Shown: piece after piece, positions 1-64,000 of the stretch
Layout of the letters: each line of letters begins with the position of its first letter
Numbering within the stretch: position 1 is the first letter of the stretch
Origin: a virus
Lineage: Duplodnaviria; Heunggongvirae; Uroviricota; Caudoviricetes
IMG/VR virus record: IMGVR_UViG_3300032092_002720
Coordinates: 64,001-128,000 of that record
Length of the DNA: 64,000 nucleotides
Strand: one strand, 5' to 3'
Notes under the pieces: generated by a model
The model's database searches: none
What the model was told of the DNA's origin: nothing
What the model saw: only the letters and a program-made list of their open reading frames with translations
Program-made: the position numbers and the translations under genes

Positions 1-103
1 AAGGTATCAAATTTTCAATCTCAGTTATCGAATATTTGTGATGCTGAGCCAAAGCAAAGATCATACTATAGTAGTTTTGAAGCGAGTTGTGACTCAGCGC
101 CAC
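1..103 (-). CDS. gp51: Baseplate hub assembly protein gp51-like, partial (runs off window start)
   Basis: Not in the ORF track. My translation of the minus strand from GTG at 103 gives VALSHNSLQNYYSMIFALAQHHKYSITEIENLIP, matching the short gp51 of T4-like phages (QHHKYS.TEIEN.IP). It overlaps the gp26 stop in the -1 frame. Confidence 0.8.
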   Translation of the reverse strand, partial: MALSHNSLQNYYSMIFALAQHHKYSITEIENLIP

Positions 104-804
104 ATAAAAAAATCTTTGAGATTCGTTAACTCGATACTCCTATCATTACCAAGTTCATTTTTATATTCGATCTTATGATACAGCTTCGGCATCTTCTCAA
201 AGAACGTACGAATCTTTTCGAAAGAATTGACTGGCAATTGATCGAGAAACTCTTCGAGTTCTTTATCTGTATACTCAGAAGCAGGATAGATTTCTTCGTC
301 TGTCACGATAGTGTCAATGCAGTTGATAATAAAGAAAGTCATCAGATCGACTTCGTTGTCAAACTGTGTGATCTTATCGGTGATGCTCGCACTCGGATAT
401 TTCATGATCATTGAAATATTATCAGACAACTTAATAGTCGAGTCTACACCTTCTGGCATTTCGACTTCAATCGAATCGAGATTGAGTTCAAAGTCATAAA
501 CTTTGTCATCTTCGTTATCACGATAAGATAGCTTGACGATGTTGTTCACCGACTTCGCGCGAAGCTTTAAGAACAAATATTCAAGATCGAATGTCGTAAG
601 CTTATCGACATCAAAGTCTTCGTCTTGCACGCACAGTCTTAAGATCTGCTTGATGGCTCTGATCACATCAGTATCTTCTCCACCCTGTTGAGAGATCAAC
701 AAGATCTTTTCTTCTTTCACCAAGAATGGTCTGAAAAGAATTTTCTTCTTTGAAGAAGGGACAGTCACGTCAAAGAGTGGTTGATCGATTTTTGGTAAAG
801 GCAT
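94..804 (-). CDS. gp26: Baseplate hub subunit gp26
   Basis: N-terminus MPLPKI..P.F...VPS..KKI.FRPFLVKEEKILL, internal FD.EYLFLKLRAKSV and C-terminal L.DFF. AGGAG SD upstream. Confidence 0.9.
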   Translation of the reverse strand: MPLPKIDQPLFDVTVPSSKKKILFRPFLVKEEKILLISQQGGEDTDVIRAIKQILRLCVQDEDFDVDKLTTFDLEYLFLKLRAKSVNNIVKLSYRDNEDDKVYDFELNLDSIEVEMPEGVDSTIKLSDNISMIMKYPSASITDKITQFDNEVDLMTFFIINCIDTIVTDEEIYPASEYTDKELEEFLDQLPVNSFEKIRTFFEKMPKLYHKIEYKNELGNDRSIELTNLKDFFMWR

Positions 805-834
805 TATATATTCTCCTAGATTTAAAATTATGTA

Positions 835-2211
835 TTAAGCGCCTGGATTGATGCGCACTCCGAGAGTCGAGTAGTTTTTCGGCACCGGAACATCTGCAGT
901 TTGGTTTGTAGTTGGTGTACTTAATTGAACGGGTGTTACCGAGCCTCGAATTCTCCCAGCAAAATCGCCTATAATCGTAGTTTCATTCGTCAAGTTTGTA
1001 AGCTCAAGGCCTCTTCCAAGCGGAGAATTGAGAGTAGATAGCGGATTTCCGGGATCACCGACAACAAAAGTTCCGTCCGGATTTCTTCTTCTACCTGTTA
1101 CAATAATTTCGTCTTTAAACGACTTATCATCTACACGGGTCTTTGGCGGAATTCTATTGATTCGAAGATCAGTGAAAGAGAAAGTGATGTTCAGCTTCAT
1201 CAAAGTGTTTTCTTCGCTCCATGACATATTCATACTTTGTATTCCAGTAGGAAATACATCATATATATTGTACGTCATGACTTGGTTCTGAGCTCGGTCA
1301 TATACAAACACGTTTACGTTAGGACATGAGTATGTATCTTTATAGGCAATCTCGTAAGGTTTTCTTCCATTTTTAAGATTGTTGTTATTCATATTCGCGC
1401 CGCCAAAAGAGTCGCGATTGACGATGAGATTTAACCACTCTTCGAAGTATTCTATAACTAAAGCATTCTTATCGACGATGAATTGCAGAGTAAAATCTCC
1501 GACGTTTACACCATACGCAACGTTTTCGACTGGACCAAATCCATATCTTCGAATGTTTTGCTCTTGTAAGAGATTCACAGAAGGAAGAACGACGTTATCG
1601 CATCTCATCGTAAGAAGCGAGTCGAGATTCTGAGCACTAAATTTTGATCTCGTCCAGATCATCGGAGCAAAAACTACTAAGAAGCTGTGAGTAGGCAGTA
1701 CACTGTCGGCGCCAGAAACTTCTGCTCTAAATCGACCGATGTTGAACGTTCCTGTTGTGCGCGCACCTGTACTAAAAGCAGAATCAGAAGTTCTAGCTTT
1801 AGATATATTAGTAAGATTACCTTCAGAATCTCTTTCGAATAATTCTGAATTAGTATTAACACCTTCGCCTCTTAAACGCTCATCAATTACTGTTTTTGGA
1901 GCAGGCGCCCCAACTCCAGTGCCTGTCCCGGCGGCTGCACCCGCCGCGGCAGTCGAACGTGTAGGAGTTTCTTGTCTAGTAGAAGCGGCCGGTTGAGATC
2001 TCGTAGTTGCAGGTTGAACTCGAGGATCTGCTAGTCTGCCAAGTCTAACTAACTCTAAAGCTACTGGATCTCCGGAGGTAAGAACTTGTCCTACCGTTAT
2101 TGGACTTGAACTTTCTAGTATTCTTTCACGCTGTCGTAAAGTGATTTCACCGTATTGTGATTCCACTGGCTCACCGCGAGAGTTTTCTACGAAGTTAGGT
2201 CTATTTGACAT
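835..2211 (-). CDS. Baseplate tail-tube initiator gp54-like (tail-tube fold) with low-complexity extensions
   Basis: Central tube-family segment (RCDNVVLP...FTLQFIVD...FEEWLNLI...YNIYDVFPTGI..MNMSWS...KLNITFSF). Position next to gp26 and gp2. Confidence 0.7.
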   Translation of the reverse strand: MSNRPNFVENSRGEPVESQYGEITLRQRERILESSSPITVGQVLTSGDPVALELVRLGRLADPRVQPATTRSQPAASTRQETPTRSTAAAGAAAGTGTGVGAPAPKTVIDERLRGEGVNTNSELFERDSEGNLTNISKARTSDSAFSTGARTTGTFNIGRFRAEVSGADSVLPTHSFLVVFAPMIWTRSKFSAQNLDSLLTMRCDNVVLPSVNLLQEQNIRRYGFGPVENVAYGVNVGDFTLQFIVDKNALVIEYFEEWLNLIVNRDSFGGANMNNNNLKNGRKPYEIAYKDTYSCPNVNVFVYDRAQNQVMTYNIYDVFPTGIQSMNMSWSEENTLMKLNITFSFTDLRINRIPPKTRVDDKSFKDEIIVTGRRRNPDGTFVVGDPGNPLSTLNSPLGRGLELTNLTNETTIIGDFAGRIRGSVTPVQLSTPTTNQTADVPVPKNYSTLGVRINPGA

Positions 2212-2810
2212 TACTTAGTAACTCCTAGCATTCTTTTCGTATCCATCCAAACTTGATTCTTTCTTGCTTTGACGAAACGTTCTGTTGGTAAGAAGAGCGC
2301 GATATCCCATTCAGATGGATAAACGTACATAAACTTTGACTGTACGTGCGAAGTCAAGTAATGCTTGATGCATGGAGCATACCATCTTAGCTTTGCGGCC
2401 TGTGTCATGAGTTCATAGCTAAGTTTCAGGCGAGTCGACTCGTCGTAACGAGTATTGTTTGCAAAGTCATATAAGCCGTCCATCAACTTCGCTCTGAGTT
2501 GTAACGGCAAGTAGTGTAAGTTGAGTCCCATAAATCCACCTTTGACCTTCTTATATGGAAAGATCAGAGGAAATCTATCGTAGTATGGAAGCTCTTCTTT
2601 GTGTTTTGGATCATAGTAAAACATGTACATTGATCCGAGCAGAGGCTGAGTGGTCATACGTACTGTATCACCCTTCATCATCTCACGCTCATTGATACGG
2701 TTCATTTTGCCAGCAGTATCTCTGAACCACTCACGCGCAGTGTTAGTACGCGCTGGTATTTGGCCAGCACGGACACCTTGAGTAATGATACTATCAAAGA
2801 CTGTTGCCAT
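2211..2810 (-). CDS. gp2: DNA end protector protein gp2
   Basis: MYMFYYDPKHKEELPYYDRFPL and GLNLHYLP motifs, adjacent to gp4. Confidence 0.92.
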   Translation of the reverse strand: MATVFDSIITQGVRAGQIPARTNTAREWFRDTAGKMNRINEREMMKGDTVRMTTQPLLGSMYMFYYDPKHKEELPYYDRFPLIFPYKKVKGGFMGLNLHYLPLQLRAKLMDGLYDFANNTRYDESTRLKLSYELMTQAAKLRWYAPCIKHYLTSHVQSKFMYVYPSEWDIALFLPTERFVKARKNQVWMDTKRMLGVTK

Positions 2811-3250
2811 TAAAACTTAATTCCTAATTCTTTTTCGGTCAGTATATCGAACTTCCAACCTCGATCATTACAAAATACTGCTGCAGCTTTCCATTTGGCT
2901 TCGTTGACACCCCATGTCATGACTTCATTAATATAACGCTTATTAGGCTTATTTATCACCACTGGAGGCCGCGTCTGCGCATGAGGTTTTATTTCAACCA
3001 CCACAGTATCAATCTTACCTTCTGGATTTTTCTTCTTGACAATAAAGTCTGGAAAGTATCGATGTACTCGATTGTCAATAGGAGAACGATATGGGATGAC
3101 GAGTTCTTCACTTCCCCATTGCACGACATTAGGATGGGAATCTAAGTACATCATGAACTTTAATTCCCACCGACTACGATATATGATATTGTTCGAGTCT
3201 CCGATATACTTCTTTGTATTCTTTGGTCGAAACTTTCCCTGATAAGCCAT
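2810..3250 (-). CDS. gp4: Head completion nuclease gp4
   Basis: Starts MAYQGKFRPKN..KY.GD..NIIYRS.WE and contains YFPDF and EIKP (PD-(D/E)xK type). The true start is the ATG at 3250, not the ORF-track start. Confidence 0.92.
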   Translation of the reverse strand: MAYQGKFRPKNTKKYIGDSNNIIYRSRWELKFMMYLDSHPNVVQWGSEELVIPYRSPIDNRVHRYFPDFIVKKKNPEGKIDTVVVEIKPHAQTRPPVVINKPNKRYINEVMTWGVNEAKWKAAAVFCNDRGWKFDILTEKELGIKF

Positions 3251-3255
3251 GAATC

Positions 3256-3267
3256 TATTTATAAATA
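3256..3267. promoter_or_regulatory. Overlapping divergent T4-type late promoters
   Basis: TATTTATAAATA is a perfect palindrome containing TATAAATA on both strands, between divergent gp4 and gp48. Confidence 0.8.
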
Positions 3268-3296
3268 AGATGTAGCCTTTTAATTTGAGAGATAAC

Positions 3297-4562
3297 ATGG
3301 CCGGAAGAGATAATCGACTAGTAAATTTAGATAGTCTTAAGAGAGACGCGGGTGGTCTGGTAAACAGAGCCGTAAGGAATTTTACTAATAAACTCGAAGA
3401 CAAACTTGAGAACGCAGTCGAGGATCTTTTTGCCAAAGCATTAAAGAAGGTAGGATTTTCTGATAGACTTGCATCAGAGCTTTCAGCGCGCTTCGGAGAT
3501 TCTTTAACTGCTGGACTCGAAGACAAGTATTTCCAAACATTTACGAGCGAGATGAAGAGAGCATCGTGTGCCGACATTCGTAATAACTTTAATCCGCAGA
3601 ACGGTAATCTTATCGGAGCTTCTCCTAACGCTGAAACATATGTCGACGCTATTCAAAGAGCTTCAAATAAGATTGAAGGTCTTGGTCTGTCAGGAATGCA
3701 ATTCCCTGATCATATCAGTGAGAAGTATTACATGGCATTTAAGTTTAAGAGATATCAGCGACCTTCTCCTCAAACTGCGGCAACTCTTGACTTTGTACAA
3801 GCATTTGCTCTTCCTCTACCGAAAGGCATAAGAGAAAGTTTCGACATTGAAGTTGGCCAAGAATCACAGGGCTTGGCAGGCGGTATTGCGGATGCTGCTC
3901 AATTATATTTGGCTTCTTCAGATGGCGCAGGTAAAACTCAAGCATTAAAAAATGCTGCAGCTGCTCTAGCTTATGGTCAATTGGTGCAAGCAGCCGAAAA
4001 GATAGGCGGTAGCACGATAGGCCAAGCAGTCGGTGCTGTTCCAAATCCTCACATTCAAGCGCTGTTTAGTGGTGTTCCTCTTCGTACACATCGATTCGAA
4101 TGGACTTTTGCGCCTCGAAATGAGAAAGAAAGCCAACAGCTGATGGATCTGCTAAAAGCGATGAAAGCTTATGCGCTACCATCATACAGTAGCTTAGGTA
4201 CTGCTGCACTCGCTTATCCATTCTTGTGTCAGCCAGAACTGAAGATTGCTGGTAGTGCACAGTTAATTAAGTTCCAGCCGTGCTTGATTCAAAGTATCGA
4301 ATTGAACTATTCGCCGCAAGGAATTCCTGCATTCTTCGAAGGCACAAGCCATCCTGCGTTTATCGAAGTTTCAATCACAATGCTTGAAACTCAAATTCAA
4401 ACATCGCGAGATTACGGAAGAGAAGGCGGTGATCGTCTTAGCGCGACATGGGAAACGCTGAAAGGTGAGTTGCAAAAAGGCCTTGATAAGGCTGAGATAC
4501 CTTTCAATATCGATGAAAAGATGAACGAAGGAACAGACGCCATAAGAAACGCTTTAAACTAA
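3297..4562 (+). CDS. gp48: Baseplate tail-tube cap gp48-like
   Basis: ALPLPK, NPH...LF.GV.LRTH.FEWTFAPRNEKES, YP, KF.PC.I.SI..NYSP motifs. Start placed at ATG 3297 after GAGATAAC. Confidence 0.82.
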   Translation: MAGRDNRLVNLDSLKRDAGGLVNRAVRNFTNKLEDKLENAVEDLFAKALKKVGFSDRLASELSARFGDSLTAGLEDKYFQTFTSEMKRASCADIRNNFNPQNGNLIGASPNAETYVDAIQRASNKIEGLGLSGMQFPDHISEKYYMAFKFKRYQRPSPQTAATLDFVQAFALPLPKGIRESFDIEVGQESQGLAGGIADAAQLYLASSDGAGKTQALKNAAAALAYGQLVQAAEKIGGSTIGQAVGAVPNPHIQALFSGVPLRTHRFEWTFAPRNEKESQQLMDLLKAMKAYALPSYSSLGTAALAYPFLCQPELKIAGSAQLIKFQPCLIQSIELNYSPQGIPAFFEGTSHPAFIEVSITMLETQIQTSRDYGREGGDRLSATWETLKGELQKGLDKAEIPFNIDEKMNEGTDAIRNALN

Positions 4563-4574
4563 GAGGAAACTAAG

Positions 4575-5417
4575 ATGGCAAGATATTTTGATAGATTTCC
4601 TATTGTAGACTATGACGGCAGCGTTGCCAAGAACATCTTGGCGCGAGTAGATTTTACTGAAAAGACGAAGAGAGATATTTACTCTACCTTCCAATTTACG
4701 CTCGAAGAAGGCTTCGAGAGACCAGATCTTTTGTCTTATAACTATTATGGATCTTCGAAGTTTGATTGGATGATTTATCTTACGAACAATATCGTGGATC
4801 CTTATTACGACTACTATAAATCTACAGAAGATTTTAAGAATTACATGGAAACAAAGTATGGATCCAATTCGAATGCTCGATCGATTACTCTCTTCTATCG
4901 ATTAAACTGGCATGAAGACGAAAGACTTATTACGATTCAGCAGTATGATTCTCTTATTGCAGATGAAACTGCTAACGCGCGGAAGTATTGGAAGCCTAAA
5001 CTTACAAATACTGGCGCGGTGATCGGTTACGAAAGAATCAAAGAAGAGTGGATAGTATCTACAAATAAAGTATTATCATTGTCTCTGTCTGTCGTCCCAA
5101 CTGGATTCGAAGTTGGAGATAGAGTGTCTCAGACGAGTACTGGAGCATTTGCTACAATCGACTATATTGATCTTGAAAACAATCGCCTGACTGTAAAACA
5201 TGTAAGTGGTACATTTGCAGTGAATGCAGCCGAAGGAATAAGTGAAATAAAAGTATTAAGTCAAAATATACCAGACGCCGAAGCCGAATATTGGTATGCA
5301 GTCAATGCATATGATGATGAGAAAGAAACAAACGAACTCAAGAAAAATGTAGTTGTGTTAAAGTCTTCTTATTTAGCAGAAGTAGAAAAACAATTCATTC
5401 AACAAATAAGCACATAA
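4575..5417 (+). CDS. gp53: Baseplate wedge protein gp53
   Basis: M..YF..FP.VDY start, ERPDLLSY.YYGSS...WMI...NNIVDPY, C-terminal AYD.E.E.NE.K. Confidence 0.88.
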   Translation: MARYFDRFPIVDYDGSVAKNILARVDFTEKTKRDIYSTFQFTLEEGFERPDLLSYNYYGSSKFDWMIYLTNNIVDPYYDYYKSTEDFKNYMETKYGSNSNARSITLFYRLNWHEDERLITIQQYDSLIADETANARKYWKPKLTNTGAVIGYERIKEEWIVSTNKVLSLSLSVVPTGFEVGDRVSQTSTGAFATIDYIDLENNRLTVKHVSGTFAVNAAEGISEIKVLSQNIPDAEAEYWYAVNAYDDEKETNELKKNVVVLKSSYLAEVEKQFIQQIST

Positions 5418-5418
5418 T

Positions 5419-6708
5419 ATGACTTCTATTAGAGACGGACAGTTTAAACTCAATGAGTTTTTAATGATTGATGCCACAGCTAAAACTGTTGATTGTGGCA
5501 AGGCACTTGATTTGACTCCTGTCTGTGTGCAAGCAAATATATATGAATCTGTATTGAATCCAACCGTGCTCGCAGAGTTCGAATTCTATGATGCAAAGGG
5601 AATGTTCAATCACTTTGTTTTCACAGATAAAAGAATTGTAATTGATTTTACGACAGACGAAGAGAATCCAAAATCTTCTATTCGATACGAGCTTTATATC
5701 GTAGCTGTTGACTCTGTTATTCCTACTAACGATGACAAGGCCGTCGTCTATAAACTTTCGTGCGTGACATATGAAGTATGGAAATCAGCCACTATTCGTA
5801 ATCTGCCGCTTGTCAGAAAAAAGATAGAATGCGAAAAGATGGTGAAAGCATATTTGCAAGCCATCGATTCTGCCAAACCGCTGTTCGCCGAAAAAACGCG
5901 TGGGCTACATGCTTTCAACTTTACTGAAAAGACTCCGATCGAGTGTATCGATCAAATTCGATTAGAATATGCCATGTCTCAAGAATTCCAAGGACATGCA
6001 TTTTACTTCTTTGAAAACAAGTACGGCTTTGTTTTTAAGAGCATGGAAATGTTAATCAAAGAAGGCAAAGAGAATATCGGCGACAAGTGTTTCATGCAAT
6101 CTGGATTAACAAATTTGAACGTATCTGGTTCAAAGTGGAGAAACATTCTAGCGACGAAGCTCATTCAAAACGGTAATCAGGGCATTGCCAGAAGAATTGG
6201 TGCAGGAAGCAATTTGGTCAAGCTGAAGAACAGTGTTACTGGGGAAATTGTTAATTTCCAAACTAACCCAAAAAATCTAGAATTTGAGACGCTGAATGAA
6301 AAATCTGTTTCTTCAAGTCTCAGAACTCAAGATGAAATAAGCAAAGACGAAGGAAACATTCAGATTGTTCCCTTCGATCCAAGAACCGAAAATGCAGAAC
6401 GAGCTGAAAAGAAAAACCAACTGCCATATTATATGGCGCACTTCTTAACTACGATTACTCACATTACAATCTATGGTGATAGTGCTATTTCTGCAGGCGA
6501 TGTCATTAAATGTCAATTTCCTGAACCGAGTGGTATTACAAGAGGAGAAACATCTCCGATTAACGAAGACAGCACGATGACGACTGGTAATTACATCATT
6601 ACGAAGTGCAGACATATTCTGACTTTCAATGAAAAGGCAGAGTATATGCAAGCTTTTGAGCTTGTAAAAGATGGCATCGGTGGATTGCCGCAAACACATA
6701 CAAACTGA
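5419..6708 (+). CDS. Putative baseplate hub protein (gp27/Mu gp44-like)
   Basis: Lies between gp53 and gp5. N-terminal IYES....G-type start and C-terminal GD..I.AGDVI...GNYII.K.RH resemble hub proteins. Confidence 0.6.
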   Translation: MTSIRDGQFKLNEFLMIDATAKTVDCGKALDLTPVCVQANIYESVLNPTVLAEFEFYDAKGMFNHFVFTDKRIVIDFTTDEENPKSSIRYELYIVAVDSVIPTNDDKAVVYKLSCVTYEVWKSATIRNLPLVRKKIECEKMVKAYLQAIDSAKPLFAEKTRGLHAFNFTEKTPIECIDQIRLEYAMSQEFQGHAFYFFENKYGFVFKSMEMLIKEGKENIGDKCFMQSGLTNLNVSGSKWRNILATKLIQNGNQGIARRIGAGSNLVKLKNSVTGEIVNFQTNPKNLEFETLNEKSVSSSLRTQDEISKDEGNIQIVPFDPRTENAERAEKKNQLPYYMAHFLTTITHITIYGDSAISAGDVIKCQFPEPSGITRGETSPINEDSTMTTGNYIITKCRHILTFNEKAEYMQAFELVKDGIGGLPQTHTN

Positions 6709-6717
6709 GGATGATAG

Positions 6718-7527
6718 ATGCAAAATCTAAGAGTTTTTGAAGGCATAGTAGCTGAAGATCCAACTTCAGATCTTGGATTAGAAGCTGATGAGCCACAGAC
6801 AGGCAGAGTATTAGTCAGAGAAATCTTAGGACATTCCGACAGAGTGAGTTCCGAAGATCTTTTGCCGGCTTACATTATGATGCCTACTACTAGCGCAGGC
6901 GTTTCAGGAATTGGACTGAGTCCTACTGGTCTTCTAAAGGGATCTCGTGTCATGTGCATGGAACTCCCTGGTCAGGCAGCCGTGTATATTTTTGGTGTAC
7001 TAAATTATGCTCCTGAAGATAACCATAGCGTATCATCTTATGCTCGAGGTCAAGGCGAACCAGAAGAAAAGACTCGTAATCGCGTTAAAAAGAGTGACGG
7101 TTTTGATATTGAACCAGCATCGAAATACAAAGCGAGATATCCTTATAACAATACTATGACTACTCGTAGTGGTCACATCTTAGAGTTCGATGATACTCCT
7201 GGATCAGAGCGTGTACAAGTTTATCATAAGTCAGGATCTTATCTCGAGATCTTGCCAGATGGCACTATTGTGACAAAGTCAGTAAAAGATTATGTTCAAT
7301 TGGCTGCCGGTAATATGACAATCTTCAATGTCGGAGACGAGAAAGGTGATCAGAATATCGAGATCACATGTAACCAAGGTAAGATTGTTATCACTGCCCA
7401 ATCAGATCTCGACATCTATGCAAACGAAGGTAACGTAGGGATCTATGCAAATAATGGCAGCGTACAAGTCGTATCAAAATCCGGCGTAGTAGATATTCAA
7501 GCCGCTCTTGTTGGAATCAATGCATGA
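6718..7527 (+). CDS. gp5: Baseplate central spike gp5 (OB-fold plus beta-helix, no lysozyme domain)
   Basis: N-terminal OB-fold (G.V..D....GRV.VR...H) and YPYN....T.SGH..EFDDTPG.ER....H.SG motif. Only 269 aa. Confidence 0.88.
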   Translation: MQNLRVFEGIVAEDPTSDLGLEADEPQTGRVLVREILGHSDRVSSEDLLPAYIMMPTTSAGVSGIGLSPTGLLKGSRVMCMELPGQAAVYIFGVLNYAPEDNHSVSSYARGQGEPEEKTRNRVKKSDGFDIEPASKYKARYPYNNTMTTRSGHILEFDDTPGSERVQVYHKSGSYLEILPDGTIVTKSVKDYVQLAAGNMTIFNVGDEKGDQNIEITCNQGKIVITAQSDLDIYANEGNVGIYANNGSVQVVSKSGVVDIQAALVGINA

Positions 7528-8843
7528 GAGCGATAGTTTATGTTCCAGAAGTGCCGGGTTTAGAATGCAGCGCAAGCGGAAAGATATCTTTTCGTCAGCT
7601 AGAAGATTACTTCGTAGGTATCTCAAAGATTATTAGTCAGCTTAAACTGCAAGCGAAGTTTATTCAAGACGAGTGCGGCAAAGAATTGATTCAGGCTATT
7701 CGCGACATCGAAAAGCTGGTTGATGATATTACTGGAATTCTAATGACTGATGTCTTTAAGAAGATCAAGTCTAAAGAACAGGAGATGAAGTACAAAGTTC
7801 GTGAGTTCATGAAAGAAATCGACGTGTGGTTTCAGAAGAAGATCGTCGAAGCCTTGCTCAAGATTATTAGTATTCTTGGTATTCCGAACGTATTGCAAAC
7901 TCCAATTCCATTCATTACTGCTGTTACACTTATCGATGAAAACGGTAATCCTGTCCGTTATCAGCCTGTGATCAAGGACTTCTTTACGAAGGAAGGTAAA
8001 GTCAAGATCAAGGCTGCTATGGCAGAGGACATCGAATCGATTCGTAAGTTCTTTGGCGATGGCAAATATGACGGCACTTTAGGCATCAAGAGTCCTGAAC
8101 ACGAAGCAGAAGAATTCTGGCAGAAAGCTTTGCGCTGGATGAAAGAACTGCTAAGCGATTTCATTGCCGCATGCATCAATGCAATGATTAGTTTACTGAC
8201 TAAGATTCCTATCATCGGTCCTATTATTAAAAAGCTCGGTGTATTCATTGATCCTACGAAGCCTATTAAAGAACAGTTGAAACTCAAGTATGAAGAGTTT
8301 AAACAAAAAATTAAGAAGGCCAAAGAAGATGTCTTATCTGGAAAGGCTTTTGAAGATCTCGGTGAAAAGATACTTGAAGAACTGATAGACTTTGTCTTGA
8401 ATCTGCCGATCCCATTATTTGGAACACTCGGCAATCTAATTGGTTTCGATAAAGAACAGCGTAAGAAGAAAGAAACGATTCACTCGAAAGAAGAATTGTG
8501 GCATCGAATTGAAGATGCATTCGAAGATGCCATGGAAAAGATCAAGAAGTTCTTTCAAACAGATTTACTGGCAAAGATACATGATATCATATTGAAAGCT
8601 CCAGGTTGGATCCTCAATCAGTTTCCAATCGTAAAGAAAATCGTAAAGGCAATCAAGCTGATCATCGATGTTTGCCGCGGTAAAGTATCAATATGCGAGG
8701 TTTTAAATATCATTTTGAAACCGATATTCAGTATTCCAGACGCAATCTTACAATTAATTCCGAATTGCATCGAAGTAAAAAGAACGAAGTACGGATTAGA
8801 ACCGAATCCTGAAGTATCTCCACAGTGGGCGAAACCGGCATGA
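7524..8843 (+). CDS. Hypothetical Ile/Lys-rich helical protein
   Basis: 439-aa ORF with ATGA overlaps on both sides. No family recognised. Confidence 0.75.
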   Translation: MRAIVYVPEVPGLECSASGKISFRQLEDYFVGISKIISQLKLQAKFIQDECGKELIQAIRDIEKLVDDITGILMTDVFKKIKSKEQEMKYKVREFMKEIDVWFQKKIVEALLKIISILGIPNVLQTPIPFITAVTLIDENGNPVRYQPVIKDFFTKEGKVKIKAAMAEDIESIRKFFGDGKYDGTLGIKSPEHEAEEFWQKALRWMKELLSDFIAACINAMISLLTKIPIIGPIIKKLGVFIDPTKPIKEQLKLKYEEFKQKIKKAKEDVLSGKAFEDLGEKILEELIDFVLNLPIPLFGTLGNLIGFDKEQRKKKETIHSKEELWHRIEDAFEDAMEKIKKFFQTDLLAKIHDIILKAPGWILNQFPIVKKIVKAIKLIIDVCRGKVSICEVLNIILKPIFSIPDAILQLIPNCIEVKRTKYGLEPNPEVSPQWAKPA

Positions 8844-9298
8844 CAGATCAATATATGATTTCTGAGAATGGATATTTCTTTACGGATATCAATGCTCCGA
8901 CTCCAGAGGTGGCTTCTTATGGAGATTTAAATCCTCCTGCTCCACCGCCTTTTACTGTTCCAGAACCAGGAGTTACTACGCTTGATGATGGAAAAGTAGT
9001 AAGATACGAAGACAGTGAAATGATCATGAACTACTTTGTGTATGATGGCAGTGATAAGCTCGTTTCATATCTCGAAACGAACAAAGCGACTGGAATCATG
9101 ATACAATATACCTTTACTCGAACAGTTGGTCCGCCGCTCGATGCCATTGGAAGCAACGAAGATTATCAAAACTTTGCTGCAACTGGGCAAGTGGAAGGTC
9201 TAAACGACGATGTGCCTAACGCTTCTATCGAAAACTATAGCGTTACAGAGACACGAATAGCGTCAATTGGACCACACGGCGAACTGATTCCAGCATAA
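8840..9298 (+). CDS. Hypothetical protein
   Basis: ATGA overlap with the upstream gene suggests a start at 8840. Confidence 0.65.
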   Translation: MTDQYMISENGYFFTDINAPTPEVASYGDLNPPAPPPFTVPEPGVTTLDDGKVVRYEDSEMIMNYFVYDGSDKLVSYLETNKATGIMIQYTFTRTVGPPLDAIGSNEDYQNFAATGQVEGLNDDVPNASIENYSVTETRIASIGPHGELIPA

Positions 9299-9319
9299 AT
9301 AAGATAAAAGCAGGGTAAT

Positions 9320-9748
9320 ATGGTAGACAGAATAGACACACTCACTACAAGAAAGACGACGCAGCGAGAGCCTGTGTTCACTGACTTTTACAATGACTTT
9401 AATATACATCCTCAGAACAAGCGTCTTGCTCTCCATACTGACGAACAAGCCGTAAGAAGATCGATGAGAAACATCTTGTCGACCAATACCAAAGAACGTT
9501 TGTTTAATCCTGAATTTGGCGGTGGCCTTCGAAGATTCTTATTCGAAGATATCTCCGTGATGACTGCAGATTTGATTAAAGATGCTGTGACGGATTCTAT
9601 TACCAAATATGAACCACGCGCCAGAATCATCGATGTCTTAGTAATATCAAACGAGTTTGCGCATTCTTATGAAATATCGGTCTATTATGAGATAATAAAT
9701 AATGCTAACCCGCAGACACTACAGCTAACCCTTTATAGAGTAAGATAA
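9320..9748 (+). CDS. gp25: Baseplate wedge subunit gp25
   Basis: AVRRSMRNILST...ERLFNPEFG...LFE...I.KYEPR, directly before gp6. Confidence 0.92.
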   Translation: MVDRIDTLTTRKTTQREPVFTDFYNDFNIHPQNKRLALHTDEQAVRRSMRNILSTNTKERLFNPEFGGGLRRFLFEDISVMTADLIKDAVTDSITKYEPRARIIDVLVISNEFAHSYEISVYYEIINNANPQTLQLTLYRVR

Positions 9749-11625
9749 TGGCAAACTCGAGCATAGTCCTTACACAATTAGATTTCGATTCCTATAAGGA
9801 TTCGCTGAAGACATTTCTGAAATCTCAGGATAGATTTAAAGATTACGATTTCGACGGAAGTAACCTTTCGGTTCTTCTCGACGTGCTTTCGTATAACACC
9901 TATCAGAACGCGTTCTATCTGAACATGATCAGCAACGAGATGTTCCTTGACTCTGCTAAGTTGCGCGATAGTGTTGTTTCTCATGCCAAAGAATTAAACT
10001 ATCTTCCGAGATCTTTTAGATCTTCATCAGCTGTGATTAAACTTGTCATCACTTCTTCAGATGCTACAAAGAGATCGATCGTCATTCCAAAGGGTACATC
10101 GTTTACTTCGCGTGTCGATGACTTCACTTATAACTTTAGTACTACTGAAAACTATGTCATTACAAACAGAACTCCGTCAGGATCAAACTTTGTATATGAG
10201 AGCGAAGCAATTCGAGTATACGAAGGCAACTATCTTAGCGACACCTATACTGTAAACTATGATAGACCACTTGTTTATAAGATTAGTAACAAGAGAGTGG
10301 ATCTTGAAAGCTTACTAGTTACGGTCTTCGAAGATAACGGCACTACTGTTCAAACTTACAAGAGAGCAACATCACTCTTCGGCCATGACGGAAATTCAAA
10401 GGTCTTCTTCTTACAACCAGGAATTGGCGATGCATATGAGGTTGTCTTCGGTGACGGAGTAGTTGGAAGAAAGCCAAAGAACAACTCGGCAGTAATTATC
10501 GAATATCGAGTATGTACCGGCGAACTTCCAAACGGAGCATTTAAATTCATTAATACTGCTCGTATTGACAACGAACCAAATGTTGTTATTGAAACTATTA
10601 CTGCTGCTGCAGATGGCGCGGTTGCCGAAGATCTTACATCTATCAAGTATAATGCGCCGCGAGCCTTTACAACACAAGAACGCGCTGTGACTTCTGAAGA
10701 CTATGAGAACCTACTCAAAGCAAACTTCCCAGAAATCAATGCAGTTGTTGCATACGGCGGCGAAGATGCCAGTCCTCCACAATATGGTAGAATCTTCTTA
10801 TCAATCGATCTTCAAGATGTAGATGGGCTACCAAAGATCAAAGAAGCAGAATATAAGAAGTTTCTAAGATCTCGTTCTTCTGTTGCCATTGAGCCGCTAT
10901 TTGTTTCTCCTGATTATACGTATCTGTACGTCAAAACAAATATCAAATACAATATCAACTTGACAGGTTTAAATCCAGAAGATATTCGTACGAACGTTAT
11001 CGATTCTATTCTGAATCACGCTTCTGTCAACCTGAATAACTTTGGTCGTACACTACGCTACTCAAGATTTATTCGAGATATCGACGCCGCAGAAACAAGC
11101 ATTATTAGTAACGAAACTGAAGTTGAACTCGTCAAGTATCTGACTCCAGTGCTGAGTACGACAGTGACTTCTACTCCTACGTCAACTTCTGGTTCTCTTG
11201 TATCATTGGCAACTTCAGGCGTAGTGTCATCTGGCCAGAATGTAACGATTGACTTTAAAAATCCTTTAAGAAACGATGTTCCAGGTAAAGGTGCAGAGCA
11301 CTTAATCGGTGACATTCATATCGTAAGTTCTTCGACATTTACCTATAATGGTTTGGCAAACTGCCGTCTTGAAGATAACGGTGATGGTATCATGCGTATC
11401 ATCAATACTTCTGGAACACAGCACAGAACCATTCTTGATATTGGTACTGTTGACTATGATACTGGTATCATCAGAATCGACAACTTTAATATTACTAATT
11501 ATACTGGCACTTCTTTGAAAGTGTACGCTAAGCCACGCAATCTTGACATCACTTCTTCCCAGAACGTGATACTAAATATTCTTGAAAATGACGTCGACGT
11601 CACAATTGAACAGATTAGAGAATAA
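9748..11625 (+). CDS. gp6: Baseplate wedge subunit gp6
   Basis: LDFD..K.SLK.FL..Q..F.DYDF.GS.LS.LLDVL.YNT and AP..F..Q.RAVT..DY motifs. Confidence 0.95.
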   Translation: MANSSIVLTQLDFDSYKDSLKTFLKSQDRFKDYDFDGSNLSVLLDVLSYNTYQNAFYLNMISNEMFLDSAKLRDSVVSHAKELNYLPRSFRSSSAVIKLVITSSDATKRSIVIPKGTSFTSRVDDFTYNFSTTENYVITNRTPSGSNFVYESEAIRVYEGNYLSDTYTVNYDRPLVYKISNKRVDLESLLVTVFEDNGTTVQTYKRATSLFGHDGNSKVFFLQPGIGDAYEVVFGDGVVGRKPKNNSAVIIEYRVCTGELPNGAFKFINTARIDNEPNVVIETITAAADGAVAEDLTSIKYNAPRAFTTQERAVTSEDYENLLKANFPEINAVVAYGGEDASPPQYGRIFLSIDLQDVDGLPKIKEAEYKKFLRSRSSVAIEPLFVSPDYTYLYVKTNIKYNINLTGLNPEDIRTNVIDSILNHASVNLNNFGRTLRYSRFIRDIDAAETSIISNETEVELVKYLTPVLSTTVTSTPTSTSGSLVSLATSGVVSSGQNVTIDFKNPLRNDVPGKGAEHLIGDIHIVSSSTFTYNGLANCRLEDNGDGIMRIINTSGTQHRTILDIGTVDYDTGIIRIDNFNITNYTGTSLKVYAKPRNLDITSSQNVILNILENDVDVTIEQIRE

Positions 11626-14600
11626 TGAAGAATATAGAAAAAAGAATATCTCCGTTAATTCAGAGCCAATTCCCTTCTTTTTATCAAGAAGAGGGAGAGA
11701 ACTTCATTGCGTTTACTCGAGCTTACTATGAGTGGCTAGAATCGACTAACAATCCTTTGTATCATACTCGTCGACTTCCAACATACAGAGACATCGACGA
11801 TACTACAGACGACTTCATCGTCCACTTCAAAGAGAAGTATCTGAAGAACATTCAGTTTGATACTGCTACTAACAAGAAACTTCTTGTGAAGAACTCGCTC
11901 GATCTGTATCGTGCAAAAGGTACAGAACGTTCGATCGACCTCTTCTTTAAACTTGTGTATGGTACAGCCGCTGAAGTACAATATCCAGCAGAAAAGATCT
12001 TCCGCCTTTCAGACGGCGTGTACGAAAAACCAGAATATCTTGAAATCGGATACTCGATCTATAATATCGACTATGTCGGCAAGCAAGTTGTAGGACAGCT
12101 TTCAGGAGCCAAAGCTTTCGTCGAGAAGTACATTCGTAGAAGAGTCGGTAAAGGTTTCGTTAACCTACTTTATATTTCTGGAAGACAAGGCGAATTTCGC
12201 AACGGCGAAGTAATCGGTCTAAATATCAATAATGAACCCGTATTCGATATTACCAAAAGATCGAAGCTAATCGGTTCTGTAAAGAGAGTCACAGTTCAGA
12301 CACGCGGCCGAGACTTTACTGTCGGAGATATCGTAAGATTTACGAACAGCGATCGCGGTCTCGGAGGTTTAGCACGAGTAGAATCTACTAATTCTCAAAC
12401 CGGCCTTGTTGATTTTATTTTTACAGACGGCGGATATGGATACACGCTCAATACAGAATCGATCGTCTCTGAAAAAGTATTAAATCTTAATCAAATCACC
12501 GCTGATTTTACATCTGAAAACTACTATCGACTGTTTGAACGCGGTGTTCAGCCCGTAGTCAATATCGGATATAGTGCAGCCACATCAAACGTTTCAGTTG
12601 GTAATACTGTATATCGTTATGCCGCGAATGGCATGCTTGCTGCACAAGGAAGAGTGCTTGAAGTTGCTCCTACATCGAATACAAACGGCTTTATCTCTGT
12701 GTCGCACACTTCAGGCGTATTTGTTCCGTCTGCTACCTATTATACTGGAACGAATAACACCGGAACAAGCTTTACGGCTAGTACGCTGACAGACAAGTCG
12801 ATGTCTGGCAAGTTCATGAACGTACCGACAGATTATGCTGTTATTATTACTGCGCCTTCTTCTACATTTATTGTAGGCGATGTAGTACAGCAGCAAAATG
12901 CAGGATATATCACCGCTTCTGGTACAGTGGCAAATGTGATCCAGCTAGAAGGCGAAGTACAACTCACTCTTACCAATGCTCGCGGAGTTTTCAAGAACAG
13001 CAAGCGTATGGCGGACTGGGATTACAAAGTCGGAACAGGCACAATCACTACGGTTACTACTAGCAACGTAGTGACTGGAACGTCTACTGCCTTTAATAAC
13101 AACTACATTAACTCTACGCTTTATATTACGGGCAACGTGGCGGTTGGTAACGTAGTCAGTGTAATCAATTCAACTTCTCTTATACTTTCTGCAAACGCCT
13201 CGGCAAACGCGACCGGAAATGCTCATAATTACGGTTTAACGTATAAGCTTATCAAGCAAAATGACAGCGGAACATATGCGAACGTAAGTTACGTGAATCT
13301 GAATGCAGGTTTGTATGACATTAAGAAGCAAGTTCATGTCATCGAGTTTGATGAATGCTCTTCAAACAATGTTACCTTTGCGAATAACATCTACATCTAC
13401 AATAGCGCGAATGCGATTGTTGCCGAAGGTAGCGTGATCACTGCTAACTATGACACAGGATCAAACAGCGGAACATTAACATTCCTTTCTCGCAAAGGTT
13501 ACTGGAACGAAACAGATACGGTATACACAACCGCGAACGCAGACAACTTTAAAATCACATCTTATTCGCTTGATATTACAGGCGGCGACTACGTTCGTTC
13601 ATTCCCTTCGACGATCGTTGCTCCTCTCTCGAACACCACTGCAAATATCTCATCGATTAGTTTTGGAACAGGCGCAGGATTTGGTGTAGGTACGATCGGT
13701 GAAACCGAAGTCATCTTCATTGGTACTGATCTTATTGCTGCTAACAGCCAAGATACACTCGACTACAGTCGTCTTCAACTCTCTGTGACTGCGAATACTG
13801 GGTTCGATGAAGGTCAAAGAGTATATCAACAGATCCGCAAGGTTTCATTCAATCCTTCGACTGCAGCAAACGCAACGACAGGGTTTATTACTATTACAGA
13901 TGCTAATACTTACTATATTGCAGGTGAGAGTGTTACATATGAAGTTGCTGCAGGAAATACAGTAATCAGTGGACTCGAAAGCGGTAAACCTTATTACGTG
14001 GCATTCTCAAATACCACTGGACTCATTCTTTCGAGTCCTGCAAACAAATATATTCATATCAATAGCACGAGTTTCCCTGGAGAAAGCTTTGCTAATACAT
14101 CGTTTAATATTCCGGCGTTTGCTGCGACTCGCGCAAACGAATCTGGACACTATCTTTACAAGACCGCGCATGCAACATTATATGATGTGACTGGAACGAA
14201 TCTCCTTATCAAGGATCCTATTCGCGACTTTGGTTTCACAAACAATACTTCGACGCCGGCGAATAGCAATATCCTTGTATATGGCAATAATCTTGTGAAT
14301 ACTGCAATTACAGCAGTAACAGAATTATCGACTGTTGCACAAGCAAATCAAGTGTTCGCTTCGCAGTTTATCTCTGCAGATGCATTCGGATTTCCAAAAA
14401 ATCCACAAGGCAACTTACTCGACAATATGTACGCATGTCTGACGTTTGGTAGATTTGAGATCGGGATTATTGGATCACTCAATCAGATCAATCCAGGTGA
14501 AGATTATAACGTCGATCCTTTTGTTCTTGCACATCAACCATACATCTCAGGATTCGATCGTAAAGACTTTGTAATTACGTTTGAAAATGCAACGAGAAAC

Positions 14601-17468
14601 TTTGTTGCTGGAGAAATAGTAAATCAATCTCAAGCAAACCTCAAGTTCTACGATCTGAAGGTTTCTTCAGGTGCATACAGTAATACGTATGATGCCAAGA
14701 CATTTACTGTACAATCTCAGTACGAAGCCAACAGTTCATCAGAATTCATCTTCTATCGTAACATCACATCATCATTTAATCCTACAGACGAAGTCAACTC
14801 AAATACAGATTTTATTACAATCACTGGCAACGAGTTTGCAGCAAATGATCTTGTTCGTTACTTTACTGATAATGCGAACACTGCTGTAACAGGTTTATCG
14901 AACAACAGTTTCTACTACGTATTGACTTCTAACTCTACGGGTGTTACTCTTACAACTGAAGCAGCAAACACGCTTGCGAAAGTGAACATTACGCAGAGCT
15001 CAAACGTAGCAGAATTTAACTCAAATACTGACGTACAAAATAGTAATGATTTTATTCAAATCGCGACTGCGAATACATTATTTGCCAACGGCGGTCAAGT
15101 CAGATATGTCGTGACAGATGGAGTTGCCGCGGTTTCTGGTCTCGAAGCGAATGCTCTGTATTATGTTCGCTATGCAAATAGCACTGGCTTAGCACTTTCA
15201 TTGACAGCCGGTGGAGCCAACGTCGATTTAACTGCAGCAAATCCTGGAAGTAATGGGCACTTCCTCAGAAATTATAATCCTGACTTGATTGGTCATCAGC
15301 TACGTAGCTATACGAACGAGTTCGCCAATGGTCAAATCGTTCAATACAGAATTCCGAATGGCAATACTGCCATCAGCGGTTTGACAGCAAATGCTGTTTA
15401 CTATGTTGTTGCTGCGAACACCGTAGGATTTAAATTAGCTTCTACTTTAAGCGGATCTGCAATCAACATTACTGCCAACTCGACAGGCGGAGAATCACAT
15501 ACGATCGCAACTCTTCCAGGTTATCTTCCAAAGGATAAGTTGTTCCAGAATGTTGGCGGAAACATTGTCAATGCTACTGTTTCTTCAATCTTCTCGAATA
15601 CTACTGGCAATTATGTCAGAGTAACTGGAAACACTGCACCTATTACAAATAACGCTTTGCTATATTCTTATACTGTACCTACGGCAAACGGTCTTATTTC
15701 GAGCGTAAGTCTTTTCGAGATTGTATCGACTGCCAAAGCAATTGTAAAATCAAGTAATAGTTCTCAGATGCTTGCCAAGAGAATCACGTTCGAAAACACC
15801 TGGTTGCCGAATGAGCCAATGATCGGCGAAGTTTCTGGCGCCGAAGCTGATGTGATAGGCGTGACTGAAGATATCACAGAATTATATCCTATCGGTTTGA
15901 ATGCAGATATCACAGCAAACGTTGTGACATCGGATGGTGAAGTCACCGCTCTTCAAGTCATCGATTCAGGTTTTGCATATTCGAATGGCGAAATCGTTGA
16001 CTTTGTATCAGAAGACAATCTGAGAGCTGGTACTGCAAAGATGATTCTCGACGGTCATGGCATTGGAATCGGATATTATAGAAGCTCGAAAGGATTCTTG
16101 TCTGACGATATCTACGTGCACGACGGAGACTATTACCAAGAATATTCATATGAGATTCTATCAAAAATCTCGGTAGATAGATATGCTGACATGTTTAAGA
16201 AGGTCATGCACACAGCTGGAACGAAGTTCTTTGGATCTGCATTGATCATAGAAGAAGCAAATGCGGCGCTCGCGCTGTCGAGCATTTCTACAGGCCAAGA
16301 AGTACAGTTTAATTCGAATGACGACGTTTCGACTGTGAATGATACTATTCAGACAGACATCGAAGATGTCAGTTTCAAGTTTAAGGTAATGGATGTCAAC
16401 AATGATACTGATCTGATATCGTTAGGGACTAATCCTTATTATACCACACTCCCATTAAATGTACATGATTATTTACAATATACGACGTCAGAAGCACAAA
16501 CACTTGGTGTAGGAACTTCTTCGAGTCTATCGAATAACGAGTACTATTACGTAGTGTTCGCAAATACGACAGGCATCAAGATCTCTGAAACAAGAGGCGG
16601 AGATGCTCTGAATCTGAATACTGTTGCAATCAGTAATACGCTCGAGCTTCATACGCTAACGAAAGTTATTAATCCGTTTGCAAATGGTGACTTGGTGCTT
16701 TACACTACATCGAATACAGCTGTTGAAGCAAGCATTACGGGCACGTTTACTACGAATACTGGCGCAGCGGTAGATTCATTCATTCGAGTTGCAAATAATA
16801 AGTTTAGAAACAGCGATTATGTCAATGTAACATTTGATTCCGCAACGTGTAATACACAAAGCTTTAATGCAAATACTGGCATTGACTATCAGCGTGCTAA
16901 CACTGCTGCTAACACTGCTGCTAATACTGCAAATTCCTTCATCACGATCACTTCACATCCATTCACAAACGGGCAATCTGTATTGTATTATACAGATGCA
17001 GGAAACACTGCAATTTATGGATTGACTAACAATCAAATCTATTATGTAATTGAAACAACTGCTAATACATTTAAACTTGCTGTACAGTCCGGAAACACAG
17101 ATTCGATTGCTAATATTGCTGCTTCTGCTATTAGTGAAACTGGTCACTATATTCTAAGAGGATTTAGTGGTATTACAAATGCAGCTTCTTATTACGTGAT
17201 GGATGCAAACACTTCTGGCTTCAAGCTTTCTACAAACGCTTCAAGAACTAATATCATAAACTTTAAGAGCTCAAATACAGGACTTACGCTGAATCTTTCA
17301 CAGAATAAGTTGACGAATGCACAATCATATTATGTTGTAAATACTACTCCAAATACGGTGAAACTATCGTTAACCGCGAATGGAAGTCCTATAAATATAA
17401 CAGCGAATGGCAGCACTAGCGGAGACATCAACGCTGGTCACTTCTTGACAAAGACGATAGAGGAATAA
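11625..17468 (+). CDS. gp7: Baseplate wedge initiator gp7, enlarged by many inserted beta-modules
   Basis: N-terminal LI.SQFP.F......FI.F..AYYEWLE, Y.AKGT..SI.L.F.L.YG and late D..YYQEYSYEI.S......Y....KK..H.AG.K.FG. 1947 aa. Confidence 0.85.
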   Translation: MKNIEKRISPLIQSQFPSFYQEEGENFIAFTRAYYEWLESTNNPLYHTRRLPTYRDIDDTTDDFIVHFKEKYLKNIQFDTATNKKLLVKNSLDLYRAKGTERSIDLFFKLVYGTAAEVQYPAEKIFRLSDGVYEKPEYLEIGYSIYNIDYVGKQVVGQLSGAKAFVEKYIRRRVGKGFVNLLYISGRQGEFRNGEVIGLNINNEPVFDITKRSKLIGSVKRVTVQTRGRDFTVGDIVRFTNSDRGLGGLARVESTNSQTGLVDFIFTDGGYGYTLNTESIVSEKVLNLNQITADFTSENYYRLFERGVQPVVNIGYSAATSNVSVGNTVYRYAANGMLAAQGRVLEVAPTSNTNGFISVSHTSGVFVPSATYYTGTNNTGTSFTASTLTDKSMSGKFMNVPTDYAVIITAPSSTFIVGDVVQQQNAGYITASGTVANVIQLEGEVQLTLTNARGVFKNSKRMADWDYKVGTGTITTVTTSNVVTGTSTAFNNNYINSTLYITGNVAVGNVVSVINSTSLILSANASANATGNAHNYGLTYKLIKQNDSGTYANVSYVNLNAGLYDIKKQVHVIEFDECSSNNVTFANNIYIYNSANAIVAEGSVITANYDTGSNSGTLTFLSRKGYWNETDTVYTTANADNFKITSYSLDITGGDYVRSFPSTIVAPLSNTTANISSISFGTGAGFGVGTIGETEVIFIGTDLIAANSQDTLDYSRLQLSVTANTGFDEGQRVYQQIRKVSFNPSTAANATTGFITITDANTYYIAGESVTYEVAAGNTVISGLESGKPYYVAFSNTTGLILSSPANKYIHINSTSFPGESFANTSFNIPAFAATRANESGHYLYKTAHATLYDVTGTNLLIKDPIRDFGFTNNTSTPANSNILVYGNNLVNTAITAVTELSTVAQANQVFASQFISADAFGFPKNPQGNLLDNMYACLTFGRFEIGIIGSLNQINPGEDYNVDPFVLAHQPYISGFDRKDFVITFENATRNFVAGEIVNQSQANLKFYDLKVSSGAYSNTYDAKTFTVQSQYEANSSSEFIFYRNITSSFNPTDEVNSNTDFITITGNEFAANDLVRYFTDNANTAVTGLSNNSFYYVLTSNSTGVTLTTEAANTLAKVNITQSSNVAEFNSNTDVQNSNDFIQIATANTLFANGGQVRYVVTDGVAAVSGLEANALYYVRYANSTGLALSLTAGGANVDLTAANPGSNGHFLRNYNPDLIGHQLRSYTNEFANGQIVQYRIPNGNTAISGLTANAVYYVVAANTVGFKLASTLSGSAINITANSTGGESHTIATLPGYLPKDKLFQNVGGNIVNATVSSIFSNTTGNYVRVTGNTAPITNNALLYSYTVPTANGLISSVSLFEIVSTAKAIVKSSNSSQMLAKRITFENTWLPNEPMIGEVSGAEADVIGVTEDITELYPIGLNADITANVVTSDGEVTALQVIDSGFAYSNGEIVDFVSEDNLRAGTAKMILDGHGIGIGYYRSSKGFLSDDIYVHDGDYYQEYSYEILSKISVDRYADMFKKVMHTAGTKFFGSALIIEEANAALALSSISTGQEVQFNSNDDVSTVNDTIQTDIEDVSFKFKVMDVNNDTDLISLGTNPYYTTLPLNVHDYLQYTTSEAQTLGVGTSSSLSNNEYYYVVFANTTGIKISETRGGDALNLNTVAISNTLELHTLTKVINPFANGDLVLYTTSNTAVEASITGTFTTNTGAAVDSFIRVANNKFRNSDYVNVTFDSATCNTQSFNANTGIDYQRANTAANTAANTANSFITITSHPFTNGQSVLYYTDAGNTAIYGLTNNQIYYVIETTANTFKLAVQSGNTDSIANIAASAISETGHYILRGFSGITNAASYYVMDANTSGFKLSTNASRTNIINFKSSNTGLTLNLSQNKLTNAQSYYVVNTTPNTVKLSLTANGSPINITANGSTSGDINAGHFLTKTIEE
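17390..17397 (+). promoter_or_regulatory. T4-type late promoter upstream of gp8
   Basis: Exact TATAAATA 71 nt before the gp8 start, inside the end of gp7. Confidence 0.5.
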
Positions 17469-19898
17469 ATGGCAGTAACACAAAAACTCATTACGAGTAG
17501 TTTTAATGTAGCGGCAGCTGCAAACTTCATGAATAGCTTTGCTAACAATGATTACTTTGTGTATGCTGCTCGTCATATTCCTTATGCTAACAGCGACACG
17601 ATTATTCCTGTTCCGAATAATAGCATTCGTGATACAGATACGAATGTCTATGACAATATGATCTTCGCGAAGAGAATTTCTTCGGATGATGTAGTTCATA
17701 TGGCGAAAAAGAATCTATGGGAATCAAACACACATTATGCGATGTATGATCATCTTGACGGAGATCTTGAAAATAAAAACTTCTTTATCACGGTCGACGA
17801 CGATACAGAATACAACGTTTGGAAGTGCTTGTTCAACAAAAGCACTGGCACTATCAATGTAAATTCTACTGTTGCTCCTTCTCGTGTAGGCAGTGCCGCT
17901 GATCTCAATCCTGTTGAGACAGGTGACGGGTATGTATGGAAATACATGTACACCATCACAAAATCCCAGTATGAAAAGTTTGCTACTTCGCAGTACGTTC
18001 CTATCATTGCCAACACTGCGGTCATCGATGGAGCTACTCGAGGAACGATCGAAGTCATTAAGGTAGAAGATCCTGGCGCAGGCTATGACAACTACATTGC
18101 CGAAGGCACGCTCTTAACTTCAGATATTACTGTTCAGGGTATTCCGACATTCTACGGTGCACCTGCAACCGCTGTATCGATCGATGACTATTACCAAGGT
18201 TGCGTCATGAAGATGACTTCTGGAGCCGCTATCGGGGAATATCGTAGAATCGTTAACTACGAAGGTACTGCTGCTCAGAAGAAATTCATTCTCGACGCAT
18301 CGTTCCTTATTACTCCTTCAGCGGGAGACACTTACGAAGTATATCCATATGCATTCGTTTGGGGAGACGGCGAAGAATCGACTCCTGCAGAAGGAATTGT
18401 ATATATCGATGCGGCATCTACAAATTCCGTGAATAGAGTCGAGTTGCTAGCGGTAGGAGAAAACTATCGAAAGGCTGAATCATATATTTCTGAACAGCCT
18501 GTTACTATTCCACCATCTATTTTTGATGAAACGTTTATTCAGCTTCCGCCGGTTGTGTCAAGTTCTACGTACTTCGCGCCAGCATCGTTGCGTCCAATCA
18601 TTTCTCCAAAGAATGGACATGGCTCAGATCCTTACAACGAACTCTTTGCAAAAAGAATATGCATCAGCGCTAAGTTTAATAATAGCGAGAGCGGTATCGT
18701 TTCCACAGAAAATGATTTTAGGCAAGTCGGCGTAATTAAGAATCCATTGTTTACTGAAGTTGATATGAATATCAACAATGTAATTGGCCCAGGTTTTTCT
18801 GTTGGTGAGAAAGTCTATCAATATAGAAAGTTAAAGCTGCACGGCAACGTTTCAATTACAGCAGCTAGCACGACGATTGAAAAGACAGACTTCGGACTTC
18901 TTTCGACTACTGCTACTATCGTAAGCCCAGGAACTGGATACAATAGCACTGCGAATAATCAACTCGTCTTTAACAATTCTGGAACTGATGGAACAGGTGC
19001 AGCAGGCACATTTGCAAATAACGGTTCAGGAGTTATTACATCTGTTACAATTACTAATGCTGGTTCTGGATATACTTCAGCTCCTCTCGTTACGATCAAT
19101 GGAGATGCAAGTGTATCAGGATCGAATGGAGTTATTACTGTAGCTCTTAGAAATCCAGATGCTCCTACTTACAAAGATGCCTTTGAAGTTGGCGACTATG
19201 TTCTTGTCACAGATGGTTCGAACAACTACATCTCGACTGTAGCCAATGTTCCGCAAGACTATCGTATTACGACTGCGAATACAAATAGCTCGTTTACAGC
19301 AGAAGATTGCGAAGTGTCAGCTATCGTCGTAGAAGCGAGCGGTATCGTATCGTTCTCTGGATCAAGTCAAATTGAATTGTCAAATGTCGCAGGCGTATTT
19401 ACTTCTGGAAGTCGTATCATCGGAGTCGGTGGCATGTCAGGAGACACGGTCGTTCCTGTATCGGGTACGACAGCAACTATTACTGGAACGATTGAAATTA
19501 ATGATAGAAATGCGAGTGCTTTCAACTATTCTCGCCAGCTAACTCGCCTCATTGGTACATTTAGCTCTGGTGGTGTACCGTTCCTCGAAGATGAAGAGAT
19601 TAAGCAAGAGAGTCTGATTTCATATGCACAACCTCGCGGCAGAGTACACCATCTCGATGAGATCGAAGGTTCTGATATATTATGGATCAGTAACAAGTCA
19701 GGCATCTTCAATCTTGATCCTCGCGGAGTAAGAGATATCGCGGGCACAATATCTTCTGCAGAGCTTTCCCCATTATTGAATAAATACCCTGGAGACTTTG
19801 TAGTCGGTAGCGGAGAGGTTCTTTACTTAGAGAATCTTGATCCTATCGCTCGTAACGATAACAAATCAGAAATTATAAAGATAGTATTGGAGTTTTAA
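17469..19898 (+). CDS. gp8: Baseplate wedge subunit gp8 with insertions
   Basis: YNVWKCL.N, GDGYVWKYMY and C-terminal SGEVLYLEN..PI.R...KSE.IKIVLEF. Confidence 0.88.
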   Translation: MAVTQKLITSSFNVAAAANFMNSFANNDYFVYAARHIPYANSDTIIPVPNNSIRDTDTNVYDNMIFAKRISSDDVVHMAKKNLWESNTHYAMYDHLDGDLENKNFFITVDDDTEYNVWKCLFNKSTGTINVNSTVAPSRVGSAADLNPVETGDGYVWKYMYTITKSQYEKFATSQYVPIIANTAVIDGATRGTIEVIKVEDPGAGYDNYIAEGTLLTSDITVQGIPTFYGAPATAVSIDDYYQGCVMKMTSGAAIGEYRRIVNYEGTAAQKKFILDASFLITPSAGDTYEVYPYAFVWGDGEESTPAEGIVYIDAASTNSVNRVELLAVGENYRKAESYISEQPVTIPPSIFDETFIQLPPVVSSSTYFAPASLRPIISPKNGHGSDPYNELFAKRICISAKFNNSESGIVSTENDFRQVGVIKNPLFTEVDMNINNVIGPGFSVGEKVYQYRKLKLHGNVSITAASTTIEKTDFGLLSTTATIVSPGTGYNSTANNQLVFNNSGTDGTGAAGTFANNGSGVITSVTITNAGSGYTSAPLVTINGDASVSGSNGVITVALRNPDAPTYKDAFEVGDYVLVTDGSNNYISTVANVPQDYRITTANTNSSFTAEDCEVSAIVVEASGIVSFSGSSQIELSNVAGVFTSGSRIIGVGGMSGDTVVPVSGTTATITGTIEINDRNASAFNYSRQLTRLIGTFSSGGVPFLEDEEIKQESLISYAQPRGRVHHLDEIEGSDILWISNKSGIFNLDPRGVRDIAGTISSAELSPLLNKYPGDFVVGSGEVLYLENLDPIARNDNKSEIIKIVLEF

Positions 19899-19902
19899 TT
19901 AA

Positions 19903-22900
19903 ATGGCTCTGGAAACCAACCTAAACGTATCTCCTTATTTTGATGACTTCGACGTCAAGAAGGACTTCTATAAAGTCCTGTTCCAGCCTGGTGTCGCAGT
20001 CCAAGCACGTGAGCTTAACCAGCTCCAGTCAATCTTGCAAAATCAAATTGAGAAGTTTGGTGACAACGTGTTCAAGCGCGGAACAATCATCGATGGTTGT
20101 ACGATTACTAAGCATGATAAAGTTCCTTATATCAAGATCAACGATTTGACGACAGATGGTCTACAAGTCGATGTCAGTCTTTATAACAATCTGTATGTAA
20201 GAAACGCAAGCAACTTAGAAGCCCACATCAAGAAGACGGTTTCTGGTCTACAATCTCGCGCGCCTGATCTTAATACTCTGTTTGTAAACTACATTAACTC
20301 TGGAAATAACTTCGCGACAGATTCTTTTGCTGCAGATGAGACGCTCACAGTCTTCGACAAATCTTACCCTATCTTCAATATCAAAGTAAACGATGGCGCT
20401 TCTAAGTTTAGTAATAGCGACACGGTTGTAGTGATGTCGGCGCTTGCTGTACAAAATAGTACCGGCGGTGCAGCAGCAGCTGCAAGCTTTGCGGCTGGAT
20501 CTGTAATTCAGAACGGCGTTGCAAATGCCGTGATTATTGAAGCTAACACAACTGCAAATAGCTCTGCTCTTATCTTGAAGGTGAGACCAGAATATCCTGA
20601 TCTTATTTCTGCAAATACAATTAAGTTTAGATTCGCAGCTGGAGAATCTATTCGTAACGCTACATCTGGAGTATCTGCTAACGTAGTTGCAATTGTCGGT
20701 TCAGGTGCAGTTGGTTCTATTACAACAGACAGTCTAGGTAAAGTTACTGCAGTTCAGGTTGTTGGCCAAGGTTCAGGTTATTACGTAGAACCGCATGTTA
20801 CCATCGCAAACAACTCAACTACTTCTACATTTACTGCCACTGAATTGGGCGAGCTTGAGCTTGCAGCTGAAACATTCCTTGCTACAATTCAGGTCGCAAA
20901 TGCCACATCTGTTCCTATCGGAACTGGTTACGGTGTTACGATCGGAGAAGGCACGATCTATCAAAAGGGATTCTTCTCGAGAGTCGCTTCTCAGTTTGAG
21001 GTTGTAAACAAGTATTCAAACACTGGCTTTGATAAGTCTGTCGGTTTCTATACAAACGAAAGCATCGTCAATTCAAATCAAGATCAGTCGCTTCTTGATA
21101 ATGCCACTGGAACTTTCAACTTTTCAGCTCCTGGTGCAGATCGTCTGAAGCTGACACCAGTCATCAGCGTACTGACAAAAGCAGAAGCAGATGCAAACTC
21201 AGAATTCCTTCCAATCATCGAGTTCACTGATGGTCGTCCGTATCGTGTAAATCAAGATACTGTTTACAATGTCATTGGTCGTCAACTAGCAGCAAGAACC
21301 TACGAAGAATCTGGCAACTATGTCATCGATCAATTCCTTACATTGACAAAAGATTCTGGTACATTCTCAGATACTGCAAGCCTTGTGAACATGAACATTG
21401 ATCCAGGTAAAGCTTATATCAACGGTATTCGTATTGAAACTATCGACAACTATAAGCAAAACATGAACAAGGGTACGACGAAGCTGAATGATCCTGCTTC
21501 ACAGACTCGTCTTGGCTACGGCAACTACTTCGAAGTCGACGAACTTGCTGGTTCGTTCAACTTTGACATCGGCGGAGAAGTCGAACTGCATAGTACAGCT
21601 GCTAATTATCTTAGCACAGGCTCGACTACTATCACTAGCCCTGGCGCAAAGATCGGTACTGCAAGAATTCGCACCTTTGCTTGGCAAAGTGGAGATGTAG
21701 GCAACGCAAATGCCGTTTACAGAATGTATCTCTTCGACATTAAGATGAATGCTGGTAAGAATGTCAAAGATGTAAGAAGCATTTATTCTAGCTCAGGAAA
21801 TAAAGCAATTGCTGACACAGTAGTTAGTGCTACACTCGGAGCGGTGCTTTATGATACAGTCGACTCTTCGCTTCTTTTCAAGCTGAAGAATGCTACGTCA
21901 AATGTGTCGAACATTACGTATCAATATAGAACCATTAATGCATCTGAAACTTCTAATTCTGCCGGCTATGTCGTTCTAAATCTTCCATCGAATGAATATT
22001 TCCCATATACAGAAGAGCTGAATACTTCTGAGAAGCGTGATCTGATTGTAATTCCTAACGGAAATTATAAGTCGCAAATTGTGGCTACTGGTTCAATCGA
22101 AGTGTTCGGAGCAAATGCTACAGTGAATGGTACTGGAACATTGTTCAATACTCAATTTTCACCCGGTGATTGGGTTCAAATTTCTAACTCGAGCGGATAT
22201 AACGCTAACACGACTTATGCACAGATCGCATCGATTGCAAACAGTACTTCGTTGACTCTTGCCACAAATGCAGGAAAAACTTATTCTGGCGGTAGTATTA
22301 CTCTTTATTACCCTCAAAATATTCCGATCTCGCTGACAAATAAGGCATCGAAGTGGGCAAATGTCGACAGCTCGAACAGTCAAGTCATGACGATCTACTT
22401 CGGTAACAATGTCGCTAATGCCACTTCAAATGCTGCCGCTTCGATGCCAGTTTCAGTGGTGTATAATGCGCAAAGAAACAACGTAAGCTCTGCTGCCAAG
22501 ACGTCAAATCGCGGCAACTACGCCAGAATTCGTATCGCAAATAACAACAGCGCAGGTATTCGTGGACCATGGCCTCTCGGCGTATCAGACGCATATCGTC
22601 TGCGCGGAGTATGGAGAAAAGACGCCACTGTTCAAGATATCACGTTTGACGTATCGACAAACATTGCAAATTCCGGAACTGCGAATGCGTTTATTACCGT
22701 AACAAACAACCCATTTGCTAACGGCGATTCACTCGTATATTCGAATGCTGCAGGTGTAGGTGTACTCGGCGGCTTAACTAACGGCACTACATACTACGCA
22801 GTATACGCCAACACAAGCGGATTCGCACTCTCTGCTACTCGCGGGGGTGCAAACCTCACTCTTACATCGAATAGTTCTTCTACTCATAAGTTTACTGGTA

Positions 22901-25293
22901 ATACCATGTACTTCACTGAGAACACGTACGGTGTAACAGACGTCACGAATCAGTTTTATATTGACAGCGGTCAAAATGAAGATTTCCTTGATATTTCTAA
23001 GCTTGTAAGAAAACCGAGATATGATACGCTTGCGGCGAATGACGTCCTTCTTGTAAAGTTTGATGCTTTCCAATCTGCATCAGGCGTCAAGACAATTTCT
23101 TCTTATACGATTAACGATAGTGCAAATCTTGCTTCTCTAGTGAGCGACGTAAGTATTAATACCATGGAACTCGCCGAGTTCGAAGGAAAAACTGGAATTT
23201 ATTATGATGTAAGAGATTGCGTAGATCTTCGTCCATCGGCGGCAAATACAATCAACTATGTGACTGATATTTCTTCGGTTGCTGCTGGTGCAAACGCCGC
23301 ATCGATTATCAATCCTACGCTTCCTTCAAATGCAAACTACTTCTCTTCGGCTAGCGCATTTTTCCCAGTGCCTAACTCTACATTGTCTGCAAATGTAAGT
23401 TCCTATCTTGGAAGAGTTGATCGAGTTATTATCAATTCGAACGGCGGATTTGAAATAAGAAACGGCGAACCAGGTATTTCTCCTGTTCTGCCACCCGCAC
23501 AAGACAATTCGCTTACTTTGCAAATATACAATATTCCTCCGTATCCTTCTCTTCCAGAAGTACTTTCTGCTGAGATGATTGCTATTACAGATACGAAAGT
23601 AATGAGCGCCATTTCTGGAAAAAGAAAGAGCACCTATACTATCAAGCCTTCAATCAGCGCTGCTCAAAGAACTCGCATTCAACAGCGTCGTTATACGATG
23701 GCTGATATCGGTAGCCTCGATAAGAGAATTAAGGATCTGGAATATTACGTATCGTTTACTCTTGCAGAAGCATTAGCAAAATCAAGATTTATTCCGAGTA
23801 GTTTAGATGCGGCTCTTGATAGATTTAAGTTTGGATTCTTCGTAGATCCTTTCACCGATTATGTTTATGCAGATGTTGGAAATCCAGAATTTTATGCTAC
23901 TATTAAAAACGACCAGCTTGGACCATATCTGAGAGAGTTAAATCTTCAGTTTAAGCCAGATGGCACAGGACAAGAAGATGGCATTCTGACACTTCCATAT
24001 AACGAGTTTGTGATTGGAGAACAGAGCGTCGCAACTGCAGGACCTCTTCCAGTTGCAAATACTGCTGCAAATACTGCCGCGAATACAACTGGAAATGTTG
24101 TTGTTACTACTGTTACTCAAAGAATAGAATCAACAGTAGCAAGAGAAAGAAGCACCAGCGTTTCGGATTCTGGCACAGTGTTCGAAGAATTTGTTTATCG
24201 ATTCAGCAGTCTTTCTGGACCAGCCGAACTTTATGTAGTTTCTCGCGACAATGCCATTTCGGCAACTGTCTATCAAGGAGCTTCAGAAAATGGTCCATGG
24301 ACAGCCACTCAAACTTCTGCGTCTGCGACTGGAATTACCAGCGCTGATATTGCCAGACTCTATCAAATAAACCAGCTTAACGATGGTCGTGGAGTCGAGC
24401 ATGTTGGAAGCATTGAGCGCAAGTCATATCCAACCGGTATCGATTCTGGTACTTTCCTTGAAGATCAATTTAAGATCACATGGACGCATGATCCTGCTGC
24501 AGGCCAATATGCAAAGGTGAGAATATACAAGGGTAAGAAACGCGGAGGTCTATTTGGTGGACAAGGCAGAACAGGAACTTATGGTTACCTTCTGCAATAT
24601 CCGACAGATTCTGTAACAACTTCGACAATTACGGTAGCGAATCCAAATACGTTTGAATATACGGGCGCTGTACATAACATAAATCCAAGTTCATTCACAA
24701 TTACCAATTCGATGTTTAGTTATTTTAACTTCGACAGAGGATCAGATCTATCTTACATTGCTGATTCTCAGAAGTTTATAATTTCTGTATCTGGCTTGAA
24801 GCCGAATACGAATCATACGTTTACGTTTGATGGAGAAAACAGAACTTCGAAGTGTTCACAAGTAAGAACATCTACGACGAATACTACTGGCCTCCGAAGC
24901 GACGAAAACGGTGTCATGACATTCGATTTTTATTATGACGCCGGTCTCGATGAAGCAGCAACTGATGCAGCGGCACAAAATCGTATCATCTCTAATATTG
25001 CTGGACAAAAACGATTTGTAATTGAAAATACTGATGGAACTTCGAGAGCAGCAGGCGCAATTACTCTTGCCTACTACTCTAATCTTCCTGCTACAAACAC
25101 TAATAATCTGAATGTTACTGCTTCGACCACTTCTACTTCTGTTGCACAAGCTGACGCCAGAACGAACACTCAGGGTGGTGGAAATGCGACTGAAACCGCG
25201 GTTGATACATTTATTGATCCGAGTGGTACTTACAACGTGATCAGACTCGATCTTCGAAACTTTGAATCACAGATAAATTTCAATCTACCATAA
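19903..25293 (+). CDS. Large virion structural protein, VrlC/DUF4815-like
   Basis: N.NVSPYFDDFD..K.FYKVLF.PG..VQARELNQLQS.LQ.Q N-terminus, APGADRLK, RTY.ESG.Y, RRYTM.DIG.L.KRI..LEYY and RFK.GFFVD.F. Confidence 0.88.
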   Translation: MALETNLNVSPYFDDFDVKKDFYKVLFQPGVAVQARELNQLQSILQNQIEKFGDNVFKRGTIIDGCTITKHDKVPYIKINDLTTDGLQVDVSLYNNLYVRNASNLEAHIKKTVSGLQSRAPDLNTLFVNYINSGNNFATDSFAADETLTVFDKSYPIFNIKVNDGASKFSNSDTVVVMSALAVQNSTGGAAAAASFAAGSVIQNGVANAVIIEANTTANSSALILKVRPEYPDLISANTIKFRFAAGESIRNATSGVSANVVAIVGSGAVGSITTDSLGKVTAVQVVGQGSGYYVEPHVTIANNSTTSTFTATELGELELAAETFLATIQVANATSVPIGTGYGVTIGEGTIYQKGFFSRVASQFEVVNKYSNTGFDKSVGFYTNESIVNSNQDQSLLDNATGTFNFSAPGADRLKLTPVISVLTKAEADANSEFLPIIEFTDGRPYRVNQDTVYNVIGRQLAARTYEESGNYVIDQFLTLTKDSGTFSDTASLVNMNIDPGKAYINGIRIETIDNYKQNMNKGTTKLNDPASQTRLGYGNYFEVDELAGSFNFDIGGEVELHSTAANYLSTGSTTITSPGAKIGTARIRTFAWQSGDVGNANAVYRMYLFDIKMNAGKNVKDVRSIYSSSGNKAIADTVVSATLGAVLYDTVDSSLLFKLKNATSNVSNITYQYRTINASETSNSAGYVVLNLPSNEYFPYTEELNTSEKRDLIVIPNGNYKSQIVATGSIEVFGANATVNGTGTLFNTQFSPGDWVQISNSSGYNANTTYAQIASIANSTSLTLATNAGKTYSGGSITLYYPQNIPISLTNKASKWANVDSSNSQVMTIYFGNNVANATSNAAASMPVSVVYNAQRNNVSSAAKTSNRGNYARIRIANNNSAGIRGPWPLGVSDAYRLRGVWRKDATVQDITFDVSTNIANSGTANAFITVTNNPFANGDSLVYSNAAGVGVLGGLTNGTTYYAVYANTSGFALSATRGGANLTLTSNSSSTHKFTGNTMYFTENTYGVTDVTNQFYIDSGQNEDFLDISKLVRKPRYDTLAANDVLLVKFDAFQSASGVKTISSYTINDSANLASLVSDVSINTMELAEFEGKTGIYYDVRDCVDLRPSAANTINYVTDISSVAAGANAASIINPTLPSNANYFSSASAFFPVPNSTLSANVSSYLGRVDRVIINSNGGFEIRNGEPGISPVLPPAQDNSLTLQIYNIPPYPSLPEVLSAEMIAITDTKVMSAISGKRKSTYTIKPSISAAQRTRIQQRRYTMADIGSLDKRIKDLEYYVSFTLAEALAKSRFIPSSLDAALDRFKFGFFVDPFTDYVYADVGNPEFYATIKNDQLGPYLRELNLQFKPDGTGQEDGILTLPYNEFVIGEQSVATAGPLPVANTAANTAANTTGNVVVTTVTQRIESTVARERSTSVSDSGTVFEEFVYRFSSLSGPAELYVVSRDNAISATVYQGASENGPWTATQTSASATGITSADIARLYQINQLNDGRGVEHVGSIERKSYPTGIDSGTFLEDQFKITWTHDPAAGQYAKVRIYKGKKRGGLFGGQGRTGTYGYLLQYPTDSVTTSTITVANPNTFEYTGAVHNINPSSFTITNSMFSYFNFDRGSDLSYIADSQKFIISVSGLKPNTNHTFTFDGENRTSKCSQVRTSTTNTTGLRSDENGVMTFDFYYDAGLDEAATDAAAQNRIISNIAGQKRFVIENTDGTSRAAGAITLAYYSNLPATNTNNLNVTASTTSTSVAQADARTNTQGGGNATETAVDTFIDPSGTYNVIRLDLRNFESQINFNLP

Positions 25294-25339
25294 GATCGAT
25301 AGAGTAGTAGATAAATAATAAAAATAAACGAGGAAATGC

Positions 25340-27451
25340 ATGTCTGCCTTTAACTATATTCAAACCTTTTACGTGAATCCGCAAACAGTGGCTAACGCTC
25401 CTGAAGTCATGCTCACATCCATCGACGTCTTCTTTAAGGCTAAGCCTGTGCGTGGAGCCACCGTTTCAGGCGCAGTGGCTCCTACAGTAAACGCTTGGAT
25501 TTGCGAAGTAGAAAACGATTCTCCTTTTGAAACTCGTCAGCTTCGCAACTCCATGACTCTTATTCCATATGATTTGATTAATACTTCTCAAGATGCTTCG
25601 GCGGCAACAGTAATCGGATTTAAAGATCCTGTTCGTTTGGCCACTGGAAAGCATTACGGATTAGTTCTTAAATTTAATGATCCAGGATTTGATGTATGGC
25701 AAAACGTACTCGGTGATAGACTCGTAACCGACGGTCAGATTACTAATACGTTGTCTGTAGGTTCAAGAGGAACACACGGCGGCAAGCTATATGTTCCTAC
25801 GAATACTTCTTCTCACCGTTCGCTAAGCGATAGAGATCTGAAGTTTAAAGTAAAGGTTGCCAGATACACTGCTAATAACATTACAATCAGCCTTGTAAAT
25901 AAAGATTATGAATTCTTCACGATCGATAACACCAACACAGGTGCATTTATCGGTGGAGAATATATCTATCAAGATATCGCCAATGCCTCTGGTACTGTTA
26001 CGGTTTCTACGAACAGCTTAAACGTAGTTGGTGTTGCAACAACTTTTACTAATCTTCTTGGCGGCGCTAAAATTTTAGTTCAAAGCGGTGGATCTAAACA
26101 GATTCTATCTGTGAATGCTATTACGAATGCCACACACATGACAATTGCAAGCTTACCAGCTTTCTCTGCTTCTGGAATCGGTTATAAAGTTCCACCCGTA
26201 GGTTTGGCATATAACATAGATTATCCAAAAAATAAACTGATTTTGGTCGACTCAACTGCAAATACTACAAATAAATTTGCCGTCAGTGGTGGCAGAATTA
26301 TAGGAGAAAGATCGGGAGCGACTGCAAATATTGCTTCTATCGATCGCTATCCAGTTGATAACTTTAAACCTTCGTTTCTCATTGGCAATCCTTCTGGCTC
26401 TACGTTTACGCTGAATTATAGGATTGCCAACTCTGCGAATCAGTTATCTTCTACATCGACAAATATCAATCTTCTGCAAATGAATGATTCGGCAACCACA
26501 GGATATATCTTATCTCGCTCGGTTGAAGTTGATGGCTCAAATCTTTTCGGAGACAGAAAAAAGTCGGTTGTTGCAAATCTGAATATTGCTGTGAGCACAG
26601 CTGAGATCGATCGCTTTAGTGTTCCTTATGCAACTACCCGCGAACTTGACTTCTACTTCTATCAGAACGACATCAACAACGTTTACACAGAGACAAGAAC
26701 AGTAGGACTTAGCAGCATTGCTAACTATGACACAGAAACTGGTGCAAACGGTCTTGCTAAATCGAAGTATGTCTCAAAGGTTATTAAATTTGCTCAAGAC
26801 AAATATGCAGAAGATATCGTAGTATATCTGACAGGTTATCGTCCGGCTGGAACAGAAATCAAAGTCTATGCGAAAATTCATAACGCTGCAGACAGAGAAT
26901 CATTCCAAAGTAAAGCATGGACTCCTCTTGTATTGAAAGATAATATCGATCGCTTTAGCTCGACAGATCCAAATGATATGTACGAGTTTACATATGGATT
27001 CGATACAGCCCCTGAACTTCAAGCCGCTCTTCCAGGAACAGGCACGATTACTTATGGTTCGAATAGCATCGCTACAACAAGCAATCATTCTGCTACAGTT
27101 ACCGCGGGTGATTTGATTCGAATCAGAGATCAAGACTTTGGTAATCATGAAGTGTTTGTAGTTTCGGCAGCAAATACCACTGCCATCGAAACATATCGAA
27201 ACATTACAACATCAACTCTCGTGTCTTCTCCTGGCCGACCAACAAGATCAGATATTGTTATCGATAAACTGAAGTATAGAAACGTCGCATGGAACAATGC
27301 TGAAAATGATAACACTGTAAGATATGTCAACTCTGAATATGTTGAGTTTGATCTCTATACATCGATGCAAATCAAGATCGTTCTTCTTGCAACTCAATCT
27401 CATATTGTTCCAAAGGTAGAAACTGTCAGTGTAGTCGGAGTATCGGCATAA
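25340..27451 (+). CDS. Virion structural protein resembling the C-terminal part of VrlC-like proteins
   Basis: QTFYV...LTSIDVFF..KP, DLKF....A.Y and YVSKVI.F motifs normally at the end of long VrlC-like proteins. Confidence 0.65.
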   Translation: MSAFNYIQTFYVNPQTVANAPEVMLTSIDVFFKAKPVRGATVSGAVAPTVNAWICEVENDSPFETRQLRNSMTLIPYDLINTSQDASAATVIGFKDPVRLATGKHYGLVLKFNDPGFDVWQNVLGDRLVTDGQITNTLSVGSRGTHGGKLYVPTNTSSHRSLSDRDLKFKVKVARYTANNITISLVNKDYEFFTIDNTNTGAFIGGEYIYQDIANASGTVTVSTNSLNVVGVATTFTNLLGGAKILVQSGGSKQILSVNAITNATHMTIASLPAFSASGIGYKVPPVGLAYNIDYPKNKLILVDSTANTTNKFAVSGGRIIGERSGATANIASIDRYPVDNFKPSFLIGNPSGSTFTLNYRIANSANQLSSTSTNINLLQMNDSATTGYILSRSVEVDGSNLFGDRKKSVVANLNIAVSTAEIDRFSVPYATTRELDFYFYQNDINNVYTETRTVGLSSIANYDTETGANGLAKSKYVSKVIKFAQDKYAEDIVVYLTGYRPAGTEIKVYAKIHNAADRESFQSKAWTPLVLKDNIDRFSSTDPNDMYEFTYGFDTAPELQAALPGTGTITYGSNSIATTSNHSATVTAGDLIRIRDQDFGNHEVFVVSAANTTAIETYRNITTSTLVSSPGRPTRSDIVIDKLKYRNVAWNNAENDNTVRYVNSEYVEFDLYTSMQIKIVLLATQSHIVPKVETVSVVGVSA

Positions 27452-27660
27452 TGTTGATGAAAACTGAAACTGACGGGTTCATGAAAGATACTTCTACTGG
27501 AGCTTTCATAAATACAGATGATGCATCTTATGCAAAGTTTGTAGCAGAAAGATCGAAAGTGAAGAATAGCAAAGATCTATCAAATAGAATAAGTGCAGTC
27601 GAAGATGATCTCAAAGAAATTAAAACTCTACTCTTACAAGTAGTGAATGGAAGAAATTAA
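27451..27660 (+). CDS. Small conserved hypothetical protein
   Basis: 69 aa with ..D..TGA.IN.D...Y and a C-terminal coiled coil. Stop/start overlaps on both sides. Confidence 0.75.
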   Translation: MLMKTETDGFMKDTSTGAFINTDDASYAKFVAERSKVKNSKDLSNRISAVEDDLKEIKTLLLQVVNGRN

Positions 27661-29714
27661 TGTCAAGACCAGTAGCTAATGTTGATGTAATTACCGACTC
27701 ATTCGAGATTTGGCTCTTAGAGACCAATGAACTTCTTCATGCGCTCTCGACAGAAATCATCACTGCAAACAGCACATATGCAAATACAGGTAACACTGCG
27801 TTTCCAAGAACAGCTCAACTGTATGGAACGTTTGGTGCTAACAATCTAGTCGTAACAAACTGGATGAAGGGCGGTAACGTCAACGGTTCGTTTGCGAATC
27901 TGATGATCAGTACGAACACGGTTCTGAGCAATGTGACATCGACCGAAATTCGTCTGGAAGTTGCCAATGGTTCTTCGAACACATTCATGTGGCAGTATGG
28001 TCTACATGCTGGTTTGACCGGTGCAAACCTCGTAGCCAATACGACCAAGCTGACGATTCAGTCTAACTCTACCACGAATACAACAGCAACTGCATTCGCA
28101 GTTGTTGCCGCGAATAGCACTAACACTGCTACTATGAATCCAATTAGCTTTAGCACTGGACTCTTCGTCGCGAACACGATTCAGATCTCTCTTGGTGCTA
28201 ACGTCACTGCCAATGCTACAAACGGCGGTACGATCCAAGTCACAGGATCAGGTGCAGTAGGTAACAGTGTATCAAATAGCAGCGGTCTATATGTAGGCAA
28301 CACTGTTACGAACAGTCAAATGACGAGCGTTCGATTCTTTGCATCAGAAGGTAGCAATACCGTACTCGCAAACAATCAGCTCATCAGCATTGCAAATAGC
28401 ACTTCATCTGCTAACATGGATCCTATCAGTTTCACGACTGGTATCTTTACAGCTAACACAATTCAAGTTTCTCTTGGCGCCAACGTGACTGCAAATGCTA
28501 CTAATGGTGGCACGATCCAAGTCACAGGAACTGGCACAGTCGGTAATACGGTTGCAAATAGCAGCGGTCTACATGTAGGTAATACTTTAAACTCTTCGCA
28601 AGTGACTGCAGTTAGATTCCTTGCATCTGAAGGTTCAAATACCACTCTTGCAAATACTCGAATCATTAGCATCGCTAACTCGAGTGCCACTGCAAACATC
28701 GAGCCAAATGCATTTAAGACTGGCATCTTTACTGCCAATACTATTCAGATTTCTCTAGGTGCCAATGTAACTGCGAATGCTACCAACGGCGGTACAGTTC
28801 AAGTAACTGGATCTGCCACTGTTGGTAACGTAGTCGCTAACAGCAGCGGAGTCTTTGTAGGCAACAGCCTCAACTCTGTTGAACACTCTGCTGTCAGAGT
28901 CTATGCTGTTGAAGGTTCGAATACCACTCTTGCAAATACTCGAATCATCAGTATTGCCAACTCAACATCAACATCTAACGTTACTCCGACAGGATTCTTT
29001 GCTGGTATCGTCACTGCCAACCAAACAGTTGTTGCAGTCGGTGCGAATGTCTTTGCAAATGCAACTACTGTACTTGTCGGCAACGCGACGTTTAATACGG
29101 CGATTGGTAATGGATCGATCACTGCATCTGCTAATCTTACCATCACGCCAACAAGCCATCTTGTTGTTGTAGGTGCTGCAACAGTCAGTTCGAACGTTGC
29201 TCTTGCAAACACGCTGGCAGTTACAGGAAATACAAATCTTTCGAATACGCTCTCGGTAACAGGAGCTACTGTACTTTCAAATACATTGGCGGTGACAGGT
29301 GGAGCCACTCTTTCAAATACGCTCGCAGTCACTGGTCCTGCTACACATGCAAACATCGTGACTTTCAAGACTGAGCACGTAGTTGATGTCTTTGCAAACG
29401 GAAATCTTGGAGCTACGACTGGCTCAGATCTTCTTGTCTTCGAATATCCAAAGGCAGACTATAGCACAGCTAAACTTCTCATTCAATTGAAAAATGCCGG
29501 TAATACACAGATCTCTGAAGTACTACTTGCTCATGATAATTCGACTGCGCAGCTTACAACATACGGTACGGTTTCTTCACCTGTTGCAGCTAATTCCGGA
29601 GTTAGCTTACTTGGTACTTTCTCTGCGAACGTGGCTACGGCAAACGTAAGAGTGTATGTCAATCAAACAAGATCTAGCACGGCTGCAAAAGTTGTTGCTC
29701 AATTCATTAAGTAA
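27660..29714 (+). CDS. Fibre/structural protein with three internal repeats and a C-terminal Y.SAK..IQ domain
   Basis: Three copies of ISLGANVTANATNGGT.QVTG...GN...NSSG, and a C-terminal YSTAKLLIQ...ISEVLLAHD domain. Confidence 0.7.
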   Translation: MSRPVANVDVITDSFEIWLLETNELLHALSTEIITANSTYANTGNTAFPRTAQLYGTFGANNLVVTNWMKGGNVNGSFANLMISTNTVLSNVTSTEIRLEVANGSSNTFMWQYGLHAGLTGANLVANTTKLTIQSNSTTNTTATAFAVVAANSTNTATMNPISFSTGLFVANTIQISLGANVTANATNGGTIQVTGSGAVGNSVSNSSGLYVGNTVTNSQMTSVRFFASEGSNTVLANNQLISIANSTSSANMDPISFTTGIFTANTIQVSLGANVTANATNGGTIQVTGTGTVGNTVANSSGLHVGNTLNSSQVTAVRFLASEGSNTTLANTRIISIANSSATANIEPNAFKTGIFTANTIQISLGANVTANATNGGTVQVTGSATVGNVVANSSGVFVGNSLNSVEHSAVRVYAVEGSNTTLANTRIISIANSTSTSNVTPTGFFAGIVTANQTVVAVGANVFANATTVLVGNATFNTAIGNGSITASANLTITPTSHLVVVGAATVSSNVALANTLAVTGNTNLSNTLSVTGATVLSNTLAVTGGATLSNTLAVTGPATHANIVTFKTEHVVDVFANGNLGATTGSDLLVFEYPKADYSTAKLLIQLKNAGNTQISEVLLAHDNSTAQLTTYGTVSSPVAANSGVSLLGTFSANVATANVRVYVNQTRSSTAAKVVAQFIK

Positions 29715-29722
29715 GGTAATAT

Positions 29723-31438
29723 ATGTCAGGCGCAAATAATAGATTTAAGGTTGATAACGGTCTAGTTGCTTCTGGCAACGCGATCTTCTATGATCGTGTC
29801 GACGTAGAAGCCAACGCGCACTTTAAAAACGACTTGTTCGTTGTATCTGGTAACCTTGTTGTTAACGGATCTCTTGTTTATGCTAACGTTACCATCGGTC
29901 AAGGTGGTGTTCTTCTGATTGCAGATCAGCAGCCACTCGGTAATACTTCAAATCGTTTCAATGCATTCTTATATGATACTATCTCGTATAGTACACTTCG
30001 CCCGAATGCAAATGGTGGTGCTCTCGGTACTACCACGGCAAGATTCGACGTCTTTGCAAATAACATCACTGTTACGAACACTGTTAACTTCCCAAGTGGA
30101 GCAGGTGTTAACTCGACTCTTTATACTGGTACAGCAAGCAATGCTAACACAGTATACAATATCTCGGCAAATGGTATCGTAGTTCGAACTGGCACAGGAA
30201 CAGGAACAACTGTATCGATTGCTTCTACTGACGGGCTGAGTGTTCTTAATGGAAATGGTGTAGCTGGTAATCCAACGATTAGCTTCGTTGCAAATGCTGG
30301 ACTCTTTACGAATACTGCGGGTGTATGGGTTAACGCTTCAGCTATTACTGTAGGTACACTTCCTACAACTCGTGGTGGAACAGGCGGCAACATTAATAAC
30401 CTTCTACCTACGCAATCTGCTGGTGTAAAGGGTTACGTACTCTCATCAAACGGTGCTGATGGTGTTCTTTATTGGTCTGCACTTGCTGGACCTCAAGGCG
30501 CTCAAGGTGCAACTGGTGCTCAAGGCGCTCAAGGTGCAACTGGTTCGCAAGGACCTATCGGTGTGCAAGGTTCAGCATCTACTGTTCCTGGTCCACAAGG
30601 AGCTCAAGGTATAACTGGAGCTCAAGGCGCCCAAGGAACAACTGGTTCTCAAGGTCCACAAGGACCTTCAGTTCAAGGACCGACTGGACCACAAGGTGCT
30701 CAAGGTATTCAAGGACCACAAGGACCACAAGGAACAACTGGAGCTCAAGGCGCAGCATCGACAGTTCCTGGTCCACAAGGTGCTCAAGGTTTACAAGGAG
30801 CCCAAGGTCCGCAAGGGGCGCAAGGAATTACAGGTGCACAAGGTGCAGCATCAACAGTTCCTGGGCCTCAAGGAGCTCAAGGTTTACAAGGAGCTCAAGG
30901 TGCAACAGGTGCGCAGGGACCTGGAGGTTTGAATGGTGCACAAGGTGCTACTGGTGCTCAAGGACCAGCAGGTTCAAGTATAACGGGTCCTCAAGGACCA
31001 CAAGGTGCACAAGGAAGTGCATCTGGTGCCGTAGCTCCTATTCTCAGACACGTTACAGCTGGATTTACAAGTGGTGGTCAAGTCTTTGTAACCGGTTCTA
31101 CTCCTACTGCTTCTGCCGCTGGTGATATCTGGATCGATACAGCAGGAACTACGGGATATACACAAAGTCTCTCATCAAATGGATGGACTCGATTGCCGAA
31201 CGGCGTGATTCTCCAATGGGGAACAGTAACTGTTACTCCAAATACCACAGGATCTGGATCATTTCCAACATCGTTCACCGCGGTTGCCCGAGCTGTGATG
31301 AATGGCGTAGGAGATACAAGTGTATTTGGACAAGCTTCTAAAGCTGCAACAATCTTTAGTGTTAGCACAACTGGTTTTAGTTGGTTTAACGGAGATGAAA
31401 ATTCTCACACTGGTTACTGGTTAGCAATGGGATATTAA
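29723..31438 (+). CDS. Tail fibre protein with a collagen-like segment and a C-terminal receptor-binding-type domain
   Basis: Long G-X-Y run, and a C-terminal GW.RLPNGVILQWG domain typical of fibre tips. Followed by a chaperone gene. Confidence 0.8.
   Translation: MSGANNRFKVDNGLVASGNAIFYDRVDVEANAHFKNDLFVVSGNLVVNGSLVYANVTIGQGGVLLIADQQPLGNTSNRFNAFLYDTISYSTLRPNANGGALGTTTARFDVFANNITVTNTVNFPSGAGVNSTLYTGTASNANTVYNISANGIVVRTGTGTGTTVSIASTDGLSVLNGNGVAGNPTISFVANAGLFTNTAGVWVNASAITVGTLPTTRGGTGGNINNLLPTQSAGVKGYVLSSNGADGVLYWSALAGPQGAQGATGAQGAQGATGSQGPIGVQGSASTVPGPQGAQGITGAQGAQGTTGSQGPQGPSVQGPTGPQGAQGIQGPQGPQGTTGAQGAASTVPGPQGAQGLQGAQGPQGAQGITGAQGAASTVPGPQGAQGLQGAQGATGAQGPGGLNGAQGATGAQGPAGSSITGPQGPQGAQGSASGAVAPILRHVTAGFTSGGQVFVTGSTPTASAAGDIWIDTAGTTGYTQSLSSNGWTRLPNGVILQWGTVTVTPNTTGSGSFPTSFTAVARAVMNGVGDTSVFGQASKAATIFSVSTTGFSWFNGDENSHTGYWLAMGY
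30488..31015 (+). repeat. Collagen-like (G-X-Y)n coding repeat
   Basis: GPQ/GAQ/GAT triplets with ASTVP interruptions. Confidence 0.92.
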
Positions 31439-31442
31439 TAAA

Positions 31443-31814
31443 ATGACAATTTACTACAGCCCAACAACAAAAGGTTTTTACGATACTGATTTTGGGTATC
31501 CGTCATTGCCTCAAGATATTATTGAAATTACCGCAGAGCAACACCAACAGTTTCTCCATGGTATGAATATGCAAAATAAAGAATTGGTTTTATCACAAGG
31601 AAATCTTGTTTTACAAGATCGAGTCGTGGTAATTACTTGGGAACAAATTAGATCGAAAAGAAATAATCTTCTGGCTTTATCTGACTATACTCAAATGGCA
31701 GATTGGCCTGGAGACAAAGTTTCTTGGGCTACGTATCGTCAAGCACTCAGAGATCTTCCTCAAACTTATACAAATGCCGCTGATGTTATTTGGCCGACTG
31801 CACCAGGAGCATAA
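31443..31814 (+). CDS. Tail fibre assembly chaperone
   Basis: YYSPTTKGFYD N-terminus and W..IR.KRN.LL..SDYTQ..D.P....W..YRQALRDLPQ. Confidence 0.85.
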   Translation: MTIYYSPTTKGFYDTDFGYPSLPQDIIEITAEQHQQFLHGMNMQNKELVLSQGNLVLQDRVVVITWEQIRSKRNNLLALSDYTQMADWPGDKVSWATYRQALRDLPQTYTNAADVIWPTAPGA

Positions 31815-31817
31815 TAA

Positions 31818-32258
31818 GTGCCTCTAACGTTTTTATCTGCTAAAGCTGTTAAATATTGGAATGGCTCGTCGTGGGTAGGCAGTCAAGATTTTGGTGCTGT
31901 TAAAATGTGGAATGGATCTACATGGCAAGTTGTCGGCATACGTCCCTATGCAGATGTGGCCTTAACTACTTTTTCTCCTGACGGTGGGGCATCATATCCG
32001 GGAACATATCTCTCTGACAGTCAATATAATACTGGAGCTTCGATTACTATTAATGCTTCAGCAAGTGTAGTTTGGAATTGGAGCGCGGATAATTCTAACG
32101 GCGGAGCGTCTGTTGTAAATGGAGGAAGCGCATCAAGTATTACATTTACTCTTTCTTATGCCGGTTACTCTTATGATACTTCCTTTCTTGTTAATGCTTC
32201 GAACGGCGCGGAAACTAAATATTGGGAAGTTTACTTAGAATCTCTAACTTTTGATTAA
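31818..32258 (+). CDS. Hypothetical fibre-associated protein
   Basis: Two K.WNGS.W motifs at the N-terminus followed by a beta-rich region. Confidence 0.65.
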   Translation: MPLTFLSAKAVKYWNGSSWVGSQDFGAVKMWNGSTWQVVGIRPYADVALTTFSPDGGASYPGTYLSDSQYNTGASITINASASVVWNWSADNSNGGASVVNGGSASSITFTLSYAGYSYDTSFLVNASNGAETKYWEVYLESLTFD

Positions 32259-32276
32259 ACATAGCGGAAGAATTAA

Positions 32277-32606
32277 ATGGCACTGAAAGCTAACATTACA
32301 ATTGATCAAGGCACATCTTTCGCAACCACGATTGATGTCACCGATGAAGAAGGTAACATCGTAAATCTAACAGGATTTACAGGTGCCGCACAGATGCGTA
32401 AGCATTACACGTCATCAACTTACTATTCTTTCAATGTTGCTATCACTGCTGTAACAGGTGAAGTTACTCTTTCGATGACTGCTAACGCTACAAATAACGT
32501 GGCTGCAGGAAGATATGTATATGATTGTGAATTGAATGACGGATCCGGAACGATTTCTCGTCTTGTTGAAGGTATAGTCACCGTCACACCAGGAGTTACA
32601 AGGTAA
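32277..32606 (+). CDS. Small structural protein (Ig-like adaptor type)
   Basis: ANITIDQGTSF...LTG.TG.AQMRK.Y.S...GRYVYD.E...RLVEG.VTVTPGVT. Confidence 0.7.
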   Translation: MALKANITIDQGTSFATTIDVTDEEGNIVNLTGFTGAAQMRKHYTSSTYYSFNVAITAVTGEVTLSMTANATNNVAAGRYVYDCELNDGSGTISRLVEGIVTVTPGVTR

Positions 32607-32848
32607 TGGCAGGCACATCTCGTCTAGTTGCCAAGATTACAAACAATAACGGCAGATTGTCTTCTGCCGCACCTATTACTCTGAAGAATCAAATTCAAGA
32701 AATCCGCAGTATTGAAGACATCGCAGATGTTGTCGAGACTGATGTGACAGACGGAGCTACACTAGTTTATAATTCTGAAACAGATAAATATGAAGTACGA
32801 CAACTACAAATCGAGGACCTCGGCGCCATAGACGGCGGTTCTTTTTAA
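32606..32848 (+). CDS. Small hypothetical structural protein
   Basis: 80 aa ending IDGGSF, with DGATLVYNSET.K motif. Confidence 0.7.
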   Translation: MAGTSRLVAKITNNNGRLSSAAPITLKNQIQEIRSIEDIADVVETDVTDGATLVYNSETDKYEVRQLQIEDLGAIDGGSF

Positions 32849-32860
32849 TAAGGAAACAAG

Positions 32861-34081
32861 ATGGCTAACTTAATTCAGATCAAAAGATCGTTAACGACTG
32901 CCACCGCTCCGTCATTAGCTAATGGTGAATTGGCCTTTACAGCAAACGGTGATCATCTGTTCATCGGTTCCAATGGTGCATCAATCACCATTGCTGGTAA
33001 GTTCAATCCCGGTGTGCTCACTGCTAACCAAGCTCTCGTAGCTAACGGTACTTCTGGTATCGACAAGATTATTACGGCTAACGCTGTTGTAACTACACTG
33101 ACTGCCAACGGTTCGACCGGTACCGCAGGGCAAGTGCTAAATTCAAACGGAACAGTTGCCTATTGGGCAGATCCTGCATCGAGCTCATTTACACTTGCTG
33201 CTGATTCTGGAACAAGTGACACGTTCAATACAGGGGAAACTCTGACATTTGTTGGCGGTAATGGTTTAACTACTACCGTTTCAAACAACCAAATTACTAT
33301 TGATGCCACAGCAGGCACAGACGGCGGTCTTGCATCTAATGCGACTGGATTATTTGTTGTTGCAGGTTCTGGTCTCGTTACGAATAGCACGGGTGTACAC
33401 GTTGGTTCTGCAAACGGTATCAACGTTCAGGCTGATACGGTCGGACTTACAACTGGTTCGACACTTACAGTTAACTCGACTGGTGTGCATGTTAATTCAG
33501 CACTGTCAATTACAGATCTTTCTCTTTCAGGAAATCTGACTGTTCTCGGTACGCTTTCGACAATCGATACTACCAACTTAACAGTCAAAGATTCGCTGAT
33601 TGAACTTGCAAACGGCAACGCTTCATCCGACCTTCTTGATATCGGCCTTTATGGGCAATTCGGTTCGAGCGGAGCTAAGTATACCGGTCTTTTCCGCGAT
33701 GCTACAGACGGCGTCTATAAGCTCTTTACTGGTTCTCAAACAGAACCTACAACAACTGTAGACACTGCTGCAGCTGGTTATACTACTGCTACATTACAAG
33801 CATTCTTAACCTCTGGCGGTCTTGTTTCGAACTCGACGGCTGTAACACTTACAGCAAACTCTACGCTTGCAGTTAACATTACTGCCAACTCTCTGTCACT
33901 CTCGACTCCACTCGCAGTGACATCAGGCGGTCTTGGACTGAGCAGTATTGCAACTGGTGCAATTCTTGTTGGTAACGGATCTGGAACAGCAACTGTTCTT
34001 TCTGCTGCTACAGACGGTTACGTTCTACAGTCGAACGGTACTTCGGTCGTATATGGTACACTTGATGGAGGCACATTCTAA
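32861..34081 (+). CDS. Fibre/structural protein with an Mtd_N-like N-terminus
   Basis: IQIKRS......P.L..GELA N-terminus, ends LDGGTF. Confidence 0.7.
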   Translation: MANLIQIKRSLTTATAPSLANGELAFTANGDHLFIGSNGASITIAGKFNPGVLTANQALVANGTSGIDKIITANAVVTTLTANGSTGTAGQVLNSNGTVAYWADPASSSFTLAADSGTSDTFNTGETLTFVGGNGLTTTVSNNQITIDATAGTDGGLASNATGLFVVAGSGLVTNSTGVHVGSANGINVQADTVGLTTGSTLTVNSTGVHVNSALSITDLSLSGNLTVLGTLSTIDTTNLTVKDSLIELANGNASSDLLDIGLYGQFGSSGAKYTGLFRDATDGVYKLFTGSQTEPTTTVDTAAAGYTTATLQAFLTSGGLVSNSTAVTLTANSTLAVNITANSLSLSTPLAVTSGGLGLSSIATGAILVGNGSGTATVLSAATDGYVLQSNGTSVVYGTLDGGTF

Positions 34082-34083
34082 TC

Positions 34084-34275
34084 ATGGAAGTTGAATTTGT
34101 TAATGAATATATCAGTAAATTGGTTGCAAAAGTACACGATCTTACAAATCAAAACTTAATGTTGGAAACTCGCTTGGCGCTCCTCGATCGGGCGCTGAGC
34201 GAGTCTAACGTAGAACTGCAAGCTCTTAAGCAAAAGAACGAAAAGAAAAAACAGGTAGAAGATTCCTCTGTATAA
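34084..34275 (+). CDS. Small coiled-coil hypothetical protein
   Basis: 63 aa with a heptad pattern. Confidence 0.65.
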   Translation: MEVEFVNEYISKLVAKVHDLTNQNLMLETRLALLDRALSESNVELQALKQKNEKKKQVEDSSV

Positions 34276-34278
34276 ATA
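34271..34278 (+). promoter_or_regulatory. T4-type late promoter
   Basis: Exact TATAAATA about 46 nt upstream of the next ATG. Confidence 0.75.
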
Positions 34279-34324
34279 TCATGAGGATTATATAATCCTA
34301 TCATACTCTATATAGAGGTTGGGA

Positions 34325-36223
34325 ATGCCGAATAAATTTCAATTTAAGCGTACGACAGTCTCAGGTCGTACAGCTAATACTACGAACGCAGCAAACGCGG
34401 CCTTTATTGACAAGGGCGAGTTGGCTATTAACTTAGCCGATCGCAAAGTCTTTTCTTCAGACGCGTCGAATAATATCTTCGAAGTCGGATCCAACCTCTC
34501 AAGTCTCGCAGTTACAACTCTTGTTGCTAACGGTTCTTCGGGTTCCAATACACAAGTTCTAGCCTCGAATGGCACGGGTGTATATTGGACATCTGCTACT
34601 GCTACTCTCGGCTCTGTTAACTGGGCGCAAAACGCTGCTCCATCAGTATACATTAGCGCTGGCACTCCAACAGTCATTGCGCAGATTAGTCTTACCTCTT
34701 CAGGTAGCCCGATTCAAATCATTGCACACGGCGATGCCAATCCTCTCACTGCTGGCGGTTGGGGTAGATTACAGCTTTATCGAGGTTCAACGCCGATCGG
34801 TGCTCAGACTCACTTTGAGTCTTCTAACGGAAACGAAAACGTTCCGTATTCACTTCAATTCATTGATACTCCTCCTGCAGGAACCTACACGTATTCTATT
34901 AAATCTAACTCTGTTACTGGTAACACTCAGTACGGTGAAACTGATGGACCAGTAATTTCTGTCGTAGAACTTCAAAACGTTGTAGGTGCACAGGGTGCTC
35001 AAGGTGCACAGGGAGCAACTGGAGCCCAAGGTGCGCAAGGAATTACGGGCGCACAAGGCGCCACTGGGGCACAAGGTTCGCAAGGTGCAACTGGTGCTCA
35101 AGGTGCACAGGGAGCTCAAGGACTTCAAGGAGCACAAGGAGCAACTGGAGCTCAAGGACCACAAGGTGAGACTGGAGCTCAGGGCGTTCAAGGCGCACAG
35201 GGACCACAAGGTGCACAAGGTGCAACTGGTCTCGGATTCAAGATCGCAAAGTCATATGTTTCTGTAGCAGCACTCACAGCCGATACCTCACCGACTGGTA
35301 TCTTGGCTGGTGAATTTGCTATCGTTGAAACTGGTAATGTAAACGACGCAGAAAACTCAAGACTCTACCTTTGGAATGGATCTGCATATTCATACGTATC
35401 AGATCTTTCGGGTTCGACAGGATTTACAGGACCTCAAGGTGCGACTGGTCCACAAGGCGCAACAGGACCTCAAGGTGTGCAAGGACCACAAGGTCCAGGT
35501 GTTGATGCCAACTTAAGTGTTACATGGGCTAACACACAGATCTTCAATGCCAACGTTACATTCAATGCTGGTGTCATCGCTAACAGTTCGATTGGTGCCA
35601 ACGGAGAAGTACTGACGTCGAATGGAACTTCAGTTTACTGGGGTCCAGCTGCGGTCGCTTCGAACGTATACACAAGCATAGTAACGTATACATACTCGAT
35701 CTCGTCTAACACGACTGTTATTACAGGCGCAGATGCCAATACGCAAATTCTTTCATACACTGCTGGCCTCGAGAGCGTGTTCCTCAACGGTTCGAAGCAG
35801 ATCTCGACCACAGATTATACCACTCCGAACTCTGCGGCGATTACGTTTACTTCGAATGTCATTGCAGGTGACGTCGTTCAGATCGTCGCTCAGATTCCTG
35901 CGCTTAGCGTAATCGAAGGCGCATCGAACTCACAGACAACTTCGACAACTGCAAATACCATCGTAGACTCTTTCGCGAAAGCAGCATACAGATCAGCTAA
36001 GTATTACATACAGATTACATCTGGATCAGACTATCACATCACAGAAGCATTACTTCTTCATGATGGCTCTCAGGTCTATGTAACCGAGTATGGTACAGTA
36101 TATTCAAACACATCACTTGGTAATGTTAGTGCTAATATTAATTCCAGTAACGTAAATCTGCTGGTTGCTCCTACAAACTCTTCGAGCGTAGTAAAGACGA
36201 AGAGAATTACTCTTGACGTATAA
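34325..36223 (+). CDS. Fibre protein: Mtd_N-like start, collagen segments, C-terminal YRSAKY.IQ domain
   Basis: FQFKRT....GELAINLADRK.FS start, G-X-Y runs, DSF.KAAYRSAKYYIQI...TE.LLLHDG....TEYG. ATG at 34325 follows GAGGT. Confidence 0.75.
   Translation: MPNKFQFKRTTVSGRTANTTNAANAAFIDKGELAINLADRKVFSSDASNNIFEVGSNLSSLAVTTLVANGSSGSNTQVLASNGTGVYWTSATATLGSVNWAQNAAPSVYISAGTPTVIAQISLTSSGSPIQIIAHGDANPLTAGGWGRLQLYRGSTPIGAQTHFESSNGNENVPYSLQFIDTPPAGTYTYSIKSNSVTGNTQYGETDGPVISVVELQNVVGAQGAQGAQGATGAQGAQGITGAQGATGAQGSQGATGAQGAQGAQGLQGAQGATGAQGPQGETGAQGVQGAQGPQGAQGATGLGFKIAKSYVSVAALTADTSPTGILAGEFAIVETGNVNDAENSRLYLWNGSAYSYVSDLSGSTGFTGPQGATGPQGATGPQGVQGPQGPGVDANLSVTWANTQIFNANVTFNAGVIANSSIGANGEVLTSNGTSVYWGPAAVASNVYTSIVTYTYSISSNTTVITGADANTQILSYTAGLESVFLNGSKQISTTDYTTPNSAAITFTSNVIAGDVVQIVAQIPALSVIEGASNSQTTSTTANTIVDSFAKAAYRSAKYYIQITSGSDYHITEALLLHDGSQVYVTEYGTVYSNTSLGNVSANINSSNVNLLVAPTNSSSVVKTKRITLDV
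34985..35499 (+). repeat. Two collagen-like (G-X-Y)n segments
   Basis: GAQ/GAT/GPQ runs at about 34985-35230 and 35420-35499. Confidence 0.9.
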
Positions 36224-36226
36224 ATA
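36219..36226 (+). promoter_or_regulatory. T4-type late promoter
   Basis: Exact TATAAATA overlapping the upstream stop, 28 nt before the long-fibre ATG. Confidence 0.78.
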
Positions 36227-36254
36227 GAATAAAATCTGAGGGATAGGGAACCAG

Positions 36255-39200
36255 ATGACTACACCAGTTAATTTTCGCGTTAAGAACGGGTTAACCGTAG
36301 CGAACGGAATAGCAGTAACAGCCGGAAACGTTGTAATTTCGAGCGGTCAACTCGTGATCGGTGCTACTGCGATCAACTCAACTTCACTCAGCCAATCGGC
36401 TGACAATGCATACGCTAACGGCGTGAACTATGCAGACGGTAAAGCTGCTGATGCTTATACGAATGCTGTAGCTGTAGCTACTGGTTCCTCGACCAATGCA
36501 TATAATAACGCTGTTGCTTTTGCGGCCAATGCCGATAATCTCACAACTGGAACACTTTCTCTCAATCGCCTTCCTGCGACAGTGAACGTATCTCTCGCTC
36601 TGAATGTTACAAATACTGTTAACATTTCAACGAGTAACGTAACTGTTTCACAAGCGAATGATGTCGCGAAGATCACAGGAACCACAATTTCATTAACAGA
36701 CAGTTTAACAGAAACTGGTAATACTTATTATGCAGCAATCTCTCATGATAAACTGATTACAGAAAAAACTTATACTGTTGCCAACGTAATCTATGCAGAT
36801 TACGGCGAACTCTCGCGCACAGGAATGTTTGCAGGTGTAGGTATCGATACGTCTAACACTTCAATCTATGTTCGAGGTGTCACAGTCAATACCTCGGTGA
36901 TTGCGATCGGAAATACTTCAGTATTCAGTTCCATCAACTCGACGGCATTTTCTGGTAACGGCGCATCACTTACTTCTGTCAATGCTGCGACAGTTGGCGG
37001 TAACTCTGCTTCTGACCTTCGAACATATACAGAAACGTATGCATCAAATGCCACGAATCTGACTTCAGGTACAGTCAACTCTGCTCGCCTCCCATCAGCA
37101 AATGCTACCGTAGCAGGTGCAACTCTTCTTGTCGATTCAGTATCGAATACTTCGACGACAGCAGCCGCTTCAGCAGCTTCTGTTAAAACTGCATATGACG
37201 CAGCCATTACTGCAAACACGAATGCGACCAATCTTTCTGCGAATGCATATTCGAATGCTGTAACGTATACTGATAATAAAGCTGCAAATGCATACTCGAA
37301 TGCCATTGCTATCGCAGCGAATGCTACCAACCTCACATCTGGTACTGTCAACGCAGCAAGACTTCCATCTGGTAACTCGACAACTGCAGGCGCAGTGATT
37401 CTTGTCGATTCGATAGCGAACACTTCAACAACTGCAGCCGCTTCTGCTGCAGCTGTAAAAACCGCCTATGATGCTGCCATCGTTGCTAACACAAATGCAA
37501 ACACTGCGTTAACAGCCGCTGGATCTGCATACACGAACGCAGTGTCATATACAGACACCAAAATTGGAACTGCAAACACTGCTATCACTGGCAATGCGGC
37601 GACCGCATATTCGAATGCTGTATCATATACAGATACGAAGATTGCAACTGCTAATACTGCCATGGCCGCTAACGCAGATGCTGCTTATACGAATGCAATC
37701 GCGATCGCTTCCAATGCAACTAATCTGACATCTGGTACAGTTAACTCAGCTCGTCTTCCATCTGGCAACTCAACTGTTGCCGGTGCGGTAGTTCTTGTCG
37801 ACTCGGTCTCGAATACATCGACAACTGCAGCTGCATCTGCCGCTTCAGTCAAATCTGCTTATGACGCAGCGATTACGGCAAACACAAATGCTAACACTGC
37901 ATTGACTGCCGCTGGCTCGGCTTATACCAATGCCGTATCTTATACCGACACAAAGATCGGTACTGCAAATACTGCCATGGTTGCAAATGCCGCTGCAGCT
38001 TACACTAACGCAGTCTCTTACACAGACGGTAAAATCAGTACTGCCAATTCTGCTATTACAGGAAATGCGGCTACCGCTTATAGTAATGCTGTGTCTTATG
38101 TAGATACAAAGATTGGTACTGCCAATACAGCAATGGTAGCAAATGCTGGCGCTGCTTACACAAATGCTGTATCTTATACCGACACGAAGATCGGCACAGC
38201 TAATACAGCGATGGTAGCAAATGCTGGCGCTGCTTACACAAATGCTGTATCTTATACCGACACGAAGATCGGCACAGCTAATACCGCAATGGCTGCTAAC
38301 GCGGCAGCAGCTTATACGAATGCAGTCAGCTATACTGATACAAAAATTGGCACCGCGAACACTGCAATGGCTGCTAACGCAGCTGCAGCTTATACCAATG
38401 CGGTAAGTTACACTGATACGAAGATCGGCACTGCAAATACTGCGATGGTAGCCAATGCCGGAGCCGCTTATACCAATGCGACTATCTTTGCTGCGAATGC
38501 TTCGAATGCAAACAATGGTACTCTTGCTGAAGCTCGTCTTCCATACCGTATGAATCAGGATCTCAGAACTTCTGATTCTCCGACTTTTGCAAACGGCTCG
38601 TTTACTGGTTCTGTTACAGTAGGTGGAAACTTAACCGTAACTGGTAATCTGATTTCGACTAACATCGAATCTTTCTCTGTGTCGGATCCTCTGATCAAGC
38701 TAGGTGTGAATAACCCCGGTGATACTTATTGGGGTGGATTTACATTCCACTATAACGGATCTGGTAATACTACAAACCATGCTGGTCTTGTACGTAGTCC
38801 GACATCAAAAGAATTCCTTCTTATGTCGACGTTTGGTGATGAGACTGCTGTTGCTAATAACAACACGATCAACATTGCTGATGCATCGTTCTCATATGCC
38901 AATTTAACGGTTAATCTATTAAAGGCTGGCAACTCTACGGTATTCTCAAGTATTAATGCTACGTCGTTTACCGGTACAGCAAATAATGCCACGAATGCTT
39001 TCGGTAAGACAGAAGGCGCGATCAATGCTAACTCTGCTCTGACTGCAAACAACTCGACGAATCTTGGCGGTCAAGATGCAGCATACTATACTAATGCGAC
39101 TAATATTAGTACTGGAACTCTACCTTTCGCTAGACTCCCATCGTTGTATCTTGGCACGACTGCTATTCAATCGACGAGTGCTGCTCAAGCTGTAAGCGGT

Positions 39201-40283
39201 ATCACAACTCTTGCGGCTGGTAATACTACCATCTCAGGTTTTGCTAACGTTATAAGTGGATTATCACTTTCTAATGGTACATCAAACTTCATCACTTGGT
39301 CGACAGCCGGTGTTGACGGTCCTTCTATTAATACACGAAGCCCGGGTACTAAGCTATTACTATATCCAGCTCTGTCTGTGAGTCAAACTGATTATGCTAT
39401 GGGTATTAGCCCGGCAACAATGTGGTCTACTGTTCCTACTAACGAAGATAGCTTTAAATTTAAATGGTATGGAGCTGACATAGAAGTTGCTTCTCTGAGT
39501 GGTACTGGTAACTTTAAGATATCTGGATATGCTAACGTATCTGGAGCAATTCAAGGTGGATCATCGCTTACAATTGCAGGTGCCGCTTCTGGTATCACTA
39601 CGCTTGCCGCAGGTAATACTACGATTACCGGAAACCTTAGTGTTTCGAGCGTCGGTAGCTTCGATCGAGTAACTACTGCCAATAATGGCGGTGGAACAAA
39701 TATTGGTATCGGTGATGATGCATGGTTCGGCGATATTAATCAGGCCGATACTGTTCGCATCATGGGTCAACAGAGTGCCAACAACGGATACATTGTTTTC
39801 GGCAATGCTAACAATGACATCAAATTGGGACGTTCTGGAACTGGTGCTCTTACATGGAACGGAGCATTCAGTGTTACTGGCGGACTAACTACTCTGTCAG
39901 CAAACCTTGTGATGGCCAACAACAACATCACGAATCCAACGCTGACAGGTTATACCGAATCTGAAGTTTCAAATACAGCTGTCACAGGAACATATACTCT
40001 TAACTGTGTTGCTTCTAACTTCTGGGATCTTACGCTTACTGGAAATACAACGATCTCTCCAACAGGAGTTCCTCCGAGCACAAGAATGTGGGCTGGAACT
40101 ATCGTAGCAAAACAAGATGCTACCGGTGGTCGCACGATCACTTGGCCGACAGGAAGTAAATATCCTGGCGGTGTAGCTCCTCCTGCAACAACAACCGCAA
40201 ACGCCATCGACGTATGGTCACTCATGACTTATGACGGCGGTACTTCTTGGATTGTTTCTCTGACGGTGAAGGGCGCCGCATAA
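36255..40283 (+). CDS. Long tail-fibre-like protein with a repeat stalk
   Basis: FRVKNGL N-terminus, three fibre repeats (AGA..LVDS.SNTSTTAAASAA.VK.AYD), nine 26-aa repeats and a C-terminal QDATGGRTITWP...PGG.APP...ANAIDV domain. Confidence 0.8.
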   Translation: MTTPVNFRVKNGLTVANGIAVTAGNVVISSGQLVIGATAINSTSLSQSADNAYANGVNYADGKAADAYTNAVAVATGSSTNAYNNAVAFAANADNLTTGTLSLNRLPATVNVSLALNVTNTVNISTSNVTVSQANDVAKITGTTISLTDSLTETGNTYYAAISHDKLITEKTYTVANVIYADYGELSRTGMFAGVGIDTSNTSIYVRGVTVNTSVIAIGNTSVFSSINSTAFSGNGASLTSVNAATVGGNSASDLRTYTETYASNATNLTSGTVNSARLPSANATVAGATLLVDSVSNTSTTAAASAASVKTAYDAAITANTNATNLSANAYSNAVTYTDNKAANAYSNAIAIAANATNLTSGTVNAARLPSGNSTTAGAVILVDSIANTSTTAAASAAAVKTAYDAAIVANTNANTALTAAGSAYTNAVSYTDTKIGTANTAITGNAATAYSNAVSYTDTKIATANTAMAANADAAYTNAIAIASNATNLTSGTVNSARLPSGNSTVAGAVVLVDSVSNTSTTAAASAASVKSAYDAAITANTNANTALTAAGSAYTNAVSYTDTKIGTANTAMVANAAAAYTNAVSYTDGKISTANSAITGNAATAYSNAVSYVDTKIGTANTAMVANAGAAYTNAVSYTDTKIGTANTAMVANAGAAYTNAVSYTDTKIGTANTAMAANAAAAYTNAVSYTDTKIGTANTAMAANAAAAYTNAVSYTDTKIGTANTAMVANAGAAYTNATIFAANASNANNGTLAEARLPYRMNQDLRTSDSPTFANGSFTGSVTVGGNLTVTGNLISTNIESFSVSDPLIKLGVNNPGDTYWGGFTFHYNGSGNTTNHAGLVRSPTSKEFLLMSTFGDETAVANNNTINIADASFSYANLTVNLLKAGNSTVFSSINATSFTGTANNATNAFGKTEGAINANSALTANNSTNLGGQDAAYYTNATNISTGTLPFARLPSLYLGTTAIQSTSAAQAVSGITTLAAGNTTISGFANVISGLSLSNGTSNFITWSTAGVDGPSINTRSPGTKLLLYPALSVSQTDYAMGISPATMWSTVPTNEDSFKFKWYGADIEVASLSGTGNFKISGYANVSGAIQGGSSLTIAGAASGITTLAAGNTTITGNLSVSSVGSFDRVTTANNGGGTNIGIGDDAWFGDINQADTVRIMGQQSANNGYIVFGNANNDIKLGRSGTGALTWNGAFSVTGGLTTLSANLVMANNNITNPTLTGYTESEVSNTAVTGTYTLNCVASNFWDLTLTGNTTISPTGVPPSTRMWAGTIVAKQDATGGRTITWPTGSKYPGGVAPPATTTANAIDVWSLMTYDGGTSWIVSLTVKGAA
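37527..38466 (+). repeat. 26-aa (78-nt) coding repeat, 2 + 7 copies
   Basis: AYTNAVSYTDTKIGTANTAM.ANA.A. 38133-38206 and 38211-38284 are identical over 74 nt. Confidence 0.92.
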
Positions 40284-42331
40284 TGAGTATTGGTGGTGGT
40301 TCGAAGTTTACATTAGAGAAAACATGGCGTGGTGCCGGGACTGGAACAACTAAGTTCAACAGTCCTGGTAACATCACGATTCCTTATGGTAGAAATAGTG
40401 TTCTTGTTTCTGGTAGAGGTGGCACAGGCACAGCTTTGATCCCTGGTCCTGGAACCGGCACATTCAACATCATTCCTGGCAATGCGACTGGCACATTCAA
40501 CATCATTCCAGGAAATGCGACTGGAAACTTTAATATCGTTCCTGGCAATGCGACTGGCACTTTTAATATTGTTCCTGGAAATATAGCCAACTATAATATT
40601 ATCTTTCCTCAGACCGGCAATTTCAATATCATATTCCCGCAGACCGGAGGATTCAACATCGTTCCAGGAAATGCTACTGGCACTTTCAACATTGTTCCAG
40701 GAAATGCAACTGGCAACTTTAATATCATTCCTGGCAATGCAACTGGCAACTTTAACATCGTTCCTGGTAATGCTACTGGCACTTTCAACATTGTTCCAGG
40801 AAATGCCACGGGTACATTTAACATTATTCCTGGTAATATTGCCAGCTACAATATCATTTTCCCAGGAACTGGTACATTCAACAAAGTTCCAGGGAACATA
40901 GCTGGTTATAACATCATTTTCCCTGGAACAGGTACTTTCAATATCATCCCTGGTCCTGTGGCAAACTACAACATCATTTTCCCAGGCACAGGGTCATTCA
41001 ACAAAGTTCCTGGAAACATCTCTGGCTATAACATCGTTTTTCCGGGTACAGGAGCATTTAACATTGTTCCAGGTAATGGTACAGGAACTTTTAACAAAAT
41101 TCCAGGTAATATATCTAGTTACAATATCAATCCGGGTCCAGTGTCAGGCTATAACGTAAATCCAGGCAACGTTTCAGGCTATAACGTAAATCCAGGCAAC
41201 GTGTCAGGCTATAACGTAAATCCAGGCAACGTATCTGGAAGCAATGTTATTCCTGGAAATGCCACCGGCACATACAACTCTGTTCCCGGAAATCGAATTA
41301 ATCCGGCGGTTATTAATCCGAAATTTGGATATTTTGCAGGAAGCTTCAATGCACCGTCTGGTGGTCCTCAGAACTTTAACTCTCCATCAGCAGGTCCTTC
41401 TAACTTTAACTCGCCTACTAATGGTCCTGCAAACTTCAATGCAGCGAGCAATGGTCCTGCAAACTTCAATGCAGCAACCAATGGTCCTGCAAACTTCAAT
41501 GCGCCAACTAATGGCCCTGCAAACTTCAATGCACCGACAAATGGCCCACAAAACTTTAACCCAGCTACCAACGGTCCACAAAACTTCAACGTTGCCAATG
41601 GCCCTGCGAACTTCAATGCACCGACAAATGGCCCACAAAACTTCAACGTTGCGAATGGCCCTGCAAACTTCAATGCGCCAACCGGTGGACCTCAGAACTT
41701 TAACGTTGCCAATGGTCCTGCAAACTTTAATGCACCAACGAACGGTCCACAAAACTTCAACGTAGCCAATGGTCCTGCAAACTTTAACCCTGCCACTAAC
41801 GGGCCTCAGAATTTCAATCCTGCCACTAGCGGTCCGCAGAATTTCAATCCAGCTACTAATGGTCCACAAAACTTTAATCCAGCTGTCGGTGGCCCTCAGA
41901 ATTTCAATCCAGCGACTAATGGACCTCAGAACTTTAACCCAGCTACAAACGGTCCTCAGAACTTTAACGTAGCGAATGGTCCTCAGAACTTTAACGTAGC
42001 GAATGGACCTGCTAACTTTAATCCTGCAACCAATGGTCCTCAGAACTTTAACCCTGCAACTAATGGTCCACAAAACTTTAATCCGGCAACGAATGGACCT
42101 CAGAACTTTAACCCTGCTACCAGCGGACCTCAGAACTTTAATACTCCAACTCCAGCCGTTCCAGGAAATCCGTCAAATACACTTGGTATTACTTTCCCTG
42201 GTTCAAATGCTGGAGGAACGGCTGCACCTGTGATAAATAACCAGATAGCGAGCTACTATGCTTATCCTGATGGCCAATCGCATTCGGTAACTGTGGCTCC
42301 TGGAGGATATATAGATATTACTATTGAATAA
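40283..42331 (+). CDS. Asn/Gly/Pro-rich mirror-repeat protein, 682 aa, probably virion-associated
   Basis: TAATG overlap with the fibre gene gives a start at 40283 (MSIGGG). Non-repetitive ends flank two repeat arms. Confidence 0.85.
   Translation: MSIGGGSKFTLEKTWRGAGTGTTKFNSPGNITIPYGRNSVLVSGRGGTGTALIPGPGTGTFNIIPGNATGTFNIIPGNATGNFNIVPGNATGTFNIVPGNIANYNIIFPQTGNFNIIFPQTGGFNIVPGNATGTFNIVPGNATGNFNIIPGNATGNFNIVPGNATGTFNIVPGNATGTFNIIPGNIASYNIIFPGTGTFNKVPGNIAGYNIIFPGTGTFNIIPGPVANYNIIFPGTGSFNKVPGNISGYNIVFPGTGAFNIVPGNGTGTFNKIPGNISSYNINPGPVSGYNVNPGNVSGYNVNPGNVSGYNVNPGNVSGSNVIPGNATGTYNSVPGNRINPAVINPKFGYFAGSFNAPSGGPQNFNSPSAGPSNFNSPTNGPANFNAASNGPANFNAATNGPANFNAPTNGPANFNAPTNGPQNFNPATNGPQNFNVANGPANFNAPTNGPQNFNVANGPANFNAPTGGPQNFNVANGPANFNAPTNGPQNFNVANGPANFNPATNGPQNFNPATSGPQNFNPATNGPQNFNPAVGGPQNFNPATNGPQNFNPATNGPQNFNVANGPQNFNVANGPANFNPATNGPQNFNPATNGPQNFNPATNGPQNFNPATSGPQNFNTPTPAVPGNPSNTLGITFPGSNAGGTAAPVINNQIASYYAYPDGQSHSVTVAPGGYIDITIE
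40463..41302 (+). repeat. Repeat arm 1: 27 units of (F/Y)N-xx-PGN-... (10-11 aa)
   Basis: Ten 11-mers plus seventeen 10-mers give 280 aa, which matches the 840-nt span. Confidence 0.92.
41345..42136 (+). repeat. Repeat arm 2: 27 units of FN-xxx-NGP-(Q/A)N (9-10 aa)
   Basis: Twenty-one 10-mers plus six 9-mers give 264 aa, which matches the 792-nt span. Confidence 0.92.
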
Positions 42332-42353
42332 GTGATTTGAAGAAGGATTTACT

Positions 42354-42947
42354 ATGCCATATATTATTCCTAAATATGGGAAGCAATTAAATTGTTTCGC
42401 GGTGTGGACAGGAGGATTTACTCCTGAAGAAGTCGATATGATCATCGACTTAGAAAAGCTCCAAGAATTTGAAAAGGGTAAAGTTGGGCTCGAGCAAAAT
42501 GCTGCGGCTCCTGCACATACGCGTGATTCTGATATCTCATGGATCCATCATGATCATCACAGCGATTGGCTCTTTAATAGAATGTCTGGAATTGTATCGA
42601 CTGTCAACTACGATCACTTTATGTATGACATCGAAGGAGTCGAGGCTTTTCAATATACAAAATACGGACCAAATCAACACTACACTTGGCACTGGGATGT
42701 TGAGTTCGGCTGGCAGAAATATATAAGAAAGATATCGGCATCTCTTCTTCTCTCAGATCCTGATGAGTATGAAGGCGGAGAGCTAGAGATTGTAAACAAT
42801 GGAAACTTTGAAGATAAAGTCTCGTTTAAACCGAATAAAGGTGATATCGTATTCTTCGCTTCATGGATGCCACATCGAGTGAAGCCAATCACATCAGGAA
42901 CGCGTAAGAGTCTTGTAGCATGGGTAATGGGTGAAAGAGAATGTTGA
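42354..42947 (+). CDS. 2OG-Fe(II) oxygenase, prolyl-4-hydroxylase-like
   Basis: Q.T.Y.....Y.WHWD (HxD), RKISASLLLSDP.EYEGGEL, F.S...HRV.P.TSGTRKSLV.W. Confidence 0.92.
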   Translation: MPYIIPKYGKQLNCFAVWTGGFTPEEVDMIIDLEKLQEFEKGKVGLEQNAAAPAHTRDSDISWIHHDHHSDWLFNRMSGIVSTVNYDHFMYDIEGVEAFQYTKYGPNQHYTWHWDVEFGWQKYIRKISASLLLSDPDEYEGGELEIVNNGNFEDKVSFKPNKGDIVFFASWMPHRVKPITSGTRKSLVAWVMGEREC

Positions 42948-43678
42948 GTTGGAATCCTTTTAAGAAGAAACCTATCATTGAGTTTTATTGTCATCGAGAT
43001 GACGTAGCCAGTTTGCCGCATCCAAAGCCTGCAGCTAAACATATACCTGAATGGTATAAAAGAATTCCTCCGCTCATTACAGACGGCCGAGACGATCGTG
43101 ATTGGTCAGGATCACATAGTTTTACTGCAAAAAAATGCATGCCAATGATAGACGCCATGTCGTTGGGTTATGTCATTCCTCTTATCGCCGACATGACAGT
43201 CAGATCAAATCATGACTGTAGTACGATCGAAGTGACATCTTCTCCTCACATCACTGTATGTGAGTTTCATGACATTCGGCAACTCGGAGAAAGATCTGCT
43301 CCAGGATTTCCTGCTCCACCTTTAAAGTTCGTTAATCCATGGATCGTAAAGACTGCTCCAGGTTGGTCTACACTTTTTATAGCGCCGATTAACAACTTTG
43401 AAAGTCATTTTACTTGCTTATCTGGATTGGTCGATACTGATACATATCCAAAGGAAGTCAATTTCCCTGCAATCTGGCATACTCCAAATGCTGACGTGCT
43501 TCTGCCTGCTGGAACTCCATTGGTCATCGCTATCCCAATTAAGCGCGATGCAGTCCCATCAAAGCCTACGATAAGAGATATGAAAGAACCAGAACAACAC
43601 TTGATCAATCTCATATCGAAGATGCAAAACACGCGCAGAAGTGTATATACAAAAGAACTGAGAGCACCCAGAAAATGA
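42941..43678 (+). CDS. Conserved hypothetical protein (possibly DUF6065-like), paralog 1
   Basis: IPEWYK, KKCMP..DA..LGY.IP, KF.NPW..KT.PGWS.LF and G.VDTD.Y...VNFP. The family name is recalled, not verified. Confidence 0.55.
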   Translation: MLSWNPFKKKPIIEFYCHRDDVASLPHPKPAAKHIPEWYKRIPPLITDGRDDRDWSGSHSFTAKKCMPMIDAMSLGYVIPLIADMTVRSNHDCSTIEVTSSPHITVCEFHDIRQLGERSAPGFPAPPLKFVNPWIVKTAPGWSTLFIAPINNFESHFTCLSGLVDTDTYPKEVNFPAIWHTPNADVLLPAGTPLVIAIPIKRDAVPSKPTIRDMKEPEQHLINLISKMQNTRRSVYTKELRAPRK

Positions 43679-44415
43679 AAGATCTGTTTTCTTTTTTAAA
43701 ACCGAAAAAAGATATCGAATTCGTAGATACGAAGAAATTATCTTATCATAACTTTTCTGTCGAACGAGCTGTTGATGTTCCAACAAACACTCGTAAAGTC
43801 CAACAAGACAAGTATGGTAAACATCTGATGCCATACTGTCCCGGAATTTTAGATTATGCCCAATTCGGGTATATCATTCCAGCTTGGGTAGACATTCATA
43901 TTATGGCAAACAAAGCTGGCACTTCATGGTATCTTGGAGATAAAGGTGCTAGAGGAGATCGTGGTTTTGACAACGGCGTGAAGATGGATGAAAAGTTTGT
44001 AGAAGGTGCATTTACTCCTATTGGAATTAATCCTACTGCAATCTTGTTTCCATCGCCTTGGAAAATCTTTACACAAAAAAACATCAGCGCATTGTTAATG
44101 CCAGCATTCTACCACTCTACCTTTCTCGATGATCTATACGTGACGCCAGGTTTGGTAGATTATAAAAACTTTCATATCACAAACTTCATCTGTATGCCGA
44201 AGAGAGAATGTAACGTTCATATCAAAGCAGGCGAACCTTTACTACATGTCATTCCTTTCCTTAATAAAGATATTAGTGCTTCAGTTGGTCCTGCTACAGA
44301 TGAGATGATAGATAAAACTGCAAATCTAATTCCTGGAGATGATAAGCAATACTATCGGAAGTTTATGGGAATTAAAAAGAAATTTAATATGCAAAAAGAA
44401 GAGATTAAACAATGA
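43675..44415 (+). CDS. Conserved hypothetical protein, paralog 2
   Basis: CPGILDYAQFGYIIP, FPSPWKIFT, PG.VDY..F...NF and AGEPLLHVIP align by eye with paralog 1. Confidence 0.55.
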   Translation: MKDLFSFLKPKKDIEFVDTKKLSYHNFSVERAVDVPTNTRKVQQDKYGKHLMPYCPGILDYAQFGYIIPAWVDIHIMANKAGTSWYLGDKGARGDRGFDNGVKMDEKFVEGAFTPIGINPTAILFPSPWKIFTQKNISALLMPAFYHSTFLDDLYVTPGLVDYKNFHITNFICMPKRECNVHIKAGEPLLHVIPFLNKDISASVGPATDEMIDKTANLIPGDDKQYYRKFMGIKKKFNMQKEEIKQ

Positions 44416-45431
44416 ACATTTTTGTTTCAGTATGCTCGTACCAAGATCCTTTACTTCCTCATACTATCAAGAGTATGATGCAGACCAAATCAAATAGAAA
44501 CAACGTAGTCTATTCGATCTTCGAGCAGACGCGGTTCGAGGATTCTTTGGCTTGCACAGAGCCTGTGCTTGTAAATAGAGATGATGTCATCTATAAAAGA
44601 ATTGATCCAGAATATTCTGATGGCTGTGTTTGGGCAAGATACCTTAACTTGTTAAACGTAACAAATGAGTACGACTTTATCTATCAAGTCGACTCTCACA
44701 TGCTACATGACATGAACTGGGATCGCTCTCTTGTTGAAGATTATAAGAGAGCAATGGATATGGCTGGAACGAACAAAGTAATCATTACTGGTTCGTGTAA
44801 ATCATTTACGATTGAAGAAAAAGATGGGGAAATTAAAACGTATCCTCAGCATGAAGTCAACGATGCATGTCAAGTAAAGTACTACACTATCGATCCTCAT
44901 AATTTTATTCCAGACGTTCACGGCGATAATATTCCTTCGACTGATATGCCGAGACCTGCATTCCATATTATGGCTGGCAACTTCTTCACACACACCGATT
45001 GGCTCGATGAAGTTGGTTTAGATCCAAAGATATTCTTCCGCGGAGAAGAAATAATGATGACGATGATGTCATATGCGGCTGGATATAAGATGTTCCATCA
45101 TAGTAAGATGGTATCATATCATCTTGAGAACACTCGAAACTGGCATACGAAGACTCCACCAGAAAATGTAAAAGCTGCCCGAAGAAGAGAAATCTTGGCT
45201 GAAATTGGTATATGGAGATGGAAGCAGTATCTCGAAACTTGCAGAGAAGATCTCCTTTCCGAGTTCCATAAAGAATTCGGTGTAGACTTTATTAACTTAG
45301 AAATTGAAGAGCGCGCAAAGACTTATAGTCTCGATGCTATCGGTGGAGTTGATATCCTCGCTATTTCGAAGAAACCAAAGAAGAAAGTAAAGCTGCCTAA
45401 AACTCTTTTCATGAGTGAAGACGAAGAATGA
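44412..45431 (+). CDS. GlcNAc transferase resembling Skp1-hydroxyproline Gnt1 (GT60-like)
   Basis: IFVS..SY.DP.L..TI, G..WAR, Q.DSHM....WD..L, AG.FF....L.EV..DP..FF.GEE and GY..FH. Confidence 0.8.
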   Translation: MNIFVSVCSYQDPLLPHTIKSMMQTKSNRNNVVYSIFEQTRFEDSLACTEPVLVNRDDVIYKRIDPEYSDGCVWARYLNLLNVTNEYDFIYQVDSHMLHDMNWDRSLVEDYKRAMDMAGTNKVIITGSCKSFTIEEKDGEIKTYPQHEVNDACQVKYYTIDPHNFIPDVHGDNIPSTDMPRPAFHIMAGNFFTHTDWLDEVGLDPKIFFRGEEIMMTMMSYAAGYKMFHHSKMVSYHLENTRNWHTKTPPENVKAARRREILAEIGIWRWKQYLETCREDLLSEFHKEFGVDFINLEIEERAKTYSLDAIGGVDILAISKKPKKKVKLPKTLFMSEDEE

Positions 45432-45961
45432 TCGTATGTTCTCTCCCACGCTGCGGAGCTACAAAGTTTTGTTTAGACTTTCAAGAAAAAACAAAACTTA
45501 AGTTTGTGGGAGAGTTACATCCTGTTCATATTCAAAGTGATAGAAAAGCTTTGACGCACGAAACAGAGTATCAAACTAACTTTACTTCGGATTCTTTCGC
45601 AGAACTTTTACATGATCATAGCGAACACATTGCACTTGTAAATCAGCACTCATATCTTTTGGCTAATCAAGCAAGTGTTTTCATGCTCCGTAAAAATATG
45701 AGAGATGCATCTCTTAGCTTGGCAAACTATATGTTGAAGGCATATCCAGGAATTAAAGTAGCCGCACTGAAGTTTAATCTAGCTCTGATGCACCATGATC
45801 ATAAGGCTCTGACAGCATATTTAAATAAATATGAGAAAGAAGTGGTATGGTATGAAGACTACTACGGCATCTCTGGAACAAAAACCCCCTTGCTCGATTC
45901 GTATATCGGAAGAGATTCTATCATAAAAGAGATTGACGACTATTATGGATCAACAGTTTGA
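45428..45961 (+). CDS. Sulfotransferase-like protein (Stf0-like PAPS-binding loop)
   Basis: N-terminal SLPRCGAT.F, LRKN..DA.LS and WYEDY resemble the 5'-PSB loop and downstream motifs. The protein is short and divergent. Confidence 0.55.
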   Translation: MIVCSLPRCGATKFCLDFQEKTKLKFVGELHPVHIQSDRKALTHETEYQTNFTSDSFAELLHDHSEHIALVNQHSYLLANQASVFMLRKNMRDASLSLANYMLKAYPGIKVAALKFNLALMHHDHKALTAYLNKYEKEVVWYEDYYGISGTKTPLLDSYIGRDSIIKEIDDYYGSTV

Positions 45962-46658
45962 TAAAAGATACGTTCTTACTACTATCCAACTGATAGGTCC
46001 ATTTATCGTATTATGGGCACTCTTGCAATATGCTACACTCGCATGGGTAGCCGTTGCTATGATCATGCTTTTTCTGATGAGAATCGTAGGCGGTTCGATA
46101 TTCTATCATCGCATTCTTTGTCATCACACTCATGATGTGCATCCAACAGTAGAGTTTATCGGCACCGCACTCGGATTCTATGGATCCTTTATGCCACCTG
46201 CAGACTTTTGCATAACACACTTCAATCATCATAAGTATGCTGACACTGAGCAAGATCCTCATTGCCACAGCACGCAAGGCTGGAGAACGATGTTCCCTAT
46301 TTTATGGAATATTACCAATCGGGTAGATTTTCGAACCGTAATTCGTCTTCGAAAAAATAAGACAGTCAATCTATTTTCTGAGAAGTATTGGCTGGTGGCA
46401 TCTTTGCCACTTCTATTGCTACTCATATCGCCTGAAGCATTCTTGTTTTTGTTTCTTATTCCGTGTACTCTATCGATATGGTCGGCGGCAATATCTACAA
46501 TGAATCACGATGAGAATGGAGCAAAGAACATGGGATTCTGGTATGGAATCGTAAGTGGCGCCGAGCACAAGCATAAGAATCATCACGATGATATATCAGA
46601 TGAAGGTTGGATAAATACCGTAGCAAATATAATAGCCAAAAAGAGAGTTAAAACATGA
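45945..46658 (+). CDS. Membrane fatty-acid desaturase-like di-iron enzyme
   Basis: Hydrophobic helices and three His boxes: HRILCH, HFNHH..AD...DPH and HKNHH. Confidence 0.85.
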   Translation: MDQQFDKRYVLTTIQLIGPFIVLWALLQYATLAWVAVAMIMLFLMRIVGGSIFYHRILCHHTHDVHPTVEFIGTALGFYGSFMPPADFCITHFNHHKYADTEQDPHCHSTQGWRTMFPILWNITNRVDFRTVIRLRKNKTVNLFSEKYWLVASLPLLLLLISPEAFLFLFLIPCTLSIWSAAISTMNHDENGAKNMGFWYGIVSGAEHKHKNHHDDISDEGWINTVANIIAKKRVKT

Positions 46659-47203
46659 ATCTTGTTACAATCACTATAAATGATTTATCAGAAGTTGATT
46701 TTGATGATCTGTATGAAAGATCCAAAGATGCAATCGACGCAAATTGGCCATCTACATCTATAATGACAGATGAAGAAAAAAAGGCCGGATATGTGGCTGC
46801 TATAACTAGTGGATTAAACAACGAATGGCCAGGTTTAAATCCACACGGACCAAACGACAGATATGTTGTCGCCAAACAAGTAGACCTTGATACAGGAACC
46901 GAACTAGGATTAGTCGCAGGATTTGTTCTTCCAGACGGGATTTTTGATGGTAGACATTCTATGAGTTCTCGCGATGCAAGCGGTTCTCGAAACTGGGTGT
47001 TTTCTGAACAATTTAGACAAGCTCGAAGCGATTGGTATGCAAGTATTGGAGCAACTAAAACTTTATATAGAAATATTGTTGCCGATTCTATGCATTATCG
47101 CCACATTAAAATGCGAGCAGGATTACATTTTGAAATCATAGAAGATATAGAATCTCCAACTTATGGCCCGCGTTTTAGAAATGTCACAGTAGAATATAAG
47201 TAA
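46655..47203 (+). CDS. Hypothetical protein
   Basis: 182 aa, translationally coupled on both sides. No family recognised. Confidence 0.7.
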   Translation: MNLVTITINDLSEVDFDDLYERSKDAIDANWPSTSIMTDEEKKAGYVAAITSGLNNEWPGLNPHGPNDRYVVAKQVDLDTGTELGLVAGFVLPDGIFDGRHSMSSRDASGSRNWVFSEQFRQARSDWYASIGATKTLYRNIVADSMHYRHIKMRAGLHFEIIEDIESPTYGPRFRNVTVEYK

Positions 47204-47907
47204 TGAAATTTTTATTGAATGTAGGAGCCGAGAAAGCTGGCACTACTTGGTTATATGATTATTTTCGAAACCATCCAGAATTCTATGATATGGGGAAAGA
47301 ACTCAATATCATTCAGAGAGATGATTTGGTGCCTATCTTAGAAGACGTAGACGAATATAGAAAAGACATAGAGTCTTTCTTTCGAGCAGTTTCAAATATA
47401 AATCAGGTGACAGGTGACTTCACACACTACGAAGGCTCAAGCGAGAACGTCTTTCGACTTATAAAGAATGGCTTGCTAAAGTACGATATCGAAGTAGTGC
47501 CAGTCTATATTATGCGAGATCCTATTCAAAGGGCTTGGTCTTCTTGGAATTCTCTCGGAGGAGGAAAGATTGCAATTAAATCCCCGGCTTCACAATTTGT
47601 GATGACTAATTTTATGTCATGCAAATATAGAGAAACGATAGAAGCTTTAGACGGTGTTTTCCCAAATCCGTTATATTTCTTCTATGAGGATTTTTTTACT
47701 CAAGACAATATCAATAAGATATGCGATGAGTTACAGATTTCTCATCATCCTGCAGAATGTGACACCAGAATCAACGCTTCTCCGTATAAGAAAATACCAA
47801 ACATCTTCTTGAAAACTTTTGGTAAATCTCCGAAGAATAAAACAACTGCTAAATATATTTTTGAAAGATTTGAAAATGTACCATGGAAACTCGAAGATTA
47901 TCCGTAG
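47203..47907 (+). CDS. Sulfotransferase family protein
   Basis: VGAEKAGTTWLY.YF..HPE (5'-PSB loop) and MRDPI.RAWS (3'-PB). Confidence 0.88.
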   Translation: MKFLLNVGAEKAGTTWLYDYFRNHPEFYDMGKELNIIQRDDLVPILEDVDEYRKDIESFFRAVSNINQVTGDFTHYEGSSENVFRLIKNGLLKYDIEVVPVYIMRDPIQRAWSSWNSLGGGKIAIKSPASQFVMTNFMSCKYRETIEALDGVFPNPLYFFYEDFFTQDNINKICDELQISHHPAECDTRINASPYKKIPNIFLKTFGKSPKNKTTAKYIFERFENVPWKLEDYP

Positions 47908-48469
47908 ATCTACTCTCGATGAAGATCTTCGCTTAAAATTGCTTGAGGGTTTAAAAAATCCAGTACACATGCACTACTTTGATCGTAACGAAGCTACGAA
48001 CGCAACAGACGAAGCTGTGCTTGAGTTTCTCGACAGAGAACAATTTGGATGTAATAAAACTCACATCGAATATTGGTTTCAGTCTAAAGAATTTTCAGAG
48101 CATTTGTGGCCGCACGTAGATTTTAATGAGAAACTTCGAGATAGAATTAATGCTGGGGAACAATTAGAGCCAGAAGAACTGATGTCTCCAATTACCATCG
48201 CCTGTTATTTAGAGGCAACCGACCTTGAAGGCGGAGAATTCTGCATCTCTGAAAGAAGTTGGTTAGACTATGAAAAAGAACTCAACGATCCAGTAGATTT
48301 AAAAGAAGATTTGCTCAAATATACGTACGAATCTTTTCAACCCTTCGAAGGCGCAGTGTTATACTTTGAAGGCAGCAGATACTACCATTGGATCAACGAA
48401 GTCAAACGAGGATCTCGTAAGAGTATATTAATCAATTTCTGGGACGACTGTAGCCTTAAGTCCACTTAG
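47876..48469 (+). CDS. 2OG-Fe(II) oxygenase
   Basis: LWPHVD, YL...DLEGGEF, F.G..YYHWI..V..GSRKSI..NFW. Start placed at ATG 47876. Confidence 0.85.
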   Translation: MYHGNSKIIRRSTLDEDLRLKLLEGLKNPVHMHYFDRNEATNATDEAVLEFLDREQFGCNKTHIEYWFQSKEFSEHLWPHVDFNEKLRDRINAGEQLEPEELMSPITIACYLEATDLEGGEFCISERSWLDYEKELNDPVDLKEDLLKYTYESFQPFEGAVLYFEGSRYYHWINEVKRGSRKSILINFWDDCSLKST

Positions 48470-49208
48470 TTCCATGACGAGAGCTATACTTGGTTTCAGG
48501 ATCGTATGCTGCAAAGTCTTCGTAGCGAGGATCTCCTGGCTCGGCTCTCTTACCGATGCTATACTCACCAATATGATTAACGATGTTATGGCCTTCTTCG
48601 GTCTTCAGTTTACATGTCTGCATACCAAGTTGCTGCAATGATTTTGCTACGACATACTCGCTTAAGTTCTTCTCGCCTACTGATTCGGCATGAGGAAGAT
48701 CTACTATGGCGCGAGGAAAAACACTTGCCAAGCTCCAAAAATATGCCTCAGAAAGTTCACCGCGGTATTTTCCAAGTGTAATGTCTGTTTCATAAGCCTG
48801 TGTTTCCTCTTCAAAGTCATACCATTTCTGACGTGTCAAACACACCTGAGAAACGTTACGATAGTCATGTAAGATCTGAGTCATGTCAAGCATTCGAATC
48901 GGATGATTGAATGTCACGTCATCTTCTGACAGATACACGTAATCATAATCTCGTTCTCTCAGTAGTTCGAAGGTTCTATTCCATACGTATGGCAAACCCA
49001 TGTTCTGCTGATGCAAGTAGATCTCAGTAAAGCCAAAATTCTTGGCTAGCTCGAACATCGTGCCGTCATGCCGGCCTTTTGGCATATCATCGATAAAGAT
49101 GCCTTCGACTTGACAACCTTCGAAGTTTAACATATCACGCTGAGATTTAAGCGTAGGAATCAAATACTCGAGACGGTTCGTCGACCATATAATCTTACAA
49201 ACTTTCAT
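48456..49208 (-). CDS. Glycosyltransferase (GT-A fold, GT2-like)
   Basis: NR.EYL..TL.S, IFIDD, N.GL...WN, YVYL.EDD and V.HIG. Confidence 0.75.
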   Translation of the reverse strand: MKVCKIIWSTNRLEYLIPTLKSQRDMLNFEGCQVEGIFIDDMPKGRHDGTMFELAKNFGFTEIYLHQQNMGLPYVWNRTFELLRERDYDYVYLSEDDVTFNHPIRMLDMTQILHDYRNVSQVCLTRQKWYDFEEETQAYETDITLGKYRGELSEAYFWSLASVFPRAIVDLPHAESVGEKNLSEYVVAKSLQQLGMQTCKLKTEEGHNIVNHIGEYSIGKRAEPGDPRYEDFAAYDPETKYSSRHGTKWT

Positions 49209-49756
49209 TGCGCATACTCCGTGTCAAAGAAGAATGTCTGAAACAGACGACCATCATATAAATCTTTACCAAAGTAATCTAAGCTGGCATGGAAGAGGTC
49301 ACCGCTATAAAGAACTAGTCGATTGTATTTGTTGCCTACGATGTCGATCTTATCCCACTTGGTATAGTCGTATGCCTCGTGCTCGTTTTTCGGAGCTCGA
49401 TACTCTCCAGTTTCCTTGTGTCGAAACATTCCTGTGCCTGCAGTATGCGGCGCATCAGGCGTGAGATAGCATACACCAGCCCACATACTCGTGTGATCGC
49501 AGTGGATCCACGTTCTATCCATAGATGTTGCGTATTGAAAGGCTCCAGTGTAACCCGAATCTTCATGCCAATTGGTAATCTTTCCAATTGGATTCATCCA
49601 ATGTTGAATGCAGTCCTTGACATCTTGTGTCAAGAATGAAGGCGTTCGTTTTCCTGGGTAGTTACCTGTGACGCTAAAGTCTTGTGTAAGAGCAAAGGCT
49701 CTGACTGCGTCGGGATTGATATAGAAGTTATCTATAATCATCAAGTCTAAATTCAT
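49205..49756 (-). CDS. 2OG-Fe(II) oxygenase-like protein (DUF6445-like)
   Basis: IIDNFY.NPD.VR, YPG.RT, WIH.D, WAGV.YL.PDAP...GT and YNRLVLY....FH.S. Confidence 0.75.
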   Translation of the reverse strand: MNLDLMIIDNFYINPDAVRAFALTQDFSVTGNYPGKRTPSFLTQDVKDCIQHWMNPIGKITNWHEDSGYTGAFQYATSMDRTWIHCDHTSMWAGVCYLTPDAPHTAGTGMFRHKETGEYRAPKNEHEAYDYTKWDKIDIVGNKYNRLVLYSGDLFHASLDYFGKDLYDGRLFQTFFFDTEYAQ

Positions 49757-49787
49757 AATATTTCAAGTCCTCATATTGTACTGGTTG

Positions 49788-49795
49788 TATTTATA
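49788..49795 (-). promoter_or_regulatory. T4-type late promoter driving the minus-strand enzyme pair
   Basis: TATTTATA on the plus strand equals TATAAATA on the minus strand, 31 nt before the ATG at 49756. Confidence 0.75.
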
Positions 49796-49800
49796 CGGCT

Positions 49801-49808
49801 TATAAATA
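49801..49808 (+). promoter_or_regulatory. T4-type late promoter for gp13
   Basis: Exact TATAAATA 33 nt upstream of gp13. Confidence 0.8.
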
Positions 49809-49841
49809 GCTTGAGAATAAATATAATAAAAGAGGGATTAC

Positions 49842-50585
49842 ATGGCCACTCCTACTACAAAAGCCGAGTTCAAAGAATACTGTCTCCGTAAGTTAGGCAA
49901 GCCAGTAATTGAAATCAACGTAGACGACGATCAAGTCGATGATCGTGTTGACGAAGCGCTTCGTTACTGGTATGACTATCACTTTGATGGTTCTGAAAGA
50001 GTATACTACAAGCATGCTATCACGTCAACTGACGTAACAAACAAGTATATCACTCTTCCAGAAAATATCATCGGCGCGGTCAGCATCTTCTCGATGGGTG
50101 ATCCTTCGATCCGCTCTGACGACCTCTTTAACATTCGCTATCAGATCGCTTTGAACGACCTCTACACTCTGACTAACGTGTCGCTTGTTCCATACTATAT
50201 GGTCATGGAACACCTTGCTCTGATGAACGAACTCCTTGTCGGTAAACAGCCTATTCGTTATTCTCGTCACAAAGATCGTCTTTATGTTGATATGGACTGG
50301 AACACTGTTGCTGTCGGCGAATTCTTACTCGTTGAAGCCTACGAAGTAGTCGATCCAGAAACATGGACAGATGCTTATAACGATCGTTGGCTTCAGAACT
50401 ATGCTACAACTCTGATCAAAGAACAGTGGGGTTCCAACCTTACAAAGTTTACAGGCATGACTTTACCTGGAGGAGTTCAATTTAACGGTGAGAAAATCTA
50501 CGACGATGCCGTAGCCGAAAGAAGAAAGCTCGAAGACGAGATGATTTCTTCTTATTCTCTGCCGGTTCTCGATATGATTGGATAA
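49842..50585 (+). CDS. gp13: Neck protein gp13
   Basis: K.YCLRKLG.PVIEINVDDDQ.DDR..EAL and WG.NL.KF.G..LPGGV..NG. Confidence 0.95.
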   Translation: MATPTTKAEFKEYCLRKLGKPVIEINVDDDQVDDRVDEALRYWYDYHFDGSERVYYKHAITSTDVTNKYITLPENIIGAVSIFSMGDPSIRSDDLFNIRYQIALNDLYTLTNVSLVPYYMVMEHLALMNELLVGKQPIRYSRHKDRLYVDMDWNTVAVGEFLLVEAYEVVDPETWTDAYNDRWLQNYATTLIKEQWGSNLTKFTGMTLPGGVQFNGEKIYDDAVAERRKLEDEMISSYSLPVLDMIG

Positions 50586-50588
50586 TAC

Positions 50589-51317
50589 ATGTCGACCAAC
50601 TTTTATTTCAACAATTTTACAAATAGCCAAGAGCAGATCTTAATTGAGAATCTGGTTCTTGAGTCTATTAAGATGTATGGTCACGACGTATATTATTGTC
50701 CTCGAACTCTGATTGCAAAAGATGATGTATACGAAGAAGATTCATTATCACAGTACAACAATAATTATTTAATTGACATGTATATTCGTAGCTATGAGAG
50801 CTATGAAGGTGACGGCCAGTTCTTATCGAAATTCGGTCTTGAAATCAGAGATCAGGTAACGTTTACAGTATCTGTTCGTAACTTTATGGACGAAATCGGC
50901 AACCTTGAGATGATCGATCGTCCTCAAGAAGGCGATCTTATCTATCTTCCGATGGCCGACCGTCTGATGTACATCAAGTATGTCAATAAGACTCCTGTCT
51001 TCTATCAGATGGGATCGATTCAGATGTATGATCTTGTCTGCGAAATGTTCGAATATGGCGGCGAGGAACTGAATACTGGAATTGCTGCCATTGATAACAT
51101 CGAGAGAGATCTCAGCCTTAGCCTCGATCTATACAACATTACCACTTCTGACGGACTCATTCTTATCACTCAAGATGGAACTCCTATTATTCAAAGCGGT
51201 TATAGTTTCGAAACACAAGCTGGTGATCCATTCGAAGACAATACCGAGTTCGAAGTCGAAGGCGACAGTATTCTCGACTGGACGCAGATAGATCCTTTTA
51301 GTGAAGGTAACGTATAA
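50589..51317 (+). CDS. gp14: Neck protein gp14
   Basis: EQ.L.E.LV.E.I..YG.DVYY.PR, LSKFG.EIRD and P.EGDLIY.P. Confidence 0.95.
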   Translation: MSTNFYFNNFTNSQEQILIENLVLESIKMYGHDVYYCPRTLIAKDDVYEEDSLSQYNNNYLIDMYIRSYESYEGDGQFLSKFGLEIRDQVTFTVSVRNFMDEIGNLEMIDRPQEGDLIYLPMADRLMYIKYVNKTPVFYQMGSIQMYDLVCEMFEYGGEELNTGIAAIDNIERDLSLSLDLYNITTSDGLILITQDGTPIIQSGYSFETQAGDPFEDNTEFEVEGDSILDWTQIDPFSEGNV

Positions 51318-52147
51318 TGTTTGGAAGAACATGGAATCATGATAGCTTAAGAAAGTATATCATCGTATTTGGTACGGTGTTCAATGACATCTATATCAAT
51401 CGCCTCGATAACAATGAAGAAATAAGACAGACTCTGAAAGTTCCTTTGACTTATGGTCCAAAGGATAAGGTTTTAGCGAGACTTGAGCAAAATCCTCAAA
51501 TGGATAATCAGGCCGGTGTTGTTTTGCCTCGCATCTCATTCGAGATGACGTCCTTAGAATATGATCCTACTCGTAAGCTGAATACTCTCAACAAGCTGAC
51601 AAAGCAATCTGCCACTGCAGGCACAGACGACGAAGTCAAGTATCAGTATATGCCTGTTCCATATGACATGCAATTCGAGATGAACATCTTAGTTAAGAAC
51701 GCAGAAGATGGCACACGCATCGTAGAACAAATCGTGCCCTACTTTACTCCTGACTTTACAGTCAGTGTCAACCTTGTTCCTGAGATAGACAGTGCACGTG
51801 ATATTCCTATCATTCTGAATAGTATTACTTCTCAAGATCAATACGAAGGCAGCTTCGAACAAAGAAGAGCGTTGATTTGGACACTCAGCTTTACAATGAA
51901 GGGCTGGTTATATGGTCCTACGAAGAAATCAAAACTAATTAAACTCGCAGAAACAACGTTCAGACTTCCTGAAGATGTTACGACAGGTAACACTACTAAC
52001 ACTACTAGCACGGTAACTGTGGCTGCTCGCCCAGGATTAACTGCTAACGGACAACCAACAAGTAATGCCGCAGCAAGCATTCCGTACGATGAAATTATAA
52101 GTACAGATGACTATGGCTTTATTAATACAATTACTGAGAATATCTAA
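51317..52147 (+). CDS. gp15: Tail sheath stabiliser/terminator gp15
   Basis: RKYI..FGT.FNDI, VPL.YGPK.K, LPR.SFE...YD..RK and IVEQI.P.F.P. Confidence 0.95.
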   Translation: MFGRTWNHDSLRKYIIVFGTVFNDIYINRLDNNEEIRQTLKVPLTYGPKDKVLARLEQNPQMDNQAGVVLPRISFEMTSLEYDPTRKLNTLNKLTKQSATAGTDDEVKYQYMPVPYDMQFEMNILVKNAEDGTRIVEQIVPYFTPDFTVSVNLVPEIDSARDIPIILNSITSQDQYEGSFEQRRALIWTLSFTMKGWLYGPTKKSKLIKLAETTFRLPEDVTTGNTTNTTSTVTVAARPGLTANGQPTSNAAASIPYDEIISTDDYGFINTITENI

Positions 52148-52536
52148 TGAGCAATGAACTTGATAAATTTTTAAACATCGCCTCTGGCGATAACTTACCG
52201 ACTGTGATCGAAAAGAAGATGAGTACGCAAGTCTCAGCTGACTTTGAGTATGCACGCGAGAACATGATGGAAGTCATCAATAAGGGTCAAGAAGCACTCT
52301 TTGATTTGATGGATGTGGCCAAACAAAGCCAGCACCCTCGAGCATATGAAGTCTTGGCAACCATGATGAATACGATGGTGGCAGCAAGCAAGGACTTAGT
52401 TGATCTTCAGGCCAAAAAGAAGAAGATCATGGAAGATGATCCTTCTGCTTCTCCTCAGCAAGTCACAAACAATCTTTTCGTAGGTTCGACGGCCGAATTA
52501 CAGAAATATCTGAAGCAGCACAAAGATGGCGAGTGA
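52147..52536 (+). CDS. gp16: Terminase small subunit gp16
   Basis: D.EYAR.N, A..S.HPRAYEV and NNLFVGSTAELQK.L. Confidence 0.93.
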   Translation: MSNELDKFLNIASGDNLPTVIEKKMSTQVSADFEYARENMMEVINKGQEALFDLMDVAKQSQHPRAYEVLATMMNTMVAASKDLVDLQAKKKKIMEDDPSASPQQVTNNLFVGSTAELQKYLKQHKDGE

Positions 52537-54199
52537 AAACTATCTCGGTAATCCGAGGCTCAAGAGAGCAGATACAAAGGTCGAGTATACTCCCGAGCAA
52601 GTCGCAGAGTACATTAAGTGCTCTGAGGATCCGATCTACTTTATCTTAACTTATTGTAAGATCGTTAACATCGATAGGGGTCTGATCATGTTTCCGCTCT
52701 GGGAATTCCAGAAGGAAATGATCCTCGCCTTCGAAGCCAATCGATTTGTTATCTGTAAGATGCCTCGTCAGGTTGGTAAGACAACCACGGTTGCCGCTTA
52801 CTTGCTTTGGAAGATCGTATTCAACGAAGAGTATTCTATCGCTATTCTGGCCAACAAAGACAGACAGGCTCGAGAGATTCTTGGCCGTATTCAGTTGATG
52901 TTCGAGCATCTTCCGAAGTGGCTTCAAATGGGTGTTACCGAATGGAATAAGGGTAACATTAAGCTCGAGAATGGATCTGAAATCCTTGCTTCGGCTACCT
53001 CATCATCTGCTATTCGTGGTACTTCTCAGAACATGGTTTACCTCGACGAGTTTGCCTTCGTTCCGACCAACATTCAAGACGAGTTCTTCGCTTCGGTATA
53101 TCCTACCATTTCATCTGGTCAAAGTTCGAAGGTTCTCGTGACTTCGACGCCGAACGGTATGAACATGTTTTACCGCATTTGGACAGAGTCTGAAGAGGGT
53201 AGAAATGCTTATGCTCGTGTCGATGTTCACTGGTCACAGATTCCTGGCCGCGACGAAGCATGGAAAGAACAGACGATCAGCAATACGTCTGAAGAACAGT
53301 TCAGACAAGAATATGAGTGTGAGTTCCTTGGATCTTCGAACACTCTGATCCATCCTACCAAACTTCGTAACATGGTCTATAAGCATCCGATTGCACAAGC
53401 AGACGGTGGACTTAAGATCTATGAAGAGCCAGAACCAGATACAATCTATGCTATCGTAGTTGATACATCTCGAGGGGCTGGAGCTGACTATTCTGCCTTC
53501 ATTGTCGTCAATGTATCTACGATGCCTTATCGACAAGTGGCCACATATCGAAATAACTTGATATCTCCAATGATCTATCCGAACATCATCTATAACGCGG
53601 CTATCAAATATAACGATGCGCTTGTTCTTGTCGAAACGAACGATATTGGTCAGCAAGTAGCCGATATCCTACACTACGATCTTGAATATGATGGAGTTCT
53701 CGTCACCGCAAATAACGGCAGAACAGGGCAAAGCCTATCAGGTGGCTTTGCTACGACGACTCACTATGGTGTCAAGACTACGAAGCAGGTGAAACGAGTC
53801 GGTTGTGCCACACTCAAGACTCTCGTCGAATCTGATAAGTTTTTGATCTATGATTATGACACTATCTATGAGTTGACTCGCTTCTCACTCAAGAACAGTT
53901 TGAAAGGCAACCAGTCATATGAAGCAGAAGACGGTAATGATGACATGGCCATGTGCTGTGTTCTCTTTGCTTGGTTGACTACGCAGCCTTATCTCAAAGA
54001 AATTACGAATGTTGATATTCGTATGCAAATTTACGAACAGAATGAGAAGATGCTCGAGCAGCAGATGCTTCCATTTGGACTGATGAGTACAGGAGACGAT
54101 GAACATGACGAAGAAGTTAATGAACCTCTCTTCGAAGGTGGACCGAAAGATGATTTCTGGGTTAGCAAGAAGATGGGATTCTTCGAAGGAAACTTTTGA
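52526..54199 (+). CDS. gp17: Terminase large subunit gp17
   Basis: YLGNP.LK, Walker A PRQVGKTT, Walker B YLDEFAF, nuclease VDTSRG.G.DYS and DD..M. Confidence 0.97.
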   Translation: MASENYLGNPRLKRADTKVEYTPEQVAEYIKCSEDPIYFILTYCKIVNIDRGLIMFPLWEFQKEMILAFEANRFVICKMPRQVGKTTTVAAYLLWKIVFNEEYSIAILANKDRQAREILGRIQLMFEHLPKWLQMGVTEWNKGNIKLENGSEILASATSSSAIRGTSQNMVYLDEFAFVPTNIQDEFFASVYPTISSGQSSKVLVTSTPNGMNMFYRIWTESEEGRNAYARVDVHWSQIPGRDEAWKEQTISNTSEEQFRQEYECEFLGSSNTLIHPTKLRNMVYKHPIAQADGGLKIYEEPEPDTIYAIVVDTSRGAGADYSAFIVVNVSTMPYRQVATYRNNLISPMIYPNIIYNAAIKYNDALVLVETNDIGQQVADILHYDLEYDGVLVTANNGRTGQSLSGGFATTTHYGVKTTKQVKRVGCATLKTLVESDKFLIYDYDTIYELTRFSLKNSLKGNQSYEAEDGNDDMAMCCVLFAWLTTQPYLKEITNVDIRMQIYEQNEKMLEQQMLPFGLMSTGDDEHDEEVNEPLFEGGPKDDFWVSKKMGFFEGNF

Positions 54200-54200
54200 T

Positions 54201-54914
54201 ATGAAGCACGAATATGATTTAAATATTAGAAAAATGATAAAGCCTATGAAGGTTGCATTGCAGCATCCTGGCAAAGCTTTACCTTTTATTGCACAAGTCG
54301 TAAGGCATGGCAGTGGTCCTTCTCTGAAGTACACATACAAAAAGATGCTTGAAACCAAAACTGGTGGAGAGCTGGCATATAAAAATGAAGAGATATCTGA
54401 ATATTTGCCATTCCTTTCAGAGCGACCAGAAGGATCTGTCGGAAGAGAATCGTACAATTATTTTGGACATCATCAAGAGAATGTACAAAAAGTAAGTCGA
54501 AGAAAAAAGACTAATGATGAGTGGATCGAGGCTAAGCATCCATATAGCTGGATGGCGAGAAGATATCGTGATACTCATGACATATGGCACATTCTATCAG
54601 GTTATCCTACGAGTACAGAAGGTGAGATGTGCATGGTCATGTTTTCTTATGCACAGACTCGATCACTCGCTTGGTTAGTAATCAGTCTAAGTGCCATGTT
54701 CGCAATTATAAATCATTTGAAGAAGCCTTCAGAATATTTTACCGTGATTCGAATGGCATACGAAGCATATCGAAATGGTAAAAAAGCCAAGTTTTTGTTG
54801 GCCGAAGATTATGATAAACTACTATCTGAAAATTTAGATTCTGCTAGGGAAAGACTAAACATCCGCTTACCGAAAGCCTTTGTTAACAGATCTCCTAATT
54901 TTTTGAAGTTATAA
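54201..54914 (+). CDS. Coq4-like metal-binding protein
   Basis: PEGSVGR and HDIWH-x11-E, the Coq4-family HDxxH-(x)11-E signature. Start at ATG 54201 just after the gp17 stop. Confidence 0.75.
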   Translation: MKHEYDLNIRKMIKPMKVALQHPGKALPFIAQVVRHGSGPSLKYTYKKMLETKTGGELAYKNEEISEYLPFLSERPEGSVGRESYNYFGHHQENVQKVSRRKKTNDEWIEAKHPYSWMARRYRDTHDIWHILSGYPTSTEGEMCMVMFSYAQTRSLAWLVISLSAMFAIINHLKKPSEYFTVIRMAYEAYRNGKKAKFLLAEDYDKLLSENLDSARERLNIRLPKAFVNRSPNFLKL

Positions 54915-54917
54915 ATA
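54910..54917 (+). promoter_or_regulatory. T4-type late promoter for gp18/gp19
   Basis: Exact TATAAATA 44 nt before gp18. Confidence 0.82.
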
Positions 54918-54961
54918 AAGCAAATGCAACTTATATGACTAACCTTTAAAGGGAGATAACA

Positions 54962-57571
54962 ATGGCGTTTCAAGTCAGCCCGGGAATTAACGTTTCTGAA
55001 ATTGATCTTACAACATCTGTTCCGGCACTTGCGACTACGGTCGGTGGTTTCGGCGGAGTATTTCGTTGGGGACCAGTAGGAAAGTTTGTTCTTGTAGATT
55101 CAGAAAATACACTCACAAATCGTTTTGGTAAACCGACTTCGGATAACTACGAAACGTTCTTCACAGCAGCCAACTTCCTTTCATACGGAAACGCACTGTA
55201 TGTGTCGCGTGCAGGAACTACAACAGGTTTTGCTAACAGCGCAAGCCTTACTCTTGACGCAGACACAACGATTGCTTCCAACGGTAATGCTCTTGGTCTT
55301 ACTGCGGGTGTTCTCGTACAAGGTGACGGCATTGCTGATAACACCTTTGTAACAGCAGTAACTAACAGCTCGATCACTATCTCGAAAGCAGCTACTACAA
55401 GCGGTTCATCGCTGGTTTCATTCATTGCAAACAATCGCGTTCTATCTGCTTATGCTGGTAATACAGCCACAGTAGTGACATCAAGCGTAGTAGTAAAGAA
55501 TTCAGAAGATTTCGAAACCCTAAATGCAAACGCTAGCAACTTCACAGGAACCGAGTTCATCGCTCGTTATCCTGGTGCACTCGGCAACTCGCTGAAGGTT
55601 TCGATGTGCGACAGCGCAGCTCAGTATGCTGAGACAGTTACATTTGAAACTAACACCACTTACGGTTCAACAACAGCAAACACATACGCTCTTGCAGATC
55701 TTACAAGCGCTACGATGTCGATCGCTGTGGGTAGCAACACTGCTAACGTTGTCTTCGTATGGTCTGGCGATGACTTCGCTGATCGTGTAGCTGCTTCCGC
55801 CGGTGCTCGAGTAGTTGGATCAAACGGTGTATCAACTAACTTCATCTCGCTTGCAACCGCAAATACGCTGTTCACAAATGGTGATGCAGTATGGTATGCA
55901 AGAGGCGCAGCAAATAGTGTAAACAGTATTCAGGGTCTATCTGAAGGCACAACTTACTACGTTATTGCAGCTAATACTACCGGTCTTTCACTGTCACTCA
56001 CTTCTGGCGGTTCAGCGGTTGCTATCTCGAACGGCGCTGCCAACGCAGACGTATACTTCACTAAGCAAACTGCAACAGACCTTGGTCTTACGCTTGCACA
56101 AGCACGTCTTGCGGTTACAGCAGTTCGCGATAAGATTTCGGTGGGCGACTACGTAGAAGTTGGTAATACTGACGTTGGTAAGCAGAACATGAAGGTTACT
56201 TCGAAGGGTAATCAGGCCGACGACGGTACGAACATCTTCTTCAATATCAGTTTCGATACCACTTGGAACAAGTCGACTAACTTCAGCGGTACTTCGCTGA
56301 AGCGTCAATGGGAATACTTCAACGTTGTAGAATCTGCTCCAGGTGTATCTTCATCGATGACAAATGCGGGTCGCACTGTTACTGACGAAGTTTCAGTTGT
56401 TGTGGTTGACGAAGACGGTCTGATCAGCGGAACACCTGGTCAAGTTCTTGAAATCTACCAAAACCTTTCACGTGCAACAGATGCCAAGAAAGATGACGGT
56501 ACGACCAACTACTATAAGACTGCTATCAATGACTTCTCACGTTGGGTTTGGGCAACAAAGGATAGAGCAGGAGCTGCTTCAGCTATTCTTGCAGATCTTG
56601 CTGAATCGACCAACACAACGACATATACAAAGTCGTTTGTTCGCGGTGTAGACGGCGCGACAGAAGGCACCGCATCGATGGCCGCTCTTGGTGCTGCATA
56701 TGATCTCTTTGCAGATGCAAGCACAGTAGATATTTCTCTGCTTCTTCAAGGTAAGGCAACTGGTACTAACGACGTTCAGCTAGCTAACTATCTGATCGAC
56801 AATATTGCAGAAGTTCGTAAAGACTGCGTAGTGTTCGTTTCTCCAGCATACTCTGATGTTGTAGGAGTGAATACAGAAAATGCTCAAGCACAGAATGTCG
56901 TAGATTTCAGACGTCTTCTACGTAACACTTCATACGCTTTCATGGATTCTGGTTACAAGTATCAGTACGACAAGTATGCAGACGTATATCGCTACGTTCC
57001 ACTGAACGGTGACATTGCTGGTCTTACAGCTCGCAGTGATAGCCTCAGAGATCCTTGGTTCTCTCCAGCTGGATTCACTCGCGGTCAAATCAGAAATCTT
57101 GTTAAACTGGCATTCAGCCCTGGCAAAAATGACAGAGATCTTCTATACAAGAACGACGTCAACCCAGTGGTAACATTCCCAGGTCAAGGCACAGTGCTCT
57201 ACGGAGATAAGACTCTCCTAGGCCGTGCAAGTGCATTCGATCGTATTAACGTACGTCGTCTGTTCATCGTTCTTGAAAAAGCAATCGCTACAGCTTCAAA
57301 CTCTACTCTGTTTGAATTCAACGACGATTTCACAAGATCACAGTTTGTTAATCTGGTTGAGCCATATCTTCGCGACGTTCAAGGTCGTCGTGGAATCTTT
57401 GACTTCCGCGTGGTTTGTGACGAGACGAATAACACTGCTGAAGTAATCGACAGCAATCGCTTTGTTGGAGACATCTACATCAAGCCTGCTAAGTCGATCA
57501 ACTTCATCCAGCTAAACTTCGTCGCCGTAAGATCTGGTGTCGAGTTCAACGAAATCGCTGGCCAGTTCTAA
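54962..57571 (+). CDS. gp18: Tail sheath protein gp18 with an inserted module
   Basis: SPG..V.EIDLT, F.WGP, PW.SPAG..RG and RINVRRLF. 869 aa. Confidence 0.97.
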   Translation: MAFQVSPGINVSEIDLTTSVPALATTVGGFGGVFRWGPVGKFVLVDSENTLTNRFGKPTSDNYETFFTAANFLSYGNALYVSRAGTTTGFANSASLTLDADTTIASNGNALGLTAGVLVQGDGIADNTFVTAVTNSSITISKAATTSGSSLVSFIANNRVLSAYAGNTATVVTSSVVVKNSEDFETLNANASNFTGTEFIARYPGALGNSLKVSMCDSAAQYAETVTFETNTTYGSTTANTYALADLTSATMSIAVGSNTANVVFVWSGDDFADRVAASAGARVVGSNGVSTNFISLATANTLFTNGDAVWYARGAANSVNSIQGLSEGTTYYVIAANTTGLSLSLTSGGSAVAISNGAANADVYFTKQTATDLGLTLAQARLAVTAVRDKISVGDYVEVGNTDVGKQNMKVTSKGNQADDGTNIFFNISFDTTWNKSTNFSGTSLKRQWEYFNVVESAPGVSSSMTNAGRTVTDEVSVVVVDEDGLISGTPGQVLEIYQNLSRATDAKKDDGTTNYYKTAINDFSRWVWATKDRAGAASAILADLAESTNTTTYTKSFVRGVDGATEGTASMAALGAAYDLFADASTVDISLLLQGKATGTNDVQLANYLIDNIAEVRKDCVVFVSPAYSDVVGVNTENAQAQNVVDFRRLLRNTSYAFMDSGYKYQYDKYADVYRYVPLNGDIAGLTARSDSLRDPWFSPAGFTRGQIRNLVKLAFSPGKNDRDLLYKNDVNPVVTFPGQGTVLYGDKTLLGRASAFDRINVRRLFIVLEKAIATASNSTLFEFNDDFTRSQFVNLVEPYLRDVQGRRGIFDFRVVCDETNNTAEVIDSNRFVGDIYIKPAKSINFIQLNFVAVRSGVEFNEIAGQF

Positions 57572-57600
57572 TAAATAAGATAAACCTAGGAGGAAAGTAA

Positions 57601-58143
57601 ATGGCTTTTAATATCAATGAAATGAGAAGCCAGCTACAGTTTGGCGGCGCAAGACAAAACCTGTTCCAAGTGGATATTTCAAATCCTGCGAACAGCGCTG
57701 GAGATGCAAAAACAAGATTCATGTGTCAGGCAGCTCAGCTGCCTGGCTCTGACCTTGGTGTCATTCCAGTATTTTACTTCGGTCGTCAAATGAAGTTAGC
57801 TGGTGACAGAACGTTCGCCGAATGGACAGTAACAATCATCAACGATGAAGACTTCCTGATCCGTAATGCGATGGAAGAATGGTCGAATAGAATCAATCGT
57901 CTGCAACGCAACGTAAGAGAAATTGGTCCTGGATACAAGTCACAGGCGACAGTTACTCAGTTTGGTAAAGACGGTTCGAAGATCCGTACTTATGATTTCA
58001 ACGGAATCTTCCCAAGCAATATCAGCCCAATCGAACTCGATTGGTCTACAACCGATCAAATCGAACTGTTCCAGGTAACGTTCCAATATGACTACTGGAC
58101 AGTTGGTCGTACTGGATCGACAGGTCGCGCCGGCGGTGAATAA
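57601..58143 (+). CDS. gp19: Tail tube protein gp19
   Basis: GGAR.NLF.V, GR..K.AGDRTF..WTVTI.ND.DF.IR...E.W. Confidence 0.97.
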   Translation: MAFNINEMRSQLQFGGARQNLFQVDISNPANSAGDAKTRFMCQAAQLPGSDLGVIPVFYFGRQMKLAGDRTFAEWTVTIINDEDFLIRNAMEEWSNRINRLQRNVREIGPGYKSQATVTQFGKDGSKIRTYDFNGIFPSNISPIELDWSTTDQIELFQVTFQYDYWTVGRTGSTGRAGGE

Positions 58144-58144
58144 T

Positions 58145-58175
58145 AAGTAAAGGGTAATCATTCCCTTTACTTTTT
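58145..58175 (+). terminator. Rho-independent terminator after gp19
   Basis: AAGTAAAGGG-taatcatt-CCCTTTACTT 10-bp stem followed by a T run. Confidence 0.8.
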
Positions 58176-58197
58176 CGTTATTTAAATTGGAGAACCC

Positions 58198-59838
58198 ATG
58201 GCCGAGTTATTTGGTTTTGAAATTAAAAGAAAGCAAGAAGAAAAAGAGCTTCCATCATTTGCTCCTAAACAGGACGATGATGGAGCTCTTGTTCTTGCCG
58301 AAGGTGGAGCTTATGGCCAGTATGTTGACATGGAAGGTGCCATTCGCACCGAGTCAGAGCTCGTCTCGAAGTACAGAGAGATGGCTCAGCATCCAGATAT
58401 CGAACTTGCTGTCGATGATATTATCAACGAAGCCGTTGTTATCGATCCCAAAAAAGAAGTAGTTACTCTGAACCTTGACGATCTGGAACAACCAGAAAAG
58501 GTGAAGAAACTCATCTTAGAAGAGTTCGATACAGTACTCGAGCTGCTCGAGTTTAATCAGCACGCCTATGAAATTTTCCGCAAGTGGTATGTCGACGGTA
58601 GAATATTCTATCACATAATGATCGACGAGAAGGCACCTCGCGAAGGCATTCAAGAACTACGCTACGTAGATCCTCGCAAGCTTCGTAAAGTAAAAACTTA
58701 CAAGAAAAGAAAAGCTGCCAAGGATTCGAACGTCATTATTCCTGCAAAGGGCGAAGAGTTCTACATCTATAATGAGAATGGTTTCGGTAAAGTACCGACA
58801 CAACCTAACTATCAAGATCCTACTACGCAAGGTATTAAGATAGCCACCGACGCTATTATTAATGTATCTTCTGGCCTTGTCAACGTAAAAGGCGACATGG
58901 TTCTTGGTTATCTACAAAAGGCTATCAAGCCACTCAACCAGTTAAAGGCGATGGAAGACTCATTGGTCATCTATCGTATCTCTCGCGCACCTGAACGTCG
59001 TATCTTCTACATCGACGTTGGTAACCTACCTAAAATGAAAGCTGAGCAATATCTTCGTGATGTCATGACTCGCTTCAAGAATAAGGTAGTATATGATGCC
59101 GGTACAGGCGAGATCAGAGATGATCGTAAGCATATGACGATGCTCGAAGATTTCTGGCTACCTCGTCGTGAAGGCGGTAAGGGTACAGAAATCACTACTC
59201 TTCCAGGTGGTCAAAATCTTGGACAGATCGACGATATCGTTTACTTCCAACGCAAGCTTTACAAAGCGCTGAACGTTCCGATCTCTCGTTTGGATCCTGA
59301 ACAAGCATTCAACTTCGGTAGAGCCACAGAAGTTACTCGCGACGAAGTTAAGTTTTCTAAATTCATTACACGTCTTCGTGCTCGATTCTCTGATGTTTTC
59401 AGCAAGATCCTCGAGAAGCAACTCATCTTAAAGGGTATTATCACCTCTGAAGATTGGTTAGAATTTAAATCTAATTTCAAGTATGAGTTCACAGAAGATA
59501 ACCATTTCGCCGAGCTGAAGAACACTGAGATCCTTCGCGATCGTATCTCCATGCTTCGTGACGTTGACGACTATGCAGGCAAGTACTACTCGCATGAATG
59601 GATTCGTCGTAACGTTCTTTATCAGACAGAAGAAGATATGAAAGAGATCGACGAGCAGATTGCTGAAGAACTTGACAATCCTCAATATGCTCCGCCAGAA
59701 ATGGGTCCAGATGGGCAACCACTTCCTCCTGGAGATGTAGGCACACCTCCTATTGAGGATGACGCTGCTCCTGCTCCTGTTAAACCTAAACCTAAAGCTA
59801 CTCCTATTCCAAACGTACCAGATTTGGTAGGAAAATAA
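58198..59838 (+). CDS. gp20: Portal protein gp20
   Basis: LFGF.I, F..WYVDGR, YRI.RAPERR.FYIDVGNLP..KAEQYL and EDFWLPRREGG.GTEI.TLPGGQ. Confidence 0.97.
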   Translation: MAELFGFEIKRKQEEKELPSFAPKQDDDGALVLAEGGAYGQYVDMEGAIRTESELVSKYREMAQHPDIELAVDDIINEAVVIDPKKEVVTLNLDDLEQPEKVKKLILEEFDTVLELLEFNQHAYEIFRKWYVDGRIFYHIMIDEKAPREGIQELRYVDPRKLRKVKTYKKRKAAKDSNVIIPAKGEEFYIYNENGFGKVPTQPNYQDPTTQGIKIATDAIINVSSGLVNVKGDMVLGYLQKAIKPLNQLKAMEDSLVIYRISRAPERRIFYIDVGNLPKMKAEQYLRDVMTRFKNKVVYDAGTGEIRDDRKHMTMLEDFWLPRREGGKGTEITTLPGGQNLGQIDDIVYFQRKLYKALNVPISRLDPEQAFNFGRATEVTRDEVKFSKFITRLRARFSDVFSKILEKQLILKGIITSEDWLEFKSNFKYEFTEDNHFAELKNTEILRDRISMLRDVDDYAGKYYSHEWIRRNVLYQTEEDMKEIDEQIAEELDNPQYAPPEMGPDGQPLPPGDVGTPPIEDDAAPAPVKPKPKATPIPNVPDLVGK

Positions 59839-59844
59839 ATACAT

Positions 59845-59852
59845 TATAAATA
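59845..59852 (+). promoter_or_regulatory. T4-type late promoter
   Basis: Exact TATAAATA 25 nt before the next ATG. Confidence 0.8.
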
Positions 59853-59877
59853 ATAAAAAGACTTTTGGAGATTTTAT

Positions 59878-60189
59878 ATGGATATTGACGAACTAATTGG
59901 AGCAGCTGTCGAACAGCAGCCAACTCGCTTTGCTACGGCATTTGATGATCTCATGGGTCAGAAGATCGCTGCGAGATTAGAAGACGAGCATACCACATAT
60001 GCTCAACAAATGTTTGCTTCTGACGAACCTGAAGATACCGATGAAGAAGAATTCGAAGATGATTTGGATTTTGACATCGACGACGAAGAGTTCGAAGACG
60101 AGTTCGAAGACGAAGAATTTGATCTAGAAGATCTCGACCTAGAAGATTTAGACACAGAGGAAGAAGACGACGATGGCGAAGACGCTTAA
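59878..60189 (+). CDS. Acidic prohead core protein (gp67-like)
   Basis: Position after the portal gene and a very Asp/Glu-rich C-terminal half. Confidence 0.65.
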   Translation: MDIDELIGAAVEQQPTRFATAFDDLMGQKIAARLEDEHTTYAQQMFASDEPEDTDEEEFEDDLDFDIDDEEFEDEFEDEEFDLEDLDLEDLDTEEEDDDGEDA

Positions 60190-61495
60190 AGATTTCTTAA
60201 ATGAAAGACAGCTTGGGCCGATGGTCGTCAAGAATCCTGACGAGCAGAAGTTCATTGACAAGCACGTAGTTGCAAAAACTGACGATCGCAACGGCAATGA
60301 CGATGAACTCTTTAAGGGTTCGAAGGTCAAGATGGCCGATCGTCCAAAGCACCGTAAGGGATACAATCCTGGTGAAGACGAAGAAGTATATGAAGAGCTG
60401 AAGGGCAATCAGCACAAGATCGATGCCAACAAGAATGGCAAGGTCGATGCGCATGACTTCCACCTCCTTCGTAAGAAGAAAAAAGTTGCAGAAGATCTTG
60501 ATGAATCTGCTGAAGACAAACATTTTGAAAAACAGTCACCAAAAATGCAGAATGCAATTAATTTACATCTGCGTAAAGGACTTGACTATACATCAGCTGT
60601 TAAGGCTGCATCAAAGCATGTCAAGGAAGAAGTTGAAGAGCTAGAAGAGCTTTCAACACCTACTCTAAGAAATTACAGAGCAAAAGCGAAAGATGATGCA
60701 TATGACGCAGCTGATGTTGATGACGATCGTCGTCTTCGTAAGCGTTCAATGGGTTCGTGGAATGCAGGAATGAAGATTCTTAAGCGTGGTGATGCTTTAA
60801 GAAAAGAAGAAGCTGAGCAGATCGACGAACTCGATCACAAGCTTGGTGGCACACTGTCACGTTATATCAACAAGACAAAAGATAATCCAAAGCGCGAAGA
60901 AGGTCGTAATCTTGCTTTGAAGAAGCGTTGGGGTGATGCCAAGTATGGCACACCTGAGCCTAAAGTAAAAGCAGCAGTTCGCGAAGAAGCTGAGCAGATC
61001 GACGAGATCTCAGCCGAAAAGAAAGACGCATATGCACAAAAAGCTGGCAAGCAACTTCCAGGTTTGTTTGCAAAAAGCAACAGCGCTGATGGAGCTCGCA
61101 AATACTACAATCGTAAGAACGCTGTTCGTAAGATTGCCAATGAAGAAGCTGAGCAAGTCGATGAAAAGCTGAACATGGACAAAGCTTCAATGGGAACCGT
61201 AATCAAGGATTTCCAAAAGTCTGATGCTCCTCAGTTCCAAGGTAAGTCACAGAAGAAGCGCCAAGTGATGGCTATCGCCGCTAAGCTCTCAGCAGAGCGC
61301 GGGGGAAAACCACTCAACAAAGAAGAGCGTCTGCTTGCCAAGCTTGCTGACATTTCTGAAACACATAAGAGAACGATGGTATCGGTCTTTGAGAAACTTA
61401 ACGAAGATAACCAACGTGAGTTCATGCTAGCATGCGATACAGCAGAAGGCATCGAGCAAATGTTGGACTTCTCTATTCAAAACAGAGGTGAATAA
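60173..61495 (+). CDS. Modular charged protein, putative prohead core/internal protein
   Basis: Lies between gp67-like and gp21. Basic modules are separated by EE.EQ.DE linkers, and there is a D.N.NG.VD..DF loop. Confidence 0.6.
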   Translation: MAKTLKDFLNERQLGPMVVKNPDEQKFIDKHVVAKTDDRNGNDDELFKGSKVKMADRPKHRKGYNPGEDEEVYEELKGNQHKIDANKNGKVDAHDFHLLRKKKKVAEDLDESAEDKHFEKQSPKMQNAINLHLRKGLDYTSAVKAASKHVKEEVEELEELSTPTLRNYRAKAKDDAYDAADVDDDRRLRKRSMGSWNAGMKILKRGDALRKEEAEQIDELDHKLGGTLSRYINKTKDNPKREEGRNLALKKRWGDAKYGTPEPKVKAAVREEAEQIDEISAEKKDAYAQKAGKQLPGLFAKSNSADGARKYYNRKNAVRKIANEEAEQVDEKLNMDKASMGTVIKDFQKSDAPQFQGKSQKKRQVMAIAAKLSAERGGKPLNKEERLLAKLADISETHKRTMVSVFEKLNEDNQREFMLACDTAEGIEQMLDFSIQNRGE

Positions 61496-61893
61496 TGGCT
61501 GTTACTATTACATCAAATAAGAAAAATACATCTGCCGTTATTCACGTTTCGGTTGCTAACACTACGATTAAGGTATCGGGCAATAGCACGACTACAAACG
61601 TAGATGCAACTTCTACGTGTCTTGCACTCGGCGATGAGGTACTCAGCGGAGCTTATATTGCTCAGGCATTCTGGGGTCTTGATCCGAATGGCACTGCTAT
61701 CATTAAGCGTGGAACTGTTCCAGTTGCTGTATTTGCGGCCGCTGGATATGTCGACTATGCTGGTGCAGGTATGGCTCTCACAGTAGGTCAAACAGCTAAT
61801 CTTACAGTAGAATTCGTAGGCACTGCAAATGGATACGTTCTGCTAGAAGTTCAAAAAGCTGGAGTACTTCCTTCAGAATACGCTGGTTCATAA
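61495..61893 (+). CDS. Hypothetical protein
   Basis: 132 aa, TAATG-coupled, beta-rich composition. Confidence 0.7.
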   Translation: MAVTITSNKKNTSAVIHVSVANTTIKVSGNSTTTNVDATSTCLALGDEVLSGAYIAQAFWGLDPNGTAIIKRGTVPVAVFAAAGYVDYAGAGMALTVGQTANLTVEFVGTANGYVLLEVQKAGVLPSEYAGS

Positions 61894-61903
61894 GGTAAAA
61901 AAC

Positions 61904-62581
61904 ATGAAGCTAATCACAGAAGTTGTAGAAGATCTGAGATGTATTACAGAAGCTCGTGAAGACGGGAAGAAGAACGTATACATTGAAGGTATCTTCTTAC
62001 AAGGAGGCATTAAGAACCGTAACGGTCGTATGTATCCTGTAGAAACCCTTGAAAAAGAAGTTAATCGTTACGACGAAACTTACATTCAGAAAGGCAGAGC
62101 TCTTGGCGAGTTAGGTCATCCTGACGGTCCGTCCATTAACCTCGATCGTGTATCTCACATGATCACTTCTTTGAAGAAAGAGGGATCCAACTTTGTAGGT
62201 CGTGCTAAGTTGATGGATACTCCAATGGGTAACATCGCCAAAGGTCTCATCGGAGAAGGCGTAAAGCTTGGCGTATCGTCCAGAGGTATGGGTTCGTTGA
62301 AGCTAAATAGAGAAGGTATCAACGAAGTTCAAGACGATTTCTATTTGGCCACAGCTGCAGATATCGTAGCCGATCCATCTGCTCCAGATGCATTTGTTAA
62401 CGGGATTATGGAAGGTGTAGAATGGATTTGGCAAGACGACCTGCTAGTTGCAAAGAAAAATGCGGCTGCAGTACTCGAGCAAACTGTACAGACCATTGAA
62501 AAAGCATCTTCTTCAAGACAGCTTCAAGCTAAACAGTTTGAAATTTTTGAGAACTTCCTCAATAAAATTTCTAAAATCTAA
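61904..62581 (+). CDS. gp21: Prohead protease gp21
   Basis: IEGIFLQ...KNRNGR.YP, ALGELGHP, LGVSSRGMGSL and D.VADPSAPDAFV.GIME. Confidence 0.97.
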   Translation: MKLITEVVEDLRCITEAREDGKKNVYIEGIFLQGGIKNRNGRMYPVETLEKEVNRYDETYIQKGRALGELGHPDGPSINLDRVSHMITSLKKEGSNFVGRAKLMDTPMGNIAKGLIGEGVKLGVSSRGMGSLKLNREGINEVQDDFYLATAADIVADPSAPDAFVNGIMEGVEWIWQDDLLVAKKNAAAVLEQTVQTIEKASSSRQLQAKQFEIFENFLNKISKI

Positions 62582-62618
62582 CTTAGAATAAATAAATAAA
62601 ATTTACAAGGAGTCAAAA

Positions 62619-63617
62619 ATGTCAAATAAAGATACGAATGAAATCGTTCAAGACGAATTTCATGAAGATGGTCTCGAAGAGTCTGCTGGTTCGGAAACAC
62701 TAAAGCCAAACCCAACACGTGCAGAGATGCTGGCTACTTTCAGCCAACTTCTTTCGCAGTTGAAGGGCGAAGATCTTTCGCACTTCTTCAATGACTCTAT
62801 CCAGAAGTATAGCGCAGACGGCGTTCCTTCAGCGACTGCACCAGGTGGTGCACCAGCTATTGGTAAGATGCCAATGCCTACGCTGAACGCAGTAAAGGAA
62901 GATATCGCAGAAGTATTCTCTGGCGAAGATCTTACTGAAGAAGCAAAAGAAAAGTTTTCAACAATCTTCGAAGCAGCTGTATCAGCTCGCGTTTCGCTCG
63001 AAGAAGCTCGTCTCGAAGAAGAGTTCGCAGCGAAGCTCGACGAAGCAGTAGAAGAAGTGAAAGAAGAGATCACTACAAAAGTCGACCAGTATCTCGACTA
63101 TGTAGTAGAATCGTGGATGGAAGATAACAAGCTTGCTATCGAATCCACAGTCCGCGCCGATATTGCAGAGAACTTCATGGAAGGCCTCTACAATCTGTTT
63201 GCTGAATCTTACATCACAGTGCCAGAAGAAAAGCTTGATGTAGTTGGTGAACTGAAGGCACAACTCGAAGAGCTAGAAGCCAAGCTCGACGAGTCTGTAA
63301 ACAAGCAACTAGAACTGCAGTCAGTAATCGACGAAGCTACAATGGAAGCAACGTTCGACGAAGTGACTGAAGGTCTTGCTGCTACACAAGTAGAAAAGCT
63401 TCGCACACTTGCAGAAGGTATTGAATTCACAGATAGCGAGTCTTATGCAAAGAAACTCGACATTCTGAAGGGCAAGTACTTCTCTGAAAAGAAAGAAGTT
63501 AACACCGGTGTTATTTCGGAAGAAGCAACAGAAGGTCTTAACGAAGAAGCTAAGCCTGTAGCAGTCGGCGAAATGGCAAACTATGTCAGCGCGATTTCGA
63601 GAACCAAAAAGTTTTAA
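62619..63617 (+). CDS. gp22: Prohead core scaffold gp22
   Basis: K...IFEAAV, ..VD.YLDYVVE.WM..N..AI and M..Y..AI end, between gp21 and gp23. Confidence 0.92.
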   Translation: MSNKDTNEIVQDEFHEDGLEESAGSETLKPNPTRAEMLATFSQLLSQLKGEDLSHFFNDSIQKYSADGVPSATAPGGAPAIGKMPMPTLNAVKEDIAEVFSGEDLTEEAKEKFSTIFEAAVSARVSLEEARLEEEFAAKLDEAVEEVKEEITTKVDQYLDYVVESWMEDNKLAIESTVRADIAENFMEGLYNLFAESYITVPEEKLDVVGELKAQLEELEAKLDESVNKQLELQSVIDEATMEATFDEVTEGLAATQVEKLRTLAEGIEFTDSESYAKKLDILKGKYFSEKKEVNTGVISEEATEGLNEEAKPVAVGEMANYVSAISRTKKF

Positions 63618-63661
63618 TTTGATAAATAATAAACAAATCCTAAGGATAAAGGGAGAATAAA

Positions 63662-64000
63662 ATGTTAGCTGAGGAACTAAATACCAAGTGGAAGCCAGTG
63701 CTCGAGCACTCGGATCTTCCAGAAATTACAGATGCTCACAAGCGCCTTGTCACAGCGACAGTGCTTGAGAACACAGAGCGTGCGCTTCGCGAGGCTGCTG
63801 GCCAAGGTAGCTCACAGCAAATGCTTGGCGAAGGTGACGGTCACGTCAACTCCGTAGGCAGCGGCCAGGTTGCAAACTTCGATCCAGTACTGATTTCACT
63901 CGTACGTCGTTCGATGCCAAACCTTATCGCTTATGACGTTTGCGGCGTTCAGCCAATGAACGGTCCAACAGGTCTTATCTTCGCAATGCGTTCACAATAC
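63662..64000 (+). CDS. gp23: Major capsid protein gp23, partial (runs off window end)
   Basis: Not in the ORF track. My translation gives MLAEEL..KW.PVLEH...FDPVLISLVRRSMPNLIAYDVCGVQPMNGPTGLIFAMRSQY. Confidence 0.97.
   Translation, partial: MLAEELNTKWKPVLEHSDLPEITDAHKRLVTATVLENTERALREAAGQGSSQQMLGEGDGHVNSVGSGQVANFDPVLISLVRRSMPNLIAYDVCGVQPMNGPTGLIFAMRSQY

Follow-up and report, generated by a model that had tools for sequence, protein, structure and literature searches.

The phage protein P0001 appears to consist of a chain that runs out along one repeat arm and back along another, with the two arms lying antiparallel and in register on one joint base domain. Taken as a whole, this model is given a probability of about 0.78. 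Its parts draw on different kinds of evidence. Strong evolutionary evidence, read from the sequences of P0001 and its relatives, argues that the chain folds back into a paired shaft. The union of the N- and C-terminal pieces in one base domain is modelled, with high AlphaFold confidence, and the role as a virion appendage is putative, taken from gene position only.

P0001 is encoded in the window, which here means the whole stretch of DNA that was analysed: positions 64,001–128,000 (64,000 nt) of IMG/VR record IMGVR_UViG_3300032092_002720, a member of the Caudoviricetes. Translation and unit parsing reproduced exactly the anatomy given in a preliminary description of this DNA, with two arms of 27 units on either side of a 14-residue turn (Table 1). 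The units of arm 1 follow the consensus (F/Y)N-(I/V)(I/V)-PGN-xxx(x), and six of them (5, 6, 13, 15, 17 and 19) are YNIIFP-type variants. Those of arm 2 read FN-xxx-NGP-xN and include six 9-aa FNVANGP variants (units 9, 11, 13, 15, 22 and 23), which become 19, 17, 15, 13, 6 and 5 when numbered from the base. The non-repetitive ends carry motifs conserved across the family: FxLEKTWR...FNSPGN...G(R/K)GG in the N-terminal half and LG(I/V)xFPG...YYxYPD...V.V..GGY.xI in the C-terminal half. The tip in relatives is a (P/I)K(F/Y)G turn or an aromatic/Cys-rich module.

Table 1. Features of the P0001 gene and its neighbours (positions in the window).
Feature	Position	Strand	Basis
Repeat protein P0001, putative fold-back chain, 682 aa	40283..42331	+	Whole ORF, translated
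Base domain (modelled), N-terminal half, residues 1-60	40283..40462	+	Family-wide conservation, pLDDT
Arm 1, outbound, residues 61-340	40463..41302	+	27 units, 11 or 10 aa
Tip turn PAVINPKFGYFAGS, 14 aa, residues 341-354	41303..41344	+	Unit parsing
Arm 2, return, residues 355-618	41345..42136	+	27 units, 10 or 9 aa
Base domain (modelled), C-terminal half, residues 619-682, and stop codon	42137..42331	+	Family-wide conservation, pLDDT
Fibre protein, 1342 aa, 26-aa tandem repeats	36255..40283	+	C-terminal 110 aa match PHROG 9017 'tail fiber protein'
2OG-Fe(II) oxygenase, prolyl-4-hydroxylase type	42354..42947	+	PF13640; directly downstream
Two tandem DUF6065/PHROG 7084 paralogues (42941-43678, 43675-44415)	42941..44415	+	Family match
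PF11397 'GlcNAc' glycosyltransferase (Skp1-hydroxyproline GlcNAc transferase family)	44412..45431	+	Family match

When unit i of arm 1 is set against unit 28-i of arm 2, all six YNIIFP-type units meet all six 9-aa units, as the preliminary description had claimed. With three or four unit classes distinguished per arm, 24 of the 27 mirrored pairs are of the same class. This agreement is found only at antiparallel offset 0, the next best register giving 14/25, and 24 matches were reached in none of 1,000,000 unit shuffles and in none of 200,000 run-preserving shuffles. A DNA-level origin of the mirror was ruled out: beyond chance words of 9–14 nt, the arms share no DNA similarity, direct or inverted, so the statement that they are not DNA inverted repeats holds. 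The further claim that the arms are near sequence-reversals of each other describes a real effect, but a modest one, with reversed arm 1 aligning to arm 2 at 106 bits and 35% identity against 80 bits and 31% identity in the forward direction. The original observation was thus confirmed overall. Since the arms are unrelated at the DNA level and we know of no mutational mechanism that generates such a mirror, selection on the protein is the simplest reading.

The interpretation of this mirror as a folded-back chain had come with a test, namely that homologues collected by their non-repetitive ends should keep equal unit counts and mirrored variants. This was found to be the case both in close relatives and in other clades. 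Units were counted by alignment anchors and by hand, automatic segmentation of repeats and modules being too noisy. The ten close relatives from IMG/VR (57–88% identity, 13 to 27 units per arm) have equal counts in nine cases and agree within one unit in the tenth. Three have 27:27 units, as does P0001, three have 24:24, and the others have 21:21, 20–21:21, 18:18 and 13:13. In every close relative, the positions of the YNIIFP-type units from the N-terminal base equal those of the 9-aa units from the C-terminal base, across six variant patterns (5,6,13,15,17,19; 5,6,10,15,17; 5,6,13,15,17; 5,6,14,16; 9,10; and 5,6,7,11,15,17). With three unit classes, the mirrored pairs that match in these proteins run from 13/17 to 22/24, levels reached by 0 to 88 of 100,000 shuffles.

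Other kinds of variant unit are mirrored as well. Units of 8 aa occupy positions 4, 7, 12 and 17 in both arms of L034, a count that takes the YN-less TTPGTVAT as unit 1 of arm 1 (which otherwise reads 3, 6, 11, 16), and positions 2, 6 and 8 in both arms of L051. LN units face 12-mers, six against six in L033 and seven against seven in L035. The variant unit of L055 (4:4 units) adjoins the tip in both arms, a 14-aa variant lies second from the tip in both arms of P0179, and P0002 has a matched extra shaft-plus-knob in each arm. Among the 17 proteins of the P0010 clade, the segments flanking the tip module have 2:2, 3:3, 4:4, 5:5 or 6:6 units. Their lengths correlate with r = 0.99 while other segments are constant, and mapping on the tree gives at least eight matched changes of arm length. 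The mutual information between paired units sums to 7.5 bits in register, compared with 4.3–5.7 in six shifted controls, and its strongest signal connects the tail of the arm-1 unit with the head of the arm-2 unit, as antiparallel apposition predicts. The mirror rule is obeyed by dozens of relatives, whose arms range from 2 to 27 units. At 50% identity the family forms about 200 clusters, which come entirely from metagenomes and viral contigs.

There are exceptions. Unequal arms occur in P0181 (6:4), P0183 (2:7) and P0184 (2:4), all singleton clusters on short metagenome contigs, and one unequal-arm case among the singleton metagenome sequences is a chimeric assembly. A balance between 'PGN-type' and 'SGGN-type' units irrespective of arm was considered as an explanation for the unequal singletons, but hand counts showed that it fails for P0181 and P0184. 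The arms of P0003 and P0078 differ by about 2–3 units, and those of P0032 are direct repeats of each other, with no mirror.

AlphaFold2 monomers were made for P0001 (32-sequence alignment) and for its short homologue P0036 (247 aa, 36 sequences). In both, confidence is confined to the N- and C-terminal pieces, which have pLDDT above 90; in P0001, the values are 83–96 for residues 21–50 and 84–97 for the C-terminal half. Taken together (75–90 aligned residues, spanning 12–247), the two pieces align to single-domain beta-sandwiches (Z 5–5.8) and to jelly rolls, including ALK (7nx3) and several of the C1q/TNF type (Z 4.2–4.4), and no fold match to the base exceeded Z 5.8. The models therefore favour the earlier suggestion that the ends are halves of one beta domain. 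Because these ends are modelled confidently and align jointly to single beta-sandwich domains, the chain most likely runs out and back in register, and together with the homologue test they support the folded-back interpretation. The anti-diagonal contacts that AlphaFold had been expected to give could not be read from the models, the arms having pLDDT of 35–60 and no confident contacts. ESMFold2, given three copies of P0036, returned a score of 0.00, a value that the tool reports as no answer.

Alternatively, each arm could fold independently into a rod or solenoid (a beta-roll with two units per coil would be one example), and the two would stand side by side only because base and tip hold them together. 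Equal arm length would then be a constraint of closure, with no intimate pairing of unit to unit. AlphaFold2 does draw arm 1 of P0001 as stacked parallel strands, each unit giving one short strand, in a shape that resembles beta-helix and LRR solenoids (Z 8–9), and a two-unit super-period is seen in several proteins, such as BCBCBCB in P0001 and alternating unit types in P0179 and P0180. It also agrees with separate rods that the arms are matched in unit number and not in residue number, and that arm 2 in tblastn matches phage proteins annotated as pentapeptide repeats. However, the drawing is of low confidence (pLDDT about 60 in arm 1 and about 36 in arm 2), the Z-scores are within noise for repeats, and no Pfam pentapeptide or RTX match was found. 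Closure would explain the equal lengths, but not partner-specific variants mirrored in six or more patterns, and the separate-rod arrangement is considered unlikely. Named repeat folds do not fit. For a pentapeptide repeat protein, which has tandem A(D/N)LXX motifs, the Pfam scan gave no such family and the tblastn matches of arm 2 reach only 26–32%. A collagen-like, polyglycine-II or polyproline-II bundle, with Gly or another small residue at each third place and units of a multiple of three residues, does not fit units of mostly 10 and 11 aa with irregular Gly spacing, and the GGxGxDxUx nonapeptides of an RTX beta-roll are absent from P0001, which has no such match in Pfam.

Arm 1 might also pair with arm 2 of a neighbouring chain, so that the shaft of a dimer or trimer would be swapped or interdigitated. 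Most phage fibres are trimeric, the weak resemblance of the base is to jelly rolls that trimerise, and co-variation looks the same whether the paired units belong to one chain or to two. Nevertheless, the turn is only 14 residues long and the N and C pieces are modelled as a single domain within one chain, which makes within-chain pairing the simplest reading and an intermolecular shaft very improbable. Strongly disfavoured, to the point of being given almost no credence, is the view of the arms as an unstructured or polyproline-II-like spacer, possibly glycosylated, in which the arms make no contact and the symmetry is a by-product of repeat generation. Asn, Pro and Gly do make up 53% of the arms, arm pLDDT is low, and hydroxylase and glycosyltransferase genes adjoin. 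However, since the arms are without DNA similarity in either orientation, no duplication or inversion could copy the pattern in mirror order, and the mirror rule has been kept through many independent changes and across clades.

If the chain does fold back on itself, the gene would code for a structural, fibre-like component of a T4-like myovirus. From a small beta-sandwich base, the chain would leave along arm 1, turn at the 14-residue tip and return along arm 2 to the base. The arms would be apposed antiparallel, one unit against one, with unit i from the N-terminal base facing unit i from the C-terminal base. Preferred partners would be the 11-aa FNIVPGNATGT with FNPATNGPQN, YNIIFP-type units with 9-aa FNVANGP, FNKVPGNISG-type units with FNAPTNGPQN, and YNVNPGNVSG with FNxxxNGPAN. 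The conserved base presumably attaches to the virion, with the fibre from the adjacent upstream gene as its probable docking site, and the variable shaft and tip, an aromatic turn in P0001 and Cys/aromatic knobs in relatives, would project outward. The variable part that faces the host would thus lie in the middle of the gene. Shaft length may be tuned by matched gain or loss of units, perhaps most easily through exchange or deletion of a contiguous central tract that takes in the tip and the distal part of each arm.

Depending on the arm fold, the oligomeric state and the rise per unit, the shaft might measure anywhere from about 13 to 90 nm. Since the arms are matched in their number of units and not of residues, a much shorter stack is just as possible as the two-stranded form of up to roughly 90 nm first proposed. 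Paired units are often unequal in length (11 vs 10, 10 vs 9 and 10 vs 12), and a simple flat ribbon of two strands could accommodate this only with bulges in most units.

The surroundings of the gene are also conserved. The TAATG stop/start overlap with the upstream fibre gene, from which a distal appendage had been suggested, is real. By BLAST, a fibre C-end lies directly upstream of the repeat gene in 23 of 43 loci, and in L001 and L002 the records of the upstream gene list a PF26209 domain at the C-terminus. On the other side, a prolyl-hydroxylase-like gene starts within 120 nt of the end of the repeat gene in 47 of 48 loci, with both DUF6065 paralogues found in 46/48 and the PF11397 glycosyltransferase in 40/48. 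The conserved order is fibre, repeat gene, P4H-like gene, two DUF6065 genes and GlcNAc transferase, and the repeat protein may be a substrate of the downstream prolyl-hydroxylase-like and GlcNAc-transferase gene products. A broader proposal combines an undescribed 'zipper' fold, in which two chemically distinct arms of a single chain would interlock one unit at a time, a length of 2–27 rungs set by matched indels, host specificity borne by the tip in mid-gene, and Skp1-type proline hydroxylation and glycosylation of the shaft; it is tentative and, as a whole, somewhat doubtful. The 128.8-kb record lacks psbA, and calling the host cyanobacterial is therefore not justified.

Several known systems share parts of the proposed architecture. 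In the crystal structure described by Bartual et al. in 2010, the chain of the T4 gp37 needle reportedly runs out to the tip and back. The P0001 chain would do the same, and in both the apposed outbound and return segments would bear paired repeated motifs. The homotrimeric gp37 needle makes up only a short stretch at the C-terminal end of a long fibre, whereas the P0001 shaft would be regular, with up to 27 paired units of 9–11 aa from a different unit family in each arm. Seven iron atoms are held by histidines in this distal tip needle of T4 (PMC6957217). P0001, in contrast, has no His-x-His, a single His (residue 667, in the base), none in the arms, and no Cys, and the family profile A3 found no match among all PDB sequences at E ≤ 1.

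The models also point to the ALK/LTK glycine-rich domain (PF12810) and the Gly_rich_2 domains of phage tail fibres (PF21722), where a long, low-complexity, out-and-back insertion is borne by a small jelly-roll base with strands contributed from either side of it, an architecture that P0001 may resemble. ESM-Atlas neighbours by features or shape carry PF12810/PF21722 and serve as leads only (score 0.85, TM 0.26–0.33). Neither profile matched any of 36 family members (E ≤ 0.1), and PF21722 had no match in the window's genome at E ≤ 10. Unlike those domains, the family's arms are not glycine tracts, and their periods of 8–12 aa differ from the 3-residue period of polyglycine-II packing.

The gp38-type adhesins of T2/S16-like phages, described by Dunne et al. 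in 2018, are said to be encoded directly after the distal fibre gene. The P0001 gene likewise lies immediately 3' of a long fibre gene, and its product also has a conserved part, probably for attachment, and a highly variable remainder, an analogy in favour of a separate protein that sits on the fibre. To these adhesins it shows no similarity in sequence or profile, however, and the variable part of P0001 would be a long paired repeat shaft instead of a compact polyglycine sandwich. As in RNA stems, it is concerted change at mirrored positions in two segments of one chain, compared among relatives, that reveals the pairing, but the paired elements are protein units of 8–14 residues with class-specific partners and not complementary bases.

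The family has no Pfam model and no solved relative, and no literature on it was found. The only matches in Pfam and PHROGs were spurious or unnamed ones, namely DUF3224 (zero accepted stretches) and phrog_22415, and a motif search of the literature found no paper. A nucleotide search of the phage collection gave no match. By tblastn against the same collection, P0001 matched only low-complexity 'pentapeptide' proteins of Caulobacter phages, and P0013 had no match.

Protein contacts can rarely be read by eye from sequence, and here compensatory changes at the level of whole units define the topology of a family without a structure, in much the same way as covariation defines RNA stems. The family would belong to the host-recognition end of marine and freshwater phages of the T4-like kind, where it may represent a new type of fibre or adhesin whose length can be tuned, and it is a natural system for tandem-repeat evolution under a pairing constraint. 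It is also a concrete candidate for the substrate on which the products of the puzzling prolyl-hydroxylase and glycosyltransferase genes in cyanophage-like genomes act. If the broader zipper proposal were true, a Skp1-type modification pathway would be acting on a virion protein.

The hairpin gene encodes a protein, P0001, in which two arms of short repeats joined by a turn lie between conserved non-repetitive end pieces, together called the base. Its parts were defined by cutting wherever a unit opens with (F/Y/S)N. P0001 lacks cysteine.

Parts of the hairpin protein P0001 and neighboring features of the window (nucleotide positions unless residues are stated)
Feature	Position	Strand	Description
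Whole hairpin ORF	40283-42331	+	682 residues
N-terminal piece	residues 1-60		non-repetitive
Arm 1	residues 61-340		27 units, 11 or 10 aa
Turn	residues 341-354		PAVINPKFGYFAGS
Arm 2	residues 355-618		27 units, 10 or 9 aa
C-terminal piece	residues 619-682		non-repetitive
Tandem repeats in upstream fiber gene	37920-38488		about seven copies of a 78-nt (26-aa) AYTNAVSYTDTKIGTANTAM-type unit
Downstream cassette	42354-45431		P4H-like oxygenase, two DUF6065 paralogues, PF11397

The preliminary description had proposed that arm-1 unit i faces arm-2 unit 28-i, so that the six YNIIFP-type variants of arm 1 (units 5, 6, 13, 15, 17 and 19) meet the six 9-aa FNVANGP units of arm 2 (23, 22, 15, 13, 11 and 9). 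Unit parsing reproduced this match, and the mirror is fuller than was claimed. When the units of each arm are sorted into four classes, 24 of the 27 mirrored pairs agree, the class string of arm 1 being AAACBBAAAAACBCBCBCBACDDDDAC and that of arm 2, in reverse, aaaabbaaaaaabcbcbcbacddddcc. Other registers do worse, with 14 of 25 for the runner-up and at most 10 for the parallel ones, and 24 matches were never reached in 1,000,000 unit shuffles or in 200,000 run-preserving shuffles. As had been stated, the arms are not DNA inverted repeats: their DNA shows no similarity in either orientation. The suggestion that they are near sequence-reversals of each other holds, but weakly: reversed arm 1 scores somewhat better than forward arm 1 against arm 2 (106 vs 80 bits).

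A scan of IMG/VR gave 53 loci, among which are ten distinct close relatives with 57-88% identity, all simple hairpins of differing length. The expectation that homologues have equal unit counts and mirrored variants was borne out in these relatives, with L019 as the only locus where the count is not plainly equal. Unit counts were corrected by hand at the irregular tip and, in L019, also for a first unit missed by the parser.

Unit counts and mirrored variants in the window and its close relatives (positions from the base, shared by YNIIFP-type units of arm 1 and 9-aa units of arm 2)
Locus	Units, arm 1:arm 2	Matched variant positions
Window, L003	27:27	5, 6, 13, 15, 17, 19
L024	27:27	5, 6, 10, 15, 17
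L004	27:27	5, 6, 13, 15, 17
L006, L007, L008	24:24	5, 6, 14, 16
L009	21:21	9, 10
L019	20-21:21	5, 6, 7, 11, 15, 17
L023	18:18	absent from both arms
L029	13:13	absent from both arms

With three unit classes, the mirrored matches in close relatives range from 13/17 to 22/24, values reached by 0 to 88 of 100,000 shuffles, and parallel or shifted registers are clearly worse. At units 3-4, where the window has an A:a pair, L004 has PGPVAN-type units in arm 1 with GPAN-type units in arm 2.

The family at large comprises 203 cluster representatives at E <= 0.001 (word-indexed and exhaustive profile searches), all from metagenomes and none of them named, and profile and sequence searches gave no Pfam, PHROG-function or PDB relative. 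Every full-length member has an N-terminal piece, FxLEKTWR...FNSPGN...G(R/K)GG, and a C-terminal piece, LGVxFPG...YYxYPD...GGYVTI, separated by repeat arrays of 8-14-aa units that in many members are interrupted by aromatic or Cys-rich modules. In P0049 (323 aa), each arm has one unit with a single Cys: unit 5 of arm 1, counted from the base, and roughly unit 7 of arm 2. Some members may thus contain a disulfide bridging the arms.

Matched changes recur in other clades. The P0010 clade (n = 17) has the architecture base, R1, M1, R2, M2, R3, M3, R4, base, with M2 as the tip module. R2 and R3, on either side of M2, correlate in length with r = 0.99 and have unit counts of 2:2, 3:3, 4:4, 5:5 or 6:6; R1 and R4 are constant. 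A tree inferred from the constant parts requires at least eight R2/R3 changes, every one of them matched. P0002 carries an additional shaft-plus-knob in each arm. The short hairpins of the P0036 clade, which have an aromatic turn, count 5:5, 6:6, 6:6, 5:5, 5:5, 6:6, 6:6, 3:3 and 2:2, and all four IMG/VR members are 6:6; P0036 itself is 247 aa long with 5+5 units. Variant units are likewise shared between the arms: a 14-aa unit is next to last before the tip in each arm of P0179, a variant unit adjoins the tip in both arms of L055 (4:4), and 8-aa units lie at 2, 6 and 8 in both arms of L051. In L034, they lie at 4, 7, 12 and 17 in both arms if the YN-less TTPGTVAT is taken as arm-1 unit 1 (otherwise 3, 6, 11 and 16 in arm 1). 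Six LN units are opposite six 12-mers in L033 (15:15 in total), and seven are opposite seven in L035 (14:14).

Co-variation shows that the partner of each arm-1 unit is the arm-2 unit with the same number counted from the base. The mutual information of paired units is 7.5 bits, compared with 4.3-5.7 in six shifted controls. The signal is strongest where arm-1 unit tails are compared with arm-2 unit heads, as antiparallel apposition would predict, but it is suggestive only. The arms match in unit number, not in residue number (280 residues in arm 1 vs 264 in arm 2 of P0001; 10-mers opposite 12-mers in L033), and the shaft may therefore consist of discrete layers, each with one unit per arm. 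With cross-beta spacing, 27 such layers would give a shaft about 13 nm long. The shaft could instead be an extended ribbon with regular bulges, reaching up to about 90 nm.

Since the tip and the distal halves of both arms form one contiguous stretch of the gene, one replacement or deletion in its center alters both arms at once, which would be a simple route to matched arm changes. P0042, which is 2:2 with a hybrid unit as its new turn, looks like the product of a central deletion.

Unequal arms do occur. P0181 (6:4), P0183 (2:7) and P0184 (2:4), each a singleton cluster, come from contigs of 2.5-6 kb, and in P0003 and P0078 one arm is about 2-3 units longer than the other. P0185 (3:6) is a chimeric assembly, since its first 90 residues have no relation to the family and the distal part matches a 6:6 gene at L043:4001-4831 exactly. 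In P0032 (401 aa, on a 2.3 kb JGI contig), the arms bordering a CPSP-containing module are direct repeats, each roughly 70 residues long and about 90% identical to the other; they are equal in length and unmirrored. Nine IMG/VR contigs (L013, L022, L025-L031) have one of their ends at the hairpin gene; in eight that end falls within the gene and in L013 about 70 nt upstream, so assemblies are fragile there. Evidently the repeats disrupt assembly from short reads, a point relevant to the few unequal-arm singletons. Apart from P0185, these exceptions could be either artefacts or genuine intermediates of a transient kind. The mirror rule is therefore strong, though it may not hold in every case.

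In AlphaFold2 models of P0001 and P0036, only residues about 20-50 and the last ~60 are confident (pLDDT above 90). With the low-confidence arms trimmed, both end pieces jointly (75-90 residues) align to single-domain beta-sandwiches, at Z scores of only 4-6; the matches are nanovirus capsid, nucleoplasmin, C1q/TNF-type jelly rolls and ALK. Because the pieces align together in this way, the N and C ends are predicted to make one domain, of unsettled fold class. ESM-Atlas neighbors by features and shape are phage tail-fiber proteins with Gly_rich_2 and ALK_LTK_GRD proteins, although no profile match supports membership in either group.

The ATG of the hairpin gene overlaps the TAA of an upstream 1342-aa gene (GCATAATGAGT), confirming the coupling to a long fiber gene noted earlier. 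The upstream product contains 26-aa tandem repeats, with similar degenerate copies further upstream within the same protein, and its C-terminus matches PHROG 9017 ‘tail fiber protein’. By BLAST, a fiber gene directly precedes the hairpin gene in 23 of 43 loci. In the two loci looked up (L001 and L002), the gene called upstream has a PF26209 hit. The conserved base and hypervariable shaft and tip point to a base-mounted virion appendage or adhesin.

A PF13640 prolyl-hydroxylase-type oxygenase begins no more than 120 nt past the end of the hairpin gene in 47 of 48 loci, followed by two DUF6065 genes in 46 and a PF11397 GlcNAc transferase in 40. This cassette is 85-97% identical among close relatives and far better conserved than the preceding hairpin gene (window and loci L002-L055), and the linkage holds even at 40-55% base-domain identity. 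Such lasting linkage makes the Pro-rich shaft (89 Pro) a plausible substrate for modification. Since most arm-1 units lack Pro in some relatives (L009 and L023), any modification would be mainly on arm 2.

The wider window carries baseplate, fiber, terminase and sheath-sized genes. Its terminase shares no more than 57% identity with the terminases of T4-like Synechococcus phages (cyanomyoviruses), and psbA (PF00124) was not found in the whole record, a 75%-complete IMG/VR contig of 128,766 bases; a cyanobacterial host is not established by these data.

Chains of the T4 gp37 needle run out and back, as do those of ALK/Gly_rich_2-type domains. The former is an iron-histidine needle (PMC6957217), whose His motifs the hairpin protein lacks and with which it has no sequence match; nor does the family match the latter by profile or sequence. 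Motif and keyword searches of the literature gave no description of a long regular shaft made of two distinct repeat families paired unit for unit, and neither Pfam nor the PDB has an entry for one. Fold-back phage fiber modules are already known, but there is a fair chance that the fold of the hairpin shaft itself is new, with a unit-for-unit pairing of two repeat families that is backed by compensatory indels across the family.

Follow-up and report, generated by a model that had tools for sequence, protein, structure and literature searches.

A candidate mobile tail-fibre cassette with a length-variable repeat protein and putative modifying enzymes in an uncultured freshwater T4-like phage

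Gene map and late promoters

The region described here occupies positions 40283-49756 of the window (the whole stretch of 64,000 nucleotides that was analysed). Its source is an uncultured freshwater T4-like phage, in which it lies between the long tail fibre gene and gp13 and comprises a 682-aa repeat protein, here called NCdom, and 11 further genes. The features of the region and its flanks are the following.

34271..34278, plus strand: T4-type late promoter box TATAAATA, ahead of the collagen-like fibre gene (box search)
34319..36223, plus strand: collagen-repeat tail fibre protein, 634 aa (Pfam Collagen, 6.8e-16; many PHROG tail-fibre families)
36219..36226, plus strand: late promoter box TATAAATA, the last plus-strand box before 49801 (box search)
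36255..40283, plus strand: long tail fibre, 1342 aa (phrog_9017 tail fiber, 1.1e-11, residues 1232-1340; synteny)
40283..42331, plus strand: NCdom repeat protein, 682 aa (conserved N- and C-terminal halves flanking two repeat arms)
42354..42947, plus strand: 2OG-Fe(II) oxygenase, PiuC/YbiX-like, oxyA (2OG-FeII_Oxy_3, 1.2e-18)
42941..43678, plus strand: DUF6065 paralog a, predicted dUTPase fold (DUF6065 / phrog_7084; fold comparison; many invariant polar residues)
43675..44415, plus strand: DUF6065 paralog b (phrog_7084, 1.1e-19), without most of the invariant polar residues of paralog a
44412..45431, plus strand: GT60 / PF11397 GlcNAc-transferase-like protein, Gnt1-like (PF11397, 4e-26)
45428..45961, plus strand: sulfotransferase-like, 177 aa, accessory, variable (language-model features from Atlas only)
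45933..46658, plus strand: membrane fatty-acid-desaturase-like, accessory, variable (FA_desaturase, PF00487; three His boxes)
46655..47203, plus strand: GNAT-like acetyltransferase, 182 aa, accessory, variable (Atlas features 0.96; structure TM 0.6-0.64)
47203..47907, plus strand: sulfotransferase-like, 234 aa, accessory (below Pfam cut-off; both PAPS-binding motifs readable)
about 47876..48469, plus strand: second 2OG oxygenase-like protein (weak), accessory (2OG-FeII_Oxy_3, 5.5e-5; start TTG 47819 or ATG 47876)
48456..49208, minus strand: GT-A-like glycosyltransferase (weak; Pfam 0.05; PHROG glycosyltransferase 9e-6)
49205..49756, minus strand: DUF6445, 2OG-oxygenase-like (1.9e-14; PHROG family annotated 'minor coat protein')
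49788-49795, minus strand, and 49801-49808, plus strand: divergent pair of late boxes TATAAATA, the first for the DUF6445/GT-A pair and the second for gp13 (box search)
49842..50585, plus strand: gp13 neck protein, right-hand boundary (68.8% to the neck protein of Stenotrophomonas phage DLP_6)

The ATG of the repeat protein at 40283 overlaps the stop codon of the long fibre gene by 1 nt, and the C-terminal domain of that fibre is of the type found immediately upstream of the repeat protein in related modules. Nine plus-strand genes follow the repeat protein and end at 48469, and two minus-strand genes (48456-49208 and 49205-49756) complete the region. The sole gap, of 22 nt, separates the repeat protein from the first oxygenase, and the junctions beyond it overlap by 7, 4, 4, 4, about 17-29, 4, 1 and about 32 nt. 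At the right-hand boundary, PF26809 matches the gp13 homolog in the relative L045. This map agrees with the initial annotation, which had placed the repeat protein and 11 genes between the last fibre gene and gp13 with overlapping stop and start codons at most junctions. The gene identities proposed there were recovered in the map, with several family calls weak; the "paralogous unknowns" are DUF6065 proteins predicted to have a dUTPase fold, and the "further unknown" resembles GNAT acetyltransferases. The last two genes lie on the minus strand with a late box of their own, a point that the initial annotation did not make.

T4 late boxes are the only promoter-like signals in the region. The box at 36219 probably drives transcription from the long fibre gene through 48469, because no further plus-strand box occurs before 49801. 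A scan of the region gave 10 terminator-like sites against 11.6 expected by chance, none of them convincing, which is consistent with the earlier remark that no terminator follows the 36219 box. The boxes at 36219 (+) and 49788 (-) both show the layout of a T4 late transcription unit, with a late box upstream and no internal terminator. When sequencing runs were searched, the sequence was found in DNA runs only (freshwater metagenomes, samples labelled 'fungus metagenome') and in no RNA run.

Linked genes and accessory genes

In 41 close relatives, the repeat protein, oxyA, DUF6065a, DUF6065b and GT60 are found in the same order, the enzymes being 82-97% identical and the repeat protein 45-88%. 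In 45 distant loci, where DUF6065 is 50-59% identical, fibre, NCdom, oxyA, DUF6065a and DUF6065b are present throughout, with an optional sulfotransferase-like gene after oxyA, usually with GT60, and often with further fibre genes downstream of the cassette. The converse scan, seeded on the C-terminal motif of NCdom, counted 54 distinct modules of uncultured phages with at least 2.6 kb downstream. The order tail fibre, repeat protein, PiuC/YbiX-type 2OG oxygenase was found in 54/54 of these, so that oxyA is never missing; DUF6065a is present in 53/54, both DUF6065 paralogs in 52/54, GT60 in 42/54 (it is missing from about a fifth) and a sulfotransferase-like gene in 5/54. Contig L170 (322 kb) carries a fibre and an NCdom-like gene without the enzymes.

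The cassette is also found in other settings. One relative has a diverged second module, about 40% identical, composed of a collagen fibre, a 1120-aa Gly/Asn/Pro repeat protein that shares the N-terminal motif of NCdom, a DUF6065 protein and an oxyA-like protein. A podovirus-like element (capsid_3 / SU10-adaptor) in an Undibacterium genome contains fibre, NCdom, oxyA, DUF6065a and DUF6065b. Searches of cultured phages with the island (megablast and blastn) returned no match, and neither did tblastn with a short NCdom homolog, a search in which close records may be masked.

Demonstrable linkage thus extends to five of the twelve genes, those for the repeat protein, oxyA, DUF6065a, DUF6065b and GT60. 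The co-occurrence test set by the initial annotation came out strongly positive for the repeat protein, oxyA and the DUF6065 pair, and frequently positive for GT60. A unit of the kind it had postulated, a presumed substrate with dedicated enzymes among virion genes, does exist within the tail-fibre genes under T4-type late boxes, but the idea of a single pathway of all 11 genes is not supported. Seven genes (desaturase, GNAT, both sulfotransferase-like genes of the window, second oxygenase, GT-A-like and DUF6445) occur in none of the distant modules; among close relatives they vary, being swapped, divergent (43-77%) or missing altogether.

The accessory block at 45428-49756, with late boxes as its likely promoters, is variable and would be separate in standing from the conserved cassette. 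Its first sulfotransferase-like gene (45428-45961) is absent from close relatives or 60-77% identical in them. The sulfotransferase-like gene at 47203-47907 reaches 20-22.6 bits against Pfam, below the cut-offs, and its 5'-PSB and 3'-PB motifs can be read in translation as K-A-G-T-T and R-D-P-x-x-R-x-x-S. The desaturase-like protein scores 33.6 bits against PF00487 (cut-off 29.7), with His boxes HRILCH, HFNHH and HKNHH, and falls far below the cut-off of the NCBIfam DesA model; it is not expected to act on a soluble fibre, since its His boxes and hydrophobic segments are typical of membrane enzymes.

It could be proposed that the enzymes, especially those of the accessory block, work late in infection on small molecules or the host envelope, for instance by changing lipids, LPS or receptors so that progeny are not trapped or superinfection is prevented, and that the fibre/neck junction is an insertion hot spot, for which the LPS-gene islands of cyanophages are a precedent. 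The membrane desaturase-like, sulfotransferase-like, GNAT and GT-A-like genes of the block would suit such a role, as would their turnover among close relatives and a GC content that goes down to 0.38 over 44-48 kb, compared with 0.44-0.47 in the fibre genes. However, this proposal leaves unexplained the linkage of NCdom, oxyA and DUF6065 through repeat turnover, duplication and transfer to a different phage type, so that it may apply to the accessory block but scarcely to the core, and for the region as a whole it appears quite unlikely.

The repeat protein as a candidate accessory fibre

The conserved parts of NCdom are an N-terminal half (residues about 1-50) and a C-terminal half (about 625-682). 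Between them, a short centre separates arm 1, with 27 units of about 11 aa (PGNATGTFNIV type), from arm 2, with 27 units of about 10 aa (NGPQNFNPAT type); these 27 + 27 [F/Y]-N units account for the approximately 54 repeats reported at the outset. The repeats are swapped wholesale between homologs, which have FNIVPGN, TNYNVAYPIATQP, GTYNAPT or, in a 183-aa form, nearly none, and through this complete turnover both the conserved halves and the enzymes are retained. Natural short forms measure 183-215 aa. In a comparison of homologs, the unit counts of the two arms stay matched as length varies, from 13/12 to 28/27; this covariation favours a hairpin stalk. AlphaFold models the N and C halves confidently together (pLDDT 81-90); for the whole protein the mean pLDDT is 52, and the two halves alone are trustworthy. 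The N and C halves may thus form one base domain, with the two matched Pro/Asn/aromatic-rich arms as its stalk, and NCdom would represent a new family of fibre proteins, whose natural variants form a series of lengths.

Some other features of the repeats were considered. The beta-solenoid look of arm 1 and its curli and tailspike matches were generic and came from a low-confidence model, and were dropped as evidence; the N-x-T sequons of arm 1 were dropped as a conserved feature, most homologs being without them. An Atlas search with the repeat protein gave no usable match. By eye, the presence of GT60 or sulfotransferase had no obvious relation to the Thr/Tyr content of the repeats in these loci, which are related to one another.

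Many near-identical short units beside tailoring-type enzymes could also recall a RiPP-like system, in which the repeat protein would be a multi-core precursor, tailored and cut into about 54 peptides. This is barely credible, given that the N and C ends of NCdom make up one confident domain, that the arm counts covary as expected of a folded hairpin, that homologs almost without repeats retain the enzymes and that the gene belongs to a fibre-gene cluster. The initial annotation had already disfavoured this reading, rightly in view of that joint domain and of the lack of a protease or exporter/transporter among the 11 genes.

We favour, with a probability of about 0.55, the interpretation that 40283-45431 is a mobile tail-fibre cassette, made up of a hairpin, length-variable accessory fibre protein and dedicated modifying enzymes, with the accessory block separate from it. 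This interpretation draws on gene order, conservation, co-occurrence, late boxes, fold and family assignments and the covariation of arm counts, all of which are observed. The phage probably modifies its own host-recognition fibre, because the length-variable repeat protein is always followed by the same small enzyme set.

The linked enzymes, their possible targets and known systems

The first oxygenase belongs to the P4H-like superfamily PF13640, with 68.3 bits against a curated cut-off of 27. Its iron triad, H113-x-D115 and H174, and R184, the basic residue for 2OG, are invariant in 39 homologs. Its closest solved relatives are the PKHD-type PiuC and Sbal_3634 (about 5e-7), of unknown substrate, and enzymes established as prolyl hydroxylases match it far less well (PPHD 4e-3, PBCV-1 P4H 0.02). 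Scores against the NCBIfam YbiX-type models are below their cut-offs. By sequence comparison, oxyA is nearest to PiuC/YbiX-type enzymes rather than to proven prolyl hydroxylases; a literature search on PiuC function yielded nothing relevant. The GT60 protein scores 92.7 bits against PF11397 (cut-off 21), and D94-S95-H96, the GT-A DxH metal motif, and H237 are invariant in 30 homologs. All of its database homologs (113/113) carry PF11397. No solved homolog was found among PDB sequences, and a literature search for GT60 in phages found nothing relevant.

The model of DUF6065a (pLDDT 89) has the dUTPase/dCTP deaminase fold: the top 22 VIA-align matches all belong to this superfamily (Z 6-10.2, with the next fold at 3.3), and Foldseek against PDB and Swiss-Prot gave the same fold. 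A dUTPase-like fold can now be assigned to DUF6065, for which the profile had no match among PDB sequences and a literature search found no paper. Judged by its sequence, DUF6065a is not a canonical dUTPase, since it has no PF00692 match and its motif-III-like GLVDTDxY is the only recognisable dUTPase motif. It lacks the Gly-rich C-terminal motif V, and has about 100 extra residues and a helical C-terminus. About 45 of its residues are invariant, and polar types (K, C, D, H, Q, N, T, S, R) are frequent among them. Elsewhere, DUF6065 occurs without an NCdom-like protein: in haloarchaeal viruses it adjoins thymidylate synthase, and in a cyanophage it lies in an auxiliary-gene region. A Pfam scan of the neighbours of the DUF6065 gene in cyanophage Sf-CH5 was uninformative. 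A complex prediction of DUF6065a with its cognate short NCdom scored 0.00, a 'no answer' that counts neither for nor against binding. The nucleotide-enzyme fold of this central pair is not accounted for by the scheme of hydroxylation, glycosylation and sulfation that the initial annotation put forward, in which a coat of sulfated or acylated glycans would serve mimicry or shielding.

Such a fold might point to nucleotide or DNA modification, with the dUTPase-fold pair, the oxygenase and the glycosyltransferase building or attaching a modified base. T4 hmC glucosylation and base J are parallels for this, the halovirus homolog adjoins thymidylate synthase, and no PF00692 match or canonical dUTPase was found in the 128-kb record. 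Yet the genes have late boxes only and lie inside the fibre genes, oxyA is a PF13640 (PiuC-like) and not a TET/JBP protein, and the cassette is strictly linked to a structural-type protein and travels with the fibre gene, all of which makes a role in DNA very improbable.

According to the favoured cassette interpretation, oxyA, the DUF6065 pair and GT60 would be co-produced with NCdom late in infection. Each chemical step, the substrate and the virion location are proposals. OxyA may hydroxylate the fibre protein, most likely on Pro and possibly on Asn, at a site in the repeats or in the base domain, and GT60 would then add HexNAc to the hydroxylated residue or to a neighbouring Thr/Ser. The DUF6065 pair would be the obligatory third activity, as an enzyme that binds nucleotides or UDP or else as an assembly factor, in which paralog b may serve as a partner without catalytic activity. 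Because the enzymes are far better conserved than the repeats, the target may lie outside the repeats.

That same contrast between conserved enzymes and hypervariable repeats is compatible with the linked proteins being fibre assembly or maturation factors, or modifying another virion protein, such as the collagen-like or the long fibre, with DUF6065 proteins as trimeric chaperones or adaptors. Collagen-repeat fibres adjoin both modules, and P4H-type enzymes classically act on X-Pro-Gly. Proteins of the dUTPase fold are trimeric and have been reused non-enzymatically in herpesviruses (UL82 and ORF10 are among the fold matches), and the cassette of the Undibacterium element is followed by a gene for a DUF4376 protein. 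However, the invariant neighbour in the modules is NCdom and not a collagen gene, several modules having no collagen-type fibre nearby, and the many polar residues among those invariant in DUF6065a look enzyme-like. We consider this alternative possible, if rather unlikely. A further proposal, which we regard as unlikely, is that the hairpin protein, the PiuC-type oxygenase and the DUF6065 pair constitute a new maturation system, in which a recruited nucleotide-enzyme fold would help to install an undescribed modification or cross-link on the [F/Y]-N...P repeats or the base domain. If so, modification by oxyA and DUF6065 would determine how stiff or long the host-recognition fibre is, or which receptor it recognises.

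In Dictyostelium and Toxoplasma, Skp1 is modified by the prolyl 4-hydroxylase PhyA and then by the GT60 GlcNAc-transferase Gnt1, resulting in hydroxyproline glycosylation. The Pfam description of PF11397 names this Skp1 reaction of GlcNAc transfer to hydroxyproline. The phage likewise encodes a cytoplasmic-type 2OG oxygenase of the P4H superfamily together with a PF11397/GT60 protein having the DxH motif, and by analogy a two-step logic of hydroxylation followed by GlcNAc addition is plausible. Unlike the Skp1 system, the phage oxygenase is nearest to PiuC/YbiX and not to PhyA/PHD, the presumed substrate is a repeat-bearing fibre protein, two dUTPase-fold proteins lie between the two enzymes, and GT60 is dispensable in about a fifth of the modules. 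DUF6065 shares its fold with the trimeric dUTPase/dCTP deaminase superfamily, but sits in a fibre cassette.

Mimivirus L230 is a collagen hydroxylase/glycosyltransferase. The prolyl 4-hydroxylase of chlorovirus PBCV-1 has viral repeats rich in Pro as its substrate (Eriksson et al. 1999, as cited in PMC9301287). These viruses resemble the phage in that an oxygenase of the P4H superfamily, in some cases with a glycosyltransferase, accompanies virion proteins that are collagen-like or carry Pro-rich repeats. They are giant eukaryotic viruses, however, and the similarity of oxyA to the PBCV-1 enzyme is marginal (E 0.02), whereas in the phage the linkage with the presumed substrate is strict at the operon level and includes the DUF6065 pair. 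In mycobacteriophages, glycosyltransferases encoded beside structural genes decorate the virion proteins of the phage itself, and PMC11256854 infers capsid glycosylation from two GT genes. The mycobacteriophage enzymes belong to other GT families, target capsid or tail-tube C-terminal tails, and come without an oxygenase, DUF6065 or a dedicated repeat protein; virion O-glycosylation was shown experimentally there, whereas here it is proposed from gene content.

Few 'auxiliary' genes are as abundant in aquatic phages as those for P4H-like 2OG oxygenases, whose role PMC9301287 describes as cryptic. In more than 50 distinct phage modules, one oxygenase subfamily is now linked, as tightly as in an operon, to a particular fibre protein that evolves fast. 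If the new maturation system considered above exists, the abundant 'viral prolyl hydroxylase' genes would gain a first defined substrate. Moreover, should phage enzymes hydroxylate and glycosylate the fibre, recognition of the host would depend on a phage-made post-translational code, which would be relevant to host-range prediction from sequence.

In T-even phages, gp37 and gp38 are the distal fibre and adhesin pair, gene 38 following gene 37. NCdom has no sequence or PHROG match to gp38. It is nevertheless comparable in being a small, fast-evolving, Gly-rich protein encoded directly after a long distal fibre gene and exchanged with the fibre C-terminal domain, and differs from gp38 in its split base domain, two matched repeat arms and attached enzymes.

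Position and transcription of the cassette

The genes at 40283-45431 are best explained as a functional unit, a fibre accessory protein together with its own enzymes, because their strict linkage persists through complete turnover of the repeats, through duplication and through movement from one phage type to another, and because late boxes are the only promoter signals. The phage is a T4-like myovirus, and the window forms the second half of its IMG/VR record (128,766 bp, about 75% complete). The gp13 neck protein shares 68.8% identity with its counterpart in Stenotrophomonas phage DLP_6 and about 52% with those of the Sinorhizobium phiM12 group and Caulobacter Cr30. DNA searches gave no DNA-level match to the island in cultured phages. 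Near-identical DNA was found in sequencing runs of 16 studies; their labels read freshwater metagenome or, unexpectedly, 'fungus metagenome', with no RNA runs among them. The gene inventory of the initial annotation at 40283-49756 was confirmed by the ORF map and family scans.

Genes (from the ORF map and family scans) and T4 late boxes around the island
34271, plus: late box TATAAATA
34319-36223, plus: collagen-repeat fibre
36219, plus: late box TATAAATA
36255-40283, plus: long fibre, 1342 aa
40283-42331, plus: repeat protein, 682 aa
up to 48469, plus: nine genes after the repeat protein
48456-49756, minus: two genes
49788, minus: late box TATAAATA, divergent from that of gp13
49801, plus: late box TATAAATA of gp13
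49842: gp13, after the minus-strand pair

Gene junctions in the island overlap in all but one case. Given the late box positions, the plus-strand genes are probably transcribed from the late promoter of the fibre, and the minus-strand pair has a late box of its own (49788). Terminator-like sites show no excess over chance. Repeats of the AYTNAVSYTDTKIGTANTAM type, about 20 aa long and nearly identical, occur many times in the long fibre. Genes of the NCdom family, to which the repeat protein belongs, are always preceded by the C-terminal domain of this fibre (..PPATT..D.W....DGG....SL.VK..).

Linkage across phages

An IMG/VR scan with GT60, the GlcNAc-transferase-like protein at 44412-45431, gave 41 loci of close relatives (71-97% identity). 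Wherever the contig extends, a tblastn map shows a constant order of repeat protein, oxyA (the first 2OG-Fe(II) oxygenase), the paralogs DUF6065a and DUF6065b, and GT60. The enzymes are 82-97% identical, versus only 45-88% for the repeat protein, whose length ranges from 394 to 685 aa. A profile search with DUF6065a added 45 more distant loci (50-59% identity), all 45 of which have a fibre, one or two NCdom genes, oxyA, and then DUF6065a and DUF6065b; GT60 is usually present, and a sulfotransferase-like gene sometimes lies between oxyA and DUF6065a. More fibre genes often follow the cassette, which therefore sits inside a fibre cluster and does not just adjoin gp13.

The converse scan used the conserved C-terminal motif of NCdom as query, with ORFs labelled by HMMs, and yielded 54 distinct modules with sufficient downstream sequence. 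In every one (54/54) oxyA is the next gene; DUF6065a is present in 53/54, both paralogs in 52/54, GT60 in 42/54 and a sulfotransferase-like gene in 5/54. The initial annotation had proposed a hydroxylation, glycosylation and sulfation pathway acting on the repeat protein, with co-occurrence across phage genomes as a test. Co-occurrence holds for oxyA, the DUF6065 pair and mostly GT60, and fails for the other enzymes of the window, as its desaturase, GNAT and sulfotransferase-like genes and second oxygenase occur in 0 of the 45 distant loci. The exceptions are L170, a 322-kb contig with a fibre and an NCdom-like gene and no enzymes; one lineage (L203/L206) with NCdom, oxyA and GT60 but without DUF6065; and another (L144) with one DUF6065 only. 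In L203 and L206 (5980-9584) an NCdom gene is apparently split into ORFs of 739 aa (N half) and 461 aa (C half), followed by oxyA, GT60 and another NCdom gene. In L208 (5278-8072) four short NCdom paralogs (229-231 aa) stand in tandem, followed by one oxyA/DUF6065a/DUF6065b set and gp13.

The window's own record has one module only. A second, diverged module lies downstream on the opposite strand in relatives L024, L025 and L042 and in G001, the longer record of a close relative.

Second diverged modules
L131 (G001:C1:6000-24000), 799-9773, minus
L025, 4458-11395

In this module a collagen fibre is followed by a Gly/Asn/Pro repeat protein of 1120 aa, which shares the N-terminal motif of NCdom, and by a 101-aa gene. 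Next come DUF6065 (41-43% identical to paralog a), an oxygenase resembling oxyA (38%), a Cys-rich protein and two 2OG_Oxy_5 genes. The Cys-rich protein has 152 aa and a CxxCxxCC-like pattern. A further copy lies at 813672-826394 of an Undibacterium sp. genome contig (L212, 863 kb), within a podovirus-like structural region that also encodes Phage_capsid_3 and an SU10-type adaptor; here a fibre with the same type of C-terminal domain precedes a 210-aa NCdom, oxyA, DUF6065a, DUF6065b and a DUF4376 protein. Together, these copies indicate that the cassette and its fibre pass jointly between phage types that are not related, in the manner of host-recognition modules. The L212 element is possibly a prophage, and Undibacterium, a betaproteobacterium of fresh water, is no more than a host lead.

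Proteins of the cassette and proposed chemistry

The oxygenase oxyA scores above the PF13640 cut-off, and HxD...H...R is conserved in 39/39 homologs. Its closest solved relatives are the PKHD-type PiuC/Sbal_3634; matches to the EF-Tu prolyl hydroxylase PPHD and to PBCV-1 P4H are marginal, so that 'prolyl hydroxylase' is a putative assignment at the superfamily level. GT60 scores above the cut-off of PF11397, the Skp1 hydroxyproline GlcNAc-transferase family, and its DxH...H is conserved. In one lineage (L100, 8414-9985, P0206) it is fused to a methyltransferase domain (PF13489/PF13649/PF08241; 518-523 aa).

The model of DUF6065a (pLDDT 89) has the dUTPase/dCTP-deaminase fold, with Z up to 10.2; the top 22 matches all belong to that superfamily, and another fold first appears at Z 3.3. 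Foldseek agrees. A motif-III-like GLVDTDxY is present, with no other dUTPase motifs and no sequence-level match. In paralog a about 45 residues are invariant, many of them polar, and of these paralog b shares the structural ones only, suggesting a catalytic and non-catalytic pair. DUF6065 also occurs without NCdom, in the auxiliary-gene region of a cyanophage and in haloarchaeal myoviruses (e.g. Halovirus HSTV-2 gene 40, L047), where homologs 30-35% identical adjoin thymidylate synthase at the junction of replication and structural genes. This neighbour and the dUTPase fold suggest a role in nucleotide metabolism for the haloarchaeal branch, and since the family occurs without NCdom its chemistry may be nucleotide-related and general.

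No Pfam or PHROG model covers the NCdom family, and a tblastn search of cultured phages gave no match to it. Its members have in common an N-terminal half (..LEKTW..TFNAPGN..IPYGR..V.G.GG.G) and a C-terminal half (..LGV.FPG...YY.YPD..YPV.V..GG.I.I). Two repeat arms separate these halves; their short units differ wholly among lineages, sharing an aromatic-Asn pair and Pro, and are nearly absent from forms of 183-215 aa. In the window protein a short centre separates a first arm of 27 units (about 11 aa each) from a second arm of 27 units (about 10 aa each), in agreement with the roughly 54 repeats first estimated. Many homologs have a non-repetitive, Cys-containing centre. Arm counts covary in 11 close homologs (27/27, 28/27, 27/28, 25/24, 25/24, 24/24, 23/21, 22/20, 19/18, 13/12, and 30/26, where the boundary rule is doubtful), as would be expected if the two arms pair in a hairpin. 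The confident joint model of the N and C halves (pLDDT 81-90) agrees with such a hairpin, although the arms are poorly modelled.

The most economical chemistry, given two recognisable enzymes and a Pro/Thr-rich target, would be hydroxylation of the accessory protein followed by addition of HexNAc. Since conservation is much higher in the enzymes than in the repeats, the target may lie in the [F/Y]-N...P motif that the repeats share or in the conserved base domain. The logic is that of P4H and Gnt1 known from Skp1. Viruses that modify their own virion proteins with enzymes they encode are known, as with mimivirus L230. Other cases are the chlorovirus P4H (cited in PMC9301287) and mycobacteriophage virion glycosylation (PMC11256854, for example, infers capsid glycosylation from two GT genes). 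The role of viral P4H genes is described as cryptic (PMC9301287). No paper was found on DUF6065 or on the fibre/NCdom/enzyme module. What is new is the family of the presumed substrate, its operon-tight linkage to the enzymes, the dUTPase-fold pair as an obligatory member and the broad distribution among uncultured aquatic phages. That the DUF6065/oxygenase pair carries out a genuinely new protein modification seems unlikely.

Accessory genes

The genes at 45428-49756 are best treated as a separate, swappable set, owing to their lower GC, variable content and a probable membrane enzyme. This last is the desaturase-like protein, so read from three His boxes and hydrophobic N-terminal segments. 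GC is 0.38 over 44000-48000 versus 0.44-0.47 in the neighbouring fibre genes, consistent with separate acquisition of accessory enzymes. In close-relative loci the genes at 45428-48469 are far more divergent (three at 43-77%) or absent; four are missing from L018 and two from L040, and in L009/L010 GT60 directly adjoins the GT-A-like gene.

The product of 45428-45961 is sulfotransferase-like by language-model features only, and that of 47203-47907 falls under the Pfam cut-off, yet has both PAPS-binding motifs. Sulfotransferase-fold genes from an unrelated lineage recur in distant modules, a weak hint that sulfation is relevant. The second oxygenase and second glycosyltransferase have weak family calls, and 46655-47203, initially listed as an unknown, is GNAT-like.

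The DUF6445 protein (2OG-oxygenase-like; 49205-49756, minus) matches phrog_1644 at 5.5e-32; the label of that family, 'minor coat protein', is either a mis-annotation or a hint of DUF6445-type proteins in virions. In a close-relative subgroup (L022, L029, L031, L033, L035, L037, L038, L043) the block from the fibres to oxyB, the second oxygenase-like gene, is inverted relative to gp13, with the order gp13(-), DUF6445(+), GT-A-like(+), fibres(+).

Follow-up and report, generated by a model that had tools for sequence, protein, structure and literature searches.

Hydroxyproline-linked glycosylation has been characterised in plants, in algae and, among protists, in the cytoplasmic Skp1 pathway. 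In Dictyostelium and Toxoplasma, the hydroxylase PhyA modifies a proline of Skp1, and Gnt1, a glycosyltransferase of family GT60, adds GlcNAc to it. Other members of this family, from Trypanosoma cruzi and the Dictyostelium Golgi, glycosylate serine and threonine residues, and all enzymatically characterised GT60 enzymes are, to our knowledge, eukaryotic. Among viruses, mimivirus has L230, in which a lysyl hydroxylase and a glycosyltransferase of another family are fused, and mycobacteriophages encode glycosyltransferases that decorate their own structural proteins. Our literature searches found nothing on a phage module combining a prolyl 4-hydroxylase (P4H) family gene with a GT60 gene.

Here, we analysed a 64,000-nucleotide stretch of DNA (hereafter, the window) from an uncultured freshwater T4-like phage, in which a four-gene cassette lies straight after a hypervariable repeat fibre gene (Table 1). 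The genes follow one another in the order oxygenase, DUF6065 a, DUF6065-like b and GT60, with consecutive genes overlapping by 4–7 nt, and most likely serve to hydroxylate and sugar-coat the neighbouring fibre protein. We know of no earlier description of such a cassette for phages.

With the Skp1 pathway, the cassette shares the two enzyme families, the proposed order of steps, the DxH motif of the transferase and Gnt1 as the best structural match of the latter. It differs from that pathway in that its oxygenase appears PKHD-like rather than PhyA/EGLN-like, its candidate substrate, a virion protein, is repetitive and has dozens of potential sites, two obligatory DUF6065 genes accompany the enzymes, and the genes are operonic and viral. 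A search for Skp1 (PF01466) gave no match in 128.8 kb, which is a weak blank, as the control matched nowhere and the record is 75% complete. As for the extension glycosyltransferases (PgtA, AgtA or Glt1/Gat1), no further glycosyltransferase family was found in the ten cassette-region proteins scanned. Since neither Skp1 nor the extension glycosyltransferases were found, we regard the phage system as an analogue of the Skp1 pathway and not as a member of it. Of the Skp1-type two-step pathway that the initial annotation of the locus had proposed, both family assignments stood, and the two enzymes proved to be genetically linked across diverged phages.

The Ser/Thr GlcNAc and GalNAc transferases (GT60 of T. 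cruzi and of the Dictyostelium Golgi; animal GT27) have the GT-A fold and the DxH motif in common with the phage GT60, and likewise transfer to protein hydroxyls within repetitive, mucin-like sequences. However, the phage enzyme is only 12–17% identical to them, has no lectin domain and has a P4H-family gene as its constant partner. The likeness to collagen-type P4Hs (PBCV-1, PDB 5c5t; Bacillus anthracis, 3itq) lies in a virus-encoded P4H-family oxygenase beside Pro-rich repetitive structural proteins, but those enzymes have Gly-X-Y or (PAPK)n repeats as their substrates, and the phage oxygenase seems closer to the PKHD type. Mimivirus L230 resembles the proposed system in the hydroxylation and subsequent glycosylation of a virion fibre, while the virion glycosylation of mycobacteriophages involves other glycosyltransferase families and no hydroxylase step, and its targets are not a repeat fibre but the C-termini of capsid and tail-tube proteins.

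Table 1. Features of the cassette and its surroundings (positions in the window).
Feature	Position	Strand	Remarks
Collagen-like fibre proteins	29723-31438 and 34319-36223		GPQ/GAQ triplets; 6-12 kb upstream of cassette
T4-type late-promoter motif TATAAATA	36219..36226	+	ahead of fibre gene
Fibre-like protein	36255..40283	+	1342 aa; precedes repeat protein
Repeat-shaft protein, candidate substrate	40283..42331	+	ORF opens at TTG 40247 (694 aa)
P4H-family 2OG/Fe(II) dioxygenase	42354..42947	+	197 aa
DUF6065 protein a	42941..43678	+	245 aa; predicted dUTPase/dCTP-deaminase fold
DUF6065-like paralogue b	43675..44415	+	246 aa; about 20% identical to a
GT60 (Gnt1-like) GT-A glycosyltransferase	44412..45431	+	339 aa
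Accessory genes	45428..48469	+	lineage-specific
Accessory proteins of unknown function			177 aa (directly after GT60) and 182 aa
Fatty-acid-desaturase-like di-iron protein	45933-46658	+
Sulfotransferase-like protein	47203-47907	+	weak
Second 2OG oxygenase	47819-48469	+	weak

Results

The first gene of the cassette had been annotated as a P4H-like oxygenase, and its product indeed matched PF13640 (2OG-FeII_Oxy_3; E 1.2e-18, with 68.3 bits where the cut-off is 27) as well as phrog_61 (2OG-Fe(II) oxygenase; E 1e-37), with the latter filed under the PHROG category 'moron/AMG'. The residues H113-x-D115, H174 and R184 were invariant among eight orthologues. The profile match, the 2-His-1-carboxylate triad and the 2OG-binding Arg together place the protein in the prolyl 4-hydroxylase superfamily, and its dN/dS was 0.045–0.065. 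All 13 PDB profile matches were PKHD-type hydroxylases or prolyl 4-hydroxylases. When the family profile was used, the best relatives were of the PKHD type (E 8e-13, versus 5e-9 for the P4Hs), followed by PPHD and the P4Hs of PBCV-1, Bacillus and Chlamydomonas; the bacterial EF-Tu prolyl hydroxylase (4iw3) was among the nearer solved relatives. PhyA and EGLN/PHD2 had no entry among the PDB profile matches at E ≤ 0.01, though a sequence search may miss distant relatives. As judged by sequence, the oxygenase is nearest to PKHD-type (PiuC/YbiX-like) enzymes and not to PhyA. Its nearest solved sequences are those of Escherichia coli YbiX, Pseudomonas PiuC and Shewanella Sbal_3634 (PDB 3dkq, 9qn0), to which the match is confined to the C-terminal catalytic half (residues about 100–192), and the nearest NCBIfam models are also PKHD-type, with scores far under the equivalog cut-offs. 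Because our literature searches found no description of a substrate of PKHD-type hydroxylases, this likeness gives no functional transfer.

A Gnt1-like transferase, placed by the initial annotation three genes on, was likewise recovered. The HMM search proposed there as a check matched the protein to PF11397 ('GlcNAc', corresponding to CAZy GT60) with E 4.3e-26 (92.7 bits, cut-off 21), in two stretches covering profile positions 2–48 and 93–305 of 352, and PF11397 was present in 113/113 homologues of the transferase. D94-S95-H96 (DxH), H185, E212-E213 and H237 were invariant (30 sequences for DxH, H185 and H237), and the dN/dS was 0.05–0.06. The top structural match of the model (pLDDT 86) was Dictyostelium Gnt1 (E 4e-19, TM 0.67), and the next ones, which filled the PDB list, were GT27 protein O-GalNAc transferases. 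Taken together, the model and the alignment indicate relatedness to GT27, with a GT-A fold and a metal motif of the DxH type. Family membership suggests UDP-GlcNAc as the donor and a protein hydroxyl as the acceptor. It does not imply that the acceptor is hydroxyproline, since Ser/Thr are the acceptors of the GT60 enzymes from T. cruzi and the Dictyostelium Golgi. The strict co-occurrence with a P4H-family gene (80 loci) and Gnt1 as the best structural match speak for a hydroxyproline acceptor only indirectly.

The transferase subfamily appears to be essentially phage-only. No cultured phage was matched in a megablast of the 3-kb stretch, and tblastn with the transferase found only four distant jumbo Xanthomonas/Stenotrophomonas phages. 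The Xoo-sp13 gene stands in other surroundings, where its neighbour is a carbamoyl transferase and no oxygenase is annotated nearby. The alignment of the transferase against bacterial and archaeal species-representative genomes yielded a single match, on a 4.4-kb MAG contig that is probably phage DNA.

Both proteins encoded between the two enzymes belong to phrog_7084 (b with E 1e-19). Protein a also matched PF19541 (DUF6065; 47.4 bits, cut-off 26.6), and b is tied to DUF6065 via phrog_7084 and the alignment of a with b; tandem fusions of the a-b type (450–500 aa) occur elsewhere. In a VIA comparison, the structure model of DUF6065 a (pLDDT 93) matched ten dUTPases with Z 8.1–10.1, and the top 22 matches were all of the dUTPase superfamily, with the next one falling to Z 4.9; Foldseek gave E about 1e-3. 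According to the model, DUF6065 shares the dUTPase/dCTP deaminase beta-barrel fold. No sequence-level match between DUF6065 and dUTPases was obtained. The only recognisable dUTPase motif of copy a is the stretch G-x-V-D-T-D-x-Y (residues 162–169), which we take to be motif-3-like, and of which copy b retains just V-D.

The DUF6065 family comprises more than 2000 clusters at 50% identity, and we found nothing in the literature on it that describes the module. No general partnership with P4Hs was apparent, as no Pfam-detectable oxygenase was adjacent to DUF6065 in five sampled non-fibre contexts (an archaeal-looking contig, a bacterial-looking contig, one phage, halovirus HF1 and one Bacteroidota genome); in HF1, it adjoins ribonucleotide reductase. 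The prediction of a complex between DUF6065 a and the oxygenase scored 0.00, which counts neither for nor against an association. The two-step Skp1 model leaves out the two DUF6065 genes, which are no less conserved than the enzymes.

The adjacent repeat protein with FNIIPGNATGT and FNPATNGPQN units, described in the initial annotation, was found in an ORF of 694 aa, for which the ATG is the likelier start than the upstream TTG. Between a conserved N-terminal domain (FN[AS]P...PYG...GRGG) and a C-terminal one that is also conserved lie first some 27 repeat units like FNIIPGNATGT and then some 28 like FNPATNGPQN. In the window, Pro occurs in 100% of the units, and PG or GP in 96%. The homologues have the same ends, with the FN[AS]P motif common to all of them, and hypervariable [FY]N repeats, in which Pro occurs in 28–100% of units (28–47% in L122, L113 and L109). 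The fibre-like protein encoded before the repeat protein had no Pfam match at E ≤ 0.001; in 28 of the 39 distant loci, its C-terminal ~100–190 residues matched the gene located just ahead of the repeat gene, and its equivalents in L046 and L051 carry PF26209.

All four cassette genes were present together in each of the 39 distant viral loci, in which the transferase is 38–46% identical to that of the window, and their order was that of the window in 33. They were also together in all close loci whose contig reaches far enough and in five lineages reached independently by protein look-ups. Co-occurrence and gene order held over about 80 loci. Clearly, the pairing of the oxygenase with GT60 is far beyond chance. 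The dN/dS values of 0.03–0.08 across the four genes indicate strong purifying selection.

In most of the 39 distant loci (35 by blastp), the enzyme genes come straight after a homologue of the repeat gene. In six loci, the cassette is split into two sub-modules, rep-[P4H-like, GT60]-rep-[P4H, DUFa, DUFb], each behind its own repeat gene. As the homologue precedes the enzymes, and also each split sub-module, the repeat protein is the best candidate substrate. The initial annotation was in this respect well founded, while the PGN and NGP prolines that it had named as target sites turned out to be specific to the window's lineage. In the six split loci, the P4H-like copy adjacent to GT60 is without the distal iron-ligand His (Ala or Ser is found instead), and the immediate neighbour of GT60 is probably not a working hydroxylase there. 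In L025, a second P4H/DUF6065 pair is located beside a collagen-repeat protein, which ties this type of oxygenase to Pro-rich structural proteins.

The accessory genes downstream of GT60 (Table 1) are present in most close relatives but in 0/39 distant loci, and therefore lie outside the core module. The 177-aa gene shows no homology to the 178-aa gene at the corresponding position in L048.

The T4-type late-promoter motif occurs at 9 sites in the window, versus 3.2 expected. After the site ahead of the fibre gene, the next ones are at 49788 (−) and 49801 (+). Since there is none between 36226 and 49788, the fibre, repeat and enzyme genes plausibly share one late unit and promoter, a reading drawn from T4 biology. 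A scan for sigma-70 promoters and terminators gave nothing above chance.

Discussion

The best hypothesis for the cassette is the Skp1-like reading, in which a hydroxyproline of the neighbouring repeat protein is formed and then receives GlcNAc, but this reading is only partly supported. Worded more generally, the cassette may be a late-expressed phage module whose products modify a fibre protein of the virion after translation, via hydroxylation followed by HexNAc addition, an account that we hold tentatively, with slightly less than even confidence. We infer the substrate, residue, sugar, order of steps and role of DUF6065 as follows. An active P4H-family dioxygenase, probably working with the two DUF6065 proteins of predicted dUTPase fold, would hydroxylate the repeat-shaft protein encoded just upstream. 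The target would most likely be proline, in the X-Pro-Gly and Gly-Pro sites here and in the FN[AS]P motif common to the homologues. GT60 would then put a HexNAc, probably GlcNAc from UDP-GlcNAc, on the new hydroxyl, in an alpha linkage by analogy with Gnt1 and GT27, and the outcome would be a glycosylated fibre shaft. Several observations count against this account: Pro is not universal in the repeats, while Ser/Thr are common; DUF6065 has a nucleotide-enzyme fold, with no explained role in a Skp1 model, and was met in five other contexts where no P4H could be detected; a His-less P4H-like copy stands beside GT60 in the six split loci; and among solved proteins the oxygenase is closest to PKHD-type enzymes, for which we found no described substrate.

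Some of these observations would fit a mucin-type scheme, in which GT60 adds HexNAc directly to Ser/Thr of the repeats, and the oxygenase hydroxylates the same protein separately and not as a prerequisite, for instance to stabilise the shaft, as in collagen. Across the family, 58–100% of repeat units contain Ser/Thr, which some relatives have more often than Pro, the nearest structural relatives of GT60 after Gnt1 are the Ser/Thr-directed GT27 enzymes, and GT60's neighbour in the split loci is P4H-like without the iron ligand. However, GT60 was never found without an intact P4H in the 39 distant loci, its single best structural match is the hydroxyproline-specific Gnt1, and some units in the window, such as FNVANGPAN, contain no Ser/Thr at all; we consider this scheme unlikely. 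It is improbable that the collagen-like fibre proteins are the true substrates, by the model of the collagen P4Hs of chlorovirus, Bacillus and mimivirus, and that the link to the repeat protein merely reflects shared membership of a fibre module. The two collagen-repeat proteins do belong to the same late region, a P4H/DUF6065 pair abuts a collagen-repeat gene in L025, and the GPQ triplet recurs in the second repeat arm (NGPQN). Nevertheless, the triplets of the collagen-like proteins have Pro at the X position and not at the Y position used by collagen-type P4Hs, a rule established for the animal C-P4H, and in L046, L048, L050 and L051 a repeat-protein homologue was always present, while no collagen Pfam match was recorded among the cassette-flanking genes.

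Targets outside the virion fibre appear less compatible with the position of the cassette. By the model of bacterial PPHD and eukaryotic OGFOD1-type enzymes, the cassette could act on a host protein (EF-Tu, ribosomal proteins) or a cell-envelope component; 2OG oxygenases are frequent auxiliary genes in aquatic T4-like phages, and one of the nearer relatives with a solved structure is the EF-Tu prolyl hydroxylase. We find such a takeover of the host quite improbable, as the cassette lies inside late structural genes, stays behind a repeat gene even when split, and contains a transferase whose subfamily, with its one match in the species-representative genomes scanned, seems essentially restricted to phages. 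Hypermodification of DNA or nucleotides, of the base-J or hmC-glycosyl type, is very improbable. In it, a base would be hydroxylated, the dUTPase-fold proteins would handle the nucleotide, and the transferase would glycosylate it. Oxygenase-plus-glycosyltransferase chemistry is known for DNA bases, and both the fold predicted for DUF6065 and its vicinity to ribonucleotide reductase in HF1 agree with a nucleotide substrate, but the oxygenase is of the P4H and not the Tet/JBP family, PF12851 had no match in the 128.8 kb of genome searched, and the relatives of the transferase are protein O-glycosyltransferases. Moreover, the late fibre-gene position and the strict link to a repeat gene fit a protein target better.

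The hydroxylation and glycosylation of the neighbouring repeat protein can also be put in a bolder form, which we think rather doubtful: T4-like freshwater phages would make their glycoprotein fibres through a prokaryotic-virus version of hydroxyproline O-glycosylation with parts that are not known from elsewhere, in which the active P4H needs the heteromeric DUF6065 pair as accessory subunits. A P4H-fold protein would guide GT60, having degenerated in some lineages to a catalytically dead substrate-binding adaptor, and the fold-back repeat shaft would be decorated at dozens of sites. If this version is true, the phage would have a tunable glycan coat on its receptor-binding fibre.

If the main account is true, hydroxyproline-glycosylation chemistry would reach bacterial viruses, and enzymatic decoration would be a new layer in the diversification or protection of phage receptor-binding fibres. 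The cassette would then also offer an operon-sized system for the study of GT60 acceptor recognition and of DUF6065, and it bears on the origin of the PhyA/Gnt1 pair of protists.

Gene Layout of the Cassette

The IMG/VR virus record is 128.8 kb long and about 75% complete, and the window makes up its second half. DNA near-identical to the window occurs in freshwater metagenomes of many studies. Genes of T4 type for the baseplate, fibres, neck, and packaging are present in the window, among them gp6-like and gp8-like genes and those for the T4 neck protein and a collagen-repeat fibre whose C-terminus is Gp53-like. Successive genes overlap by 4–7 nt from 42354 to 45961. The T4 late-promoter motif TATAAATA was found at 36219, directly ahead of the fibre gene, and its next occurrences are only at 49788/49801. 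By analogy with T4 biology, this spacing would fit one late transcription unit for the fibre, the repeat protein, and the enzymes. The first start codon in the reading frame of the repeat protein is a TTG inside the 3' end of the fibre gene; the downstream ATG at 40283 (MSIGGGSKF...) matches the N-termini of homologues in alignments and is the more probable start.

Features of the cassette region and of the collagen-repeat fibre genes (window positions)
Feature	Position	Strand	Match or domain
Collagen triple-helix repeat fibre protein	29723-31438		C-terminal Gp53-like tail-fibre domain
Collagen triple-helix repeat fibre protein	34319-36223		
Fibre-like protein, 1342 aa	36255-40283	+	
Repeat protein	40247/40283-42331	+	
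Oxygenase, 197 aa	42354-42947	+	PF13640 (E 1.2e-18), phrog_61
DUF6065a, 245 aa	42941-43678	+	phrog_7084 and DUF6065
DUF6065b, 246 aa	43675-44415	+	phrog_7084
GT60 transferase, 339 aa	44412-45431	+	PF11397 (E 4.3e-26)
Five further small accessory genes	45428-48469	+	

Conservation of the Cassette among Viral Loci

In 41 closely related viral loci (transferase 71–97% identical), the block of repeat-protein, oxygenase, DUF6065a, DUF6065b, and GT60 genes was retained wherever the contig reached, and the genes downstream of it were variable or absent. Five protein look-ups of more distant transferase homologues (39–45% identity) led each time to contigs of T4-like phages in which the four genes keep the order of the window, and a profile-based scan added 39 distant loci (38–46% identity), all of which contained the four gene types, 33 of them in the order of the window. 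With HMMs built on the conserved domains at its two ends, a homologue of the repeat protein was detected in 37 of these 39 loci, as a rule immediately ahead of the oxygenase gene; several of these homologues are cut by a contig end. Blastp detected a homologue in 35 of the 39. The dN/dS values of the four genes, as compared with three relatives, were 0.03–0.08. Taken together, these gene comparisons support a functional unit of four genes tied to the repeat-shaft protein, a real, conserved, phage-specific cassette with a predicted role in protein modification.

The accessory genes encode a 177-aa unknown protein, a fatty-acid-desaturase-like di-iron protein, a 182-aa unknown protein, a weakly sulfotransferase-like protein, and a weak second 2OG oxygenase. 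Most close relatives have them and all 39 distant loci lack them; they may be a source of further modifications. Other variations were also observed. One or two extra genes separate the repeat gene from the oxygenase gene in some lineages (L046:7305-7970, L109:3449-4923, L122:3404-4845), one of those in L046 having a PKTGST motif that we take to resemble the PAPS loop of sulfotransferases. In one distant lineage, the cassette is followed at a distance of about 2 kb by the gene of a 628-aa collagen-type glycosyltransferase-like protein with Glyco_transf_25 and GT_PLOD domains (L044:4844-6730, L045:7018-8904). Two tandem repeat-shaft paralogues precede one enzyme cassette in L048 (3706-7863), L119-L121, L127, and L130-L133.

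Families of the Cassette Proteins

The initial annotation had noted a prolyl 4-hydroxylase (P4H)-like gene close to a GT60 gene, and profile matches bore this out (PF13640, E 1.2e-18), as did the check it had named for the transferase (GT60/PF11397, E 4.3e-26). The iron triad of the oxygenase (H113-x-D115, H174) and its 2OG-binding arginine (R184) are kept in an alignment of 8 orthologues of 37–85% identity. At E<=0.01, its family profile matched 13 solved structures, each of which is either a PKHD-type hydroxylase (Sbal_3634, PiuC; E about 1e-12) or a prolyl 4-hydroxylase (Pseudomonas PPHD, PBCV-1, Bacillus anthracis, Chlamydomonas), and the nearest NCBIfam models, with scores far under their cut-offs, were those of YbiX-type 'Fe2+-dependent dioxygenase'. 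Because of these matches, we assign the oxygenase to the P4H superfamily, with nearest solved relatives other than PhyA and EGLN. A literature search found no description of the substrate of PKHD-type hydroxylases.

All 113 homologues of the transferase contain PF11397, and one of them is labelled as coming from a Nitrosarchaeum MAG. In the species-representative bacterial and archaeal genomes scanned, the subfamily was found once, on a 4.4-kb MAG contig. D12, D94-S95-H96, H185, E212-E213, and H237 do not vary among 30 GT60 sequences with identity down to 35%. The best match of its AlphaFold model (pLDDT 86) among Swiss-Prot models was Dictyostelium Gnt1 (E 4e-19, TM 0.67, 20% identity), followed by polypeptide GalNAc-transferases, which also fill the list of PDB matches. 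The transferase is predicted to be a protein O-glycosyltransferase of GT60/GT27 type.

The DUF6065 model (pLDDT 93) has a dUTPase/dCTP-deaminase fold: VIA gave Z 8–10 to ten dUTPases, and its top 22 matches all belong to that superfamily before Z falls to 4.9, with weak agreement from Foldseek. A G-x-V-D-T-D-x-Y stretch, presumably resembling dUTPase motif 3, is kept in DUF6065a, and only V-D is left in DUF6065b. At 50% identity, the family falls into 2087 clusters, and its members include tandem fusions 450–500 aa long. In phage records (halophage HF1 and 59 others), it is common in tailed viruses of haloarchaea and found in a few cyanophages. Outside the cassette, no oxygenase neighbour was detectable in 5 of 5 contexts sampled. 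In one of these, HF1 (L057:48119-49003), the gene adjoins ribonucleotide reductase, a hint that the family may elsewhere have a role connected with nucleotides. A second oxygenase/DUF6065 pair lacking GT60 is present on the opposite strand in L025 (6430-9394), and also in L024 and L042. In L025, it adjoins two 2OG-FeII_Oxy_5 genes and a collagen-repeat protein gene, the latter giving an independent link between oxygenases of this type and structural proteins rich in Pro.

Split Loci

Six loci (L116-118, L124-126) have a cassette in two parts, overlapping P4H-like and GT60 genes and a P4H–DUF6065a–DUF6065b sub-module, separated by a repeat gene; in 5 of the 6, a repeat gene also precedes the first part. 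The distal iron-ligand His of the GT60-overlapping P4H-like protein is replaced in all six, by Ala in 3 and Ser in 3 (WMPARV or WMPSRI instead of WMPHRV; e.g., L118:6426-7001 as compared with L118:10324-10929), and this protein also lacks the ARDSD block. The His is present in all DUF6065-linked copies and in the window copy, which is nearer the DUF6065-linked type (54% as compared with 43% identity). As only DUF6065-linked copies keep the His in split loci, the catalytic hydroxylase is genetically tied to the DUF6065 pair. GT60 is tied there to a probably inactive P4H-fold protein, probably a pseudo-oxygenase serving the transferase, perhaps as a substrate-binding adaptor. A two-step route could still operate in these loci, since an active-type hydroxylase copy is present. 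Judged from them, the coupling would go beyond a simple hand-over from a first enzyme to a second.

Repeat Protein as Candidate Substrate

Between its conserved end domains, the repeat protein carries about 27 FNIIPGNATGT-type and about 28 FNPATNGPQN-type units. In relatives, both the length and the sequence of the middle repeats are hypervariable (for example, YNTVPGNPAS, NYNVAYPIANQPEAARP, YNSPEPGPPVIDG, YNAQNVAS) and all units have in common an aromatic-Asn core. The PGN/NGP prolines had been proposed as modification sites. In favour of this, every window unit contains Pro, as Pro-Gly or Gly-Pro in 96%, and X-Pro-Gly is the classic collagen-P4H site. However, Pro is not constant in relatives; it occurs in only 28–47% of units in L122, L113, and L109, and in none of the YNAQNVAS-type units. 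Ser/Thr occurs in 58–100% of units. The prolines common to all aligned homologues sit in the end domains, in FN[AS]P close to the N-terminal end and in YP.../...P.GG of the C-terminal domain.

Predicted Modification and Comparison with Known Systems

Given the family assignments of the oxygenase and GT60, the most economical reading is that the oxygenase would hydroxylate the repeat-shaft protein and the transferase would then O-glycosylate it, with hydroxyproline-O-HexNAc on the adjacent fibre as the leading hypothesis. GT60 might instead glycosylate Ser/Thr directly: the Golgi GT60 enzymes of T. cruzi and Dictyostelium act on these residues, and therefore membership of the family cannot show hydroxyproline dependence. 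The two collagen-repeat fibres of the window, consisting mostly of GAQ/GPQ triplets, are alternative candidate substrates of the oxygenase, and the enzymes might also act on host targets. A base-J-like DNA modification would be a further explanation, but a profile search of the 128.8-kb record (about 75% complete) found no Tet/JBP domain, the transferase is related to protein glycosyltransferases, and the genes sit in a late fibre context.

The Skp1-type reading of the initial annotation is partly supported, by both family assignments and by the genetic link to the repeat protein. The record gave no match to Skp1, a weak test at about 75% completeness, and none of the ten cassette-region proteins scanned was an extension transferase. 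A literature search found no description of a phage P4H/DUF6065/GT60 module. The module is reminiscent of the hydroxylation of collagen in chloroviruses, of the fibres that are hydroxylated and glycosylated in mimivirus, and of the glycosylated virions of mycobacteriophages. It differs from the Skp1 pathway in the subfamily of its oxygenase, in two additional proteins that are obligatory to it, and in its candidate substrate, a repetitive protein of the virion. The phage module would work like the PhyA/Gnt1 steps of that pathway, as an analogue and not a member of it.
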